The notes: generated from the letters alone by a model not told the origin. A stretch of DNA of 64,000 nt from Bacillota bacterium (GCA_023411795.1 JAEYOK010000027.1:62609-126608), one strand, 5' to 3'. Shown: positions 1 to 64,000, counted from the stretch's first letter. Numbers and translations are program-made.

Positions 1-1
1 A

Positions 2-286
2 TTGAAGGGAACAAACGGACAAGCCTATAACGTTGTCAATGAGGAATCGACTATGACAATATCACAAATGGCAGAGTTAGTCGCCACTAAAGTTGCAGAA
101 GGGGATATTTCGGTTAAGTATGAAGTGCCTGAAACCAACATCTATGGGTATGCCAGCCCTAGTAAAAATAGGCTTTCATCAGAGAAATTATGCTCACTTG
201 GCTGGAAGCCTATGTATGGCATGGAGGATATGTACCGAAGAATGATAGAGAGCATGAAAGCCCAGTCCTCTGATAGTAAAATATGA
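2..286 (+). CDS. C-terminal fragment of an NAD-dependent nucleotide-sugar epimerase/dehydratase family protein (5' end outside window)
   Basis: ORF is open to the window edge. The tail ...LGWKPMYGMEDMYRRMIES resembles the C-termini of SDR-type sugar epimerases/dehydratases, and it sits at the head of a glycan gene cluster. Confidence 0.45.
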   Translation: MKGTNGQAYNVVNEESTMTISQMAELVATKVAEGDISVKYEVPETNIYGYASPSKNRLSSEKLCSLGWKPMYGMEDMYRRMIESMKAQSSDSKI

Positions 287-304
287 AGTACATGGAGAGA
301 TTCA

Positions 305-1465
305 ATGGATTATATTGATGAAATAAAAAAAATTATAACCACACGACTGGGGAGCATCACGAAAAACAGAGAAGCTATACTAGATCATTTCAGGCAATTG
401 TCGACCTGCAAAGAAATATGCTTATTCGGGGCAGGTCAAGCGGGTAAATCGCTCTATTTTACTTTAAAAGAACAGAATATTAAAGTGGAATCGTTCTGCG
501 ACAATGACAGAAATAAGTGGGGAAAAATCGTTGTTGATTCTAAACCATGTATTTCATATAATGAGCTTTTAAAATACAAAGATAATGTAATTTGCGTTAT
601 TTCAACAGGACCCGGCTATGGCAGTGAAATATACAAGCAGTTATCAAAAAGCGGATTTAAAAATATATACGGAAGAGAGATATTTATTTCACAGACAGTT
701 CATCCTGACATTGTTCTTTATGATTCAGATGAAACATCTCAAAGGCTACTGCGAATAACACGTTTGCTCAATGATGAATACTCATTGAAAGTATTATTTT
801 ATAAGCTCAAATCTTTGACTGCCGAGTTGAACGAATGGATGAACTTCAGTTTTAATGATATCCTTGACAGGAACATCTATTTTATCGAGAATGGACGGTA
901 TCTGAAGGATAATTGTACAATAATCGATTGCGGTGCTTATAATGGAGATACTTTGTTGAATCTGATAGACACACTGAAATATGTGAACTTTCAGAATTAC
1001 ATTTGCTATGAGATGGATCCGGAGAATTTCGGACTGCTTCAGAATTTCATCGATAGACTACCTGACCCATTGCGGCAAAAAGTTACTGCATATAACCTAG
1101 GTATTGGTAAAAGCACAAGCAGTGTAAAGTATCGTGGTAATCTGCTCGATTGCTTCATTGATCCAAATGGGGAAAAAAATGCGGATGTCATTAAAATTGA
1201 TGATCATTTGAAAGGAATAGATGTCGATTTTATTAAAATGGATATTGAAGGCAGTGAGATGGATGCATTGATTGGAGCTGAGAAAACGCTGACAGAGTGC
1301 CGTCCTGTCTGCGCAATATCTATTTACCATAAGTTTGAAGATTTATGGGAAATCCCTTTATTTTTCGAAAAGGTTATTCCAGACTCCAGATTTATTCTTA
1401 GGCACCATAACAACTGCTATTATGATACGGTTTTTTATGCGATACCAGAAGAACGGATTTCGTAA
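305..1465 (+). CDS. FkbM-family SAM-dependent methyltransferase with N-terminal Rossmann-like (PglD_N/NeuD-like) module
   Basis: C-terminal half has IIDCGAYNGDT ... FIKMDIEGSEMDAL, typical of FkbM methyltransferases. N-terminus has CLFGAGQAGKSLY...FCDNDRNKWGK. RBS GGAGAG lies upstream. Confidence 0.8.
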   Translation: MDYIDEIKKIITTRLGSITKNREAILDHFRQLSTCKEICLFGAGQAGKSLYFTLKEQNIKVESFCDNDRNKWGKIVVDSKPCISYNELLKYKDNVICVISTGPGYGSEIYKQLSKSGFKNIYGREIFISQTVHPDIVLYDSDETSQRLLRITRLLNDEYSLKVLFYKLKSLTAELNEWMNFSFNDILDRNIYFIENGRYLKDNCTIIDCGAYNGDTLLNLIDTLKYVNFQNYICYEMDPENFGLLQNFIDRLPDPLRQKVTAYNLGIGKSTSSVKYRGNLLDCFIDPNGEKNADVIKIDDHLKGIDVDFIKMDIEGSEMDALIGAEKTLTECRPVCAISIYHKFEDLWEIPLFFEKVIPDSRFILRHHNNCYYDTVFYAIPEERIS

Positions 1466-1508
1466 AAGTCAAAATCTTTGTTTAATATTGTAAGGAACGG
1501 TAGCAGCA

Positions 1509-2333
1509 ATGGAAATTCCAAAGGCAGATTTCAGGAAAATTCAACTAATTATGTTGGAGATGCTGATTGAATTTGATCGGATATGCAATAAGAATAATAT
1601 TGTCTATTCTTTGGATGGTGGTACACTATTGGGAGCCATCCGCCATAAAGGCTTTATACCTTGGGATCCGGATATCGATGTCATCATGCATCGAAAGGAG
1701 TATGAAAAGTTCAGGGAAGCCTGTAAAGTTGATCTTGATACAAGGCGTTTCTTCCTACAGGACCACACTCTTGATCCCTATTACCGATGGGGTTATGCGC
1801 GCTTAAGGCGCAAAAGAACAGAATTTGTTCGAGCTGGACATGAACATATGAAATACAAAAGAGGAATTTTCATAGATATTATGCTTGTAGATAATGTGCC
1901 GGACAGCCGTTTTATGCGTCCTATACATAATTTTTTATGCTTCTGTATCAGAAAAATCCTATGGGCAGAAGCAGGTAAATTTTTGCATTCAAAATGGTAT
2001 GGTCGAATATGGTACCGGTTATTGTCACTGATACCTGCAGAATGGGTATTCAGTTTAAGAGATTGGATAGCAGGTATTAATAATGCCAGGAACACAGAAC
2101 TTATAAGGAGAATGACAGGCGAATACCCGAAAAGGTGCAAATACGGTACACCAAAATACTTTTATAATAATAGGGTTAAAGTTGAGTTTGAAGGACATAT
2201 GTTCTGGGCTTTTGAACAATATGATCAATATCTCAGGCTTGTTTACGGGGATTACATGCAATTACCGCCACCGGGAAAAAGGGTTCCTCATATTCCCTGT
2301 TCAAAATATAAGCTGATAGAGCCTGAATTATGA
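1509..2333 (+). CDS. licD: LicD-family phosphotransferase (phosphocholine/polyol-phosphate transferase family)
   Basis: Hallmark LDGGTLLGAIRHKGFIPWDPDIDV motif. Size of 274 aa is typical. Confidence 0.85.
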   Translation: MEIPKADFRKIQLIMLEMLIEFDRICNKNNIVYSLDGGTLLGAIRHKGFIPWDPDIDVIMHRKEYEKFREACKVDLDTRRFFLQDHTLDPYYRWGYARLRRKRTEFVRAGHEHMKYKRGIFIDIMLVDNVPDSRFMRPIHNFLCFCIRKILWAEAGKFLHSKWYGRIWYRLLSLIPAEWVFSLRDWIAGINNARNTELIRRMTGEYPKRCKYGTPKYFYNNRVKVEFEGHMFWAFEQYDQYLRLVYGDYMQLPPPGKRVPHIPCSKYKLIEPEL

Positions 2334-2436
2334 AATCACATATGTCATGCAGGACTTAGTGAGCAGAAAAACCGTAGCCAAAAATGAACCTATGCCCATC
2401 ATATAACGGTTAAGGATATGGAAGGAATAAACCTGT

Positions 2437-4008
2437 ATGGAGAAAGAAAGTCTTTATAATTTATTTGATAGTGGCTTTGCTCAGTATAAAGATATCCCTA
2501 TAGCTCTATATGGGTTGGGAATAAATACTAAATATCTTCTAGAGGAAGCAAAAACATATAATATTGTTGGAATTATTGCAAATGAAAGAATTGGCGAAAT
2601 TGTTTATGAAAAAGAAGTGATGGCAATCGAGTCAGTTCCGGGAAAAGTCAGAATAATTATTATTATTGCGCAGGCGAAATCAATCAAGACTATCTATGAA
2701 CGGATTAAGTACATTGAAGATACCGGGATTGATATTTATGACCTCTATGGGAAAAAACTGAAGGACTATTATGATGAAGAAACCCCAAATGCGGTAAAAC
2801 CTCTCACCTTTGAATCAGCCTCAGCGATGAGTTCTTATGACCGAATGCTATACTCTTCAGTGGCAAATGTAATTAAATATGCTGTAAATAAAAGTGATCA
2901 CAATGTTTTGTACCTATTTTCCCAGAAAGCCTTTCATGACCCCCTGTCATTTGTAAAAGCAAAAGGAAAATTAACAATAGATGATATGTACAAGCTGGGC
3001 TACTATTGCTTTGCACCCATAACCGCTAACTTTCTTGCATGGTTGGTTAAAGAGTTTGAGAATATCAATAAATCCATAATTCTTTTTTCATCAAGAGATG
3101 GATATTTACTATTCAAACTGTACAGGTACCTAACAATTATAAGGCCGGAGCTGGTGCTTCCGGAAGCAGAATATTTTTATATTTCAAGAAGAGCTGCAAC
3201 CGTTGCTTGCATTCGGAAAGAATCTGATATTGTTGATATTGTAGCTTCCGTTTTAAGGCTATCAATGGGAAACTTGCGGGAGACTTTGGAACAGCGTCTA
3301 GGAAAAGTATTTGATAAATGTGATCCCATCCTGAACCGTTCACTTACAGATGTTCTAGGAAATGATGAAATCGATAAGATCTCAGAGAGAGTTTTGAAAT
3401 ATAAAGCAGAAATACAGGAAAATGCGGCATTTGAACGAGAGAATTATTTTAAATATCTGAAAAAAATTAATCTTAGTTTATACAATAACATTTTTCTATT
3501 TGATTTATACTCAAGAGGAACAAATGTAACAAAGCTGGGTTCTCTGCTTGACAGAGAAGTGAAATTATTATGCTATGCCGTTAAGGATTATCCAAATGAA
3601 TATATCAACTCCGAAAATAAATTTAAAAGCATGTTTGATAGCTCCAAAATCATATCGGGAGAGTGGTTCAGAAGATGCTACCAGTTGTTTGAGATAGTAT
3701 ACGCATCATCTGAAGGACAACTTGAGTGTTTTAACAAGGATGGTCTCCCCCTATTCACTGAGAACAGTCAATATAACTATGGCTATATTCAGGAAGTGCA
3801 AAAAGGAATTACAGCTTTTATAAACGATTTGGACTCTTTTGACGATAATTGGTATAGGAACGAATTTAGCCTGGATATGGTGGATTTCATGTGCGGAATG
3901 CTGGCTCAAAGATATTCTGTTTTTTCCCCTGATATACGTAATGGTTTCTTATATCAGGACAGTTTCTCATCGGATGAAACTATAAATATTTGGGATAGTA
4001 TAATATGA
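2437..4008 (+). CDS. Uncharacterised two-module protein: N-terminal Rossmann-like module plus C-terminal 'RDG' module
   Basis: N-terminus IALYGLGINTKYLL...IIANERIG. The C-terminal ~370 aa are colinear with the C-terminal regions of the 7759..9921 and 11578..14796 products (ILFSSRDGYLLFKLY, FLFDLYSRGTN). Confidence 0.6.
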   Translation: MEKESLYNLFDSGFAQYKDIPIALYGLGINTKYLLEEAKTYNIVGIIANERIGEIVYEKEVMAIESVPGKVRIIIIIAQAKSIKTIYERIKYIEDTGIDIYDLYGKKLKDYYDEETPNAVKPLTFESASAMSSYDRMLYSSVANVIKYAVNKSDHNVLYLFSQKAFHDPLSFVKAKGKLTIDDMYKLGYYCFAPITANFLAWLVKEFENINKSIILFSSRDGYLLFKLYRYLTIIRPELVLPEAEYFYISRRAATVACIRKESDIVDIVASVLRLSMGNLRETLEQRLGKVFDKCDPILNRSLTDVLGNDEIDKISERVLKYKAEIQENAAFERENYFKYLKKINLSLYNNIFLFDLYSRGTNVTKLGSLLDREVKLLCYAVKDYPNEYINSENKFKSMFDSSKIISGEWFRRCYQLFEIVYASSEGQLECFNKDGLPLFTENSQYNYGYIQEVQKGITAFINDLDSFDDNWYRNEFSLDMVDFMCGMLAQRYSVFSPDIRNGFLYQDSFSSDETINIWDSII

Positions 4009-6533
4009 GGTTTAATATTATGAGGAAGTTTAAAAAGGATATTATTATAGACCTTACTAAGTCATTAAGAGAAGCATATGAAAAACTAATTCTACTAGTG
4101 GATGATGAAGATTATGAAGAGGTTTACAGTCTTTTGGAAATCTGCCAGCAGGGAGCTTTATCTATTGGCACATCTATTGAAGAGTCTGAAAGTAATTATG
4201 AAGAAATTATACCGGAGCTGGAGGCATACTGTGATGACCTTTATCTCATTGGCAATAAACTGGCAAATCATGATTATGATTTTGATTCAGTTTTTGCGTC
4301 CATAGACAGGCGGCTCATTTTAATTGATAACTTCATCATAAATAATGTAAGGGTTATATATGAAATTGCTTTTTTACCATACAACGCATCAATGTGGGAT
4401 TCAATGGAGAGTGTCTGGATGGCTGCTAATAAAGACTCAAGGTGCAACTGCTATGTAGTTCCCATACCCTATTACGAGATAACTGCAGATGGCTCGGTAA
4501 TGAAATATGAAGGTTCATCATTTCCAAAATATGTTCCGGTGGTTCATTATAACAGCTACAGTCTGCAAGACAGGAAACCTGATATTATATATATTCATAA
4601 TCCTTATGATCAGTATAACAGAGTAACCTCGGTTCATCCCTCCTTCTATTCTTCGGAATTGAAGAAGCATACAAATATGCTAGTATATATTCCATACTTT
4701 GTTACAGGAAGATTTGTACCTGAAACATTTTTAAGTCTTCCCTCCTATAATTATATTGATAAAATAGTGATACAATCTCATAATCAGCTCCGGTATTACA
4801 GGCAGCATATACCTGCTGGAAAGTTGATTGCCCTAGGTTCACCAAAAGTAGATAGGGTAATCTCTCTAAGCAAGCTACAGAAAAATTATCCTGAAGAATG
4901 GAAAAGCATAATTGGAAATAAAAAAGTTATTTTTTATAATACAAGCCTGTCGGGACTTCTTAAATACCGGGAAAAAGCCCTCGATAAAATGGAATACATA
5001 TTCTCAGTCTTTAGTAACAGGGATACGGAGGTCTTATTGTGGAGACCTCATCCTTTAAGCAAGGCCACCCTTCGTTCGATGGTACCTGAGCTGTATCAAA
5101 GATATTGCGAGCTAGAGCAGAAATTTATAAATGAAAATATTGGGATATATGACACCACCTCTGACGTTTCAAACTCAGTTGCACTATCAGATGCATATAT
5201 AGGAGAAGAAGGCTCATCTGTCGTCCACTTATTTGGGGTTACCGGTAAACCTATATTTTTGTTGGATATGGAGTTGCCGGAAGATATAATACATAAACAA
5301 GAAAATCTTGTGGGCTGCATGGATGCATATTTAGAAAATGATAATCTGTGGTTCATGCATTGCCACTATAATGCACTGTGCAAAATGGATATAAACACCG
5401 GAAAGGCAGAAATCGTAGATTTAGTTCCCTACGAACCTCTGAATAAGGACCGTTTGTTTTACGAAATAGTAAGAATAAATGAAAAACTGTATTTTGCTCC
5501 CCATAGGGCAAAAGAACTTGCTGTATATGATTTGTCAAAAAAACATTTTGTAGGGGTTGCCCATAAACGAGTTGTAAGAAATATAGCAACTCAGTTTTCA
5601 AGAATAGTCCATTATAAGGATTACCTGTTCATAATTCCCACCTATTACCCTGCACTGGTGAGATATGATATAAAAAATAATATATATAAATACTATCCCA
5701 ATTTTAATGATGCTCTGAAGATGGAAGGAAACAGAACTTATCAAAATGGTCCTCTATTTTTGAACGCAGTGTATGTTGAGGGAGATCTATTATTGGTTGC
5801 TTCAGCAATATCTAATACGGTCGTTGAGTTTAACATGGAAACTGAAAATATAAACATTCATAAAGTAGGAAGCGCTGGAAACAACTACTTTGGTATGGAA
5901 TACGATGGCAATGATTACTGGCTGATTCCCTACAAGAGCAAGGTAATCGTTAAGTGGAACAGAATAACGGGTCGGGCATTTGAGTATGCTCAATTCCCGG
6001 AGGGCTTTATTAGCGGAAACAATCCATTCTTTAGTATTATTAGTTGTAATGAATACATGCTGGCATTCCCTAAGCATGCAAATATGATAGTTAAAATAGA
6101 CAAGAATACAGGTCATATGAGTGAATATAAGCTACCCTTGCACTATAGAGAAGGTGACAGGAAGGAATCCTATTATAGTTGGGTCAACAACTACTATTTT
6201 GCTAAGAAATCCGATGATAGGCATGTACTGGCATTGACGGCTTACGATAGCAGTTTATTAATTATAGACGTCGAAGCCCAAACTTATGTCACTAAAAAAT
6301 GCATAATCGAGAAAAGAATCTTAGAGACTGAATTTGGACGCCTTGATGATAATTATCCATATGTACTTAAGGAGAGCTGTGACGTAAATCTGAAAGACTT
6401 TATTTATGAGCTGGAGGAAAAACGGGCTTTTGATCCTAATGTGCAATTAAAGGCATACTCATCAGTTTTTGATAATATGGATGGATCCTGCGGTGAAAAA
6501 ATACATAGCTTAATAATTAGTGATATCGTATAA
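4005..6533 (+). CDS. CDP-glycerol glycerophosphotransferase (TagB/TagF)-like protein with C-terminal six-fold repeat (beta-propeller-like) domain
   Basis: ATGA start/stop overlap with the upstream gene. Central region has FLPYNASMWDSMESVW...IYIHNPYDQYN...LVYIPYF...VLLWRPHP...SDAYIGEEGSS, the pattern of Glyphos_transf-type enzymes as I recall it. Aa ~440-765 contain six similar ~50-aa repeats. Confidence 0.6.
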   Translation: MRFNIMRKFKKDIIIDLTKSLREAYEKLILLVDDEDYEEVYSLLEICQQGALSIGTSIEESESNYEEIIPELEAYCDDLYLIGNKLANHDYDFDSVFASIDRRLILIDNFIINNVRVIYEIAFLPYNASMWDSMESVWMAANKDSRCNCYVVPIPYYEITADGSVMKYEGSSFPKYVPVVHYNSYSLQDRKPDIIYIHNPYDQYNRVTSVHPSFYSSELKKHTNMLVYIPYFVTGRFVPETFLSLPSYNYIDKIVIQSHNQLRYYRQHIPAGKLIALGSPKVDRVISLSKLQKNYPEEWKSIIGNKKVIFYNTSLSGLLKYREKALDKMEYIFSVFSNRDTEVLLWRPHPLSKATLRSMVPELYQRYCELEQKFINENIGIYDTTSDVSNSVALSDAYIGEEGSSVVHLFGVTGKPIFLLDMELPEDIIHKQENLVGCMDAYLENDNLWFMHCHYNALCKMDINTGKAEIVDLVPYEPLNKDRLFYEIVRINEKLYFAPHRAKELAVYDLSKKHFVGVAHKRVVRNIATQFSRIVHYKDYLFIIPTYYPALVRYDIKNNIYKYYPNFNDALKMEGNRTYQNGPLFLNAVYVEGDLLLVASAISNTVVEFNMETENINIHKVGSAGNNYFGMEYDGNDYWLIPYKSKVIVKWNRITGRAFEYAQFPEGFISGNNPFFSIISCNEYMLAFPKHANMIVKIDKNTGHMSEYKLPLHYREGDRKESYYSWVNNYYFAKKSDDRHVLALTAYDSSLLIIDVEAQTYVTKKCIIEKRILETEFGRLDDNYPYVLKESCDVNLKDFIYELEEKRAFDPNVQLKAYSSVFDNMDGSCGEKIHSLIISDIV

Positions 6534-6548
6534 GAGCAGGAGGAAATA

Positions 6549-7742
6549 ATGGATCAGAATTTTTTACAGGATGAAATGAGAAATGATTATAAGGTATTAA
6601 AAGAAATCAAGCAATTGTGGGCTGTTGAATTGGATCTGATTGAAATGCTTAAGGATGTGTGTGAGCGAAACCATTTAAAATATTTTATAGCCGGGGGAAC
6701 GCTTTTAGGTGCTGTCAGGCATAAAGGATTTATACCCTGGGACGATGATGTAGACTTTTTAATGCCAAGAGAGGATTTTGAAATACTAAAAAAAATTGCA
6801 CCTAGTGAATTTAAAGAACCATATTTCTTTCAAACCGAAGAAAGTGACCCTGATATTTTTCTGGGTGGTTATGCCAAGCTCCGAAATAGCAACACAACTA
6901 TGTTTGAAAATATACATTTTTATCATAATGCGAATTTTGGCATATGGATTGACATTTTTGTTCTCGATTACGTACATATGGATTTAAAAAAGAGAAAAAA
7001 GCAGATTAAGAGGATAAGAAATCTGCAAAAGCTGATCTATGCAATAAATTACAGAGAATATAAAAAGTTTCTGAAACTATCATGGATTTGTTGGACCATA
7101 TATAAAATAATAGCATTGTTCTGCAATAGAGCCCGGCTATGTAATCGGTTATTTAATGCCATGACATGCTGTAAAACATCAGACAGCCTTTCATGTTTAA
7201 ATTACAGCAGCAATAAATATTGGCCGATATGTTTCAATAAAGAGGATTTCAAAGGTTCAATAATGCTGGACTTTGAGCACTTGAAGTTGCCGGCTCCAAT
7301 TGGTTATGAAAATGTATTGAGATTGCTATATGGTAACGATTATATGGAATTTCCGCCTAAAGAACAACGAGAACCGCACCATAAAGTTATTCTTGAGCCG
7401 AGTATTTCATATAGAAGCTACCTCATAAAGTTTGAAAGAGTTTGTGAAGATTTTAAAGGAAAGACTATAGTCGTTTTTGGCGCGGGAAAGATGCTGGAGT
7501 ATTTTCTAGATCATGAAGGTAAAATTTATCCACCGGTATTTGTAGTCGATAATGACGGTAATAAATGGGGCACAAATGTGCATAACATACCCGTTAAACA
7601 GCCCCAATCAATCCTTATTATCCCAAATGAAAATTTGCGTCTTCTCATCTGCAGCATACATTATCGTGAAATTGCAAAACAACTCAGAGAAATGGGAATA
7701 GATAATTATTATATATACGTGCAGGAAAAAGACTGGCTTTAG
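6549..7742 (+). CDS. licD: LicD-family phosphotransferase with C-terminal Rossmann-like module
   Basis: FIAGGTLLGAVRHKGFIPWDDDVDF motif. C-terminus has TIVVFGAGKMLEYFL...VVDNDGNKWGT. Strong RBS AGGAGG. Confidence 0.85.
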   Translation: MDQNFLQDEMRNDYKVLKEIKQLWAVELDLIEMLKDVCERNHLKYFIAGGTLLGAVRHKGFIPWDDDVDFLMPREDFEILKKIAPSEFKEPYFFQTEESDPDIFLGGYAKLRNSNTTMFENIHFYHNANFGIWIDIFVLDYVHMDLKKRKKQIKRIRNLQKLIYAINYREYKKFLKLSWICWTIYKIIALFCNRARLCNRLFNAMTCCKTSDSLSCLNYSSNKYWPICFNKEDFKGSIMLDFEHLKLPAPIGYENVLRLLYGNDYMEFPPKEQREPHHKVILEPSISYRSYLIKFERVCEDFKGKTIVVFGAGKMLEYFLDHEGKIYPPVFVVDNDGNKWGTNVHNIPVKQPQSILIIPNENLRLLICSIHYREIAKQLREMGIDNYYIYVQEKDWL

Positions 7743-7758
7743 TAAATTGGAGGATATA

Positions 7759-9921
7759 ATGACTGACCTTTTTGAACTATACAGAATCGCAGTTGAGAGC
7801 TCCTTTAAAGAGAGTTTTGAAAAATATAAGGACAAAAGAATCATACTCTATGGGACCGGTGATATTGCCCGTTTTATTATGGACAAGTATTCGGACTACA
7901 ATATTATTGGTTTTTTGGATGGAAGCAGAAGCCACGGTGTAAAGCTGGGCAAGAGAATACTTTCTTATGAAGAAGCTGTACAGCAACATCCTGATATTAT
8001 TATTGTCGCAGCTAAAAAAGAGCATTTAAAAATGATTTACGACAGAATCTGTTATATGTGTTATACAAATAATATTCAGCTATATTCCATAGATGGAAGA
8101 AATCTCTTTACCGTTTTTGGATATGGCGGGCTGTCAGCCAAACAGGAATCGTTCGGTGAATTAAGTGAATCCATGCTTAAGGAGGAGATTCTTAAGCATG
8201 ATATTATATGCTTTGAGGTTTTTGATGTGCTCCTCATACGAAAAACGCTTATAAAGGCAGATTTATATAAGATAATAGAAGACAGGCTATGCAAGAAAGG
8301 AATAAACATCCCTGAATATAGCGATCTAAGGCATGGGCTTGAGAATGAGGTGATGTCAGCAGGCGGTAATATTTATGACATCTACGAAAAGTTGGCAGCC
8401 CGTGCAGGAATGAATCGGGAAACAGCCGAGACAGCGTTGGAGACTGAGCTTGCTGTCGAAAATGATTTATTGTGCTGCCGGGACAAAATGAAGGAATTGC
8501 TATTGTTTGCGGTTAACAGCGGAAAAAAAATATACCTTCTCTCCGACACATATTTCCCTTCCGATATTTTAAGGAGAATATTGAATAAGCATGGAGTCAC
8601 ACAATATGATGGCATGTTTCTATCATCCGAATATAAGACAGCAGAAACACAAGAATTATATGGCATTTTTAAATCCATAGTAAAAGGACATTCATACCTC
8701 AATATAATTGCAACCAAGGATAGCGATGATTATTACTCAGTCGAAGATATGGATATCTTTGAAATACCACGCCCCTACGACCTACTTCTTATGTCCTCAT
8801 ACAGGAATCTCAAATATAGTTTTAACTCTATAAATCATCGTTCCATGGTCGGTTTGCTTTCCTCAAGGCTGTTTTCCAATCCCTTTGCATTATACAGAAA
8901 GGCAGGACGTCCTGAGATAAATAGTATATATGATTTCGGTTATACATTTATTGCTCCGTCTTTAGCAAAATATGTACTTTGGATTATTGATACTGTTAAA
9001 GAAGGACAATATGATAATGTGCTTTTTGCTGCTCGTGACGGATTTATTACATATAAACTATATAACATAGCACAACAAGAGCTTGACATTAAGCTACCAG
9101 AAGGTATTTATTTTCAGACCTCTCGAAATTTATGTATTAATTCGGCTGTAGAAGATGAAAACGATATTCAATGGATTGCGGGTATACCCCATGCTTACTC
9201 TCCTGAGTTAATGTTAATGCAAAGATTCAGTCTTACTGAAAAGGATATCATTCAATATGATGAGAGCAGATTTACGGATGTAGTATCATATGCCTTACAT
9301 CACAAGGATAGTATTCTTGAAAATGCTAATATGGTACGGATGAACTATTTAAAATATATGGAATCGATCGGACTAAAAAAGAATAAAAACTATGCATTTG
9401 TTGATTTTGTATCGTCTGGTACCTGCCAGCAGATGCTTAACAGATTTGTACCCTTCAATATTGACGGCTTATATTTTTGCAGATATGTTATAAATAATGA
9501 TCTAAAGGAAGACCTGGTTATGAAAGCCATGTTCCAGAATCTATCGGAATCGAACATGTTTTGCAGCTATTCTTTTCACAATTATATGTTTTTGGAAACT
9601 ATGATGACTTCACTAGTGCCTTCAATAGTTAGTATGAATGAGAATGGATTACCGATATACGCCAAGGAAACCCGAAGTAACGAAGAACTTAATTATGTTA
9701 TTGATATTCATAAGGCAGTAGAGGATTATTTCAATGATTTTATTCAGAATCTTTACGCTAAAGATTCTGAAATTAATAAGCATTTTGTAGATTCTATACT
9801 AAGTTATAGGGAACATGAATTTACAAATGAACATTGTGATTTCTTTAATGATTTATACTTGTTTGAGGATCTGGGTAAAGGAAGAATTCCAGTATATAGA
9901 AAAACTATGGGTGGATCATAA
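7759..9921 (+). CDS. Rossmann-like module + degenerate HAD-like module + 'RDG' module protein
   Basis: ATG at 7759 follows GGAGG; the track ORF starts at a TTG at 7747. It contains RIILYGTGDIARF, then ICFEVFDVLLIRK and KIYLLSDTYF (HAD-like but lacking the key Asp), then VLFAARDGFITYKLY. Confidence 0.6.
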   Translation: MTDLFELYRIAVESSFKESFEKYKDKRIILYGTGDIARFIMDKYSDYNIIGFLDGSRSHGVKLGKRILSYEEAVQQHPDIIIVAAKKEHLKMIYDRICYMCYTNNIQLYSIDGRNLFTVFGYGGLSAKQESFGELSESMLKEEILKHDIICFEVFDVLLIRKTLIKADLYKIIEDRLCKKGINIPEYSDLRHGLENEVMSAGGNIYDIYEKLAARAGMNRETAETALETELAVENDLLCCRDKMKELLLFAVNSGKKIYLLSDTYFPSDILRRILNKHGVTQYDGMFLSSEYKTAETQELYGIFKSIVKGHSYLNIIATKDSDDYYSVEDMDIFEIPRPYDLLLMSSYRNLKYSFNSINHRSMVGLLSSRLFSNPFALYRKAGRPEINSIYDFGYTFIAPSLAKYVLWIIDTVKEGQYDNVLFAARDGFITYKLYNIAQQELDIKLPEGIYFQTSRNLCINSAVEDENDIQWIAGIPHAYSPELMLMQRFSLTEKDIIQYDESRFTDVVSYALHHKDSILENANMVRMNYLKYMESIGLKKNKNYAFVDFVSSGTCQQMLNRFVPFNIDGLYFCRYVINNDLKEDLVMKAMFQNLSESNMFCSYSFHNYMFLETMMTSLVPSIVSMNENGLPIYAKETRSNEELNYVIDIHKAVEDYFNDFIQNLYAKDSEINKHFVDSILSYREHEFTNEHCDFFNDLYLFEDLGKGRIPVYRKTMGGS

Positions 9922-11562
9922 ATGGCTATATTTAATTCTGAAAGAAATATCCATGAGGAAAACTTAAAAGAATTAACAGCAGTTGAAAAAGTCATATGTG
10001 ATTACATTGCTCAGAATGGCTCCGATAATTATGACACTTTGATTTCTGCAGATGATAGATGGAAAGTATTCTATCATTTATCGGGTATGAGAAAATCGCT
10101 GCTTAATTGGTATGAGTTTAAAAAAGATTCGTCATTGCTTGAGGTTGGCGGAAGTTTTGGCGCTCTGACAGGGCTATTCTGTGACAGATGCAGAGAAGTT
10201 ACATCTGTCGAACGCTTCCTGCACAAGGCTGAGCAGATATATGAACGGCACAAAAACAGAGATAACCTTACCGTATATGCTGGCAGGATTGAAGATGTTC
10301 AGTTCAAAGATAAGTTCGACTATATAACAGTTATAGGAACACTCGAATATATAGCTAAAGGAAAGCCTGACAGAAGCATATACTCTGATTATCTCAAGAA
10401 ACTTAAAGGATTGCTTAAGCCCGGAGGGAAAATTCTTCTCGCTGTTGAAAATAGATACGGATTAAGGTATTTTTGCGGCGCTCCCAATCCCCATACCGGA
10501 GTACCATTCTCGGGAATTAATGGATATCCCCACAGCAATGATGGATATTCATTCAGCAAAAAAGAAATAACCGATGTTATTGAAACCGCAGGTTTTAAGT
10601 ATATGAAATTTTACTATCCCCTGCCTGATTATAAGCTTCCCCAGTTAATATACTCACAGGATTATATACCTCAAGCTAGTATTCGGGAAAGAGTAATCCC
10701 TTATTATTTGAACCCCTCATCTTTATTGGCATATGAGAATGATTTATATGATGATGTCATTGAAAACAAGGTTTTGGACTTCTTTTCAAACTCGTTCTTA
10801 ATTGAATGCTCTGATTCTGAATATTTCTGTGATGTTGTTTATGCGGCACTTTCCACCGACAGAGGACGTGAAGATGGTTTTGCCACTACTATCCACAGTA
10901 CAGACATCGCAAAGAAAACGGCTCTTTACCCTGAGGGAATTAGACGGCTGGAAACTATTACAAGAAACCATAAAGAGCTTGAAGACCGGAACATAAAAGT
11001 TGTTGAATCTAAACTCTCTGATAACGCCCTCCTTATGCCGTATATTCATGATGATACTTTATCGGATTACTTGAAAAAAATTATTAAGGTGGATAAAGAT
11101 ACGTTTGTATACCTATTTGACAAGCTTTTTGAGTGTATCCTGAAATCGTCAGGACATGTTTCAAAAGAGCATATTAAACTAAATTGTAAAGATTATTCTA
11201 TAGATTTTGGCACTATATTGGAAAAAGCATACATTGATATGATTCCCATAAACTGCTTTTATCGCAAAGGAGATTTCATTTTCTTTGATCAGGAGTTCAC
11301 AAGAGAGTTTTATCCGGCAAAATATGTGCTTTTCAGAGCATTAAAATATACCTATCACTTTATAAAAGAGGCAGATAATTTAATCACGCTGGAGTCGATG
11401 AAAAATAGGTATGGACTGTCCGGTTTATGGGACCTATTTGAAGAAGAAGAATATAACTTTGTTTCACAGAACAGGAAGTATGATGTAAACAGAGGTTTTT
11501 TCTCCCGTGCATATGTAGACAAAGAAAAAATTTATAGAAATGCTTTGGATTTATTGAAGTAA
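9922..11562 (+). CDS. Class I SAM-dependent methyltransferase fused to a protein-kinase-like/aminoglycoside-phosphotransferase-like C-terminal domain
   Basis: Motif I LLEVGGSFGALTG and motif LLKPGGKILLAVEN. The C-terminal half has AYIDMIPINCFY and DFIFFDQEF, resembling APH/choline-kinase catalytic motifs. Confidence 0.7.
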   Translation: MAIFNSERNIHEENLKELTAVEKVICDYIAQNGSDNYDTLISADDRWKVFYHLSGMRKSLLNWYEFKKDSSLLEVGGSFGALTGLFCDRCREVTSVERFLHKAEQIYERHKNRDNLTVYAGRIEDVQFKDKFDYITVIGTLEYIAKGKPDRSIYSDYLKKLKGLLKPGGKILLAVENRYGLRYFCGAPNPHTGVPFSGINGYPHSNDGYSFSKKEITDVIETAGFKYMKFYYPLPDYKLPQLIYSQDYIPQASIRERVIPYYLNPSSLLAYENDLYDDVIENKVLDFFSNSFLIECSDSEYFCDVVYAALSTDRGREDGFATTIHSTDIAKKTALYPEGIRRLETITRNHKELEDRNIKVVESKLSDNALLMPYIHDDTLSDYLKKIIKVDKDTFVYLFDKLFECILKSSGHVSKEHIKLNCKDYSIDFGTILEKAYIDMIPINCFYRKGDFIFFDQEFTREFYPAKYVLFRALKYTYHFIKEADNLITLESMKNRYGLSGLWDLFEEEEYNFVSQNRKYDVNRGFFSRAYVDKEKIYRNALDLLK

Positions 11563-11577
11563 AAGAGGAGAAATGTC

Positions 11578-14500
11578 ATGAATACTAGCAAGCTCATATC
11601 AATTGTTATTCCTGTATATAATACTGAGATCTATCTGGAGAGGTGTTTGCAAAGTCTGATAAACCAGACTTACCGCAATCTCCAGATTATTGTAGTCAAT
11701 GATGCTTCACCGGGAAATGTTAATGAAATTATGGAGCATTATCAAACCATAGATAATCGTATCGTATATATAGAGCACAAAAAAAACATTGGAGTCTTTA
11801 AGGCCAGAATTTCGGGCTTGCAGGCGGCAAACGGAGAATATATCTCATTTGTCGACAGCGACGATTATATAGGAACTGATTATTACCGTTTATTAATTTC
11901 TGAAGCAGAAAAAAGTCAGGCTGACATGGTTTTTTCCAGAACCGTACTAGTAGGTCAGGAGAAAACCGTCTTTGGAATGCATGAAGTAGCATTCCCAAAT
12001 GAAATTATTGACGGTGAAAGTATCTTTTTAGATTTTTTTCTTGCTCAGGAAGGAAGATGCTACAATTGGCATACCTTATGGAACAAGCTATATAAAAAGA
12101 CCCTATGGGATAAATGCCTTATCTTTTTTGATCAATACAAAGAACATATTAATATGATGGAAGATATAGCCTGCTCCTTTCCCTTATTTTATTATGCCCG
12201 AAAAATAAGCAAGGTTGAAAATAGTGTTTATTATTATTGCCAGAATACCGGAAGTGCTACTGATGCTAAGACAGCATCATTTGAAAAGCTTAAGAAAAAT
12301 CTTGCTGACACATTCAGAATATTTGAAATAGTCGAAGAATTTTTAAAATCAATCAATGCTTCTGATAAGGTATTCAGCAAATATTATGATTTCAGGAACT
12401 ACTATATAAGAGATTGGAAGAATGGTATAGAGTTTTTCAACGACTCCGAAGAAAGAAAGGTACTTACCGGTATGATTACATCCACATATGGTGAAATAGG
12501 TAATTATATATTGGATGACAGGTTCTTCAGATCAGTGCGAACAATCTGGAATGATGATATAGAAGAGATAAAGAAGAAAATCTGTAATCCTGAATATGAA
12601 TATATAAGCTTTGATATTTTTGATACTTTAGTCACAAGACCATTTTACAGACCTAGTGACTTATTCCATCTACTAGACAAACTTTTCGAGAAGATTTACA
12701 AAGCAAAATTAAGTTTCCACCAAATCAGAATAGATGGAGAGATAAGTGCAAGAGTAAATCTGCAAAAAAGCAGCTTAGGTTTCCAAGATATTACTATAGA
12801 TGAGATATATGATAGTATCAGTGAAATATACGGAATACCAGCAAACATTTGTTCAGCTTTGAGAGAAGAAGAGAAAAGACTTGAAATCTTCTTTTGCACC
12901 ATCAGGAAAACTACAAAAGAGCTGTTTGACCTTGCTAAATATTCAGGTAAAAAAATAATTCTTGTATCGGATATGTACCTCGACAAGAGTACTATTGAAA
13001 GCATTCTTCATAAAAATGGGTATACAGGTTACGAACGAATATTCCTTTCATCAGAAGAGCGGCTTCTTAAGCATACGGGAGACCTTTTCAAAAAAGTTCT
13101 TGGCGTTCTGAAGGTTGATGGAAGCAAAATCCTCCATATAGGTGATAACCATTACTGCGATGTGACCAAAGCGAATGAAGCCGGCTTACACACAGTATAT
13201 CTACCACGGACGATCAACGTTTTTGAAAACAAAGTAAAAGAGCTTGATACCAGAGAATGCAGTACTCTTGCACAAAATGTCAGCGGTGTAATACTTGATG
13301 GAAGCAGGTTTCTTGAGTCAGTTGGGTACGGCTCAATGATAGCAATTGTAGCAAACCATTACTTCGATAATCCGTTCCGTCCTTTTAACAGTGAGAGCGA
13401 TTATAATGCTGATCCATACTTTATAGGGTATTATGCTTTGGGGATGCATTTGGCGGGTTTAATAAACTGGATATTACAGCAATCTTACGTTTATAAAAGA
13501 ATCCTGTTTATGGCGCGTGATGGTTTTCTTGTAAAGCAGGCATATGATATATGGACTGCGTCTATGGACAATACCCCTGTATCGGATTATGTCTATGCTT
13601 CGCGGAAAATGCTTCTCCCAGCATCTATTGAAAATACTGCTGATTTTTTTAATCTGCCTATTGTATATAGCAGTTACAATGCCATATCAATTCTTGAGTT
13701 ATTGGACTTCTGCACAAATGATACGTCTGAAGAAATACGCAGTGCTATTTTTGAAGAAAACAAGATTCAGGAAAACCTAAATTTCAAGACGAAGAATGAA
13801 TATTTTGAATTTATGAAATTCTATTTAAAATATTTCTATAATGAGGAAAAGCATAATGACTCAAAACAGTTATTAAAAGAATACTATGACGGGATCAGTA
13901 ACGCAGACATTATATTTGATATAGGCTACACAGGCAGTGTACCGTATGCATTTAAGCAGATTTCAGGTAAATCTATTGACGCTTTATTTGTATATAGCAG
14001 TATTGCGAAGACTTCACAAATGAGTCGCAAGGGCAATTTCAAAATCAAAACTTTCTATGATTTTACTCCTGAGGTCCCAATGTTGTTGAGAGAGCATGTC
14101 TTATCCGCTCCTCACCCTTCATGTATAGGATTAAATCAAAAAAGTGATAAGATTATACCCATCTTCGAGGATACAGAAAAATCCTATACCGATACTTTCG
14201 TCATAAACAGGCTACATGAGGGGGCATTACAGTTTATTAAGGATTTCTCAGGGTATTTCAGGGATTATCTTGATTATACCATGTTTAAAAGCTATGAGGT
14301 TTCCATGCCATTTGAAGCTTTCCTCAGAATTCCTACAGGCAAGGACTTACAAATATTTGAAAGCTCCTATTTTGAGGATAAGGTTTATGGACGGCAAAAT
14401 GCTATTAATATTGCAAGATATATAGAAAACTATTACAAGTCATTGCCTCAGTATACCAGTAATAATATGGTAGAATCCCTAAGAGATTCTTTGATTGATA

Positions 14501-14796
14501 ACATAAAATATAACCGCAAGCTAGTTTGCTTTGGTACAGGGAAAAAATGTAGAGAATTTTTATCCGAATATCCCGATATCCCTGTGAGCTTTTTCTTGGA
14601 TAATGATAGAAAATTAGCCGGTACTTATTTGAATAATAAAGAGATACGGCATCCTGAGCAAGTTGATAACTGGAACAGCATTTATATAATAATTACTACG
14701 TATTATAGTTCCGAGATTGAAAAGCAGCTAAGAAACCTTGGTCTGGAAAAATACAAAAACTTTATTAGTTTTCAGGAGTTATTTGGCATTGCATAA
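11578..14796 (+). CDS. Multidomain GT2 glycosyltransferase - HAD-like hydrolase/phosphatase - 'RDG' module - Rossmann-like module fusion (1072 aa)
   Basis: N-terminus ISIVIPVYNTEIYLERCLQSLINQTYRNLQIIVVNDAS and FVDSDD are GT2 (GT-A) motifs. ISFDIFDTLVTRP, ILVSDMY and IGDNHYCD are HAD motifs I, II and IV. ILFMARDGFLVKQAY follows, and the C-terminus has KLVCFGTGKK...LDNDRKLAG. RBS GAGGAG. Confidence 0.8.
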   Translation: MNTSKLISIVIPVYNTEIYLERCLQSLINQTYRNLQIIVVNDASPGNVNEIMEHYQTIDNRIVYIEHKKNIGVFKARISGLQAANGEYISFVDSDDYIGTDYYRLLISEAEKSQADMVFSRTVLVGQEKTVFGMHEVAFPNEIIDGESIFLDFFLAQEGRCYNWHTLWNKLYKKTLWDKCLIFFDQYKEHINMMEDIACSFPLFYYARKISKVENSVYYYCQNTGSATDAKTASFEKLKKNLADTFRIFEIVEEFLKSINASDKVFSKYYDFRNYYIRDWKNGIEFFNDSEERKVLTGMITSTYGEIGNYILDDRFFRSVRTIWNDDIEEIKKKICNPEYEYISFDIFDTLVTRPFYRPSDLFHLLDKLFEKIYKAKLSFHQIRIDGEISARVNLQKSSLGFQDITIDEIYDSISEIYGIPANICSALREEEKRLEIFFCTIRKTTKELFDLAKYSGKKIILVSDMYLDKSTIESILHKNGYTGYERIFLSSEERLLKHTGDLFKKVLGVLKVDGSKILHIGDNHYCDVTKANEAGLHTVYLPRTINVFENKVKELDTRECSTLAQNVSGVILDGSRFLESVGYGSMIAIVANHYFDNPFRPFNSESDYNADPYFIGYYALGMHLAGLINWILQQSYVYKRILFMARDGFLVKQAYDIWTASMDNTPVSDYVYASRKMLLPASIENTADFFNLPIVYSSYNAISILELLDFCTNDTSEEIRSAIFEENKIQENLNFKTKNEYFEFMKFYLKYFYNEEKHNDSKQLLKEYYDGISNADIIFDIGYTGSVPYAFKQISGKSIDALFVYSSIAKTSQMSRKGNFKIKTFYDFTPEVPMLLREHVLSAPHPSCIGLNQKSDKIIPIFEDTEKSYTDTFVINRLHEGALQFIKDFSGYFRDYLDYTMFKSYEVSMPFEAFLRIPTGKDLQIFESSYFEDKVYGRQNAINIARYIENYYKSLPQYTSNNMVESLRDSLIDNIKYNRKLVCFGTGKKCREFLSEYPDIPVSFFLDNDRKLAGTYLNNKEIRHPEQVDNWNSIYIIITTYYSSEIEKQLRNLGLEKYKNFISFQELFGIA

Positions 14797-14825
14797 ATGA
14801 AAACATTAAAAAAGGAGAAATAATT

Positions 14826-15257
14826 ATGAAACCTTATAAAACTGGTTATATTGCGGGTGTTTTTGATTTATTTCACATAGGACACCTGAACCTTCTCCGA
14901 AAGGCAAAGGATAAATGTGAATACTTAATAGTGGGCATATTAACAGATGAACTGGTTCATCATTTTAAGAACAAGCTGCCTTTTATTAACCAGGATGACC
15001 GAAAAGAGATTGTACAGGCTATTAAATATGTTGATCAGACAGTTTTGGTTTCTTTTGATAATATCGATAAAATGAAAGCATGGGAATTATATCATTTTGA
15101 CTGCTTATTTTCCGGTGATGACTGGAGGAACGAGCCAAGCTGGGCTGCGGACAAAAAGAGACTGAATGAGGTTGGCTCAAACATCGAATTTTTCACATAT
15201 ACTCAAGGTATCAGCTCCACGCAAATTAGGAGCCAGATTCAAAATGAAAACAAATAG
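14826..15257 (+). CDS. tagD: Glycerol-3-phosphate cytidylyltransferase (TagD/TarD family)
   Basis: GVFDLFHIGHLNLLRKAK (HxGH motif) and YTQGISSTQIR match the TagD family, and the 143-aa size fits. RBS AGGAGA. Confidence 0.85.
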   Translation: MKPYKTGYIAGVFDLFHIGHLNLLRKAKDKCEYLIVGILTDELVHHFKNKLPFINQDDRKEIVQAIKYVDQTVLVSFDNIDKMKAWELYHFDCLFSGDDWRNEPSWAADKKRLNEVGSNIEFFTYTQGISSTQIRSQIQNENK

Positions 15258-15282
15258 AAAGATATGAATATTTTCTTCACTC

Positions 15283-16014
15283 TTATCCAAAGATCTGAGA
15301 GGTTTCTCTGGCATCAAGCATTGCCTTGAACATATAAAAATCTATCGCGGTCGTTACCTTTAGATTATCAGCAGAGCCTAATACCTGACGAAGTTTATGA
15401 CCGTAATAACTCATAAGTGACGCTGTATCAATAAAGTTCATTTTATTTTCTGAATTTGCTTTTTTATGAACGGCTAATACATCCTTAATATAAAAGCTCT
15501 GGGGTGCCTTTGCTACTCTTGCAGTATTACGATCAATAACCTGATCTATAAAACCTTCACTATTAACAGTGACAACCGTTTCATACTGATATGCGACAGT
15601 AACTCCGCTGCCATATTTTTTGACTGACTCGATATTTTGGGAAATCAGCTGTTGGTTTATCAAAGGCCTGACACCATCATGAAGCAGAACAATATCATCA
15701 TCCGAAAGGTCTACATTCTCTTCTATTTTTTTTAGTGCATTATAAATTGAACTCTGTACTGTTTCTCCGCCTTTAACAATCCACCTTACCTTTTTTATTC
15801 CAAAACGACATAATTCATTTTTAAGTGTTTCAATCCAGCTTTCAAGACATGCGACAACAATGAAATCAATATCTGGATGAAACTCAAAATGCTCTATCGT
15901 GTGTAATAAAATCGATTTGCCATGTAGCTCCAAAAATTGCTTCGGTTTGGTTTGACTATTCATGCGTACTCCGGTACCGCCTGCAAAAATAACTGCTATA
16001 TTCAATAGTGACAC
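15283..16014 (-). CDS. IspD/TarI-family cytidylyltransferase (CDP-ribitol / CDP-polyol synthase-like)
   Basis: N-terminal AVIFAGGTGVRM...KPKQFLELHGKSIL is typical of the IspD/TarI nucleotidyltransferase fold. GTG start. Convergent with tagD. Confidence 0.75.
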   Translation of the reverse strand: MSLLNIAVIFAGGTGVRMNSQTKPKQFLELHGKSILLHTIEHFEFHPDIDFIVVACLESWIETLKNELCRFGIKKVRWIVKGGETVQSSIYNALKKIEENVDLSDDDIVLLHDGVRPLINQQLISQNIESVKKYGSGVTVAYQYETVVTVNSEGFIDQVIDRNTARVAKAPQSFYIKDVLAVHKKANSENKMNFIDTASLMSYYGHKLRQVLGSADNLKVTTAIDFYMFKAMLDARETSQIFG

Positions 16015-16103
16015 AACCTCTCATTTTATTTAAGCAATTTCTCTATAATACTTATCGGTAAATTCATTAAAAAACTTATCCGGAACCATTTACGTAACCC
16101 GCT

Positions 16104-16135
16104 AAAAAGGCCCCGGATTTCATCTCCGGAGCCTT
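16104..16135 (-). terminator. Rho-independent terminator downstream of the MCP gene
   Basis: The minus strand reads AAGGCTCCGGAGATGAAATCCGGGGCCTTTTT, a GC-rich stem followed by a T-run. Confidence 0.7.
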
Positions 16136-16175
16136 ACATCTTTCTCGGTTAACAATACCATCCTAATCACAAAGT

Positions 16176-17903
16176 CTACATTTTAAACTTCGCAACAGTG
16201 CTTTGCATATCTTGAGCTAGTTGAGATAAATTTTCACTGGCTAATGTGAGCTCTTTTATTGATGCAACCTGCTGCACGGTCGATGAAGTCACTTCTTCGG
16301 TGGACGCAGAATTTTCCTCAGCAATTGCAGACAAGCTATCCAAAGTATTTAGAATAACATTTTTCATTTCAACCATTTCCTGTCCAGCTAAATTTAATTC
16401 TGAAATAGCTCGTTGAGATCCTTTCATTGCTTCATCAATCAATTTGTATTTTTCACTATTCTTTATGACACTTTCAGTCTGTTCCACTGTGATCTGGGAT
16501 ATCCTTTCCATAGTATTTACTGCATCTTGCGAATTCATTTGCAGTTCTTCAACTATTTGATCGATTGTTTTAATAGAATCGGTTGATTGTTCAGCCAACT
16601 TCTTAATTTGATCTGCCACGACTGCAAAGCCTCTTCCTGATTCTCCCGCTCTAGCAGCTTCTATAGCGGCATTTAAAGATAACATATTAGTCTGTTCTGC
16701 AATAGAAGCAATGATACTACTTGCCTGATTTATTTTTTGTGCGCTCTCGTATGTCTTTATTATGATATCATTAATAGTTTTGTTTGCTATATTGTTCTCG
16801 TCATTGATCTTAGTCAGTCTTTCGATTTCAGCAAGGCCTTCCCGGACAAATTCAGTAACATTAACAACGGCTTGGTTAATATTATTGGTCTGTTCGATAT
16901 CCTTATCGATAATATTCCCTAATAAGACCGCTTTTGAAGCCCCTGTTTCAGTATTTTGGGCTTGTTCTGACGCACCTTTTGCAATTTCGTCAACGGCTCT
17001 TGAAACTTCCTCTATGGCACTTGATGATTCCTGTGATGATGCAGTCATTTCCTGTGAGGTCGCGGCCAGCTGCTCAAATGATTCTTTAATCTGCGTGATA
17101 ACCCTTCGGAGGCTTTCTTTAATACTATTTAGCGATTGGGCTAAATCTCCGAGTTCGTCTTTTCTCGTTAGATCTTTTTCAGAAACTTCGATCCCGAGAT
17201 TTAGGCTTGCCAGTTGTTTGGAAAAATCCGCTGCATTTTTTATCGGTTTCGTAATACTACTTGACAATAATAACCCACTTACAAAAATAATCACAACTAA
17301 TAAGCCTATAATAATATTGCATGTTCTTTGGAACGTGGTAAGTCCTTCCTGTGCCAATTCAACACTGTAATCAACACCTACAAATCCGACAACAGCCCCT
17401 GCATCATTTTTGATAGGAAAATAAGTGCTTATAAGAGATCCCCACTTTTCATCTTCGAAGATTTCACTGTCTGTAAAAGCTTCACCGCTCCATGTCTGCT
17501 CATATTCCGGTATGGACTCTTCAGTGTCACCTATATGCGAAAAATCTTCATCAGTAGAGCCGTCTATCACATACATAAAGTCACCCTGATCGGTTTTTCT
17601 CATAGTATAAACATACTTTGCACCGCTTAATTCTCGAATCTTAATGAGATCATCTCTCATTTTGGTGTATGAAGGTGTATTCTCGTCTTCCATAGTTTCA
17701 AGCTTAACGAATTCATTTACATCTATTAGTTTACTTGCCTGCTCTGCTGTACTATAAGCTCTTATGGCAGTTTCCCTTAATAGCATTGATGAGGTTTGGT
17801 TGTATAATATTGCGATAAGCAAGAGGGTAAGAACTAATACAATAATTAGAAATAGCACTGTTATTCGCAATTTAATGCTTTTTTTCATAGATAAGTTTAT
17901 CAT
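16176..17903 (-). CDS. Methyl-accepting chemotaxis protein with N-terminal TM, Cache-like sensor, HAMP and MA signalling domain
   Basis: TM helix at aa 12-34 and a periplasmic-type sensor ending in [10 protein letters not shown] second TM follows, then a HAMP-like segment. The signalling hairpin [38 protein letters not shown] is conserved. Confidence 0.9.
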
Positions 17904-17992
17904 GAATAGTACCTCTTAAATTTGTATTTTTTTATCTATTTTATCATATTATAATAATCTACAATATAATATTTTTTCTGGCATTTATCTAC

Positions 17993-18020
17993 AAAAAAAG
18001 GCCCGATTTCCCGGAGCCTT
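17993..18020 (-). terminator. Rho-independent terminator downstream of csrA
   Basis: The minus strand reads AAGGCTCCGGGAAATCGGGCCTTTTTTT. Confidence 0.65.
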
Positions 18021-18052
18021 ATTACTCAATTATTACAGTATAACTTCAGTTC

Positions 18053-18307
18053 TTATCCTTGCGAAGGTGTATTTTTATCCTTCTTTTTGAACTTATCATT
18101 AAGAATTTGAATATTGGTTTGTTTTCCTGCAACCGCAGTAATATTCTCTTTTTTGATTTCTTCAAAAATCTCCTTACGATGGATAGTAACACTTTTAGGG
18201 GCATTGATGCCAATTCGCACCTGATCCCCTTGTATATCAATTATTGATAATTCAATATCATGGCCAATCATGAGAGATTGCCCTTTTTTTCTTGTCAGTA
18301 CGAGCAT
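18053..18307 (-). CDS. csrA: Carbon storage regulator CsrA (flagellar-type)
   Basis: MLVLTRKKGQSLMIGHDIELSIIDIQGDQVRIGINAPKSVTIHRKEI is the canonical CsrA sequence. RBS GAGGAGTG. Confidence 0.95.
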   Translation of the reverse strand: MLVLTRKKGQSLMIGHDIELSIIDIQGDQVRIGINAPKSVTIHRKEIFEEIKKENITAVAGKQTNIQILNDKFKKKDKNTPSQG

Positions 18308-18344
18308 TGTATCACTCCTCAGAAGCCCGTCAGAGCTTCAATTT

Positions 18345-18776
18345 TTAGTTTGCTTTTCCAAGATAGTACCGTATTGGAAGGCTGTCATTCTTTTGAATTA
18401 CCTGTTTACCAAGCTTTTTATCCATGTTTATCAGTATCGGTGCCTTTAGATTAACCCTTATTTCATTTATCTCTTCCGGAATAACTACAATAGTCAAACT
18501 TAAAACCCGGTTGGTGTCAGTAATTCCCAGTAGTTCTACATCCTCGTCGTCCACATCCACTCCATATCCATCATAAACCATAAACGGGTCTGTGACAACA
18601 AAACATAATTCCGGCATATCTATACTCTGTAGCCAGAAGAATGTAGCCTCACCATCATCATTCCCTATTAGCATGTATTTTTTACTGTTTTCGAATCCAG
18701 GTATACCTTCTGGGAAATATATAAAATCCTCTTCATTAAAATCAATAACTCCAAAATGTCCTGTTTCCAACTGCAT
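18345..18776 (-). CDS. fliW: Flagellar assembly factor FliW
   Basis: 143 aa with FPEGIPGFE...FFWLQS...FVVTDPF motifs. Sits in the conserved position between flgL and csrA. Confidence 0.9.
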   Translation of the reverse strand: MQLETGHFGVIDFNEEDFIYFPEGIPGFENSKKYMLIGNDDGEATFFWLQSIDMPELCFVVTDPFMVYDGYGVDVDDEDVELLGITDTNRVLSLTIVVIPEEINEIRVNLKAPILINMDKKLGKQVIQKNDSLPIRYYLGKAN

Positions 18777-18800
18777 ATTAAAACCTCCGTTTTATTTATC

Positions 18801-19709
18801 TTAACTTAAAAAATCCACCAAAGAGGGTTGGATAACCTTTGCGCCTGTTGCAAGAGAGGCCTGATAGACATTACTTTCATTCTGCAGGTTTATAATTGCT
18901 TCTGCGATATCAACATCTTCATTTTTACTCATTAACTTAGTGAAATTTACATTATCTTCATCAAGCCTGTCCGCAGTTAAATCGACCCGATTCATTCGAG
19001 CACCCAGACCTGCCCTTACGCGTAAAACATTACCCAGTTCATCATCCAAATCACCTAAAAGACTTGAAAGCTCACTTTTATCATCCGACTCCATTGCATT
19101 TATTACATCATCAAAGGTTTGTACAAACGAGCTTTTTGCTCCCGCTGTACCGGTGATTCCTTCATTAAAAAGGTCACTTCCCGGTACATTTATATTAATC
19201 TTGTCCCCAATGCCAATCTCAAACTTTATTTGCTCACCATTGGCGATATCAACATTAAAGGTACCATCATCATTCAGCAAAGGTTTATCGGTTTTAAAGC
19301 CCGAGAAAATGTATCGTCCTGCATATGTGGCATTGCCCAGACTGATTAACTGGGTTTTGAGCTGGGCTGCCTCCTCTTTGATCTTTAATAGGTCATCGGA
19401 GGTATTTGTTCCGTTAGCAGCCTGATTGGCAATTTCCTTCATTCTTTGAACCACATCGGTCATTTGACCCATGGTGGCTTCAGTAATATCCATCCAGGCC
19501 GTCGCATCATCTGTGTTGCGTTTATATTGAGATATTTCAGCCACATCAGTACGGAGCTTCAAAGCCTTGGATGCAACTATAGGATCATCTGACGGAAGGC
19601 TTATTTTCTTTCCTGATGCTAACTGATTCATGTATTTCTGGGTTTGGTTTAAATTGCCCGAAAGGCTTAGCATCATATTATTCATTAGCATATTGTTTGT
19701 GATTCGCAT
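18801..19709 (-). CDS. flgL: Flagellar hook-associated protein 3 FlgL
   Basis: MRITNNMLMNNMM... N-terminus and a flagellin-family C-terminus. The start at 19709 follows GGGGG; the longer track ORF to 19763 overlaps the flgK end. Confidence 0.85.
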   Translation of the reverse strand: MRITNNMLMNNMMLSLSGNLNQTQKYMNQLASGKKISLPSDDPIVASKALKLRTDVAEISQYKRNTDDATAWMDITEATMGQMTDVVQRMKEIANQAANGTNTSDDLLKIKEEAAQLKTQLISLGNATYAGRYIFSGFKTDKPLLNDDGTFNVDIANGEQIKFEIGIGDKININVPGSDLFNEGITGTAGAKSSFVQTFDDVINAMESDDKSELSSLLGDLDDELGNVLRVRAGLGARMNRVDLTADRLDEDNVNFTKLMSKNEDVDIAEAIINLQNESNVYQASLATGAKVIQPSLVDFLS

Positions 19710-19722
19710 AAGTTTACCCCCT

Positions 19723-21387
19723 TTATATTCCGAGCCTGTTAACCAATATGTCCAAGACCTCACTGAAGGTTTGAATCATTGTGGCCGATGCTCCGTATAT
19801 TTGTTGATATTTAACAAGGTTTGTCATTTCCTCATTTAATGAAACACCTGAGATAGACTGCCGTCTATTTTCAATTTGGTATGTTATTCCCTCCTGAACA
19901 TCCAAATATTGATTATACTGCTGACCATCTACACCCATAGAAGAAATAACGGTCTTAATGAAGTCCTCCGGAGCACCTTCCATAAACATGTATGTGTTGT
20001 GCCTCATTTGTAGTAATTTATTGACGTTTTCATTATTACCCGCTTCACCGGGTGCTGAAGATGCTGATATGTTTTCACTTGGATCGTCTTCTATATCAAA
20101 GCTGATTGAAAAATTACGAGCCGTAATTTTCTGATACCCTGCTACAAGTCTTTCATCCCAAGCTGTCGTTGGGTCATCGGATATGCCCTTAGAAGCTGCG
20201 TAAGATAAAGCCTGAGCCTCAAAATCAGCGCTTGACATATACTCCCCATATTCATTAACCATAGAGAAGAAACGGATTCCTGATGGGGTTGTGCCTGTTA
20301 ATGTATAGCCGTCTACATGGCCTTCCGATTTATTTAGCATACCATCGCCATCGGTATCCATGATGCCCTCGTTGAATGACATGGCAAAGGTTCTGACGAA
20401 CTCATTCATTTTCCTCTGGTAATAGGGTATACCCTTGCAGTTTGGAGTACTCTTTCCATCCGAACCCGGTTCTCCGTCATTGCCGTCACGCATATCAAGA
20501 TAAGCTTTCAACTCTCCGGATTTTAACTGCAACTTATTACCATCGGCCCAGGACACTTCATATAGGTTTTCAATATCCTCTTCATTGAGCTTCGTCTCCC
20601 TGCTTTCACACTTTAAGTGTACTGACTGCTCATGATCTACCAAAGCCTTGCCACTGATGGTTACAACGAAACGGGTTTCTTTTTCACCATTGGGAAGTTT
20701 CAGCCCTGTTTCAGTTTCATAGGCACTCACGTTTACAATCTTAGATAGCTTGTCTACGAGATAGCCTCTTCTGTCTCTTAAATCATTAGCTTTGTTTCCC
20801 ATAACTTCAAAATGATATATCTGAAGATTTAAGTCCCTGATTTGGTCGGCTAGATTGTTTACTTCTTCCACCTTGGCATTGACCATGTTATTATAATCCT
20901 CTTGGAGATAATCGAAATGTGTGGCAACATTGTTAAAATAATTTGCCACTGCAACACCCTTTTCTTTTACCATGGCACGGGTGGAAAGACTTGATGGATC
21001 AGTGGTCAAGGTCTGCAACGCACTATAAAAATCATTTATTATTTTTGTATATCCATTATTACTTGGCTCATTATAAATTGTCTGCATATCCTCAATAATT
21101 GTTGACTTAACGCTCCATTCACCCAGATACTGAGCTTCGCTCCAATACTTTTCATCTAAATATATATCTCTGACCCTGTCTACGCTAACCACATCGGAGC
21201 CCATACCCAACATACCTGCGCTGTTAGCAACGAGTAATGGACGGGCAGAGGTTTGATTAATAACCTGTCTTGAATATCCCGGTGTATTGGTATTATCAAT
21301 ATTATGAGCAACATTAGCCATTCCTCTTTGAGATGAATAAAGGCCTCTCATTGCTATTTCCAAACCCATATATGTAGTATTATTCAT
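19723..21387 (-). CDS. flgK: Flagellar hook-associated protein 1 FlgK (paralogue 1, 554 aa)
   Basis: N-terminus has ...RGMANVAHNIDNTNTPGYSRQ. C-terminus has SLNEEMTNLVKYQQIYGASATMIQ. The variable middle contains DTDGDGMLNKSE. Confidence 0.85.
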   Translation of the reverse strand: MNNTTYMGLEIAMRGLYSSQRGMANVAHNIDNTNTPGYSRQVINQTSARPLLVANSAGMLGMGSDVVSVDRVRDIYLDEKYWSEAQYLGEWSVKSTIIEDMQTIYNEPSNNGYTKIINDFYSALQTLTTDPSSLSTRAMVKEKGVAVANYFNNVATHFDYLQEDYNNMVNAKVEEVNNLADQIRDLNLQIYHFEVMGNKANDLRDRRGYLVDKLSKIVNVSAYETETGLKLPNGEKETRFVVTISGKALVDHEQSVHLKCESRETKLNEEDIENLYEVSWADGNKLQLKSGELKAYLDMRDGNDGEPGSDGKSTPNCKGIPYYQRKMNEFVRTFAMSFNEGIMDTDGDGMLNKSEGHVDGYTLTGTTPSGIRFFSMVNEYGEYMSSADFEAQALSYAASKGISDDPTTAWDERLVAGYQKITARNFSISFDIEDDPSENISASSAPGEAGNNENVNKLLQMRHNTYMFMEGAPEDFIKTVISSMGVDGQQYNQYLDVQEGITYQIENRRQSISGVSLNEEMTNLVKYQQIYGASATMIQTFSEVLDILVNRLGI

Positions 21388-21416
21388 TTAATCACTCCCA
21401 TCCTTCGAATTAAAAA

Positions 21417-23489
21417 TTACGATGCTCCCATTCTGAACATAATTGTCTCCAGCATCTGATTTATTACGTCAATTACTTTGGAGTTGGCATTATATGCAAA
21501 TTTATATTTAATCATATTTGTCATTTCCTCATCCAACGACACACCCATTATTGACTGTCTGTTAGAGTCGGCCTGAGTTACAAGGCTCTGGTAGCTCGAT
21601 ACCATGTTGGAAGCTTCGTAACCCTTATTACCAATATCAAGAATTATATTTTGGTAGTATGTATCAAGACTCAGTACCTTTTTATTGCCCGTCATAAGAT
21701 TCTGATTTCGTATCCCGGCTATAGCAAGGGCTATTTGATTGTCTCCGTTGGCATCTGTTGCAGATGCTGCGATATTATTCACATCTTTCAAATTATCGCT
21801 TACTTTAATGTTACCTAGTCCAATGGGTAGAGATGGCTCAATAGCTTCAAAAAACAGTCCCCCGGCGGCGCCCTTCAGAGTTGTTCCCGATAGATGAAGC
21901 CTGTTTACTTCCCGAGCCATTATATTAATCAATGCATTCAATTGCTTACTTACAGATGAAATAATATTCAGGTCGTCTGAAACGGTAGACATCTTCATAT
22001 TTACGTCCGAATTTATATCAGACGATGCCTTTTTCATGAGTGCGTCAATATCGGTAGTTGCCTCTATGCCATAAGTCTTTCCACCGGTTTGTTCTGTAAT
22101 GAAGCTCCATCCTCTTTCTCCGGTATCACCTTCAGAGTGATTAATAGGGTCAGTCGCAACCGAAACAGTTATACCCATTTTTTTCAATCTGTTTACATAC
22201 CCTACCACAGTTGCATCACCGGTAACAGTACCCTCTCCGTCTATATCACCGTCCCCGTTAATACTTTCATCAGTAAAAACAAAAAGATATTTGTTTACAT
22301 CTTCAAGGTAAGAATTACCCCCTACGGCATCGATAACATCCTCAAAATTATTTTCTGTTCCGGTGTCTGTTGTTAGAGCGGAGACAGCATTGACAAAAGC
22401 GTCGGTATCCTTGCCAAAAAGAGTATTAGTGACGGCTGCCGAGCCTCCGAAGGTGACCAGTCTAAAGTTATAATCCAATCCCCTACTCTTGATATCCCCA
22501 ACAAAGGCTTCAATATTAGCCTTAATTTTTGCAAGGTTGTCGGCACCAGTACTGGAAATATCCACAGCAATGGTTATATCACTGGTTGTGTTAGGTGTTC
22601 CGTTCTCATAGCCGTTCTTTGCACCGCTTACTTCACCTCTGGCTTCAAGTAAACCCTTTATTATGCCCTGACCGACATTAATTGGAATATCTCCACCACT
22701 AGCTTGTAGCATGGGTGTATAAAAATGCGATAAATCACTATTTGGGGCAGCTACAAGTTTTGTCTGCTCACCCTTGCTAACAAGGAAATACCCACCTACC
22801 AGAATATCCATGCTGCCATCCCGAGTCTCCCAGGTTTCAACATCTATAAGTTTAGAAAGTCTATCGCATAATAAATTTCTCTGGTCATAATAGTCATTGG
22901 GTAAATTTCCTGCGGCTTCCGCACTCATTATTTTTACATTTAAAGCAGCAATATCCTCAGTTATATCATTGACCTCATCAATACGAGATTTTATCTCTGT
23001 GTTCAGGTCTGTTTGAAGCTTGGTAATCTGACTACCTACCTGATTCAAGTAATTTGTCAGCGAATCGGCTCTTTGCTTAACCAAAGCGCGGATTGTGAGA
23101 CTCTCCGGAGCTTTGCTCAACTCCTGAAAGGAGTCCCAGAAATTATTTAAAGCTACCTGGAAACCCTTCTGAATAGGTTCTCCTAATATAGACTCCAGAT
23201 CGGTAATTGCTTTGCTTCTGCTTTCCCAATACCCCAGATTATTACTTTCAGTTCGATAAATATTATCACTAAAGGTATGACGTATCTGGCGAATCTGTTG
23301 TATATCCGTACCCATCTCAAGATACCAGTTACCATATCTTTTTACCGCAGCCGACGCCATAACAGCACTCTGTCTTGAATATCCGATCGTGCCAAGATTA
23401 GCCACGTTATGGCCGGTTACTTCAAGTGCTTTTTGATTTGCAGTTAGTCCTGAAACGGCTGTATCCATTCCAAAAAAACTAATGGACAT
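21417..23489 (-). CDS. flgK: FlgK-family hook-associated protein (paralogue 2, 690 aa) with inserted vWA-like domain
   Basis: N-terminus has FGMDTAVSGLTANQKALEVTGHNVANLGTIGYSRQ. C-terminus has SLDEEMTNMIKYKFAYNANSKVI. Aa ~304-495 show a vWA pattern (ITIAVDISSTG ... TGTEN ... LFVFTDES ... EQTGGKTY). Confidence 0.8.
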   Translation of the reverse strand: MSISFFGMDTAVSGLTANQKALEVTGHNVANLGTIGYSRQSAVMASAAVKRYGNWYLEMGTDIQQIRQIRHTFSDNIYRTESNNLGYWESRSKAITDLESILGEPIQKGFQVALNNFWDSFQELSKAPESLTIRALVKQRADSLTNYLNQVGSQITKLQTDLNTEIKSRIDEVNDITEDIAALNVKIMSAEAAGNLPNDYYDQRNLLCDRLSKLIDVETWETRDGSMDILVGGYFLVSKGEQTKLVAAPNSDLSHFYTPMLQASGGDIPINVGQGIIKGLLEARGEVSGAKNGYENGTPNTTSDITIAVDISSTGADNLAKIKANIEAFVGDIKSRGLDYNFRLVTFGGSAAVTNTLFGKDTDAFVNAVSALTTDTGTENNFEDVIDAVGGNSYLEDVNKYLFVFTDESINGDGDIDGEGTVTGDATVVGYVNRLKKMGITVSVATDPINHSEGDTGERGWSFITEQTGGKTYGIEATTDIDALMKKASSDINSDVNMKMSTVSDDLNIISSVSKQLNALINIMAREVNRLHLSGTTLKGAAGGLFFEAIEPSLPIGLGNIKVSDNLKDVNNIAASATDANGDNQIALAIAGIRNQNLMTGNKKVLSLDTYYQNIILDIGNKGYEASNMVSSYQSLVTQADSNRQSIMGVSLDEEMTNMIKYKFAYNANSKVIDVINQMLETIMFRMGAS

Positions 23490-23504
23490 CTTCTACTCCT
23501 TTTC

Positions 23505-24011
23505 TTAATACCTAATATCCAGTACACTTCTTTTTTCGCCACCCGAGATCTCTGTTCCACTCCTGCCATAAGTAGGTACTGCAGGTTCGGGAGCGGCAAT
23601 AAGCTGAATGTTAAAATCTAAATACTTTATGGCATTTTCGATTAATCTCTTGTTTATATTATTTTTTGCAGTTAATTTTCCTAGTAACTCGGTCATTCTA
23701 CTCTGAATCTCATCAAGCTGCTTTTTATATGGTTCATTGACAAGCTTTTTCAGCTTATCAAGAGTCAATAACTTAAACTCCTGATTATAGTCTTCGGCCA
23801 AAGAGCTTAAAATCTGTTCCCTAACCTTATTAAGCTTAAGGGTTTGATCAGCCATTGCCCTTTCTTTTTCTGTAATTACAGCTATTTCAGATGCATCGTT
23901 CTTAACAAGTGCATCAGTTTTAGCCTCGGCAATTTTATAAATTTCCAGATATGTTCTATATTCATACTGCAGTGCTGTTATCAGCTTCTCTATAAGTTTA
24001 TTATCGGGCAA
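23505..24011 (-). CDS. flgN: Flagellar chaperone FlgN family (YvyG-like)
   Basis: Helical 168-aa protein between flgM and flgK, as in B. subtilis. The TTG at 24011 lies 8 nt after GGGAGG, with an alternative ATG at 24050. The rest of the track ORF (to 24176) is a translated duplicated non-coding box. Confidence 0.7.
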   Translation of the reverse strand: MPDNKLIEKLITALQYEYRTYLEIYKIAEAKTDALVKNDASEIAVITEKERAMADQTLKLNKVREQILSSLAEDYNQEFKLLTLDKLKKLVNEPYKKQLDEIQSRMTELLGKLTAKNNINKRLIENAIKYLDFNIQLIAAPEPAVPTYGRSGTEISGGEKRSVLDIRY

Positions 24012-24060
24012 TTTAATTACCTCCCAGGCTATTATCAATAATTTGTTCATATACTTAGAG

Positions 24061-24088
24061 TATCGGAACTGTTTTAATAATTCCTTTA
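24061..24088 (-). promoter_or_regulatory. Candidate sigma-28 (SigD/FliA)-type promoter for flgN
   Basis: The minus strand reads TAAAggaattattaaaacagtTCCGATAC about 45 nt upstream of the flgN RBS. The -10 CCGATA is good, but the spacer is 17 nt rather than the consensus 15. Confidence 0.35.
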
Positions 24089-24204
24089 CTATACGAAGAA
24101 TCCGCAGGATTTCTTCAAATGTATATGAAATACGGTAGTAATTCATATACTTAGAGTATAGGAACTGTTTTAACAATTCCTATACTTTTATATCGGCATA
24201 AATT

Positions 24205-24239
24205 AAAAACGGAATAACCTTTCAGTTATTCCGTTTTTT
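24205..24239 (-). terminator. Rho-independent terminator after flgM
   Basis: The minus strand reads AAAAACGGAATAACTGAAAGGTTATTCCGTTTTT, a perfect 9-bp stem plus a T-run. Confidence 0.8.
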
Positions 24240-24244
24240 ATTAA

Positions 24245-24532
24245 TTATATCTTTTTTGTTTCCAGAGACTCTACAATTTTTCCCGCCACATCAGTTGCCT
24301 TAACAGAATATTGTCCACGTTCTATTTTTTGTGTAATCTCATCTACCTTGTCCTGCCGAATATCAGGAATCTGTCTTAATGCCTTCATAATACTGGTAAA
24401 GTCTTTAGCTGTCCCGGATATTGAGAACTCATCCTTTTTAGATGCTACCTCACCAACCTTGGCTTGCTTGTCAATCTTACCGGTATTTCCATAGACACCC
24501 GTTACCTTGGGAATATTTCCCCAAATTTTCAT
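24245..24532 (-). CDS. flgM: Anti-sigma-28 factor FlgM
   Basis: 95 aa. The C-terminal IRQDKVDEITQKIERGQYSVKATDVAGKIVE is typical of FlgM. RBS GGAGAGG. Confidence 0.85.
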   Translation of the reverse strand: MKIWGNIPKVTGVYGNTGKIDKQAKVGEVASKKDEFSISGTAKDFTSIMKALRQIPDIRQDKVDEITQKIERGQYSVKATDVAGKIVESLETKKI

Positions 24533-24620
24533 GGTTTACCTCTCCTATTATTAACGCATTTGCTGGAACTTTCAGCACATTAATCTTTTGTGAAATGATT
24601 ATGACACCCTAACATGATGT

Positions 24621-24647
24621 ATATCGTCAGTAATCAATTGCTTCTTA
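24621..24647 (-). promoter_or_regulatory. Sigma-28 (SigD/FliA)-type promoter upstream of flgM
   Basis: The minus strand reads TAAG-N15-GACGATAT (consensus TAAA-N15-GCCGATAT) in the yvyF-flgM intergenic region. Confidence 0.5.
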
Positions 24648-24680
24648 ATAGAATTTTTTATTTCCCCAAATAATTTTATT

Positions 24681-25112
24681 CTAATCTTTACGCTCACCAT
24701 GAAGATAGCGTAATCCGGCTTTGTCTTTCGCGGACATATCGGAGTATTTATCAACTACATCCCTTAATGATCTCCCTGCCGAAATCATATCATTTGCCAG
24801 CTTTTTAGAACATGTTATACAAAAGCGCCCGCTTTTAATTCTTGATCCGCAATTTTCACATTGCAACGCAATAGGGCTTTCCTCGGACACCTCCAATTTT
24901 CCTTCCTTTAAAAACCGATAGATTAGCTGAGTGGGCACTAAGGTCTCCTTCGCGACCTCCTGAACGGTAGCTCCGGGAAATTCCCTTACAAAAGTACGTA
25001 CTTTTTCAAATTCCTCTTCTTCAAGTTTCTTGCATTCATTACAAAGTTGAGGTCCCGTGCCTCCAAACATGAATATTCTTCTACACCTTTTACAATTCTT
25101 AACCTCAGGCAT
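24681..25112 (-). CDS. Flagellar operon zinc-ribbon protein, YvyF family
   Basis: CKRC...CNEC and CENC...CITC zinc-ribbon pairs flank a winged-helix-like middle, colinear with B. subtilis YvyF. Strong RBS GGGGGAGGG. Confidence 0.75.
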   Translation of the reverse strand: MPEVKNCKRCRRIFMFGGTGPQLCNECKKLEEEEFEKVRTFVREFPGATVQEVAKETLVPTQLIYRFLKEGKLEVSEESPIALQCENCGSRIKSGRFCITCSKKLANDMISAGRSLRDVVDKYSDMSAKDKAGLRYLHGERKD

Positions 25113-25154
25113 AAAAACCCTCCCCCGAAAAAATGCGTGTTAATAATACTATCG

Positions 25155-25847
25155 TCATTTTTCAGCAATTGCAATAACCATTGAATGAATAAAAGAGACA
25201 CCTTTTTCTTTTAATATTTTAGCACAAGTATTAATCGTTGTTCCAGTTGTTAATACATCATCTACCAATAAAATGCTTTTTCCCTGGATAGAAGACCCTG
25301 AACGTACAGAAAAAGCTCCTTCAAGATTTTTTATTCTGTCCTCTCTTTTTAGCAAACTTTGGGCGCGGGTATATTGTGTTTTAATAAGAATGTCGGTTCT
25401 TATCTCTCTATTAAAGTATTTAGCTAAATGTACCGCAATCAACTCCGATTGATTGTATCCTCTATGTCTCTTTTTTCTGGGGTGCATAGGGACAGGTACT
25501 ATATAATCAAATGTCGGTATCTGTCCATACTTATTGAGTTCTTCATATATAAGGTAACTCATAGTTTCAGAAAGTTTCGGCTGATTTTTGAACTTGAATG
25601 TATGAATTGCAGTCTCAACCCCATCCAGATAGTAAAATGCAGCGAAAAAGCTATCAACATCGGGAAGGATACCGCTTTCTCCGAAACCTCTTCCGTAGCT
25701 TTTAAGGCCTTTTCTGCATTGTTCGCATAGACATACTAAAGAATCCTCCCTTAAGATTGCTTCACAAACCATGCATTTTACAGGGAAGATCAACCGTATA
25801 ATTCTCTCAATCAGTGAGACTGGCTTCAAGTTAGTTACTGATTCCAC
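25155..25847 (-). CDS. comFC: ComF family protein (ComFC-like, phosphoribosyltransferase fold)
   Basis: N-terminal CxxC...CxxC and C-terminal ILLVDDVLTTGTT PRTase motif. Overlaps the recD2 end by 17 nt. Confidence 0.85.
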   Translation of the reverse strand: MESVTNLKPVSLIERIIRLIFPVKCMVCEAILREDSLVCLCEQCRKGLKSYGRGFGESGILPDVDSFFAAFYYLDGVETAIHTFKFKNQPKLSETMSYLIYEELNKYGQIPTFDYIVPVPMHPRKKRHRGYNQSELIAVHLAKYFNREIRTDILIKTQYTRAQSLLKREDRIKNLEGAFSVRSGSSIQGKSILLVDDVLTTGTTINTCAKILKEKGVSFIHSMVIAIAEK

Positions 25848-28053
25848 CGATTCTCTCCTTCAAGCCCGAATATCGTTCCTTTTCGTTAACGTTCCTAATC
25901 ATTTCTTCCATGATTGTTGGACTTCCAACCAGTACCACAAGCTTTCTGGCTCTTGTTACAGCTGTGTATAGAAGGTTCTTACACACAAGACCTCTGGGCA
26001 CACCAAGAAGCGGTATTACAACAGCCGGAAACTCCGTTCCCTGACTTTTATGAACTGTAATAGCATAGGCGTGTTCAAGATTGTCCAAGATATCGAACCT
26101 GTATTCGCAAACTCTGTTGTCATCAAACCTTACCGTTACAAGCTCTGCCTTTACATCAATATCCATTATAATCCCTAAATCACCGTTATACACCCCTAAT
26201 CCTTCAGAAAAGCATCCGTTCTCATCTGTTAGGGTCCATGGCATTGAATAGTCGTTTCGAATTTGCATAACCCGGTCACCGAGTCGGAATATCGCACCAC
26301 CATATACTTTTTGGGGCTTGTCCTCGTTTTCGGGATTAAGTACCTGCTGAAGAATCACATTTAGATTTCGAACCCCGGTTTCGCCTTTTTTCATGGGTGA
26401 GAGGATTTGTATGTCTTTTATAGGATCGAATCCGAATTGCTCTGGTATTTTATCTGTGCAAAGGTTTATTAAGCTTTCGATAACTCCATTATTGCTTAAT
26501 TTCGGGACAAAAAAGAAATCTCCCTCTTCGTAGTTCAAGGTCGGCATAAGGCCCTGGTTTATAAGATGGGCATTGGATATGATACGACTTTGCTCGGTTT
26601 GTCTGAATATGGTTTCCAGCTTCACCACAGGGAAAGCCTCACTCTCAATTATATCGGACAGAACCTTTCCAGGCCCCACTGATGGCAGTTGATCCGAGTC
26701 ACCTACCAAAACCAGACTTGCATCCTTTGGCAAGGCTTTTAGTAATGCTCTCATCATAATAATGTCTATCATGGAGGCCTCATCAATAATCAGCACTCGC
26801 GTATCTAGGGGGTTGTCCTCATCACGCATAAAATAGGGTTTCTCATCGTTCTCTATACTATAGCCAACCTCCAGCAGCCTATGTATGGTCTTGGCTTCAT
26901 AGCCCGAGGTTTCGCTTATTCGTTTTGCTGCTCTCCCCGTAGGTGCAGCTAAAATTGAGTTAAGTCCCTTTTCTTCGAATATTTTAATCAAGGTTTTAAT
27001 TATAGTCGTTTTTCCTGTACCCGGTCCACCGGTTATGATTGATAAACCGTTTGACAACGCACATTTTACAGCATCTTTTTGAATACTATCCAGAAATATG
27101 TTCTGTTCTTTCTCGTATTTTGCAATAAGTGAATCGCTTTCCTCAATCCAACCCTCACCCATACTTCTATTTAGTGAGGATAATCTTCTGGCGCAATACC
27201 TTTCAGCGTCTATAAAATCCTGCGTATAAACTCTCTCCGGATACTGTCTTTCGGTTACAATAAGACCCTCCAGGCGAAGTGAATCAAAAGCGTTCAATAA
27301 AAACTCTTCCTGGACCTTGGTTAACTTAGTCCCCAGCTTTAAAAGCTCTTCTTTCGGAACATAAGTGTGTCCGTTTGATATTGAAACAGACAATAAATAC
27401 ATAATAGCGCTTTTTAACCTCTCCATGGAGTAAGGCTCAAAACCGGCTGAGATGGCAATCCTGTCGCATACTGAAAAACTTAAGGCAATATCGTTTTCTG
27501 CTAATCTGTAAGGGTTTTTACGAATCTCTTCTTCTGCCATAGTGCCGAACTTATTCCAAATTTTTACCGCAAAATTTGATGTCACACCAAACCTTTGCAT
27601 AAGCATAACTAAATTACGCATTTTTTCGTGTTCAAGGAAAGCTTGTCCATAAAAAAGAGCTCGCTCGGAAGAAATTCCTTTTATTTCTGTTAACCGATAG
27701 GGTTCAAATTGAAGAACCTCGAAGGTCTTTTCTTTTAAATACTCAACTATTTTTTTTGCTGTTGCCGGCCCCAAACCCTTTATAAACCCGCTTGAAAGAT
27801 ATCTTAATATTTCTTCTTCCCGAGTGGGATTTTTTCTTTCACATTGGTCAACCACAAACTGACGTCCGTAATCTGCGTGAATAACAAAATCGCCCGAAGC
27901 AATTACACTTTCACCTTCGACTAATAGGGGCATAATCCCGACTAAAGTGATATGTGTATTATCATCGGACTTTAATTCACATACAGTATATCCGGTCTTT
28001 TCACTGGTATAACGGATTGAGACTATGGTTCCTCTTATTTGTTCCACTATCAC
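25831..28053 (-). CDS. recD2: SF1B ATP-dependent RecD-like DNA helicase (RecD2)
   Basis: 740 aa with Walker A ITGGPGTGKTT, LIIDEASMID, LVGDSDQLPSVGPG and C-terminal AITVHKSQGTEF...YTAVTRAR. Confidence 0.9.
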   Translation of the reverse strand: MIVEQIRGTIVSIRYTSEKTGYTVCELKSDDNTHITLVGIMPLLVEGESVIASGDFVIHADYGRQFVVDQCERKNPTREEEILRYLSSGFIKGLGPATAKKIVEYLKEKTFEVLQFEPYRLTEIKGISSERALFYGQAFLEHEKMRNLVMLMQRFGVTSNFAVKIWNKFGTMAEEEIRKNPYRLAENDIALSFSVCDRIAISAGFEPYSMERLKSAIMYLLSVSISNGHTYVPKEELLKLGTKLTKVQEEFLLNAFDSLRLEGLIVTERQYPERVYTQDFIDAERYCARRLSSLNRSMGEGWIEESDSLIAKYEKEQNIFLDSIQKDAVKCALSNGLSIITGGPGTGKTTIIKTLIKIFEEKGLNSILAAPTGRAAKRISETSGYEAKTIHRLLEVGYSIENDEKPYFMRDEDNPLDTRVLIIDEASMIDIIMMRALLKALPKDASLVLVGDSDQLPSVGPGKVLSDIIESEAFPVVKLETIFRQTEQSRIISNAHLINQGLMPTLNYEEGDFFFVPKLSNNGVIESLINLCTDKIPEQFGFDPIKDIQILSPMKKGETGVRNLNVILQQVLNPENEDKPQKVYGGAIFRLGDRVMQIRNDYSMPWTLTDENGCFSEGLGVYNGDLGIIMDIDVKAELVTVRFDDNRVCEYRFDILDNLEHAYAITVHKSQGTEFPAVVIPLLGVPRGLVCKNLLYTAVTRARKLVVLVGSPTIMEEMIRNVNEKERYSGLKERIGGISN

Positions 28054-28065
28054 ACCTGTTATTCA

Positions 28066-28413
28066 TTAACAACTTTCTCTCTTTGTTATCATACAATAGG
28101 ACACCTGTTCAGGCAACACCTCAAGGGGATACATTCTTTTTAGCTTCTCAATAATCTTTATAGCCTCATCATCCTGGGGTGAAACCATAAGATATATCTT
28201 ACCGTCGGTCATTAACTTTTCAGGTATTGCTTCATTATAAATCTGCCTGATTAATCCCTCAAGTTTTGAACCGGAGTTATGTGGTAAGTATACAATGAGC
28301 TTAATTCCATTGTCTGCAAATCTAGACTTACATAAACTATTCAGATATAATATTGTATACATAATTCCGACTAAGGCAAAGACAGATAATACTACTAATA
28401 CGAATACTTCCAT
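28066..28413 (-). CDS. Small hypothetical membrane-anchored protein
   Basis: 115-aa ORF with one N-terminal hydrophobic helix (VFVLVVLSVFALVGIMYTILYL). No recognisable motif. Confidence 0.45.
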   Translation of the reverse strand: MEVFVLVVLSVFALVGIMYTILYLNSLCKSRFADNGIKLIVYLPHNSGSKLEGLIRQIYNEAIPEKLMTDGKIYLMVSPQDDEAIKIIEKLKRMYPLEVLPEQVSYCMITKRESC

Positions 28414-28534
28414 TTAGACGCTCCATTGTGTGAGGTTATCCGGTAAGGCAATTATATAAATCCTGCGGGTATCCTTATATTGCTTAATTTATATTATGAA
28501 ATACTACTACAGTGTGTTAATCTGGGGGACTTTC

Positions 28535-29587
28535 ATGCAGAAACTTACGTTAAATGAATTGGAAGCCGGAATGAAGCTTGCCAAGGATGTAATACTTGAT
28601 GATGGCCGTATTCTCCTACTCAAAGGCTTCACTATTAAGACCCGGCATTTAAAAAAACTTATGGCCTATAATGTTCCTTTTGTCACGGTTGAAGACACCC
28701 TGGCTAAACTGGAAGAAATCAGTGAAGAACGTGTATACGAGGATGCCTTTACAAACATAAAGGACATCATGGAATGTATTCGGTATGATGATCAGGTTGA
28801 TATTGCCACCCTCAAAGAAACCGTAAACGAAATGGTTGAGCATATTCTTAATGACGATATGGTTTTCATGACTCTTACCGGAATAAGAGATATTGATAAT
28901 TACACATTCCTTCATTGCGTTGATGTTTGCATATATGCTGTAGTCACAGCAAAAGCTCTCGGGATGAGTAGTGATGAAATTCAAGAGTTAGCGTTGGCCG
29001 CAATTCTCCATGATGTGGGTAAATGTAAGGTCCCTCTTGAGATATTAAATAAGCCCGGAAAGCTTACATATGAAGAATTCGAAATAATGAAACGTCATGC
29101 TATTAACGGCTTAGAGATTACCACCCATCTTCCCGGATTGAATGATAAGATAGCACGGATTATTTGCCAGCATCATGAGAAGTGGGATGGCAGCGGTTAT
29201 CCCCTTGGTTTAAAATCATACGACATCGAGTTGGGTGCTAGGATTATCAGCATAGCTGATGTATATGATGCCCTTACGGCAAATCGGGTATATAGAAAAC
29301 GATTCATGCCCCATGAAGCAGCTGAGTACTTAATGGCGCAAAATGAGAGCCAGTTTGACCCCAGAATAATAAAAATCTTCATAGATAATATTGCCGTATA
29401 TCCTCAGGATATAATAGTCCTTTTAAATACCGGGGAGGTTGCCAAGGTATTACCTTCCAGAGGGATTCCCTCAATGCGTCCTAAAGTTTCGGTCATCACA
29501 AAAAAGGATGGTCCCCCGGTTTTTGACCCATATGAAATTGATTTACGCAATACTCCCACAGTATTCGTAGTTGATATTATAAGCTAA
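28535..29587 (+). CDS. HD-GYP domain protein (cyclic-di-GMP phosphodiesterase family)
   Basis: Contains LHDVGK, HHEKWDGSGYP and DVYDALT motifs. The ATG at 28535 follows GGGGGA; the track ORF begins at 28496. Confidence 0.85.
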   Translation: MQKLTLNELEAGMKLAKDVILDDGRILLLKGFTIKTRHLKKLMAYNVPFVTVEDTLAKLEEISEERVYEDAFTNIKDIMECIRYDDQVDIATLKETVNEMVEHILNDDMVFMTLTGIRDIDNYTFLHCVDVCIYAVVTAKALGMSSDEIQELALAAILHDVGKCKVPLEILNKPGKLTYEEFEIMKRHAINGLEITTHLPGLNDKIARIICQHHEKWDGSGYPLGLKSYDIELGARIISIADVYDALTANRVYRKRFMPHEAAEYLMAQNESQFDPRIIKIFIDNIAVYPQDIIVLLNTGEVAKVLPSRGIPSMRPKVSVITKKDGPPVFDPYEIDLRNTPTVFVVDIIS

Positions 29588-29595
29588 TAAAGAAT

Positions 29596-29888
29596 AGAGT
29601 TCCAAAGAATAAATTTCCTTCCGGAAATTTATTCTCTAAGGGAACTTATTCTTTGTTTCGGTTAGATTGAACCGGAAAATTCCGTTGTTGCGAAGCAACA
29701 GCCGTTGCCCGATTATGCATCGGAAGGAATTTTCTCACAGAGAAAAAGTTCCCTGAGGGGAACTTTTTCTTTGTTTCGGTTAGATTGAAACGGAAAATTC
29801 CGTTGTTGCGAAGCAACAGCCGTTGCCCGATTATGCAACGGAAGGAATTTTCCCACAGAGAATAAGTTCCCCGAAGGGAACTTATTCT
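29596..29888. repeat. Structured intergenic repeat: nested hairpin (29596-29652) followed by two tandem 118-bp units (29653-29770, 29771-29888)
   Basis: The units are nearly identical by direct reading. Each ends in a 13-bp-stem hairpin (AGAAAAAGTTCCC-tgag-GGGAACTTTTTCT and AGAATAAGTTCCC-cgaa-GGGAACTTATTCT). Each also contains GGAAAATTCC...GGAATTTTCC enclosing two small hairpins. Confidence 0.85.
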
Positions 29889-31070
29889 TTATGATTGATT
29901 TCTCAAAATCTCAACCATGTCCAATCTCTCCCAGGTAAAGTCCGGGTCATTTCTTCCAAAGTGCCCGTATGCTGCTGTTTTCCTATAAATAGGTCTTCTC
30001 AGATCCAGCTTCTTAATTATTGCTGCAGGTCTTAAATCGAAGTTCTTTAAAACAAGCTCAGAAATCTTTTCGTCCGATATTTTTCCTGTTCCGAATGTAT
30101 CAATGAGTACCGAAACCGGATGGGCAATTCCAATGGCGTAAGCAATCTGAACTTCAACCCTGTTAGCCAATCCTGCTGCAACTATGTTCTTAGCAACGTA
30201 TCTGGCAGCATAAGCAGCCGAACGATCAACCTTGGTAGGATCCTTTCCTGAAAAAGCACCACCGCCATGTCTTCCCATTCCGCCATAGGTATCTACAATA
30301 ATCTTCCTCCCTGTTAGCCCGGAATCTCCTTTAGGACCTCCTACCACAAAGCGTCCCGTCGGATTTATATAATACTTGGTATCTTTATCAAGGAACTGAG
30401 CCGGTATAACCGGTTTAATAACATGTTCAATAATATCCTTTTCTATTTGGTCATGGTCAACATTATCACCGTGTTGCGTTGATATTACAACGGTATCAAT
30501 GCGAACAGGCTTGTCCCCATCATATTCAACTGTAACCTGACTCTTGCCATCGGGCCTCAGATATTCAAGCTCCCCCTTTTTTCTTACCTCTGCCAGTCTG
30601 GCAGTAAGCTTATGAGCGAGAGATATTGGCATAGGCATTAATTCTGGAGTTTCATCACAGGCATATCCGAACATCATCCCTTGATCTCCGGCACCTATAG
30701 CCTCGATATTGTCATCCATTAAGCTCTTTTTCTTTTCAAGAGCTTCATTAACTCCCATAGCAATATCAGCTGATTGCTCATCTATGGAGGTGAGTACGGC
30801 ACATGTATCGTAGTCAAACCCATATTTCGCCCTATCATATCCGATATCCTTTATTGTCTCCCTTACGACCTTTGGTATATCAACATAACACTCCGTTGTT
30901 ATTTCACCCATGACTAAAACCATTCCTGTTGTTACCGCTGTCTCGCAAGCAACACGGGCATTGGGATCTTTTTCAATAATTGCATCCAAAACCGCATCGG
31001 AAATATTATCACAAATTTTATCAGGATGCCCCTCCGTAACTGATTCTGAAGTAAATAACCTTCTTGACAT
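29889..31070 (-). CDS. metK: S-adenosylmethionine synthase
   Basis: [21 protein letters not shown]..., [12 protein letters not shown] and DTYGG motifs. The start at 31070 gives 393 aa; the longer track ORF runs through the riboswitch. Confidence 0.95.
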
Positions 31071-31149
31071 AGTAAAATCCTCTCTTTCTGTATAAATGGA
31101 GATGCTAGAGGGCGATGCTACTTTTTCTACTCTAAATATCCTGTAGATA

Positions 31150-31296
31150 TAAAAAATCCCTTCCAATGAAGAGATTACACAATACAAATACTCCTCATCT
31201 GTCAGGATTATCATCCTGCGGGAATTGGCACCATTGCTTTTTACAGCCGGTTGCCGGGTTTCATCGGGCCCAGTCCCTCTACCTCTCTTGATAAGG
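31150..31296 (-). promoter_or_regulatory. SAM-I (S-box) riboswitch with terminator, leader of metK
   Basis: The minus strand reads CTTATCAAGAGAGGTAGAGGGACTGGGCCCGATGAAACCCGGCAACCGGCTGTAAAAAGCAATGGTGCCAATTCCCGCAGGATGATAATCCTGACAGATGAG, matching the S-box core. It is followed by the hairpin TCTCTTCATTGGAAGGGATTTTTT. Confidence 0.9.
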
Positions 31297-31416
31297 TTCC
31301 TTATTCAACTCAAAAAAATGATAACATACAAATTTTTAGCCGTCAAGGACGTTGACAAACTTACAATTATGTAAATATAATTGATATAAGTAAATAACAG
31401 CAAGGGAGTTAATTGA

Positions 31417-31821
31417 ATGAGTAAAATGAAAGATACGGCATTAGACAGCTTCCAATACGCTGTGCAAGAGTTATTGGTTCGAAATAAAAGCATTTTGGAT
31501 GAAATGTCCAAGCTGGAGGACTCCAATGCCCGTATAAACAGAACAATTTCCAAGGCCGTCACTCAATGTGGTTGTATAAAAATTAATGCCTGTAAGCAGG
31601 AATATCCTGAGAACATGGATTTAGAAAGAATTAAAGAATCTTTAAATTCACACTTGGAAGGAAAACTCTGCCCCAATTGCCGTGACATAATTGAAAAGGA
31701 CATCGGGCGTCACTTGTTTTATCTTACGACTCTTTGCAATAATCTTGATTTGAATTTGTATGATATGATTCTAAAAGAATATGATAGACTACAGCTTCTG
31801 GGGAAGTATAGCTTAAGATAG
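31417..31821 (+). CDS. Hypothetical Cys-containing protein (134 aa)
   Basis: Good RBS AAGGGAG. Contains CGC and CPNC motifs. Its 3' end overlaps the radA 3' end by 9 nt (convergent). Family not recognised. Confidence 0.5.
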   Translation: MSKMKDTALDSFQYAVQELLVRNKSILDEMSKLEDSNARINRTISKAVTQCGCIKINACKQEYPENMDLERIKESLNSHLEGKLCPNCRDIIEKDIGRHLFYLTTLCNNLDLNLYDMILKEYDRLQLLGKYSLR

Positions 31822-33177
31822 TGTTTCAGAAAGGGCTTGATTGACGGTGGAAACCATCACAATATCAATGCCCTTTTCAATTCCTGATAAAATATTCTTT
31901 CCCAGTTTAGGTACTATACATCTTTTAAAACCAAGACGTAAGCACTCTGTTATCCTTTTTTCCATTTGGTTTACAGCTCTGACCTCACCTGTTAGGCCAA
32001 CTTCTCCGAAAAATACTGTGGTAGGGTCTATTGCCTTATTTCTAAAGCTTGAAGCAATAGCCGCAATCACACCTAAATCTGCTGCGGGCTCATCCAGCTT
32101 AAATCCGCCCACCACATTAAGATATGCATCAAAGGCATTCAGTTGCATTCCTACCTTTTTTTCCAGAACCGCCATTAGCATTGTCATACGGTTATAATCC
32201 ATTCCGGTGGCCTGTCTGCGCGCCATACCAAAGCTTGTGGCGCTGACAAGAGCTTGTACCTCAACCAATAGAGGACGCGTTCCTTCAATAAGCCCTACGA
32301 CGGCTGATCCCGCTTGATCAGTAGCTCTACCTTCAAGCATAAGCGTAGAGGGGTTTACAACATCTTTAAGGCCTACCGAACTCATCTCAAAAATTCCTAT
32401 TTCATTGGTAGAACCAAAGCGGTTTTTGACTGCTCGTATTATCCTGAAATCCTGGTGGCGCTCTCCCTCAAAATACAAAACCGTATCCACCATGTGCTCC
32501 AACACTCTGGGGCCCGCAATAGCGCCCTCTTTTGTAACATGTCCTACTACAAAAACGGTGATGCCATTTTTCTTTGAAATTCGCAAAAGCTTAGCTGTAA
32601 CATCACGAACCTGGCTCACACTTCCGGGAGCTGACGTTAGTGCTTCCGAATATATGGTCTGAATTGAATCAATAACAATAAAATCAGGCTTCTCTTTTTC
32701 AATCAGCCCTTCTATTCTTTCAAAGGAAGTCTCTGAAACCATAAAAACAGATTTGCTTACAGCATTTAATCTGTCAGCTCTGAGCTTAATCTGCCCTACT
32801 GATTCCTCCCCGGAGACATAGAGCACTCTGCTGGATTTGGCTATTTGAGCGCACACCTGCAAAATGAGGGTTGATTTACCTATTCCGGGCTCTCCCCCAA
32901 TTAAAATAAGAGACGCAGGAACCAGACCACCGCCCAGAACCCGGTCCAATTCAATACTTCCTGTTTTAATTCTGGATGTTTCGAGAATTTCAATTTCTGA
33001 AAGAGACATAAGCTTAGGCAAGGATTGGTCCATGACTTTTAAGGTGTGCTGTGGAGACTCTTCATAGACCTCTTCTATAAGAGTATTCCATTTGGTACAG
33101 GATGGGCATTTACCCATCCAACCGCTACTTTCATATCCACATTCGCTGCAAACATATTTACTGCGAAGTTTTGCCAT
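31813..33177 (-). CDS. radA: DNA repair protein RadA/Sms
   Basis: N-terminal zinc finger CSECGYESSGWMGKCPSC, Walker A GGEPGIGKST, KNRFG motif and a Lon-like C-terminal domain. Confidence 0.95.
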   Translation of the reverse strand: MAKLRSKYVCSECGYESSGWMGKCPSCTKWNTLIEEVYEESPQHTLKVMDQSLPKLMSLSEIEILETSRIKTGSIELDRVLGGGLVPASLILIGGEPGIGKSTLILQVCAQIAKSSRVLYVSGEESVGQIKLRADRLNAVSKSVFMVSETSFERIEGLIEKEKPDFIVIDSIQTIYSEALTSAPGSVSQVRDVTAKLLRISKKNGITVFVVGHVTKEGAIAGPRVLEHMVDTVLYFEGERHQDFRIIRAVKNRFGSTNEIGIFEMSSVGLKDVVNPSTLMLEGRATDQAGSAVVGLIEGTRPLLVEVQALVSATSFGMARRQATGMDYNRMTMLMAVLEKKVGMQLNAFDAYLNVVGGFKLDEPAADLGVIAAIASSFRNKAIDPTTVFFGEVGLTGEVRAVNQMEKRITECLRLGFKRCIVPKLGKNILSGIEKGIDIVMVSTVNQALSETLS

Positions 33178-33200
33178 TGTATTGCCTCTTTCTTATTATA

Positions 33201-34589
33201 CTAGTGCCTTTTCCACTTAACACCCTGAGGTGTATCCATTAGCTCTATACCCATATCTTTAAGCTTATCCCTGATTTCGTCTGAAAGCTTCCAGTTCTTG
33301 TCCTTCCTGGCCTGTTGTCTTGCTTCAATAAGGTGTTCTACCTCGGCATCCAACTCAGGTTCTTCTTGAGCTTTATGCACTGAGTCTTTTACACCCAGGC
33401 CAAAAATGGTATCCATCCTCAAGATTAAATCATAGATATCCTTTGACTTTTCGGGGTATCTGACCATGTTCCATGCTATACCTAACGCTTTAGGGATATT
33501 TAAGTCGTCGTTTACGGCACCCTCGAAATCATTCATAAAGGAATTTAGAACATCCTTTGAAATCTCTGAAGTGCCTTCCTTATGCTGTAGAGCTCCTTCA
33601 ATAAATCTATCATAGGAGACCTGGGATGCCTGCATAACATCCCATGTAAAATTAAGCTTATTTCTATAATGGGCATTTAAGCACATATATCTGAATGCCA
33701 GAGGATTAAAGCCTTTTTCCCGTAAATTGTCTATTGTATAGGCGTTACCCAGGCTTTTAGACATTTTACCGTTATTAACCATCATAAACTCGCCGTGCAT
33801 CCAGTAGTTTACCGCTGTATGTCCTAAGAGCGCTTCAGATTGGGCAATCTCATTTTCATGATGAACCGGAATGTGGTCTACACCCCCGGTATGAATATCG
33901 AATCTATCACCCAGGTACTTTCTTCCCATAGCCGAGCACTCTATATGCCATCCCGGATAACCCATTCCCCAGGGGCTTTCCCATTGCATAATATGTTCTT
34001 TGGGAGCTTTCTTCCATAGGGCAAAGTCAGCCGGATGTCGTTTCTCGTCATTTACCTCTACTCGTGCTCCGGCCATCTGGTCATCCAGATTCAAGCGTGA
34101 TAGTTTTCCATATTCTTCAAACTTCGAAATATCAAAATATATACCATCACTTGTCTCATAAGCGTAACCATTATCCAAAAGCCCCTTAACAAAGGCAATC
34201 ATCTCCTGAATATGGTCTGTCGCCCTTGGAACAATTTCAGGCTTATCAATGTTCAAAGCTACAATATCCCTCATGAACACTTCAGTGTAGTATTCAGCTA
34301 TTTCCCAGGGGGTCTTCTGCTGCTCCCTAGCCCCTTTTACCATCTTGTCCTCGCCATCATCTTCGTCAGACACAAGATGTCCCACGTCAGTTATATTCAT
34401 TACATTTAGAAGATTATAGCCATTATATTTTAGTGTCCTGCGAAGAATATCCATAAAGATATAGGTTCGGAGGTTGCCTATATGGGCATAGTTATATACC
34501 GTAGGCCCGCAGGAATATATGGTCACTTTATCGGGCTTTATTGGGATAAATTCTTCCTTTTGTCGGGTAAGTGTATTATAAATTTTCAT
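33201..34589 (-). CDS. cysS: Cysteine--tRNA ligase
   Basis: HIGNLRTY (HIGH) and KMSKSLGN (KMSKS) motifs. 462 aa. Confidence 0.95.
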   Translation of the reverse strand: MKIYNTLTRQKEEFIPIKPDKVTIYSCGPTVYNYAHIGNLRTYIFMDILRRTLKYNGYNLLNVMNITDVGHLVSDEDDGEDKMVKGAREQQKTPWEIAEYYTEVFMRDIVALNIDKPEIVPRATDHIQEMIAFVKGLLDNGYAYETSDGIYFDISKFEEYGKLSRLNLDDQMAGARVEVNDEKRHPADFALWKKAPKEHIMQWESPWGMGYPGWHIECSAMGRKYLGDRFDIHTGGVDHIPVHHENEIAQSEALLGHTAVNYWMHGEFMMVNNGKMSKSLGNAYTIDNLREKGFNPLAFRYMCLNAHYRNKLNFTWDVMQASQVSYDRFIEGALQHKEGTSEISKDVLNSFMNDFEGAVNDDLNIPKALGIAWNMVRYPEKSKDIYDLILRMDTIFGLGVKDSVHKAQEEPELDAEVEHLIEARQQARKDKNWKLSDEIRDKLKDMGIELMDTPQGVKWKRH

Positions 34590-34604
34590 ATTTTTCTCCT
34601 TATT

Positions 34605-35324
34605 TTAAGCTTCGTGTGACTCTTTTTCTTCATCAATCTCCATATCAGGACACAGCCTTATTTTCATCTTCTTAAAGGCTTCTTCATAAACTGAAAGCTC
34701 TTTTTTTAATCTATCTACCTCACCCCGGATTCTACAGAACTCTTGAGATACCGGATCCGGTGTGTGAATCTGATCCAACTCGAAGCTTTGTCTAATCTTC
34801 TCTCCGGCACGCTTAACGGCTCTTCCGGGAACACCTACCACAGTGGTATCGGACTCTACTTCACTCAAAACAACCGCATTGGCACCTATTTTAGCGTTAT
34901 CCCCTATTTTCATAGGTCCGAGAATTTTAGCTCCACTACTTATAAGTACATTATTGCCAACTGTGGGATGTCGTTTCCCCTTGTCCTTACCTGTTCCTCC
35001 AAGGGTTACACCATGATATATCGTGCAATAGTCACCTATTTCAGCAGTTTCTCCTATCACGACCCCCATACCGTGGTCTATAAACAAGCCCTTTCCTATT
35101 TTAGCACCCGGATGTATTTCTATTCCGGTTCTGTGACGAGCTAACTGAGAGATGGCGCGAGCAATAAAATAAAACCTGTGCTTATGAAACCAATGTGCTC
35201 TTCTATATGCTCTTACTGCTTTATACCCCGGGTACTGAAGAATAACCTGCCAAACACCTCTGGCGGCAGGATCTCTATCAGCTATTGTTTTTGCTTCCTC
35301 ATACCACTTAAACATATCTTCCAC
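34605..35324 (-). CDS. cysE: Serine O-acetyltransferase
   Basis: Hexapeptide repeats with [32 protein letters not shown]. Sits upstream of cysS as in many Firmicutes. Confidence 0.9.
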
Positions 35325-35463
35325 CTAATATGCATTTATGTTCTATCTTATTATGCATCCTTGATAGCAATGCTCAGGCCTTTTTGCTATATCCTATGGA
35401 TATTATATTATAACATCCGGCATTCAGACACAAGAACAAACTACTTTCAAATATATAGTATAA

Positions 35464-35490
35464 GGCAGCGAAAATTGATTCTTCGCTGCC
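35464..35490 (-). terminator. Hairpin terminator downstream of coaW-like gene
   Basis: GGCAGCGAA-aattgatt-CTTCGCTGCC, with a 9-bp stem. The T-tract is only moderate. Confidence 0.5.
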
Positions 35491-35537
35491 TGAATTATAT
35501 ATTACTTACTAAATAATAAACTTAATAGAACCCTTAC

Positions 35538-36359
35538 TTATTTCAAGGGGGTAACAAGAGCCGCTCCGGCTGCAGTGGCATATTCGGCGTGATCTGGAAT
35601 ATGAAAATTAATATTAAATAAATCGGTCAGACCGTCGAATATAGCCTTTGACTGGGGTACATTGGTCAGATTACCTGTGAGTACAACATCGTTTACATTT
35701 TCTTTTCTCGATGCGAACACAGCCATCATACCTATAGTCTGGAACACAAGGTTAATAATACCGAGGGCAACATCGGCTTTTGAGGCAAGGTCACTTATCT
35801 TGCCAAAGTTAGATGCGGTGGTTTCCTTTGTTAAGCCCACAACTTCATCATGAGAGATATCGGCTATTGATAGATCAATATGCTTCAAATCGCCGGTTTT
35901 TGCCATTTCTACAATATCATTAAAATTTCTTATATTGAGCATACGGTTGGAAAGCCCCAATAGGGTTCCGCCTCCTACTCCCGTTCCGCCGATATGTCGA
36001 GCCTTTTCACCATCTGCCATAACGTATGCGGTTCCGGTACCCATACTTACTATTACCGCCCTTTTCAGCTTGCTCAATGACAGGCCGCCCAAACCTATGG
36101 CAAGAAACTCGTCCACCTTGTAGGTAGGAATATTGTATATTTTATCGTCTATGAATGTAGAGCCGACACCTGTCACCATAATATTGTCTATATCGGACAA
36201 CTGTAATTTATTTTCATTTAGGAATCGACCAAAAGCTCCGTAAACAGAGGACAGCGGATCGGTAGCCTTCACCAGTATAGGACTAAATAATTCTCCGTTA
36301 TTTAGCCCCACTATTTTTGTGGTACTACCCCCAATATCAATGCCTATAATCTTCCCCAT
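35538..36359 (-). CDS. coaW: Type II pantothenate kinase (CoaW-like, ASKHA fold)
   Basis: IGIDIGGSTTKIV, SMGTGTA, IGGTGVGGGTLLGL and TASNFG are colinear with my recollection of S. aureus CoaW. Confidence 0.7.
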   Translation of the reverse strand: MGKIIGIDIGGSTTKIVGLNNGELFSPILVKATDPLSSVYGAFGRFLNENKLQLSDIDNIMVTGVGSTFIDDKIYNIPTYKVDEFLAIGLGGLSLSKLKRAVIVSMGTGTAYVMADGEKARHIGGTGVGGGTLLGLSNRMLNIRNFNDIVEMAKTGDLKHIDLSIADISHDEVVGLTKETTASNFGKISDLASKADVALGIINLVFQTIGMMAVFASRKENVNDVVLTGNLTNVPQSKAIFDGLTDLFNINFHIPDHAEYATAAGAALVTPLK

Positions 36360-36406
36360 AAGCTTACTACCTCACTTAGAATTCTTGTGTTTCGTTCTTC
36401 CTTCTG

Positions 36407-37009
36407 TTATCCTTTCGATTTATCTATTTTTTTATATCGAAAATACGCCAGAGATATGGGCATGGTTATTAGCCCACTGATAATTGCTTCAGCAATAGCG
36501 TTTGTTGCAACTACCGACACCAAAATAACCCCAAAGGGCACTCCTGCCTTTTCCACCAATTCCTTTGCATAAACCAGATATAACATTAGGAAAACCAAAA
36601 CAGTATTAGTTATACTTCCTGCCATACCCCCGATAAAGGTACTAATGGTGTTTTTTATGGATGGCTTTCTAATAAGCTTTGATATCCCGAAGTAAACCAA
36701 ATATGCAATCAAACCTATAAAAATTCTGGGGAGAACTGAAATAAGCGGGTTCATAAAGAACGGGTCTAAAATTGTAACAGGTCGTGTAAGGGCATGTATC
36801 CAACCGACAACACCCAATGCGGTTCCCATAATCAACCCTGCAATGGGTCCAAGAACAATTCCTGTAATTATGGTCGGAATATGAATAATGGTTGCGCTGA
36901 TCGCTCCTAACGGAATTGCACCTAAGGGAGTCATGTCCAGAATGATGGTAATGGCCAACATGAGGCCGAGAAAAGTTAAGCTTCTCGGGCTTTTAAAAAG
37001 ATTTTTCAT
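36407..37009 (-). CDS. ECF transporter S component (possibly pantothenate-specific, PanT-like)
   Basis: Polytopic ~200-aa membrane protein. The ATG at 37009 follows GGAGGA. Adjacent to coaW. Confidence 0.6.
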   Translation of the reverse strand: MKNLFKSPRSLTFLGLMLAITIILDMTPLGAIPLGAISATIIHIPTIITGIVLGPIAGLIMGTALGVVGWIHALTRPVTILDPFFMNPLISVLPRIFIGLIAYLVYFGISKLIRKPSIKNTISTFIGGMAGSITNTVLVFLMLYLVYAKELVEKAGVPFGVILVSVVATNAIAEAIISGLITMPISLAYFRYKKIDKSKG

Positions 37010-37278
37010 TTTTTCCTCCGTTCTCATTCCCTAGAAGGGATATGATTCGAATTTGCTTACTGGTAATATGTCCGGCTTTTAAGTTTAAAATGCCGACTGC
37101 AGATATTCTAGCATAATAAATCGATTTGATACAAGAACATATGATACCATAATCAATACCATTGTCTGCATTATTTTTGGTAACTTTTTATATATTAGCA
37201 ATTATGTTTTCTCCATATTTTTTTGTTGTCGAACTATGCTGTTATCTGTGATAAAATGTAATCATAAATTTTAAATGG

Positions 37279-38172
37279 GTGATTATTTTGCATCATGTGT
37301 TTATTGTTAATCCTATAGCTGGCAAAGGCAGAGCTTTACAGATGAAGCCAGAAATTGAGTCCCGATTTAGTAACTTTGCTCATACTTATGAGATTTTCGT
37401 TACAAAAACTCCGGGCCATGCACAAGAAATAGCAAAGGAAGCTGCATACAGTAATGATAATGTGCGGATTTACGCCGTCGGCGGAGATGGAACTCTAAAC
37501 GAGGTTGTCAACGGTATGGCAGGTTCTAAATCAGAGCTTGGTATAATACCTTGTGGCTCAGGTAATGATGCGGCTCGTCTCCTCTATCCGGTGACGGATC
37601 CCATTAAACTTATTAAGGTTCTTCCCGCATCGGATTCGATACCTGTTGATTTAGGTAAGCTTAATGAAAAATACTTTATTAACATTGCTTCCATAGGCTT
37701 TGACGCTGAAGTGGTCATAAACACTAACTATTTTAAAAAAATGCCTTTAGTTTCGGGCTCTACAGCATATATTTTAGGGGTTTTAACCACCCTAATTAAG
37801 TGTAAAAAGCACAAACTTAAAATTACCCTTGATGATAATTCACCTGTTGAAAAAGAGTTTTTACTTTCCATGTTTGCAAACGGTACTTTTTATGGTGGCG
37901 GTATGAAAGCCGCTCCCAGTGCTAAAATCGATGACGGAATATTGGACTTCTATTTAGTAGATTCTCTTCCTCGCTTAAAAATCCTAAAATTCTTCCCCCT
38001 GTTCCAAAAAGGACAACACGAGACTATGAAGGAAGTCGCCCATATCCGGGGAATGAAAGCCCTTGTTGAAAGCGACATTCCCTTTCCTGTAAACGTTGAT
38101 GGTGAGGTCCATATGGAAACCCGCGTTACTATTGAAATTTTGCCCCAGAACATAAACGTAATTATTCCTTAG
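37279..38172 (+). CDS. Diacylglycerol kinase-family lipid kinase (YegS/DagK-like)
   Basis: FIVNPIAGKG, VGGDGTLNEV and GSGNDAAR motifs. GTG start. Confidence 0.85.
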   Translation: MIILHHVFIVNPIAGKGRALQMKPEIESRFSNFAHTYEIFVTKTPGHAQEIAKEAAYSNDNVRIYAVGGDGTLNEVVNGMAGSKSELGIIPCGSGNDAARLLYPVTDPIKLIKVLPASDSIPVDLGKLNEKYFINIASIGFDAEVVINTNYFKKMPLVSGSTAYILGVLTTLIKCKKHKLKITLDDNSPVEKEFLLSMFANGTFYGGGMKAAPSAKIDDGILDFYLVDSLPRLKILKFFPLFQKGQHETMKEVAHIRGMKALVESDIPFPVNVDGEVHMETRVTIEILPQNINVIIP

Positions 38173-38947
38173 TAAAAAGCAGAGCGTTTTCTTCTTTATT
38201 TATTGCGTAGAACCCTGTTGGATTTTCAGGGTTTTCCTTGTTATACAAAAACGTATTCCCTTCCATTCCCATGAATAGCCCGCCTGCCTCTGTGACTATA
38301 ATTTCCATAGCAGCAGTATCCCACTCCATAATCCTGCCAAAACGGTAATAAACCTCTACGTCGCCTCTTGCCAAAAGGCATCCCTTATATGCACTTCCGG
38401 CGGGTATAACATTTTTTATACTATTATCTTCGATAAGTTTTTCCAGCTCGGGATTGTGGTGAGTACGGCTCTTTGTAAGCCTTATATCCTCCGTTCTCTG
38501 AGATACAAAAAGACGTTCTTCTTTTCCATTTATCAGTGAATAAGTTCCCATACCTTTTATAGCATAATACAACTGATCATAAACCGGGACATAGATGACT
38601 CCCAAGACAGGCCTTCCCCATTCAGTCAGAGCAATATTAACAGTGAACTCATCACTTCTATTAATGAATTCTTTTGTGCCGTCAAGAGGGTCCACAACAA
38701 AGCAGTATCTTGCTCCCAGTCTTGAAGAGTCATCCTCTGATTCCTCGGATAAAACTGGAATGTCAGGATAAACTTCCTTTAGACCACTAACTATAAGACT
38801 ATCCGCCTTTTTATCAGCATCAGTTACGGGCGATTTATCTTTTTTTAACACTATATGAAACTCCTTTTTATAAAACTTTAGTATCTCTTTCCCGGCAACA
38901 ATTGAAAGTTTCTTCATGGTATCGAGAGTATCTTTTGAATTTATCAA
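38162..38947 (-). CDS. Inositol monophosphatase family / 3'(2'),5'-bisphosphate nucleotidase (CysQ-like)
   Basis: Contains LSEES..., VVDPLDGTKEF and WDTAA motifs. Confidence 0.75.
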   Translation of the reverse strand: MINSKDTLDTMKKLSIVAGKEILKFYKKEFHIVLKKDKSPVTDADKKADSLIVSGLKEVYPDIPVLSEESEDDSSRLGARYCFVVDPLDGTKEFINRSDEFTVNIALTEWGRPVLGVIYVPVYDQLYYAIKGMGTYSLINGKEERLFVSQRTEDIRLTKSRTHHNPELEKLIEDNSIKNVIPAGSAYKGCLLARGDVEVYYRFGRIMEWDTAAMEIIVTEAGGLFMGMEGNTFLYNKENPENPTGFYAINKEENALLFTKE

Positions 38948-38963
38948 ATCTTCATCTCCAAAA

Positions 38964-39230
38964 TCAAATTATTTTAATGTATTTCTTACGGTCTTGGACA
39001 AACTCTATTCTATAGGCCTCCCTCACAGGACAGCCAAAGGCTACGCTCGTACTTATAACCTGGTTTAAATACTGCTCAGGAAACAGGAGACAATAGCCAC
39101 ATCCTGTTTTGGTAACTTTACATGGTGTTGATATAACTTGAAAAACAATCCCCCTCTGTTCAAAAACCCGACAGATTCTATATGCATAATTCCCCGAATC
39201 ATAAAGGGCAATACAATCCATAGCATGCAC
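38964..39230 (-). CDS. DUF3343-like small protein (putative S/Se carrier-like fold)
   Basis: 88 aa; the pattern ...RGIVFQVISTPCKVTKTGCGYCLLF resembles the DUF3343 family. Confidence 0.5.
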   Translation of the reverse strand: MHAMDCIALYDSGNYAYRICRVFEQRGIVFQVISTPCKVTKTGCGYCLLFPEQYLNQVISTSVAFGCPVREAYRIEFVQDRKKYIKII

Positions 39231-39355
39231 CTATTATATCATAATCATAATATATGCTATTCCTTTTTAGATAAAGATGATACTAACTTGATTTCCCTGA
39301 GATTAGTAGCCCAGCACTAATGGTGCGCCTACGTATACGTATCATGCTTATCTCC

Positions 39356-39385
39356 TTGACATGAAGAATCGGGGTGAAGTATAAT
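39356..39385 (+). promoter_or_regulatory. SigA-type promoter for tRNA-Arg
   Basis: TTGACA-N18-TATAAT, about 38 nt upstream of the tRNA 5' end. Confidence 0.6.
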
Positions 39386-39423
39386 GTTTAATGCGCTTGT
39401 GAATTTGTTACTCGCGTTGCTAT

Positions 39424-39500
39424 GCGCCCGTAGCTCAGTCGGATAGAGCACAAGTTTCCTAAACTTGGTGTCGCACGTTCAATTCGTGTCGGGCGTACCA
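39424..39500 (+). tRNA. tRNA-Arg (anticodon CCT), CCA encoded
   Basis: GCGCCCGTAGCTCAGTCGGATAGAGCACAAGTTTCCTAAACTTGGTGTCGCACGTTCAATTCGTGTCGGGCGTACCA folds as a cloverleaf. The anticodon loop TTCCTAA gives CCT. The T-loop is GTTCAATTC, and G1-U72 is a wobble pair. Confidence 0.9.
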
Positions 39501-39545
39501 AAAGAGCCGATAATTTTTCATTGAAATTTATCGGCTCTTTTCTAT
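39501..39545 (+). terminator. Rho-independent terminator after tRNA-Arg
   Basis: AAAGAGCCGATAA-(14-nt loop)-TTATCGGCTCTTT followed by TCT. Confidence 0.8.
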
Positions 39546-39628
39546 ATGTAGTGTAACTACAATTAATTTTTTCTTACAGCTCTTTGATTACTTCCTGATC
39601 TTTGGCATTGGCAAGCTACCTGTCTACT

Positions 39629-40030
39629 TCAATCCATATAGATTGCAAATCCGCTCTTGGCGTCATTACTGAAACCTAGGCTTTTGTAAAATTCATGGGC
39701 TTCCTTACGTTTATTGGAGCTTAATAGCATTACTTTATAGCAATTGTGTTCCCGTGCGAATTCCAAGAGCAGTTGAAATGTAGTGCGACCAAAGCCCCGT
39801 CTTCGGAAATCGGGGTGGGTTATGACATTCTCTATTACTGCGTAAGGTCTTCCGGTACGGGTGAGGTTAGGAATAATAGTTATATTGCTAGTGGCAATAA
39901 TTTTTTCCTCTTCCTCTACCACCACATAGCGATACCTTTCCTGATTATTCATAATCTCATCCCATACAGTTTTCAAATGAGCTAAAGACCCTATGGCATC
40001 TTCCGGATGAAGGATTTCATATAAATCCAT
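39629..40030 (-). CDS. GNAT-family N-acetyltransferase
   Basis: 133 aa. HPDFRRRGFGRTTFQ is the acetyl-CoA-binding R/Q-x-x-G-x-G/A motif. Confidence 0.8.
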   Translation of the reverse strand: MDLYEILHPEDAIGSLAHLKTVWDEIMNNQERYRYVVVEEEEKIIATSNITIIPNLTRTGRPYAVIENVITHPDFRRRGFGRTTFQLLLEFAREHNCYKVMLLSSNKRKEAHEFYKSLGFSNDAKSGFAIYMD

Positions 40031-40086
40031 TATCCCTTCAAAATCATTATATCCGGCAAATCTGGCTCCCTTAGATAAACCTTCTC

Positions 40087-41655
40087 TCAGCTAACAGTTT
40101 CAAGGTTATTAAGTATACCTGCTGAAAAAACAAACATAGTAACTGCAAGAATAAAGCTCCAGCCGCCAAAGATGCAAAGCATTAAGAATTCACTACCTGT
40201 TATGCCGAAAACTATACCTCCGCCAACGAGACCAGGTACGAGTATTAAAAGATTAACAATAGCCTTTATAAATACCAGAAGGCCCTTGCTGTGAACACGT
40301 CCAAAAATTCTCCGGGTAAGAACATCACAGTATGTATATACAGCCCCGAAAAAAACATAAGTAATCATACATATTACTACTAAAGTTATCGGAGCTTTTA
40401 ATAGAATACCTGATATTGTAAATAATGCAAATCCGTCAAAAAGATTCTTCACGTGTTCTCCCAATGTTACGAAAAACAGCTTTTCGTATGGTGAAGCCGG
40501 AATGATAAAAATATAATGCTTTTCTAATTCAATACCAAGTCTGCCCTGCATTTGGAACAAAAGCAGCATGTATAAGGCAAAGAAAAGGATAAGCGACAAA
40601 GAAAAAGTCCCCACCTCATCAGGCATAATAAAGTTAAAAGCTATAGCTGCAATTATGACTGAAATTGAAGTTCTATCAAAGAAGAGAAAATATGCAGTCT
40701 TCCTAAGCTCCAGCAAGTGCTTGAAGAAAATTGAGCTGGCTCCTGTTCCGGATAATCTTTGTTTGACCTTATTTTTTACTTTCAAATTGAAGCTCATATT
40801 ATTGCCTTCACGCTTTGCTTTCACAGCCGCTTCAACATATTCGGCACCTTCAAGTACATCCTCGTAATAATCGAGATTCATACGATATAGTACAACAGAT
40901 GAGCCTAAGATCAAAACGAACATTCCGATAACCCCAACCCAGAATTCAGTGGTTATACCATTAATGGCAGCTGTTGCGATGGAAGCGGTCCAACCTACCA
41001 CAGGAAAGTACTTGGCAACCGGATTATTAAAAACTTCATCAAAGGAACCTATAAGATTACGCGTTTTTGCAAGACTTATAAGGAATAAAACAGCAACTGC
41101 AAGTGCAAATACATCAAATATTCTTTTTAGAAGCTGTTTTCTTCCGGATTTTTTTGTAGCCCATGAATAAAGAATCATGCTTATCAGCGGGTAAGAAAGA
41201 GCATAAACTACTACTGATAACAAAATCATCCAAGTACCATACGGTTTCATTTCAAAATTATTTTTTAAGTTGGGAATCTGGCAAATAGCTATAAACAAAA
41301 ATAAAAAGGTTCCGCCCACCTGCTTAATAAAAGCATATAGCAGGATTTGGTTAGGCACTATCGGTGCGGTAAAAGCCAGATTAACATCGGCCATTCGAAA
41401 ATAGGTGCTTCCTTTTTCAATCCCCACTTTAAGAGTTGTATAATACATAAATATAAATACCAGTGCCATTATGCCCGCAAAGAGGCTCGGCGAACCGCTT
41501 CTGACAAGACCTGCCGGCATGGCAAATGAAACATACAGCATGCCAACAACAAAAACTAATATAAATATGTAACCTATAAGTATAACAGGCTTTTTAAATA
41601 CACCTTTTATTAAGTTCTTAAGGGTTCCCCTTATGATAAAGAGTAATGATTTCAT
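40087..41655 (-). CDS. Putative ABC exporter permease (multi-TM, 522 aa)
   Basis: About 12 hydrophobic segments. ATGA-type overlap with the upstream ABC ATPase gene. Confidence 0.65.
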   Translation of the reverse strand: MKSLLFIIRGTLKNLIKGVFKKPVILIGYIFILVFVVGMLYVSFAMPAGLVRSGSPSLFAGIMALVFIFMYYTTLKVGIEKGSTYFRMADVNLAFTAPIVPNQILLYAFIKQVGGTFLFLFIAICQIPNLKNNFEMKPYGTWMILLSVVVYALSYPLISMILYSWATKKSGRKQLLKRIFDVFALAVAVLFLISLAKTRNLIGSFDEVFNNPVAKYFPVVGWTASIATAAINGITTEFWVGVIGMFVLILGSSVVLYRMNLDYYEDVLEGAEYVEAAVKAKREGNNMSFNLKVKNKVKQRLSGTGASSIFFKHLLELRKTAYFLFFDRTSISVIIAAIAFNFIMPDEVGTFSLSLILFFALYMLLLFQMQGRLGIELEKHYIFIIPASPYEKLFFVTLGEHVKNLFDGFALFTISGILLKAPITLVVICMITYVFFGAVYTYCDVLTRRIFGRVHSKGLLVFIKAIVNLLILVPGLVGGGIVFGITGSEFLMLCIFGGWSFILAVTMFVFSAGILNNLETVS

Positions 41656-42365
41656 GCGGACTGTCCCTCCTCCTCCTCAGTTAAGGAAAAGAAGATATGT
41701 TCCAAAGATTCACCGCTGGCGACCATTGCTTCCCTATTATTGTTATATACAATTTCACCCTTATTCATAATTAACGCTTTATCCCAGATTTCAGCTATAG
41801 AATCAAGGATATGAGTGCTAATAAGTATGGCACATCCGGAATTTCGTAGTTCAACAAAAACTTCTTTAAGCTCTTTTATTGCCTTAGGATCAAGGCCTAT
41901 CATAGGCTCGTCAAACATGACCATGTGGGGATTAATCAGAAGTGCACAGCAAATACTAACCTTTTGTTGCATTCCTTTTGAAAGCTCCTTACCCACCTTC
42001 TTTTTCTTATCATCCATATCAAAACGGGTTAAGAGCTTTTCTGCGTTTTCTTCCCAGTCCTTTAGACCATACGCTCTAGCTATAAACTCGAGATGCTCCC
42101 ATACACTAAGGGATTCATAGAGAGATGGAGACTCCGGCACGTAACCAAAGATTTTTTTCGCATCAATGCTCTTATTTGGCTTGCCATCGATTGTGATCTC
42201 TCCATCAAAACGCAAAAGCCCGGCAATAGATTTTATTGTCGTGCTTTTCCCCGCTCCGTTGGGCCCGATAAGTACACCAATCTCACCGCTATTAATTTCA
42301 AATGAAACCTTGTTTACAGCCAAAACCTTTTCATACTTCTTTGACAAATTTTTAACCTTTAACAT
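41652..42365 (-). CDS. ABC transporter ATP-binding protein
   Basis: Walker A GPNGAGKST, signature LSKGMQQK and Walker B MVMFDEP. Confidence 0.9.
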   Translation of the reverse strand: MLKVKNLSKKYEKVLAVNKVSFEINSGEIGVLIGPNGAGKSTTIKSIAGLLRFDGEITIDGKPNKSIDAKKIFGYVPESPSLYESLSVWEHLEFIARAYGLKDWEENAEKLLTRFDMDDKKKKVGKELSKGMQQKVSICCALLINPHMVMFDEPMIGLDPKAIKELKEVFVELRNSGCAILISTHILDSIAEIWDKALIMNKGEIVYNNNREAMVASGESLEHIFFSLTEEEEGQSA

Positions 42366-42444
42366 AACGGCCTCCTATAGGCTAAATAATCATTATAGCC
42401 CTCATTTTTATTCTTTTCCATTATGCGGTGCATGGTGCTTTTTA

Positions 42445-42492
42445 CTGTGCAGTATGCTGTGCATTGTGCTGTGCATTGTGACGTGCACTATG
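42445..42492. repeat. 12-bp tandem array x4 (CTGTGCAnTnTG), plus a degenerate fifth copy at 42426-42437
   Basis: Read directly as ctgtgcagtatg / ctgtgcattgtg / ctgtgcattgtg / acgtgcactatg. Lies between the SEC-C gene stop and the ABC ATPase gene start. Confidence 0.85.
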
Positions 42493-42495
42493 CAT

Positions 42496-43005
42496 TTATG
42501 CACCACAGCATTTCTTGTATTTCTTTCCGCTACCGCATGGACATGGATCATTTCTTCCCACCTTGTTGCTAACAGCCCTGTGGTCTTCATTATACTGTTT
42601 TCTTATTTGCAGTCTTTCGTCGGTAGATAATAAAGCATCCCATTCTTTTAGTTCATAAAGCCAATTTGCCTTTGCATTAAGCATATTGTAATAAAGTTTA
42701 TAATGCAGAATCGCTTTGTCAATTTGACTTTCTTCAGTAAGAGATTCCAAGTCAAGCTTACTGTCCAAGCTGGTATTAATACCATCTAAAAAACCCATAA
42801 AAGTTAGGTTGTCCATGTCATAAGTTTTCGCCAACTCATCCAGCCGACCTGTAAGGCTTGCTGTACCTGATGCCAAAATAGTTTTGTATGCCTCAGTTTC
42901 TTTCTGAATATAATTTTCAAAAAACTTTTGATTCTCTGGGTCTCTGTTCTGATCTTCCAGCCTTTTCTGCCAATCTCCAAATAAACTCATAGCACTTTCC
43001 TCCAA
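42496..43005 (-). CDS. SEC-C motif domain protein
   Basis: The C-terminal [19 protein letters not shown] is the SEC-C metal-binding motif. Confidence 0.8.
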
Positions 43006-43034
43006 TAATACATAAAAGTTTCGTAAATGTCTGA

Positions 43035-44729
43035 TTACATTTTTTCTGGAGCATCAATTCTTATCAACTCCAAAATATTTCTTATTACAATTCTGGTACA
43101 GTCAACCAGTAATATACGTGCCATCATCAATTCCTTTTCCTCACCTTTAACCCTGCAGGCATTATAGAAGCTGTGGAAGCTTGCTGCAACTTCCATTACA
43201 TAGCGGGTCAAACGGCTTGGTTCAAGAGTTTTTGCCGAAAGAGCCACTTCCTCAGGATACTCAGAAAGCTTTCTCATTAGCTCTTCCTCTTCCTTTTCCT
43301 TTAAGAGGGTAAGGTCAACCTCACTTATAGGTCTGCCCACAATTCCTTCCTCACCCAGTTTTCTGATGAGGCTGCAAATACGCGCATGAGCATACTGGAC
43401 ATAAAAAACAGGATTCTCATTAGATTGCTTAACTGCTAGATCCAAATCAAAATCAAGATGGCTTCCAGAACTTTTAAGGTTAAAGAAGAAACGGGCCGCA
43501 TCCTTTCCAACTTCCTCTAAAAGGTCCCCGAGCGCAATGGCTTTACCGGTTCTCTTTGACATACGGGCAAGCTCGCCGTTTCTGAAAAGCCTTACGAGCT
43601 GGAATAGTACAACCTCCAATTGTTCTTTTTTAAGTCCAAAGGGAGTAATTGCAGCCTTCATCCTTGCTACATGGCCATGATGGTCGGCACCCCAAAGATC
43701 AATAGCCCAATCAAAGCCTCTGGTTATAAGCTTATTATAGTGATATGCTATATCGGCTGCCATATAAGTTGGAATGCCATTATTCCTGATGAGAACCTCG
43801 TCCTTCTCAAGACCGAGCTTCTCACCGTTTAGCCAGATTGCATCATCTCTTGTAACCGTATAGCCATTTTCTACAAGAAAATCTATGGTCTTCTTAACAG
43901 CTCCGCTTTCATGGAGTGATTTTTCAGAAAACCATACATCATAGTGAATGCCGTACGCCGAAAGTATGTCCTGAATTTTCTGAATGTTGATGGGAAGTGC
44001 ATAATCTACTAGGGCACGACGCCTTTCTTCAGCAGGCTTGTCAGCTAGAGAAGCTCCATTCTGGCTGAAATAAGCCTTGGCGTGATCCATTATGTCCTCC
44101 CCGTGATAACCATCCTCGGGGAAGCTTACTTTATCTTCACCCAGAACGAGCTGGAGATAACGAGCTTCCAGTGATAACCCAAACTTTTCTATCTGATTTC
44201 CGGCATCATTTATATAAAATTCTCTGGTCACATCATATCCTGCTTTTTTAAGTACGCTGGCTAAGCAATCTCCCAATGCTCCACCGCGGGCATTTCCCAT
44301 ATGAAGCGGGCCGGTGGGGTTGGCGCTTACAAACTCTACATTAACCTTTATCCCCTTACCCAGGTCAACCTCTCCGTAGTTTTCTTTCTTTTCCTGGATT
44401 ATCTTAAGGCAATCATAAAGCCAGTCCTTTTTCAGGTAGAAATTTATGAAACCGGGGCCAGCTATTTCAGTTCTGTCAATATAAGTTCCGGTAAAATCAA
44501 ATTCGCCCAATAATAGCTCGGCTGTTTTTCTAGGGGGAAGCTTGGTTTGCTTTGATACCTGCATGGCAACATTAGTGGAAAAATCCCCGAATCCCCGTTC
44601 CCGAGGTACCTCTACAGTCATTTCACCGATTTGAACATTTGGAAGGCTTCCTTTTTGTTCGCATGCCTCAAAGGCTTTCTTTATAACGCTGTAAACTTGT
44701 TCCCTGATTTTATCAAAAATATTGTTCAT
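43035..44729 (-). CDS. argS: Arginine--tRNA ligase
   Basis: [15 protein letters not shown] (HIGH region), MSKRTG (KMSKS-like) and an anticodon-binding C-terminus. 564 aa. Confidence 0.95.
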
Positions 44730-44760
44730 TAATTACATCCATCCTTATTTACTTCAGTTA

Positions 44761-45189
44761 TCAGTTTTTTCTTTCGCTGACACTTACATTAAGACTGTTT
44801 CTACCACCATAAGAGCGATTATACTCAAGTATATAATCCACTTTGATATTACCGCCTGTTTCACAGAAGTCAACGTCAACATTTCTGGCTGTTATTCCCA
44901 GTATAACACTTCCGTACTGAGTATCATAGTCTGTAAGGTGGGTTTTCCCCACCTCAAACAGCATCATGGCATCCACATTTCCATGCCTTGTTAAGGTTAC
45001 AGAATCCTTACCTACTTTTAAAGTTGTTGTAGTACCGCTTAATCCGGTTATTTCACTTTCCTCATACTTTATGATGTAGCCATCGTTTTCCTTTGTGAGT
45101 GTCCCTTCTGTAACAAAGCTCATGTGATCCTTTTCACCTGTCGGTTCGTCAATAACGCTATTCACCGTAATTAAAACTTGCTTTTCCAC
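44761..45189 (-). CDS. DUF1934 (YwiB-like) beta-barrel protein
   Basis: 142 aa immediately upstream of argS, the conserved position for this family in Firmicutes. GTG start. Confidence 0.65.
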   Translation of the reverse strand: MEKQVLITVNSVIDEPTGEKDHMSFVTEGTLTKENDGYIIKYEESEITGLSGTTTTLKVGKDSVTLTRHGNVDAMMLFEVGKTHLTDYDTQYGSVILGITARNVDVDFCETGGNIKVDYILEYNRSYGGRNSLNVSVSERKN

Positions 45190-45191
45190 AA

Positions 45192-46310
45192 TTAGTCCCT
45201 TTCATAAGATCGTGCATTTTGTTCATGTTTCTCAAATGCCAGCTCGATTAGTCTCGTAATAAGCTCCCGGTATGAAATTCCGCTTGCTTCCCAAAGCTTT
45301 GAATACATGCTTATGTTAGTAAAGCCCGGCATAGTATTTATCTCATTTAATATAACCTTACCTTCCACGTCTACAAAAAAATCCACTCTGGAGAGCCCTG
45401 AACAGCCTAATGCTTTAAAAGCTCTAACAGCGTATTCCTGTACCTGTTCAGCAACATGAGATGGGATGTTGGCAGGAATTATTGTATCCGATTTTCCGTC
45501 TATATATTTTGCGTTATAGTCATAGAAATCGTTGCAGGGCACAATTTCTCCCACTGTGGAAGCAATAGGGTTCTCATTACCTAAAACTGCGCACTCTATT
45601 TCTTTACCTTGTATAAATTCTTCAATGAGGATTTTAGCATCATATTTTGCCGCAAATAAAAGAGCGTCTTCCAGTTCCTCTGGTTTTTTAACCTTGCTTA
45701 CACCTACTGATGACCCGGCATTTGCAGGTTTAACAAAACAAGGCCAACCCAACTTTTCTGAAACCCTGTTAATCAAATAGGGTATGGACCCTTCAATTTC
45801 ATTCCTCATAACCTTTATATAGTTTGCTTGAGGGATGCCGGCATTCTGGAATACCAGCTTTGAAAATTCTTTATCCATACCTGCTGCCGAAGATAAAATA
45901 TTACATCCCACATAAGGAACGTCGGCCAATTGCAAAAGTCCTTGAACTGAACCATCTTCGCCGTTAGGGCCGTGTAAAACCGGGAATACAACATCTACGC
46001 CTGTATTTAGATCATCCTTGTTCTTAAAACTAACTAAATCCACACAGCTTGGAGCTACTTTTGTGAGGCTTTTATCAGAACCCTTCTCTAAAAGAAGCTG
46101 GTTTCTTGCGGTCTTCTCCCATTCACCGGTACCAATAAGCTTAATATCCCCTTCAAACTTGAGCCATTCACCTGTTTTAGTTATTCCGACAGTCTGTATA
46201 TCAAAACGCTCTTTATCAATGTTTTCAAGAACACATTGAGCTGATATTCTGGAAACCTCATGCTCTGATGATTGGCCTCCAAATAATACTGTAACCTTTA
46301 TTTTTTTCAC
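45192..46310 (-). CDS. ddl: D-alanine--D-alanine ligase
   Basis: VLFGGQSSEHEVS, FPVLHGPNGEDGSVQG and NEINTMPGFT motifs (ATP-grasp). Confidence 0.95.
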   Translation of the reverse strand: MKKIKVTVLFGGQSSEHEVSRISAQCVLENIDKERFDIQTVGITKTGEWLKFEGDIKLIGTGEWEKTARNQLLLEKGSDKSLTKVAPSCVDLVSFKNKDDLNTGVDVVFPVLHGPNGEDGSVQGLLQLADVPYVGCNILSSAAGMDKEFSKLVFQNAGIPQANYIKVMRNEIEGSIPYLINRVSEKLGWPCFVKPANAGSSVGVSKVKKPEELEDALLFAAKYDAKILIEEFIQGKEIECAVLGNENPIASTVGEIVPCNDFYDYNAKYIDGKSDTIIPANIPSHVAEQVQEYAVRAFKALGCSGLSRVDFFVDVEGKVILNEINTMPGFTNISMYSKLWEASGISYRELITRLIELAFEKHEQNARSYERD

Positions 46311-46412
46311 TCTAAAAGCCTCCTAAACGGTTACAAGGGGAGCTTTTATGCTCCCCTTAATAAGGCGATATTTATTTAATTCTTTTCATAAATTATACTT
46401 AACAATTATACA

Positions 46413-47108
46413 TTATTCAAGCGGATCTTCGTCTTCCTCATTTGAAATCTCTATGCTTCCGGCATCTTCAACTACATCAACAGGTTCAAGGCCCCCATCT
46501 TCAGGGCGTGCAAGCCCCACTTCCTTATTTACGACAGCATCATTTCTTGGAAAATCATTGTTTAAAGTAACACTGTCCTTAAAGTTTTTAGTTTCCTTAC
46601 CGTTAATTGTTATCTTGACCCGTTCAATTTCTTTCATTTCTGTAAGTGAATTAACTATAGAGTATACCGTAAGCTCGGCAAGCTCTTTACCACCTGGGTG
46701 ATTATCAACAAATTCTTTGGTAAAATCAACTTTGGCTACCCTATCTTCAATAGTAACCGGTGACCTTAAGGTAGTACCTTCTGCAATAAGCGAAGTAAGG
46801 CTATCTGCCTTAGGTCCTTTTAATAGTTCTTTAACCATAGCCGAGGCAAGGGTCTCCGCTCCTTTTTTTGCTTCTTTGATATCCACATATCGGATCTCCT
46901 TGACCAGTTTGTTTTGCTGCTCGTTACCGAAATACAAAACTACAGGCACTTTCTCGTTGAGCACAGCCGCTTCTTCTTCATCAATGGTCAGGCTGCTTAT
47001 AGGTGTAAGCTCATCTCCCATGGCATCCTCATTATTTTTATCAGTGCCGCAGGAACACATAATTAGCGCCAGAATCATTATAACAGCTATTACTCTAAAC
47101 TTTTTCAT
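46413..47108 (-). CDS. GerMN-domain lipoprotein
   Basis: Signal peptide ending in LIMCSCG (probable lipobox). VPVVLYFGNEQQNKLVKEIRYVD is typical of GerMN domains. The ATG at 47108 follows GAGGTG. Confidence 0.7.
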   Translation of the reverse strand: MKKFRVIAVIMILALIMCSCGTDKNNEDAMGDELTPISSLTIDEEEAAVLNEKVPVVLYFGNEQQNKLVKEIRYVDIKEAKKGAETLASAMVKELLKGPKADSLTSLIAEGTTLRSPVTIEDRVAKVDFTKEFVDNHPGGKELAELTVYSIVNSLTEMKEIERVKITINGKETKNFKDSVTLNNDFPRNDAVVNKEVGLARPEDGGLEPVDVVEDAGSIEISNEEDEDPLE

Positions 47109-47269
47109 AATGCACACCTCTTGTCTGAATCCATTTTAATGTGTATGTCATGAGAACCCTATTTATTCTAATTTTACGTTTCACTTTACAAACTTAAAGT
47201 CAAGGAGTAGAATTATACAGAAATTAACATTAAAGAGATTTTTCTTTTAATAGATTGGGGGGAACTACT

Positions 47270-47485
47270 ATGAAAAATAGATTGAATCGCGAAAAAATCA
47301 GGGAATTAATGGACAACAGGTGTATGGGCAACTATAATTTGTTTAGCAGAGAGCTTGGTGTTGACCCTGCCCATTTATACAGATTTTTGAACACAGGAGT
47401 CGGTGGAGGAAAGAAAATTATATTCTCTTTAATGACTTACTGTGAAAAAAATAAATTGGATTACAAAAAATACATCGAATTCTAG
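47270..47485 (+). CDS. Small HTH-like hypothetical protein (71 aa)
   Basis: The ATG follows a GGGGGG RBS. ...NYNLFSRELGVDPAHLYRFL resembles a helix-turn-helix. Confidence 0.4.
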   Translation: MKNRLNREKIRELMDNRCMGNYNLFSRELGVDPAHLYRFLNTGVGGGKKIIFSLMTYCEKNKLDYKKYIEF

Positions 47486-47795
47486 TGGTTTTTATGCAGT
47501 TTGACCACAACATGTTGCACGAAATATGAAAATAAAACTTATTAATATTTTGTTGTTTTAGTGCTTATAAACAAACGCTGAATTACTTTATACTGTATAT
47601 GTAAGCAGTAGATGATGCAGTTTTTAATATAATAATATTTGAAGATTAAATGTATAACGAATCGCAGAACTAAACGTAGCAGGTTTTACCCCCTTTTGAC
47701 CAAACCATATGCCCTTATACCCTTATACCCCCTTTTTTTCGCTCCTAATGGAGCGGTACATTTTTAAAATTTTATATAGATTCCTCCTTTATTGT

Positions 47796-47822
47796 AAAAG
47801 ATCGGGCGAACCCGATCTTTTT
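47796..47822. terminator. Bidirectional Rho-independent terminator
   Basis: AAAAGATCGGGcgaaCCCGATCTTTTT, a symmetric stem with A/T runs on both sides, immediately downstream of the TrxR-like gene. Confidence 0.8.
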
Positions 47823-47840
47823 GCTGTCAATTGTATGTGT

Positions 47841-48734
47841 TTAAGATGAAGCACCTCGGCGCATCTTCCGTACCCATTCTATCATTTGTCTTGAGGCTAG
47901 AGCTCCTTGCCCTACAGCCACTGCTATCTGTTTAAAAACTCCTGTGCAATCACCTGCGGCATAGAGCCCCGGAATATTCGTTTCCATTTTATCGTTGACC
48001 TTTATTGATTTCCCTTCAGTCGCAATCCCCATTTTGAGGGCAAAGCTGGTTGATGATGCACTTCCGTAGGCCACAAAAAGCCCCTGAAGACCATCACGAC
48101 TTCCATCTTCAAAGATAATTCCTTCTATGGTTTCCTGTCCGTCTAGTTCTTTGATTTTAGCATCATTAATTTTTACCTTTGACAAGGAATCCTTGAGACT
48201 ATCTGAAATATTTAGTGGCATCCCATTTGTATAAAGTGTTATATCATTTGTAAAAGCCAACAGCTCTAAGGCTTCGTGAATTGCATAATCAGTGTAACCT
48301 AATACCCCAACCTTCTTGTTGCGGTAGAAAAAGCCGTCACATGTGGTACAGTAGCTTACTCCGCTACCCTCAAAGCGGTCCAGTTTCTTTACAGGAGCCT
48401 TAACAACAGGCGCTCCTGTTGATAAAAGCACTGTTTTGGCCTCATATTCTCCGTTTACACAAATAACCTTAAAGTTATCGTTTTTCTCTATGCCGACCAC
48501 TTCATCTTCAACTATCTCTGCGCCCAGCCTAAGAGCTTGTTTTTCTCCTAGTTCAAGAAGCTCTTTCCCGCCTACCGGGTTCTCAAATCCATAATAGTTA
48601 TCTATTTTATCTGCCTTTAAAAGCATGCTGTCTTTTTTCCCGATTACCAGGGTCTTTAAGTTCCCCCTAATGGTGTAGATGGCACAGGATATTCCCGCAG
48701 GCCCTCTACCAATAATAATTGCATCGTATACCAT
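47841..48734 (-). CDS. Thioredoxin-reductase-like flavoprotein lacking canonical NADPH-binding motifs
   Basis: FAD motif IIIGRGPAGISCA, redox CTTCDG and GLYAAGDC. The expected GGGxSA and HRRxxxR are replaced by VLGYTDYA and ...ITLYTNGMPL. Confidence 0.75.
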   Translation of the reverse strand: MVYDAIIIGRGPAGISCAIYTIRGNLKTLVIGKKDSMLLKADKIDNYYGFENPVGGKELLELGEKQALRLGAEIVEDEVVGIEKNDNFKVICVNGEYEAKTVLLSTGAPVVKAPVKKLDRFEGSGVSYCTTCDGFFYRNKKVGVLGYTDYAIHEALELLAFTNDITLYTNGMPLNISDSLKDSLSKVKINDAKIKELDGQETIEGIIFEDGSRDGLQGLFVAYGSASSTSFALKMGIATEGKSIKVNDKMETNIPGLYAAGDCTGVFKQIAVAVGQGALASRQMIEWVRKMRRGASS

Positions 48735-48933
48735 TGCAAGTCTCCTTTGAAAATCATATTAACTTAGCTTGTATTGATTATCTTGATGCTATATATTTTA
48801 CCCATATTGCTACAGGTTCAATTTAAAATATTTTATCACTTTTATTTGTAAATTGGATAGTTACAGTACCCCAGATATTGATATCCTATAGAGGTGCCAA
48901 TTCAACATACTAAGCGATATGGATTAAGGTAAC

Positions 48934-50721
48934 TCATTCAAACTGGGCGTTATAGAGCTGATTGTAAAATCCTCGCTTTTTCATTAATGATTCATGATTG
49001 CCCTGTTCCACAACATCCCCGTCCTTGATGACAAGAATATGATCAGCATTTTGTATGGTGGAGAGCCTATGCGCAATGACAAAGCACGTTTTATTCTTCA
49101 TGAGATTTCTCATGGCCTGTTGTATCTGCATTTCTGTTCTGGTATCCACATTTGAGGTTGCTTCATCAAGAATAAGCATCTTGGCATCGGTTAGCATAGC
49201 CCTTGCTATTGTAAGAAGCTGCTTCTGGCCTTTTGAAATATTTATCCCATCCTCACGCAGTATAGTATTATAGCCATCGGGCAGACGCCTTATATATGAA
49301 TGTATTTTTGCTGATTTAGCAGCCTCAATAACTTCCTCCATAGTCGCATCTTTTTTACCATAGGCAATATTCTCAAAAAAGGTTCCTTCAAAAAGCCATG
49401 TATCCTGAAGAACCATAGCATAAGATTTTCTTAGGCTCTCTCGTGTGACCTCTTCAATATTGTGATTGTCTACAGTTATTTCTCCCTTATCAGGGTCGTA
49501 GAAACGCATCAGTAGATTAATCAGGGTTGTTTTTCCCGCTCCGGTCGGTCCGACAATAGCGGTGAGGGAACCGGGCTTTGCATGAATACTTAAATGATGT
49601 ATGATTTCTTTGTCTTTGGTATATCCGAAGCTGACGTCCTTCATTCTTACATCGCCGGAAGTTACATTAAGGTTAGTGGCATTAGGTATATCAGCTTTTT
49701 CTTCCGGCTCATCCAATAGTTGAAATACTCTGTCAGCAGCGGCTAAAGCGGATTGTAGTTCTGTCATTATATTTGCCGCCTCATTAATAGGCCCTGAAAA
49801 TTTTCTTGAATAAAGCACAAAGGATGAAATGTTCCCGAGGCTCATCTTGCCTTTAATAAACAAAATTGCACCTATGGCACTAATCAGGGAAAGGGATACA
49901 TTATTGATGAAATTTATAGACGGTCCATTAAAGCCTCCCAAAAAATCAGCATTGTAGTAAGCATCAACGGCTTCTTTGTTTTTCTCGTCAAACTTATTGA
50001 TAGTGAACTCTTCTCTGTTATATGCCTTTATAGTCTTTTGTCCTGTTATCATTTCCTCAACAAAGCCATTCATTTCTCCAAGCTTCGCTGACCTTTTATG
50101 AAAAAGTGGCCTTGTCTTCTTTATCATCCATCTTGATAGAAAAATAGAGAGAGGTATTGTAATTGTAAATATCAAACACAGTACCGGAGATATGGTAAGC
50201 ATCATAAGAAACGAGCCAATAACAGTTATTGTGCTAGCAAATACCTGAATTAAGTCATTGGAAAGTGAAGTGTTAATAGTATCAATATCGTATGAAATTT
50301 TGCTTATAATATCACCTGTTTGATGGGTGTCAAAATACCAAACCGGTACTCTCATAAGCTTTTTGAAAACATCCTGTCTCATTTGGAATACAACCTTGCG
50401 GCTGATATGAATCATTAATCTGGCAAGTCCGTAAGACATCAAAAAAGATATAACATAAAAAAACAACATCAATAAGACATAGTAGAAGACTGAATTAAAA
50501 TCTACTTTCCCCGTACCCAGCTTCATGCTATCCACTGCAAGGCCTGAAAGCTTAGGGCCTACCAGAGAAAACATATTTCCTCCAATGGTGAGTATCAGTG
50601 CAAATAGCAATAGAAACTTATACTTTGCAAGATAGGCACCAAGGCGAATAATTACCTGCTTCTTTGTATTTTTCATTTTTGATAAATCATATATTGAGGA
50701 CCCTCGTGGCCTAGCTGACAT
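48934..50721 (-). CDS. ABC transporter permease/ATP-binding protein (type I exporter half-transporter)
   Basis: Six-TM N-terminal domain. Walker A GPTGAGKTT, signature ISKGQKQ and Walker B LILDEATS. Confidence 0.9.
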   Translation of the reverse strand: MSARPRGSSIYDLSKMKNTKKQVIIRLGAYLAKYKFLLLFALILTIGGNMFSLVGPKLSGLAVDSMKLGTGKVDFNSVFYYVLLMLFFYVISFLMSYGLARLMIHISRKVVFQMRQDVFKKLMRVPVWYFDTHQTGDIISKISYDIDTINTSLSNDLIQVFASTITVIGSFLMMLTISPVLCLIFTITIPLSIFLSRWMIKKTRPLFHKRSAKLGEMNGFVEEMITGQKTIKAYNREEFTINKFDEKNKEAVDAYYNADFLGGFNGPSINFINNVSLSLISAIGAILFIKGKMSLGNISSFVLYSRKFSGPINEAANIMTELQSALAAADRVFQLLDEPEEKADIPNATNLNVTSGDVRMKDVSFGYTKDKEIIHHLSIHAKPGSLTAIVGPTGAGKTTLINLLMRFYDPDKGEITVDNHNIEEVTRESLRKSYAMVLQDTWLFEGTFFENIAYGKKDATMEEVIEAAKSAKIHSYIRRLPDGYNTILREDGINISKGQKQLLTIARAMLTDAKMLILDEATSNVDTRTEMQIQQAMRNLMKNKTCFVIAHRLSTIQNADHILVIKDGDVVEQGNHESLMKKRGFYNQLYNAQFE

Positions 50722-52474
50722 AATTCCTGTCCCCCATCTGCATCCTGCTTATTTCTTCGTAAACCTCACAGTTTACTAATAGTTCCTCGTGAGTACCATA
50801 GCCGATTTGTTCGCCATCCTCCAAAACCAGAATATGATCCAGAGACATAACTGAACTGACCCTCTGAGCGATAATAATCTTAGTGGTTATATCAAAATTT
50901 TCGTTAAGTGTTTTTCTTATCATTGCATCGGTTTTATAGTCCAAGGCACTTGAGGAATCATCTAAAATAAGAATCTCAGGTCTTCCGGCTAATGCCCGTG
51001 AAATCAACAGACGCTGTTTCTGTCCTCCGCTTAGATTAGCTCCTTTTATCGACAGGTCAGAATGATAGGATTCAGGCCGGATAGTTATAAATTCTTTCGC
51101 CATAGCATATTCTGAAGCTTCTATGATCTCTTCCTCTGACAGCTCCCGACCGAAACGAATGTTTTCAAAAATCGTATCTTCAAATAAAATATCATTTTGA
51201 AGTGCAACTCCGAACATCCTGCGAAGTTCACCTTTATCTATCGTTTTTATTGGCCTTGTGTTAATTCTGATTTCTCCTTTTTGTGTATCATAAAAACGCA
51301 TTAAAAGATTAATTATCGTTGTTTTACCCGAACCTGTCGAACCTATTATTCCCAGTGATTCCCCTCGCTTGAGCTTAAAATTTATATTGCTTATATTATC
51401 TTCCTTATCCTCATCCGTATCTTTATTGTATCTAAATGATACATTATCAAATTCTATATGATATTCCGGATTTTTTTCGCTCTTTTGCCTTACCTCTGAC
51501 TCAGTATATGGCTCTTCGATAACCACAAGGTCCTCCTCAGCATTTAAGATCTCTTCTATTCGATTGGCTGATGCCATAGCTTTCGAATAAGCAGTAAAAA
51601 TTCTGGTTACAGCCAGCATAGCATTTAAGATTATTATGAAGTAACTTAAAAAAGCGATAATTTTTCCGACCTCAGTTAGACCGGAATTTACCCGATAGCC
51701 GCCTATTATAATTATTACTACCAGACCGATGTTCAAAAGCAGCGTTATCGTTGGGTTTGCTGCTGCCATAGTAGTGCCTGCTTTCAGCTCTGTCTTTGTT
51801 GCATCTTTATTTATTCTTGTAAAGCCTTCAGCTTCGAAAGATTCCTGTGACAGAGCTTTGATTACCCGAATGCCACTGATATCCTCTCTTAGTTTCCTAA
51901 CCATGTTGTCAATTTTTGTTTGAAGTTGAGTAAAAAGAGGAATCCCTTTTTTAGATACAAAATAGACTACTGCTGTGATAAATGGCATTATACCAACCAT
52001 TACCAATGTGAGTACCGGATCAAGGGTAAGGGTTACAATGATTCCACCAAGTAATAAAATAGGGGCACGTACACCCATACGCTGCATCATACCAAGCATA
52101 TGGTGAACATTATAAGTGTCGGAAGTCATCCGTGAAATCAGGGTAGGCACAGAATAGTTATCTACCTGCTTGCTCGATAGATAACATATTTTTTTAAACA
52201 GGTCATGCCTTATAACTTTTGTAATATCCCTCGCAACACTTGCAGCTAACGCATTCGCAACTATGTTTCCTGTAACTGCAAGTACGGAAAAAAGTAGCAT
52301 CAAGGCACCCCAAAGCAGCACTTTTTCAATATCCTTAAGTGGGATAATCTCGTCAATAATATGGGCGAGAACCCACGGAATCAATAAATCCATTATTGTT
52401 CCGAGAAATTTGATTATAAACCCATAGGACATTCTTAAAATATATGGTTTTAAATACTTTAAAATCGTTTTCAT
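50711..52474 (-). CDS. ABC transporter permease/ATP-binding protein (partner half-transporter)
   Basis: TM domain plus GSTGSGKTT, LSGGQKQR and LILDDSSS. Overlaps the downstream partner by 11 nt. Confidence 0.9.
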   Translation of the reverse strand: MKTILKYLKPYILRMSYGFIIKFLGTIMDLLIPWVLAHIIDEIIPLKDIEKVLLWGALMLLFSVLAVTGNIVANALAASVARDITKVIRHDLFKKICYLSSKQVDNYSVPTLISRMTSDTYNVHHMLGMMQRMGVRAPILLLGGIIVTLTLDPVLTLVMVGIMPFITAVVYFVSKKGIPLFTQLQTKIDNMVRKLREDISGIRVIKALSQESFEAEGFTRINKDATKTELKAGTTMAAANPTITLLLNIGLVVIIIIGGYRVNSGLTEVGKIIAFLSYFIIILNAMLAVTRIFTAYSKAMASANRIEEILNAEEDLVVIEEPYTESEVRQKSEKNPEYHIEFDNVSFRYNKDTDEDKEDNISNINFKLKRGESLGIIGSTGSGKTTIINLLMRFYDTQKGEIRINTRPIKTIDKGELRRMFGVALQNDILFEDTIFENIRFGRELSEEEIIEASEYAMAKEFITIRPESYHSDLSIKGANLSGGQKQRLLISRALAGRPEILILDDSSSALDYKTDAMIRKTLNENFDITTKIIIAQRVSSVMSLDHILVLEDGEQIGYGTHEELLVNCEVYEEISRMQMGDRNYVS

Positions 52475-52660
52475 TGCTGCCTTCTCTTTTTTTTACTATT
52501 GTTTCTGCCCTATAAATTATACCAGAACTTTTTAATTGTTTATATCGAACTGATTAGTTCCTGATTAAAAAGTATCATATATTGCTGATCTTGACTTATT
52601 GTTTGAGATTGTTTGGAATATTTCTATATTTTATTGCAAATCTATAATAATCAGTATATA

Positions 52661-52683
52661 CTTATTAATATCATATTAATAAG
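52661..52683. promoter_or_regulatory. Perfect 11-1-11 palindrome just upstream of xylB start (candidate operator)
   Basis: CTTATTAATAT-c-ATATTAATAAG, 14 nt upstream of the xylB ATG. A possible TTGCAA-N17-TATACT promoter (52634-52662) overlaps it. Confidence 0.4.
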
Positions 52684-52696
52684 TTGGTGTTGGATT

Positions 52697-54229
52697 ATGG
52701 CTTTTCTACTTGGAATTGATATTGGTACATCTGGTACCAAAACTGTTCTTTTTGATGAATCCGGACATGTAATTGCTTCTGACACTCAGGAATACCCCCT
52801 TTACCAGCCTAAAAACGGATGGGCGGAGCAAAGCCCTGAAGACTGGTTTGATGCGACACAAAAATCAATAAAAAATGTACTGGGAAAAAGCCAAGTTGAC
52901 CCCAAGGCCATAAAAGGCGTCGGGCTATCAGGTCAAATGCATGGACTTGTGCTTTTAGATGCCGAGGATAAAGTTCTCAGAAAGTCTATAATATGGTGTG
53001 ACCAGCGCAGTACCCTTGAATGTGGCCAGATAACCTCTCTTGTCGGCTCAGAACGACTTATTGAAATAACAGCAAACCCTGCTTTACCCGCTTTTACAGC
53101 CTCAAAAGTAAAGTGGGTCATGAACAACGAGCCTGAGATTTACCAAAAAGCAAAAAGAATTTTACTTCCTAAAGATTACATAAGATTTTGTCTCACCGGT
53201 GAATATGCCACAGAGGTTTCTGATGCAAGCGGTATGCAGCTTCTTGATATATCAAAGAGACAGTGGAGCGATGAGGTTCTTACTAAATTAAGCATAGATA
53301 AATCCATGCTCGGAAAAGTCTATGAATCACAGGAAGTGACCGGTGTAATCAGTAAAAAAGCATCTCAATTAACCGGTCTTGCGCAAGGAACACCGGTTGT
53401 GGGAGGCGGCGGCGACCAAGCAGCAGGTGCAATTGGCAATGGCATTGTCAGACCAGGTATTATCTCATCAGTTATCGGTACATCAGGTGTTGTCTTTGCC
53501 TATACAGATAAAGTCCATATCGATCCAATGGGTCGAGTCCAAACATTCTGCCATGCTATTCCGAACACCTGGCATATCATGGGGGTTACACAGGCTGCAG
53601 GTTTATCTCTTCAATGGTTCAGAAACAACTTCTGTCATGATGAAATGTCAACAGCTGATTTAACCGGGAGAGATGTCTATGCACTGATGGATGAAGCGGC
53701 TGAAAAATCGGGTTTGGGTGCCGGTGGTTTAATATATCTTCCATATCTTATGGGTGAAAGAACTCCTCATCTTGATCCTGATTGCAGAGGTGTTTTCTTC
53801 GGTGTGTCTGCTAAGCATAGTAAACGTGACTTCATTCGTGCTGTGATGGAAGGTGTGGCCTTCAGCCTTAAAAATTGCCTCGACATCATTGATAAACTGG
53901 GCATCCCTATTAATGAAGTACGTGCTTCCGGAGGTGGCGGTCGAAGTCCTCTTTGGAGACAAATTCAGGCTGATCTTTTCGGAACACCCATAGCTACTGT
54001 CAATTCCAGTGAAGGACCGGCCCTTGGTGTTGCTTTACTGGCCGGAGTCGGTGCCGGTATATATAGCAGCGTACCTGAGGCCTGTGATCAAGCAGTCTGC
54101 ACAACAATGAAACTAGATTATGATACTGCTAACCATGAGTTATATAAGAATTCCTACAAGCTATATAACAGCATTTACCAGTCACTTAAAAAGGACTTTT
54201 CCTCCTTAGCAGTATTACAAAATCGTTAA
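52697..54229 (+). CDS. xylB: Xylulokinase
   Basis: MAFLLGIDIGTSGTKTVLF, GLSGQMHG and GGGDQAAGAIG are FGGY-kinase motifs. The start at 52697 is used; the track ORF extension is an AT-rich leader. Confidence 0.9.
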   Translation: MAFLLGIDIGTSGTKTVLFDESGHVIASDTQEYPLYQPKNGWAEQSPEDWFDATQKSIKNVLGKSQVDPKAIKGVGLSGQMHGLVLLDAEDKVLRKSIIWCDQRSTLECGQITSLVGSERLIEITANPALPAFTASKVKWVMNNEPEIYQKAKRILLPKDYIRFCLTGEYATEVSDASGMQLLDISKRQWSDEVLTKLSIDKSMLGKVYESQEVTGVISKKASQLTGLAQGTPVVGGGGDQAAGAIGNGIVRPGIISSVIGTSGVVFAYTDKVHIDPMGRVQTFCHAIPNTWHIMGVTQAAGLSLQWFRNNFCHDEMSTADLTGRDVYALMDEAAEKSGLGAGGLIYLPYLMGERTPHLDPDCRGVFFGVSAKHSKRDFIRAVMEGVAFSLKNCLDIIDKLGIPINEVRASGGGGRSPLWRQIQADLFGTPIATVNSSEGPALGVALLAGVGAGIYSSVPEACDQAVCTTMKLDYDTANHELYKNSYKLYNSIYQSLKKDFSSLAVLQNR

Positions 54230-54239
54230 GAGGTAAGCA

Positions 54240-55424
54240 ATGACAACAGGCCGAATCGGAAACAATAAATACTTAAAAAAATTAAACAAAACAATTATCC
54301 TTGACCTGATCAGAACAAATAAAGGCATTTCGCGAAAAGCACTGGCTGATATGACCGGGCTTTCCCCGACAGCAACAGGCCAAATAGTACGTGCACTATT
54401 AGAAGAAGAGTATATATGCGAAGTCGGAGAAGATGATTCGTCAGGTGGAAGAAGGCCTATGATGCTTGAGCTTAATCCCGCTTCGTACTATGCATTTGGG
54501 TTTGATATCGATTCAAAATATGTCTATACAGTACTTTTGGATATTACGGGGAAAACTTGCTACGAAAAAAAAGAAGAATTTGAAAACAACTTAACCCCGG
54601 AAGAGTTTATCACTGTTGTTTCAAAAACATATGAACAGATTACTAAGAAACTTAAACTGAGGAATGATCGTATTATTGGCGCAGGCATATCCATACCGGG
54701 AATGCTTGAACTCCCTACACAAAAAATATTACTCGCACCTAACCTAGGTTGGTCCCAGGTTGATATTAAAAGCAGATTGACTGACCTTCTGAATATTCCG
54801 GTCCTTATAGATAACGAAGCTATCTGTTCATCAAATTGTGAGGATTGGCTGGGAACCTACAGGGATAGAGAAAATTTTATATGTATTAATATTGATTCAG
54901 GTATTGGTGCCGGTCTATTTGTTAGAGGTGCAATATACAAAGGTCACTCCGGGAGTGCCGGTGAAATAGGACACATCCCAATGGAAGGAAATAGCATCAG
55001 GTGTAAATGCGGAAAAATCGGGTGTCTAGAAACCATTTCATCGGTTAATGCAATGGTTTCTAGGTATAAGCAAATCAAAGACATAGATCACGATACAAAA
55101 GGTTATGAAGCCACTTTGGATTGTTTGATTAATGGTGCTGAGGCAGGTGACACAGCATGTATGAGTATTTTTAAAGATGCTGCAGTGAGTCTTGGGAAGG
55201 TTATCAGTTACTTAATCAATATATTTAACCCCCAGGAGATTATTCTGGGTAAGAAGTTTTCCCAATACTCTGGTTTTATGCTTGATGAAATCAGACAGAC
55301 AGTTAAAAAGACAGCCTTGGCCTACCCACTTTGCAATTGCCAAGTCCTTGCATCTACTTTCGGAGAGGATTCATCAGCTTTAGGAGCTGCCACTTTACCC
55401 ATTAGAAAACTCTTCGGACATTGA
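54240..55424 (+). CDS. xylR: ROK-family transcriptional regulator (XylR-like)
   Basis: N-terminal wHTH (ISRKALADMTGLSPTATGQIVRAL). ROK zinc motif GHIPMEGNSIRCKCGKIGCLE. Sits between xylB and xylA. Confidence 0.8.
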   Translation: MTTGRIGNNKYLKKLNKTIILDLIRTNKGISRKALADMTGLSPTATGQIVRALLEEEYICEVGEDDSSGGRRPMMLELNPASYYAFGFDIDSKYVYTVLLDITGKTCYEKKEEFENNLTPEEFITVVSKTYEQITKKLKLRNDRIIGAGISIPGMLELPTQKILLAPNLGWSQVDIKSRLTDLLNIPVLIDNEAICSSNCEDWLGTYRDRENFICINIDSGIGAGLFVRGAIYKGHSGSAGEIGHIPMEGNSIRCKCGKIGCLETISSVNAMVSRYKQIKDIDHDTKGYEATLDCLINGAEAGDTACMSIFKDAAVSLGKVISYLINIFNPQEIILGKKFSQYSGFMLDEIRQTVKKTALAYPLCNCQVLASTFGEDSSALGAATLPIRKLFGH

Positions 55425-55469
55425 CCCAGAAATATAAAATAAAATCTCATAACAGAGGAGGTTTTTGAT

Positions 55470-56795
55470 ATGTCTGAATTTTTTAAAGGAATCGGGAAGA
55501 TTCCTTACGAAGGAGCAGAGACCGATAATCCGCTTGCTTTCAGGTACTACAACCCCGATGAATTGATTGATGGTAAGCCGCTCAAGGATCATTTACGGTA
55601 TGCCGTTTCTTACTGGCATACCTTTCAGGGGCGTGGCGGCGATCTCTTCGGGCTTTCAGGAGCAGCAGAAAGATCCTGGGATACTATAAAAGATCCTATG
55701 GATTTAGCCTATGCAAAAATCGAAGCTAACTTTGAATTCTGCGAAAAGCTTGGCGTTCCATTCTTTTGTTTCCATGACAGGGATATAGCACCTGAGGCAG
55801 ATACCTTGGCTGAGACTAATAAGCGGTTGGATGAAATCGTTTCAAGAATCAAAGCACGTATGGAAAATAGTCCTGTAAAGCTACTATGGGGCACTACTAA
55901 CGCTTTCGGTCACAGGAGATTTACCCATGGTGCTGCCACCTCTAATCATGCCGATGTTTTTGCCTACGCAGCTTCCCAGGTAAAAAAGGCAATGGAAATA
56001 ACGCTAGAATTAGGCGGGCAAAACTACGTATTCTGGGGTGGTCGAGAAGGTTATGAAACACTCCTTAATACTGATATGCAGCTGGAACTTGATAATCTGG
56101 CACGCTTTTTATCAATGGCTGTGGATTATGCAAAGGAAATCGGATTTACCGGCCAGTTCCTCATTGAACCAAAGCCCAAGGAACCCACCAAGCACCAATA
56201 TGATTTTGATGCGGCAACTGTTTTGGGCTTCTTAAAGCAAAATAATTTGGATCCCTATTTCAAGCTGAATATCGAAGCTAATCATGCTACTCTGGCACAG
56301 CATACTTTCCAGCACGACCTTAACGTAGCCCGCATAAATAATGCACTTGGCAGTATAGATGCAAATCAGGGTGATCCACTCCTTGGATGGGATACAGACC
56401 AGTTCCCTACAAACCTATATGACACAACTCTGGCTATGTTTGAAGTAATCAAGATGGGCGGCTTTAACAAAGGCGGACTCAATTTTGACGCAAAGACAAG
56501 AAGAGCTTCCTTTGAGCCTGTTGATCTTTTCTATGGACATATAGCAGGCATGGATGCCTTTGCCAAAGGCTTCAAGATTGCCTACAAACTAGTCCAGGAC
56601 GGTGTTTTCGATAAGTTTGTTAAGGAACGTTATAGCAGCTATACACAAGGTATTGGAAAGGATATCGTTGATGGAGAAGTTGGATTCAAACAACTTGAGG
56701 CATATACTTTGAAAAACGGTGAGCCAAAGCTTTCATCAGGTCGCCAAGAATTACTGGAATCAATCCTTAACAAATACATATTAGAAACTAAGTGA
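55470..56795 (+). CDS. xylA: Xylose isomerase (class II)
   Basis: 441 aa with [32 protein letters not shown] and [11 protein letters not shown] motifs. Confidence 0.95.
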
Positions 56796-57040
56796 TTTGT
56801 ATGTTTTGCAAGACCCTTTACGTCACACCGTGCAAAAACTAATCACTTTAATAAATTAATGCAGTTATAGCGGCTGTTGCCTGCAACGATTTAGCGCTCC
56901 GGGTCAACATCCTGTTTCTAGTCGCGCTCGCTCCGCATCCATGCTTCGCTTTAAATCGTACGCAAGCAAACCGCTTAATAAGAATAAATATTATATGGTA
57001 AAAGAGTTTTTGCGCAGTCTGACGTAGTAAGTTCTTTCTT

Positions 57041-58018
57041 TCAATCGCAGCGAAGGCATGGAAAATACCCATTTTCGGCTGCTTCAAAGGCATCGGAAAA
57101 GTGCATTATGCTATCCTTGTTAAAGCTGGGGTCTGATGAGACTGTATTTAAAAGATAATCACAATCAGTACGACAATAGGATAAGAGCCCCTGATAGGTA
57201 TAACCTATTATTGGGGCTTTTCTTATTACCCGGGCTCCTCCAAGGGCATAGTGTTGATAGCTTTTACCTGATAAAACAGGAAAGCCTTGAGCAATGACTA
57301 GTATACCCTCGTCAGTCGGTGCTCTCTTCCAGTCCGAGTCCTCAATTGACGGAAATTCGAGCCTTACATATAGACTTTTCCCTGATGCCCATTGATTATA
57401 TTGATTCATATATAAAGTGATTTCTTCCTGGATAGAATTCTTTATAGCTGCAATCCTCAAGTTTTCAAAGGTTTGATCGTTATTAAAGAATGAAATTCTG
57501 TCTTTATATTCTTTATATTCGCCTTGAGAAGCAATTTTATCAACTATGTCATAAACATAGACTTTGTTTTCAAGGGTATATCTGATACAGTACCTGTCTG
57601 ATAAAAGCTCGCCGGCATAATACTGTATAGGGAACCAGATATGCTTAACCTCAGTCTGCCCGGTAGTGTTTTTGTATGGATTTAATGCATATAGAGAAAA
57701 CCCCTCCCTCTCTAAAAAGATCAATACAGGAACACATGCGTCTATCCTGGCTTTTCTTGAGGAACTGGTATAGGAATTAAATGAGTAATAAAGGGTATCA
57801 AAGAAGGCTTCCGTTGCAGTTTCCTTAGCCTTCGACATTTCACTGAATCCTTTTTGGGAAAGAATCAAAGCCGCATCCTGAATTGCGTTATCTATAATAT
57901 TGTCATAATAAGTTCGCAGCCTTTGATCTTCTATAGCCGTTTTTGAGGATTGTGAGCTTAAAAAAAGGAAGGGGGAAATAATTATGGTAAAAATAATGGC
58001 TAGACTAGTAAGCTTCAT
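57041..58018 (-). CDS. Hypothetical bitopic protein, last gene of Tad-like operon (325 aa)
   Basis: Single N-terminal hydrophobic helix LAIIFTIIISPFLFL. RBS GGGGGA. 14-nt overlap with the upstream gene. C-terminal CLRC. Confidence 0.55.
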   Translation of the reverse strand: MKLTSLAIIFTIIISPFLFLSSQSSKTAIEDQRLRTYYDNIIDNAIQDAALILSQKGFSEMSKAKETATEAFFDTLYYSFNSYTSSSRKARIDACVPVLIFLEREGFSLYALNPYKNTTGQTEVKHIWFPIQYYAGELLSDRYCIRYTLENKVYVYDIVDKIASQGEYKEYKDRISFFNNDQTFENLRIAAIKNSIQEEITLYMNQYNQWASGKSLYVRLEFPSIEDSDWKRAPTDEGILVIAQGFPVLSGKSYQHYALGGARVIRKAPIIGYTYQGLLSYCRTDCDYLLNTVSSDPSFNKDSIMHFSDAFEAAENGYFPCLRCD

Positions 58019-58556
58019 TCCGCACCATTCCCCCTGACCTTACAAATATGCTTGGCGCACTCGTATTTGTAAACAGTATCATATCCCGAATAGCAACGGC
58101 CATGGTCTTCCCTTTGTTCTTAACTTCGACAAAAAAAAGATCACCCATACCCATTTTGTAACGCCGTGATTTATCAAGCGGCGATGCTGTATTTATTGGA
58201 AAAAGCACCCCCATTATCTCTTCTTCGCCTATGTTTACATGGATAATTTCATGCTCTCCGGTAAAAGCCAACGTACCACCTGTTTGCTTGTATATCGGGG
58301 AAACAGATCTCTTTACGTGGGATAATCTAATTTGGTATAAGTTTCCCGTCGAATTTATTCGGTTTATAAAATCAGAATACTGGTTGGGTGTGATAAAACC
58401 CGTATCCCTGCAAATATCAGCGAACCGATTACACTCAGTGAGTACAACATTGTATGCGATATCATCCTGTCTTTCCAGCATGTTCAATAAAGGCACAAGA
58501 AACAATAATATTGCGCATAGCAAAAAGGCAAGGACCTTCCAAAGGGTCTTTTCCAT
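58005..58556 (-). CDS. Hypothetical bitopic protein of Tad-like operon (183 aa)
   Basis: N-terminal helix VLAFLLCAILLFLVPLL. Strong RBS AGGAGGGG. Confidence 0.55.
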   Translation of the reverse strand: MEKTLWKVLAFLLCAILLFLVPLLNMLERQDDIAYNVVLTECNRFADICRDTGFITPNQYSDFINRINSTGNLYQIRLSHVKRSVSPIYKQTGGTLAFTGEHEIIHVNIGEEEIMGVLFPINTASPLDKSRRYKMGMGDLFFVEVKNKGKTMAVAIRDMILFTNTSAPSIFVRSGGMVRNEAY

Positions 58557-58570
58557 AACCCCTCCTGATT

Positions 58571-58990
58571 TTATCTTGCTGAATAAATGACTTTGACTAT
58601 ATTACCTTGAGAATCAGTCTCGTATTTCACATCGTAATAGTCTTGTGGATCTATGTCGTTTAATTCCACAAGCTCGGCTTTTTTGCCATCAATCCATATT
58701 TCAAGCTCTTTTGCAGAAATTACATCACCGGCTCCATAAAGGGCTGAAAGTTCTGTGGCCTCCTGAATACCTTTTGCCTCTATCACCCTATGTATAACTT
58801 CGTTTCCTGTTAAACGAGACTGAACTTTTCCCTCAAAGATACCCACCATCGCATCTTTATCGTTAATATCCATGCTCTGATTTAAATAATCCATGTGCCG
58901 GTTATAGCTTGAGAAGAATACAGTAAATGCTGATGCAATTAATAGAACACCTATTGATATAGATAGAATCTTTTCAATATTACTATTCAT
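58571..58990 (-). CDS. Hypothetical bitopic protein of Tad-like operon (139 aa)
   Basis: N-terminal helix ILSISIGVLLIASAFTVFF. Tightly packed behind the upstream gene. Confidence 0.5.
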   Translation of the reverse strand: MNSNIEKILSISIGVLLIASAFTVFFSSYNRHMDYLNQSMDINDKDAMVGIFEGKVQSRLTGNEVIHRVIEAKGIQEATELSALYGAGDVISAKELEIWIDGKKAELVELNDIDPQDYYDVKYETDSQGNIVKVIYSAR

Positions 58991-58992
58991 AG

Positions 58993-59580
58993 CTATTCCA
59001 GTTGGGCAAAAATGACACCCCTGATTTTTAGGTTATCATCATAAATCAGATGAGAAATAAACTTCCCAGACGGATTTATATATTTTGAAGTAAGATTCGG
59101 GTTTTCCGCATCCCTTCTTGCCGCATCCATGACTGTTTTACTTTGGCTTGTAAGAAGGTTATTGCTTCCTGATGCCAGTGACATTATAATGCATCGGTTA
59201 TCCACCTTCAATGTACCATTTTTACCGGATATGTAATCAGTGTAACTTGCTTGCAAGCCCGTATTTGTATTACTAGACGGATCAAGATTAACCTGATTTC
59301 CTCCATTATTGCCTAAGGTGGCTACCATTATTATTACTTCACCGCTTCTTCCGGAAAAGGTTCCCAGGGCAGACAATACATCGTCTCCCTTAACCTCTTT
59401 TCCGTCGAACATTCTAAATTCCTCTTCGGTCAAATTCTGGGCTATGGACCCGACTTTGTCATTTGCGACACTGCTAACATCTTTCATTCCTCCAAAAATA
59501 CTTAGGCCTATTGTCACCACTGCTATAAAAAGCAGTATTGAAACGCCTAACCAGAGCGCCTTAGATAGATTACCTTCCAT
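58993..59580 (-). CDS. Hypothetical bitopic, pilin-sized protein of Tad-like operon (195 aa)
   Basis: N-terminal helix ALWLGVSILLFIAVVTIGLSIF, followed by a Gly/Asn/Ser/Thr-rich soluble domain. Strong RBS GGGAGG. Confidence 0.55.
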   Translation of the reverse strand: MEGNLSKALWLGVSILLFIAVVTIGLSIFGGMKDVSSVANDKVGSIAQNLTEEEFRMFDGKEVKGDDVLSALGTFSGRSGEVIIMVATLGNNGGNQVNLDPSSNTNTGLQASYTDYISGKNGTLKVDNRCIIMSLASGSNNLLTSQSKTVMDAARRDAENPNLTSKYINPSGKFISHLIYDDNLKIRGVIFAQLE

Positions 59581-59610
59581 AATCTCTACCTCCCAGTGGT
59601 TAATATATTT

Positions 59611-61644
59611 TCAAATCTGCATCAATTGCTTATAAAACGCCGAAATACTCTCCATCCCCGATACTATCATCGGTATTATCAGATATAGTACAATTAGCGC
59701 ATAAACAGGCATAAAGCCTATCATGTTGCCAAGATTCTTCTTTCTTTCTACTATTCTCTCATTGCTTTCTTTGCGACTTTCATGGTTAAAGCTCATCTCA
59801 TTTTCCAACTCTTCAAAAGCTCTTGCTACATCCAAATCCTCACTGGCGAGCTGAAGGTTATCTATTATTGATAAAAAAGGTCCAAATCCAACTTCAGATT
59901 TAAGCTGTTCCAATGCCTCGTACGAACCCGAGCTGAAGTTTTGTATACATTTTTGTAAAGGGACTTTAAAATGTAACGAAAAGGTTTCCATCCATTCCAG
60001 AATTTCTTGAACATGAACTCGGCTCATATGCATGAGCATTAAAATAATAGTTTGAAATTGAGAAACCTCATCCTCCATATCTATTTTTCTCGCATTGGCC
60101 ATGAAGCGGAGGCCCATGATAGGAGCATTATAACCAAGGACAGATAACAGGAAGCACACAAGCAGCTGCCACCACCAGAATATGTTATCTGAAAGCTTTT
60201 GCATCTTTAAACTAATTCTTTCAGCGACAATATTCATTTCCTGCTGGTAAATTGAACCCTCTTTTTTAATCTCTTCAAGGATTTTATCTTTGTCACTATT
60301 CTTGTCAAGTCTTAGGATAATCGTTCGGTCCATATCAGTTATGGTTTGCAGTTTTTTATATTCTTCCTCTGAGAGCTTTCCACCCAGATATCCCTCCGGT
60401 GTCTGCGGTTGATAAAGAATGACATACCTCGTATAACACATAAGGCCAATAAACAAGCAAATACCAAATATGAAAGACAGTGTTGCCATAATAAGCCTGC
60501 GGGTATAAAGAGTTTTTAAATTAAGCGGTGCCATAGCATTCTTAATTAATTGAGTCAAAGAATTCTTCTTTGACGTGTATCCTTTTGGAATCAACCTGTC
60601 CACCAACTTATGAAGAAACTTATCATATATCTGTTGCTCAAAGGATTTTTTTATAAAACCGGTATTAAAAGGCCTGTCAAACCGTTGAAGCCGACGTAGT
60701 GTTATATAGGATATAATTGATACTATAATTGTAGCTATACCAAGAATTATCCCTATCTTACTGGTATAAAAACTTTCCAGAGGTGTAAAGCTGTTTGCAG
60801 CCCAGTTTCTTAGCGGTTTGAGGAAAAACATCGGTAAGAGGGAGATCGTATTAAGGCTTTTCAATGCGTATTTTAACTTTTCACGTTTATAAATCTCTGC
60901 CTTGATTTCACTGCCAAGATAGGTAATACAACGTATAAAAACCGAGCTTTCCTTTACTTGAGTGTCACCATATTCCTTTGTTATATAGATGACCCCGGCA
61001 AGCATCTTAAAGTACTTATTTGGAGCAGTTTCATAGTATTTTTCCAGCTCTTCATCAGCATCTTTCGATGTTAGGATATCGTTAATTCTTTCAGCATGTA
61101 TATAAACCTCATAGGTTTCGCGCTTGTTAAGCAGGCTACAAGCTTCCAGATTGGCATCCTCCACAGATTTTTGTTCATAGTATTTATGTCTAAGTAACTC
61201 AAGATAACTTATTTGCTGTCTCAATAGCTTATTTTGAAGGTTGTTTATAAAAAGTTCTATTACTGTATCCCCAATAAAAAAGAGCAGAACAGTAAGCAAA
61301 ACCAGCATCAGTAAATCCTTTGTTATTACCCAAAAGGCTACAACTACGGTCAAATATAAAACTACTGTCGTGAGAAGCAAAACAACAGCTCGTTTTTGTA
61401 TAGTTTTCACATCTGATACAGTATGTATCTCCAGCCTTTTTCTTATGCTTATAAGCAGATTGTTTAATAAAGGAATAGATGATATTTTACTGTATAACGT
61501 AAGAATGAATGTAAAGTTTTTGGATTTGCTTTCACTTAGCTGCTTTCCACTTCTTTTTTGTCTTTTTGCCAACCCTATATTAGCAATTATCATCAGAACG
61601 GCAAGAACAAGACATATTAAACCGATAATTGTGTATTTATTCAT
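59611..61644 (-). CDS. Polytopic membrane protein with C-terminal T2SS-F (TadB/TadC)-like domain (677 aa)
   Basis: Multiple TM segments. The C-terminal ~180 aa (…GSYEALEQL…FLSIIDNLQLASE…KNLGNMIGFMPVYALIVLYLIIP) fit the GspF/TadC platform pattern. ATGA overlap with the ATPase gene. Confidence 0.6.
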   Translation of the reverse strand: MNKYTIIGLICLVLAVLMIIANIGLAKRQKRSGKQLSESKSKNFTFILTLYSKISSIPLLNNLLISIRKRLEIHTVSDVKTIQKRAVVLLLTTVVLYLTVVVAFWVITKDLLMLVLLTVLLFFIGDTVIELFINNLQNKLLRQQISYLELLRHKYYEQKSVEDANLEACSLLNKRETYEVYIHAERINDILTSKDADEELEKYYETAPNKYFKMLAGVIYITKEYGDTQVKESSVFIRCITYLGSEIKAEIYKREKLKYALKSLNTISLLPMFFLKPLRNWAANSFTPLESFYTSKIGIILGIATIIVSIISYITLRRLQRFDRPFNTGFIKKSFEQQIYDKFLHKLVDRLIPKGYTSKKNSLTQLIKNAMAPLNLKTLYTRRLIMATLSFIFGICLFIGLMCYTRYVILYQPQTPEGYLGGKLSEEEYKKLQTITDMDRTIILRLDKNSDKDKILEEIKKEGSIYQQEMNIVAERISLKMQKLSDNIFWWWQLLVCFLLSVLGYNAPIMGLRFMANARKIDMEDEVSQFQTIILMLMHMSRVHVQEILEWMETFSLHFKVPLQKCIQNFSSGSYEALEQLKSEVGFGPFLSIIDNLQLASEDLDVARAFEELENEMSFNHESRKESNERIVERKKNLGNMIGFMPVYALIVLYLIIPMIVSGMESISAFYKQLMQI

Positions 61645-63548
61645 ATCGCGACCTCTTTCTGCGTGTTAAAGAATTTGTCACAATAAGCATCAAAATCCTG
61701 AACATCCTTTTCAGTCATAGCTTTCTTCATCTTATCGGTTCTATCTGATGTTATGGTATTCACAACAACATAGCGGCCATCCTTGAATTCAATTATATTC
61801 CGGGGTTCAAAAATCCTATTGTCGCTCATCTTCTTAAAATATTCAGCCGAGGTATTCATGAACGACTTAGCTTTATCAGCCAGGTCCTCCTTTTCCCTAA
61901 ATTCCTGCGGCAGGGGATAATCAGGCAGCTCAACTATTTCAGTAATCCTTTCTATATACCGTCTTCCCTGATAATCCCTCACTAAATGAATATCAAAATC
62001 CAAAACTGAGACAACCTGCTGCTCAGCTATTTTTTCATTATTGAACATCTCACACTTAAGCAGAGAATTTCTGAGGGAATAGACCAAATCCCGCGTAGTT
62101 TTTGCGTGGTGCGTGAACAAGGTAAAAAGAGAGGCAACCTGAGACATCTGTATCATCCATGCAGCAACCGGATCGGTTGCCACCTCCCCCAATATGTTCA
62201 CACTACCGTCGGTCTTTTTTTGGATATCCAGACCTTGCTGACCCGATATGTTCTCTGTCTCCCTGAATGATAAAATGTTTCTACCCGGATACAGCCTTCT
62301 TAAATTAAGTTCAAAAGCCATCTCCTGAATACGAAGAGTCAATGACGCATAGATATGCTTTATCATTGCCATAAGCAAAGTTGTTTTGCCAGAACCCTGC
62401 TGGCCTGTAACAGATGTTATCATGCCACCTTTTACTATGTATTTTATTAATTCTATTGGCAAATGAGCATTCTCATCCTGTATGAGCATTTCGAGTGTTA
62501 CATTTTTAATGAAAAACTTACGTACAAAGAAAGCCCATGACTCGGAAAAGGGCGGCCTTACCACTAAAATACGGCTCCCATCCTTCATTTCGTTGACCCG
62601 GTAACCTGTTGATTCTGAGAGTTGTCCTCCGCGATTATATCTATATATTATCTGACAAACCCTTTTTAGCTCACTTTCGGACTCAAAGCCGAGAAAATCT
62701 AATTTAATAGACTTCCCCTTATAAAATATCCAGATGCTCTCATAGTTTCTTTTAATCCTTCCATTCGCTTTTGTGTTATCTGAAAAGCTATCGATTGTAT
62801 CCAATGACTCCCTAAAATCTAGCGGATTTATCGGTAAATCCTTTGTGGCTCCCGACACCCCACCGGATACTCCGTCAATATTCATATCCCTTATTTCATC
62901 AATAACACCTAGACCTTTGTACCGCTCGTAAACAGCCTGGGTAATTATTTCAAGGCGATCATCGTTGCTAAGTACAAGACCCATTCGATCAAAGATTTCA
63001 TCAATATCCTTCTTAGTAATAGTAAAAGCTAATTCTCCGTCTTCAGTTTCCATTAGCTTGTCCAACCCATTAGTATCAATAAAATGTGTCAGGGCATCAA
63101 AACCATATTCTTTTTTTAGCATATGAAGAATAATTGCAAATTTATCTCTTACCGGCAGAAGATAGGTATTGTTAAATGGAATAATTGTGTTAATTTTGTC
63201 CTGTGGTATATAGGAAAATAAAATGTCATAGATAAATGACTTTACAAACTGTTTATCCTCAACCGAGCCATGCATGCATACCTTAAGTGCCTTTTTAAGT
63301 TCTGCTCTTTTGTTAGCCTGCTTCCTAAACTCGACTTCATTAAGTCCCAGCTCAAATAAATTAGTTCTGGTAATCTCGTCTATGGAATCCTTCACATAAT
63401 CAATAAGAGAAGGTATTGAAAACAAAAGTGGATCAGAACCTTCATCAACCTCTCTCTGGTGCCTGGATGAAATAAAGAAAAAATAAACAGCAATGCCCAG
63501 CCCAAAAATAATCAATATAATAAAGACTTGGTTCATAAGTTCAGGCAA
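61641..63548 (-). CDS. Divergent CpaF/TadA (VirB11-family) secretion ATPase with N-terminal TM helix
   Basis: Walker A TGQQGSGKTT, then RIQEMAFEL (Asp-box position), NILGEVAT (Walker B position) and LFTHHAKT (His-box position). The N-terminal helix is VFIILIIFGLGIAVYFFFI. The start is uncertain: TTG at 63548 after GGGGAG, ATG at 63536, or GTG at 63578. Confidence 0.7.
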   Translation of the reverse strand: MPELMNQVFIILIIFGLGIAVYFFFISSRHQREVDEGSDPLLFSIPSLIDYVKDSIDEITRTNLFELGLNEVEFRKQANKRAELKKALKVCMHGSVEDKQFVKSFIYDILFSYIPQDKINTIIPFNNTYLLPVRDKFAIILHMLKKEYGFDALTHFIDTNGLDKLMETEDGELAFTITKKDIDEIFDRMGLVLSNDDRLEIITQAVYERYKGLGVIDEIRDMNIDGVSGGVSGATKDLPINPLDFRESLDTIDSFSDNTKANGRIKRNYESIWIFYKGKSIKLDFLGFESESELKRVCQIIYRYNRGGQLSESTGYRVNEMKDGSRILVVRPPFSESWAFFVRKFFIKNVTLEMLIQDENAHLPIELIKYIVKGGMITSVTGQQGSGKTTLLMAMIKHIYASLTLRIQEMAFELNLRRLYPGRNILSFRETENISGQQGLDIQKKTDGSVNILGEVATDPVAAWMIQMSQVASLFTLFTHHAKTTRDLVYSLRNSLLKCEMFNNEKIAEQQVVSVLDFDIHLVRDYQGRRYIERITEIVELPDYPLPQEFREKEDLADKAKSFMNTSAEYFKKMSDNRIFEPRNIIEFKDGRYVVVNTITSDRTDKMKKAMTEKDVQDFDAYCDKFFNTQKEVAI

Positions 63549-63999
63549 GCTTATTACTCCCCTCAACAATATATTCACACAACCGGTTAAATGAGTTTAT
63601 CAATATTTTTTCCTCAGAATCTTTTGCATTCTGATTAAAAGCTATATACTCAAATACCCTGCCAGTATTTAGGGCATCCATGAAGTGTACGCTATTCGGA
63701 ATCTCAAAGATTGAAGCCTTGTCGATTCCATATCTTCTGGCTATATTTCCAGAAGTCATATTCCCCCCTTTTTCGAATCGCGATAAGACATATGCTGACC
63801 GCTTCTGTTTCAGAAAAGGATATTCTCTTTGATATACTGCTAAATCCTCTAAAAGAAAAGAATTCTGGTTTATACAAAAAATAATGATATCCGAGCTCTC
63901 TAAAATTTTAAGGTTATTGTTTTCCTTTAACCCGCTGTGAACATCCATCAAAACCAAATCATAAAATTCTTTTGAGCAGTTAATTATACTTAATATCAC
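63541..63999 (-). CDS. C-terminal part of a ParA/MinD-like (CpaE/TadZ-like) ATPase; N-terminus outside window
   Basis: ORF is open to the window edge. DLVLMDVHSG resembles the Walker B region of the MinD/ParA class. Its position directly upstream of the CpaF-like ATPase is typical of Tad loci. Confidence 0.5.
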   Translation of the reverse strand: MILSIINCSKEFYDLVLMDVHSGLKENNNLKILESSDIIIFCINQNSFLLEDLAVYQREYPFLKQKRSAYVLSRFEKGGNMTSGNIARRYGIDKASIFEIPNSVHFMDALNTGRVFEYIAFNQNAKDSEEKILINSFNRLCEYIVEGSNKLA

Positions 64000-64000
64000 A

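Follow-up and report, generated by a model that had tools for sequence, protein, structure and literature searches.

What does a Tad-like operon assemble when no pilin can be recognized in it? The question is raised by a gene cluster at positions 57041-63999 of the window, that is, the whole 64,000-nucleotide stretch of Bacillota DNA analysed here. In the initial annotation, the cluster was described as an operon of Tad/type IVc-like but atypical make-up, whose subunits fall outside the described classes. The homology of its core to Tad proteins and the lack of any relation of its small proteins to Flp, TadE or TadG, as detailed below, support that description; the formation of a fibre remains an inference.

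Organization of the operon

The cluster comprises seven co-directional, abutting genes on the minus strand, and all ORFs were present where they had been noted. The overlapping or abutting junctions reported earlier were also found. The gene of the secretion ATPase overlaps that of a 677-aa membrane protein, the second of the two, by 4 nt (ATGA, 61641-61644), and further overlaps of 8 nt (63541-63548) and 14 nt (58005-58018) were seen. The remaining gaps measure 2-30 nt. On an identical 10.6-kb contig (L001), the seven genes of the window are the last seven of a ten-gene operon. Its order is a Hanks kinase-TadZ-like fusion, a SAF/CpaB-like protein and a 219-aa protein (genes 1-3); a degenerate TadZ/CpaE-like protein, a membrane-anchored CpaF-like ATPase and the 677-aa polytopic protein (genes 4-6); and four bitopic proteins of 195, 139, 183 and 325 aa (genes 7-10). 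The initial annotation had cautioned that genes beyond position 64000 might change the picture, and the first three genes of the operon indeed lie there. None of these three added genes is flp-, tadV- or rcpA-like.

Core proteins related to Tad systems

The gene at the end of the window (63541..63999, minus strand) is cut by the window boundary, which leaves 152 C-terminal residues of a TadZ/CpaE-like protein of the ParA/MinD fold, 269 aa in full length. The full gene occupies 3166-3975 of contig L001. The 269-aa protein aligned with CpaE (HHalign, 94-96%), and searches of Pfam and NCBIfam gave no match. Its P-loop reads 'WSNMHGQ(G/A)(G/A)TS' and lacks both lysines across 53 orthologues, indicating that the protein is probably not an ATPase. 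The earlier designation as a ParA-like ATPase is therefore retained for the fold and probably has to be dropped for the activity. The C-terminal domain of the kinase-TadZ fusion was likewise related to CpaE (HHalign, 95-97%). The SAF/CpaB-like protein, whose gene is outside the window on L001, has an N-terminal TM helix. It exceeded the cut-off of Pfam SAF (35.5 bits, cut-off 21), aligned with CpaB across the SAF region (HHalign, 91%) and matched TIGR03177 CpaB below the cut-off of that model (E = 2.6e-5).

The secretion ATPase gene spans 61641..63578 (minus strand; 645 aa from a GTG). The public gene call starts at the ATG at 63548, giving 635 aa, and this is the probable start. As had been proposed, the protein is a divergent, anchored CpaF-like ATPase. 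It aligned with CpaF (HHalign, 99.4%), and CpaF (8rkd) was the sole match in a PDB sequence search (E = 1.2e-9, residues 288-552). Its scores were below the curated cut-offs of TIGR03819 TadA (E = 1.6e-8, 34 bits against 373) and Pfam T2SSE (E = 1e-3, 18.1 against 24.9). No variation occurs in the Walker A (TGxQGSGKTT), GEV or THHA motif among 53 orthologues, and an N-terminal TM helix was found in all orthologues inspected.

The next gene (59611..61644, minus strand) encodes the 677-aa polytopic membrane protein, with about seven TM segments by TM prediction. Residues 1-340 aligned with a combined TadB+TadC profile (HHalign, 91.5%, E = 8.6e-7); with the individual TadB and TadC profiles, only 35-60% was reached. 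Residues 341-677 had no detectable relatives and scored at most 4% against TadB/TadC. No match to Pfam T2SSF was obtained among 30 members of the family, nor did a PDB sequence search return a match at E <= 10. The TadB/C likeness noted earlier for this oversized platform protein is thus detectable, and only weakly, in the N-terminal half; the C-terminal half has no detectable similarity to T2SSF.

Four bitopic proteins with conserved N-termini

The last four genes, all on the minus strand, encode a class A protein of 195 aa (58993..59580), a class A' protein of 139 aa (58571..58990), a class B protein of 183 aa (58005..58556) and a class C protein of 325 aa (57041..58018). The single N-terminal hydrophobic helix attributed to each of them is evident in the ORFs. 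Strong ribosome-binding sites (GGGAGG 8 nt 5' of the 195-aa ATG; AGGAGGGG 5' of the 183-aa ATG) and an upstream in-frame stop fix the start codons. The conserved helices begin at Met1, with no leader peptide ahead of them, and the N-terminal 20-30 residues are the best-conserved stretch in each of the four families. A signature, M-x-x-N-h-x-K-x-L, is common to three of the four. Classes A and B lack the acidic residue that is canonical at position 5, a point against the pilin-like reading, and class C has S/D/N there.

The 195-aa gene is the first after the platform gene. The N-terminus of its product, M-[DE]-G-N-[LI]-S-K-A-L-W-L-G-V..., is nearly unvarying. The family has 921 cluster representatives, and the best-scoring stretch begins within residues 1-15 in nearly all of the 150 matches listed. 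Both ends of class A proteins are conserved and the central region is variable, often rich in Ser/Thr/Gly; tandem duplicates of the gene occur in two loci (L041 and L033). In Paenibacillus and Tumebacillus, the helix ends in '[VI]SA-QE'. Judged from the residues alone, signal peptidase I might cleave there, which would count against reading class A as a leaderless subunit. The 139-aa protein, which also bears the N-terminal signature, is a paralogue of the 195-aa protein (HHalign between the families, 96-97%). In 47 class B orthologues, P22 is conserved in 100%, K7 in 91% and an R29-Q30-D31-D32 motif after the N-terminal helix in 80-87%. In three loci (L032, L033 and L039), the class B N-terminal module is extended at the C-terminus by 348-1244 aa that give Ig-like, PKD or dockerin-type matches, and these fusions imply an extracellular C-terminus. 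The class C N-terminus, M-[KR]-[IL]-T-[SDN]-[LFY]-A, starts at Met1 in all 44 orthologues, with P16 in 95%. Its C-terminal cysteines form CX3C...CX2C in Clostridia and are only two in Bacilli; a weak match to the Ada Zn-binding domain (E = 0.003) was under the cut-off.

None of the four proteins matched a Pfam or NCBIfam family or, by sequence, a PDB entry. AF2 models were obtained for the 195-aa protein (pLDDT 82.8; helix 3-56, then an alpha/beta domain) and the 325-aa protein (pLDDT 80.8; helix 3-55, then a helical/beta domain). Residues 31-50 of the former had a pLDDT of only 58-59. A bitopic design of helix plus alpha/beta domain is also shared by non-polymerizing assembly factors, for example PilN, PilO and GspM. 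A Foldseek search of the PDB with the two models recovered neither a pilin nor any other fold. We therefore use 'pilin-like' to refer to the long N-terminal helix and the gene position, not to fold homology. In HHalign comparisons, the four families reached at most 0.4% with Flp and at most 3.3% with TadE/TadF/TadG; the positive controls gave 94.5% (TadE with TadG) and 83.8% (Flp with TadE). The profile checks advised for the small proteins, and the fold checks of the two models, thus left them outside the known families. Our best reading is that they represent a previously undescribed, leaderless class of subunits, whose polymerization is inferred and not demonstrated.

Search for a Flp pilin and a prepilin peptidase

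Pfam, NCBIfam and an HMM scan of every ORF of 30 aa or more agreed with the original observation that the window lacks a recognizable Flp pilin, prepilin peptidase and TadE/F/G protein. With hmmsearch, neither the window nor loci L001-L058 yielded a Flp-like ORF of that length (best E = 2.1); a prepilin peptidase (TadV/CpaA, A24) was likewise not found in the window and the 57 loci examined (best E = 0.39), and none of the loci gave a TadE/F/G gene. The peptidase test HMM was built from three proteobacterial sequences and has limited sensitivity. Moreover, the loci were searched with only about 10 kb per side, and a Flp pilin and peptidase elsewhere in the genomes are not excluded.

Distribution and genomic context

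The ten-gene order is kept in about 55 genomes of Clostridia, Paenibacillus, Tumebacillus, Neobacillus and Lachnospiraceae. Relatives of the ATPase that align over 80% or more of the query occur on 34 plasmids, and the three plasmid loci inspected, on large Bacillota plasmids, have the same architecture. Such conservation in independent genomes and in the inspected plasmid loci is beyond chance. The majority of copies lie on chromosomes, surrounded by housekeeping genes. The flanks are housekeeping genes in P. alvei, hisI/hisE in Clostridia and, from our reading of the translations, xylose genes in this window; on the large plasmid pBsph, the operon adjoins a replication gene. Since the flanks are unrelated between loci, the operon is an autonomous module. 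The best explanation is that the ten genes are self-contained and specific to Bacillota, as part of a machine whose overall reading we rate slightly better than even.

Proposed machine and alternative explanations

We lean, with modest confidence, towards a Bacillota-specific, Tad-derived (type IVc-like) filament or pseudopilus machine with leaderless subunits, in which polymerization is inferred. The cytoplasmic Hanks Ser/Thr kinase-TadZ fusion, the degenerate TadZ-like protein and the 219-aa protein would form a scaffold and regulatory hub; their homology was observed, and this role is inferred. The motor would be the CpaF-like hexameric ATPase, for which homology and intact catalytic motifs were observed, with its own N-terminal helix as an unusual membrane tether. 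It may work through the 677-aa polytopic protein, for whose TadB/C-like N-terminal half the evidence is weak. The bitopic SAF/CpaB-like protein, identified by its domain, may serve as an envelope-spanning collar. The putative substrates are class A as the candidate major subunit, its 139-aa paralogue as a candidate minor subunit, and classes B and C. The ATPase-platform pair is presumed to pull these subunits from the membrane and stack their helices into a surface fibre or a short pseudopilus, with class B (a candidate minor or adaptor subunit) and class C (the last gene; a candidate tip or anchor subunit) as possible tip, adaptor or anchor. Because translation starts at the point where a mature pilin starts, we infer that no prepilin-peptidase step would be needed; this in turn would explain why the peptidase gene is absent from the examined flanks of every locus. 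Accessory genes in relatives hint that the machine may act in adhesion, aggregation or biofilm formation. A bolder proposal is that the operon belongs to an undescribed branch of the type IV filaments that is widespread on Bacillota chromosomes and megaplasmids, with 'born mature' subunits, no peptidase, a membrane-tethered CpaF-like motor and kinase-TadZ gating. This we regard as possible and advance only tentatively.

The same core could also serve an ordinary Tad system whose Flp pilin and TadV are encoded elsewhere, with the four bitopic proteins as fixed assembly or alignment parts comparable to PilN/PilO, GspL/M or TadG. Their helix-plus-alpha/beta 'lollipop' shape suits PilN/PilO-type proteins as well, Foldseek recovered no pilin fold, and only the nearby flanks of each locus were inspected. 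A precedent exists in the MSH loci, whose type IV filament systems rely on a peptidase gene located elsewhere (PMC6668835). However, Foldseek did not match PilN/PilO/GspM either, and no Flp-like or peptidase-like ORF was found in the 57 loci, inspected plasmid copies included. The variable centre, conserved ends and tandem duplicates of class A are typical of exposed fibre subunits rather than stators, and class B modules are joined to large domains of extracellular type. We consider this arrangement unlikely.

Two further explanations assign another cargo to the operon. A short four-protein pseudopilus might move large surface proteins through the thick wall in a type II-like manner, for secretion or surface display. 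Beside the operon, 6 of the 55 genome loci and the three plasmids inspected have a gene pair for a cell-wall-binding protein (about 400 aa) and a protein of about 1000-1100 aa. In most cases the large partner is related to DUF5704; that of C. argentinense is a 962-aa hypothetical protein whose DUF5704 kinship is not established. At locus L048, a gene for a 1498-aa Ig-repeat protein interrupts the set of subunit genes, and four subunit classes resemble a set of major and minor pseudopilins. However, most loci, like this window, lack the pair, the large proteins bear ordinary Sec-type signal peptides by inspection, and the nearest relative of the ATPase is CpaF, not GspE; such a device seems quite improbable. 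The location on large plasmids, beside a replication gene in pBsph, and the best NCBIfam match of the ATPase, TIGR03819 'TadA family conjugal transfer-associated ATPase', would fit a plasmid-associated DNA-transfer or mating apparatus (a Tad-type conjugation-associated system). That match fell far below its cut-off, however, and the copies are mostly chromosomal. All 12 plasmids carrying a class A gene were typed as non-mobilizable, and the inspected loci have no relaxase, coupling protein or VirB4. We give a mating apparatus very little credence.

Comparison with known systems

The Tad-derived machine favoured here shares with the canonical Tad/Flp (type IVc) loci of Aggregatibacter, Caulobacter, Rhizobium and others (L059, L061, L062 and L064) a CpaF/TadA-type ATPase, a TadZ/CpaE-type protein of the ParA fold and a CpaB/RcpC-type SAF protein. 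With a membrane module whose TadB/C likeness is only weakly supported, these genes follow one another as in the canonical loci, and they are translationally coupled in both. In contrast to these loci, the operon has no Flp (G/XXXXEY), TadV, TadE/F/G, secretin or TadD. Its ATPase has the N-terminal TM helix and about 250 additional residues, and one 677-aa membrane protein stands where Tad has separate TadB and TadC. The P-loop of the TadZ-like protein is dead, and a second TadZ-like copy forms part of a Ser/Thr kinase fusion. The core proteins remain under the curated Pfam/NCBIfam cut-offs, the Pfam SAF domain itself excepted.

Monoderm Tad loci are known, for example in Bifidobacterium breve. 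The Tad locus of the Microbacterium plasmid pYJNG (L063), also Gram-positive, has no secretin, like the operon. Its order, SAF-TadZ-TadA-TadB-TadC-Flp-TadE-...-TadG, matches that of the operon, which places the 195-aa gene at the flp position. Recognizable T2SSF proteins, a Flp of 64 aa and TadE/TadG-family members are encoded at the Microbacterium locus, with a prepilin peptidase gene some 6 kb downstream; none of these is detectable in the operon.

Type IV pilins are bitopic, as are the four proteins, and in both cases the best-conserved part is a hydrophobic helix at the N-terminus, which spans about 53 residues in the two proteins modelled and leads into a globular domain. The pilins have helix-breaking Gly/Pro at set positions, comparable to P22 of class B; Pro22 is canonical in type IVa pilins. 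Modular forms with large C-terminal domains recall class B, and the C-terminal Cys pair is found in class C of aerobes. Unlike type IV pilins, the four proteins have no leader peptide, Gly(-1), Glu5 or N-methylation motif, and they match no solved pilin in sequence or, for the two models, in fold.

The Kil apparatus is a diderm system. In Myxococcus xanthus, Kil has adapted a Tad core to a use particular to its lineage, with specialized subunits (PMC8460266, PMC12075869), and it is reported to polymerize a pilus whose major pilin is KilP (PMC12075869). It thus provides a precedent for the functional diversification of Tad machines.

Organization of the operon and its upstream genes

The initial annotation had described a co-directional array of seven genes with overlapping or abutting junctions at 57041-63999. 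All seven ORFs were found there, on the minus strand, encoding proteins of 152 or more (truncated by the window end), 645, 677, 195, 139, 183 and 325 aa. The three overlaps it listed were also present: 4 nt (ATGA) at 61641-61644, 14 nt at 58005-58018, and 8 nt at 63541-63548, the last provided that the second gene, a CpaF-like ATPase, starts at the ATG of the public gene call. The remaining intergenic gaps within the array were 2-30 nt. The 195-aa gene has GGGAGG 8 nt 5' of its ATG, and AGGAGGGG precedes the ATG of the 183-aa gene. Since the ORF finder begins each ORF at the first start codon following a stop, a longer N-terminus is impossible for the four bitopic proteins of 195, 139, 183 and 325 aa (classes A, A', B and C). 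No terminator-like site was found 3' of the operon by consensus scan. An 81-aa ORF (56848-57093, minus strand) overlaps the 3' end of the 325-aa gene and is probably spurious.

Searching for exact matches to the 677-aa protein yielded a 10.6-kb contig (L001), which is identical to the window where the two share sequence. It contains the complete version of the truncated ORF, a 269-aa protein. Upstream of this ORF and in the same direction, L001 encodes a 476-aa Hanks-type Ser/Thr kinase with a C-terminal extension (Pfam Pkinase, E = 6e-47), a bitopic protein of 314 aa with a SAF domain (scoring above the cut-off in Pfam; CpaB and FlgA matches weak) and a 219-aa protein for which a search for relatives of any kind detected none. 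With these three further genes, the unit is therefore a ten-gene operon. Upstream sequence had been considered the place to look for flp, tadV or rcpA; L001 has none of them 5' of the partial ORF, and the kinase, SAF and 219-aa genes lie there instead.

A Tad-derived core

Family alignments built from the operon loci were compared with reference alignments from five canonical Tad loci (L059 and L061-L064) by HHalign in local mode, and the figures are probabilities. The ATPase matched CpaF (99.4%), the 269-aa protein matched CpaE (94.4%), and the SAF protein matched CpaB (90.8%). In addition, the C-terminus of the kinase matched both CpaE (95.5%) and the 269-aa protein (95.2%). The global mode agreed with these Tad affinities. 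In Pfam and NCBIfam, the ATPase gave only sub-threshold T2SSE/TadA matches, and among the sequences of solved structures CpaF was its sole match (E = 1.2e-9, residues 288-552). The Walker A motif, the GEV glutamate and the THHA box were invariant in 53 orthologues. Every ATPase orthologue inspected carries a TM helix at its N-terminus, an unusual feature in the CpaF-type family. The P-loop of the 269-aa protein lacks both lysines.

The 677-aa platform protein has approximately seven TM segments, and its residues 1-340 aligned end to end with a combined TadB+TadC profile (91.5%). We found no similarity between its C-terminal half and this profile, and no internal duplication or repeat was detected in the protein. 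Pfam T2SSF was not detected in the 30 family members scanned, and the family profile gave nothing meaningful against PDB sequences. The genes of the operon are ordered as in a monoderm Tad locus carried by a Microbacterium plasmid (SAF-TadZ-TadA-TadB-TadC-Flp-TadE-...-TadG-related), so the 195-aa gene occupies the flp position. Judged by these profile affinities, the operon encodes a Tad-type motor and scaffold, as had been proposed for its upstream half, and the ancestry of the machine lies in the Tad/type IVc systems.

Tad components not found

Against the Flp, TadE and TadG profiles, each of the four bitopic families reached at most 3.3% in HHalign; the positive controls gave 83.8% (Flp with TadE), 94.5% (TadE with TadG) and 98.9% (TadB with TadC). 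The TadV, Flp and TadE HMMs gave nothing below E = 0.1 among 9,459 ORFs (at least 30 aa) of the window and the loci L001-L058. No Pfam or NCBIfam match was found for the last five proteins of the window. The reported lack of a Flp pilin, a prepilin peptidase and TadE/F/G-type proteins in the window is confirmed by these searches. As far as HMM and profile comparisons can detect them, pilin, peptidase and pseudopilin genes of known type are absent in or near the operon.

Four leaderless bitopic proteins

Each of the four bitopic proteins of the operon is conserved, lacks a leader and has a long N-terminal helix. The class A and A' families are paralogues (HHalign 96-97%). Conservation is highest over the N-terminal 20-30 residues in each of the four families, and signature residues lie at a constant distance from Met1. 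They are N4 (100%) with A8 and L9 (94%) in class A; M1 (100%), N4 (95%), K7 (90%) and L9 (100%) in class A'; K7 (91%), P22 (100%) and R29-Q30-D31-D32 (80-87%) in class B; and M1 (100%), T4 (84%), F10 (90%) and P16 (95%) in class C. AF2 models of class A (pLDDT 82.8, 75-sequence alignment) and class C (pLDDT 80.8, 45-sequence alignment) consist of a continuous helix, residues 3-56 and 3-55, respectively, followed by a globular domain. In these models, both share the general 'lollipop' shape of type IV pilins. Foldseek found no match for these two models in the PDB at E <= 1e-3, and the two family profiles gave nothing meaningful against PDB sequences. The view that the four small proteins are not prepilins and fall outside the described classes is consistent with all of these searches.

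The class A profile retrieved 921 representatives of 50%-identity clusters at E <= 1e-3, and in nearly all of the 150 hits listed the best match began within the first 15 residues. Ten distant relatives were sampled and none belonged to a Pfam family. They retain N- and C-terminal blocks (…YD..V.G..V…; …YINP.G.F…I.G..F.Q), between which the centre is variable and often rich in Ser/Thr/Gly, or beyond which the C-terminus is extended by a long stretch. Tandem class A duplicates occur in L041 and L033. Duplicated A-A'-B sets were seen in some Clostridia, at L032 (15233-21717), L033 (15639-19434) and L039 (15217-18776); in L048 (14689-19185), a 1498-aa Ig-repeat/coiled-coil protein sits among the subunit genes. 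In the repeated sets, the N-terminal module of class B is joined to C-terminal regions of 348-1244 aa with Ig-like, PKD or dockerin-type matches, which indicates that the C-termini are extracellular. The C-terminus of class C (residues 282-324) carries CX3C…CX2C in anaerobic Clostridia, spaced as in the Ada zinc site; the Bacilli examined (Paenibacillus, Tumebacillus, Neobacillus) have one Cys pair only. We infer from this pattern that a metal site in Clostridia in place of a disulphide, within an extracellular domain, would fit.

Distribution and genomic context

A scan with the ATPase, limited to one genome per species, placed the operon in 55 loci from Acetivibrionales/Ruminiclostridium-like MAGs, Thermoclostridium caenicola, Lachnospiraceae, Vallitaleaceae, many Paenibacillus species, Tumebacillus and Neobacillus. 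According to ORF tables and BLAST labelling, the order kinase, SAF, (219), TadZ-like (the 269-aa protein), ATPase, platform, A, A', B, C is kept in essentially all of them. Uncultured 'Clostridiaceae', Ruminiclostridium and Acetivibrionales MAGs are the closest relatives. Flanks vary between loci. The flanking genes in P. alvei encode a HAD hydrolase, Fpg, an AP endonuclease, a methyltransferase and a chromate transporter, and in close Clostridial relatives the genes 5' of the kinase resemble hisI/hisE and other housekeeping genes when their translations are read by eye. ATPase relatives with a query coverage of at least 80% were also found on 34 large Bacillota plasmids. All three plasmid loci inspected (P. 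polymyxa pPPM1a, L. sphaericus pBsph and C. argentinense pRSJ17_1) have the same architecture; their public annotation reads 'SAF domain-containing protein', 'CpaF' and 'ATPase, T2SS/T4P/T4SS family', with the rest 'hypothetical protein'. We conclude that this is a genuine, autonomous module that moves horizontally.

Several other observations were made. In L024-L026, L046, L054 and L055 (for example, L024 5447-7514), the TadZ-like domain that otherwise forms the C-terminus of the kinase is encoded by a gene of its own, of about 211 aa. The first gene of the P. polymyxa plasmid copy has a weak ParA-type CbiA match (below the cut-off), and no kinase domain was seen. The C. botulinum A3 Loch Maree plasmid pCLK (L060, 7984-14447) encodes a different, more distant T2SS/T4P-family ATPase of 468 aa, which shares 24% identity with the window ATPase across roughly half its length. 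Behind it lie two hypothetical genes of medium size and several very small ones; this region may be another poorly annotated Firmicute Tad-like locus. Directly 3' of the operon in the window, on the opposite strand, three genes (52613-56795, plus strand) resemble xylulokinase (FGGY family), a ROK-family regulator and xylose isomerase, their translations having been read by eye only. Elsewhere in the window, an Rfam scan identified a SAM riboswitch (RF00162, 91.7 bits) at 31192-31297 (minus strand) and a tRNA gene at 39424-39497 (plus strand). At about 14000-16000, the GC skew changes sign, the cumulative skew peaks and gene orientation turns from plus to minus, which could be a replication terminus-like convergence or merely a strand switch.

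Accessory genes

A gene for a cell-wall-binding protein, followed by a gene for a protein of about 1000-1100 aa, adjoins the operon in 6 of the 55 genome loci and on all three plasmids inspected. The first protein (about 400 aa) has an SLH, 'stalk' or cell-wall repeat and the second is secreted. DUF5704 homology was confirmed for all large partner proteins checked; the 962-aa protein of C. argentinense (L065) was outside that check. The pair lies at L057 16563-20709, L058 15566-19939, L065 14983-19060 and L003 1593-6083, and 3' of the operon in L023, L030, L037, L041 and L047. It thus occurs in Bacilli, one Clostridial MAG and three plasmids, and is absent from the window. A GGDEF gene is next in line on two of the three plasmids. 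These neighbours of the operon in relatives suggest that it acts at the surface or in adhesion, and the cell-wall-binding/DUF5704 pair may serve the machine as a partner, cargo or adhesin.

Discussion

The observation made in the initial annotation is confirmed, and its reading as an atypical Tad/type IVc-like machine is supported. We propose that the four bitopic proteins are the substrates of this machine and would form a fibre or pseudopilus by polymerising via their helices; this is an inference, and there are no data on polymerisation. Class A would be the major subunit because of its position in the flp slot, strong ribosome-binding site, variable centre and duplications, and A', B and C may be minor, tip or anchor subunits. 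With leaderless N-termini, a prepilin peptidase would be unnecessary. The fusion of the kinase to a TadZ-like domain suggests that assembly is under phospho-regulation.

Other explanations have to be weighed against this proposal. The strongest holds that the four proteins are static assembly factors and that Flp and TadV are encoded elsewhere; it owes this rank to the lack of polymerisation data and to the fact that no pilin fold was recovered, and it is not excluded. Nor can we exclude a type II-like device for secreting or displaying large wall-associated proteins, which has the accessory pair beside it in relatives and no such pair in the window, or a plasmid DNA-transfer apparatus, for which the plasmid copies speak and against which the copies among housekeeping genes speak. 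We retain the Tad/type IVc-like machine as our reading; of the more radical version, a peptidase-independent type IV filament, we are unconvinced and lean slightly against it.

Some further candidates were set aside. A defence system was dropped, the PADLOC matches being generic kinase-domain matches only. We also rejected a SpoIIIA-like channel of the kind used in sporulation: it differs in gene content, and the affinities to SAF/CpaB, CpaE and CpaF indicate Tad. A review on pXO16-type conjugation contained nothing relevant. Garrett et al. (2024) report Tad genes adjoining T7SSg/h loci in Acetivibrio and Paenibacillus (PMC11217815); we found no T7SS genes within 6-10 kb upstream in the loci examined.

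No account of this family of operons emerged from a full-text search of the literature. Numerous new Tad systems from Bacilli and Clostridia are presented by Denise et al. (2019), though not at this level of detail (PMC6668835). A study of Paenibacillus NAIST15-1 describes two Flp/Tad-like loci whose pilin and inner-membrane core genes were unidentifiable, and deletion mutants of both loci that were tested for hard-agar motility (PMC5072692); kinship to this operon family is not established.

The hosts are soil, gut and anaerobic-digester Bacillota, including Paenibacillus polymyxa and Lysinibacillus sphaericus, and the plasmids include those of Clostridium argentinense and C. botulinum. P. 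polymyxa and L. sphaericus are genetically tractable. Most of the system is currently annotated as 'hypothetical', and it could be an organelle for adhesion or biofilm formation that has been overlooked in Gram-positive spore-formers. To our knowledge, all type IV filament systems characterised to date, namely pili, type II secretion, competence pili, archaella and Tad, rely on a dedicated prepilin peptidase and a class III signal peptide. A Tad motor that is widespread and has leaderless, unrecognisable subunits would test the universality of prepilin processing and would also add a new subunit fold class. Compared with the Tad/type IVc systems, the machine falls short on three defining features (Flp, TadV and TadE/F/G). 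What sets it apart is an ATPase with a TM anchor, a platform that is fused or oversized, a dead TadZ-like protein together with a kinase-TadZ fusion, and four new subunit families.
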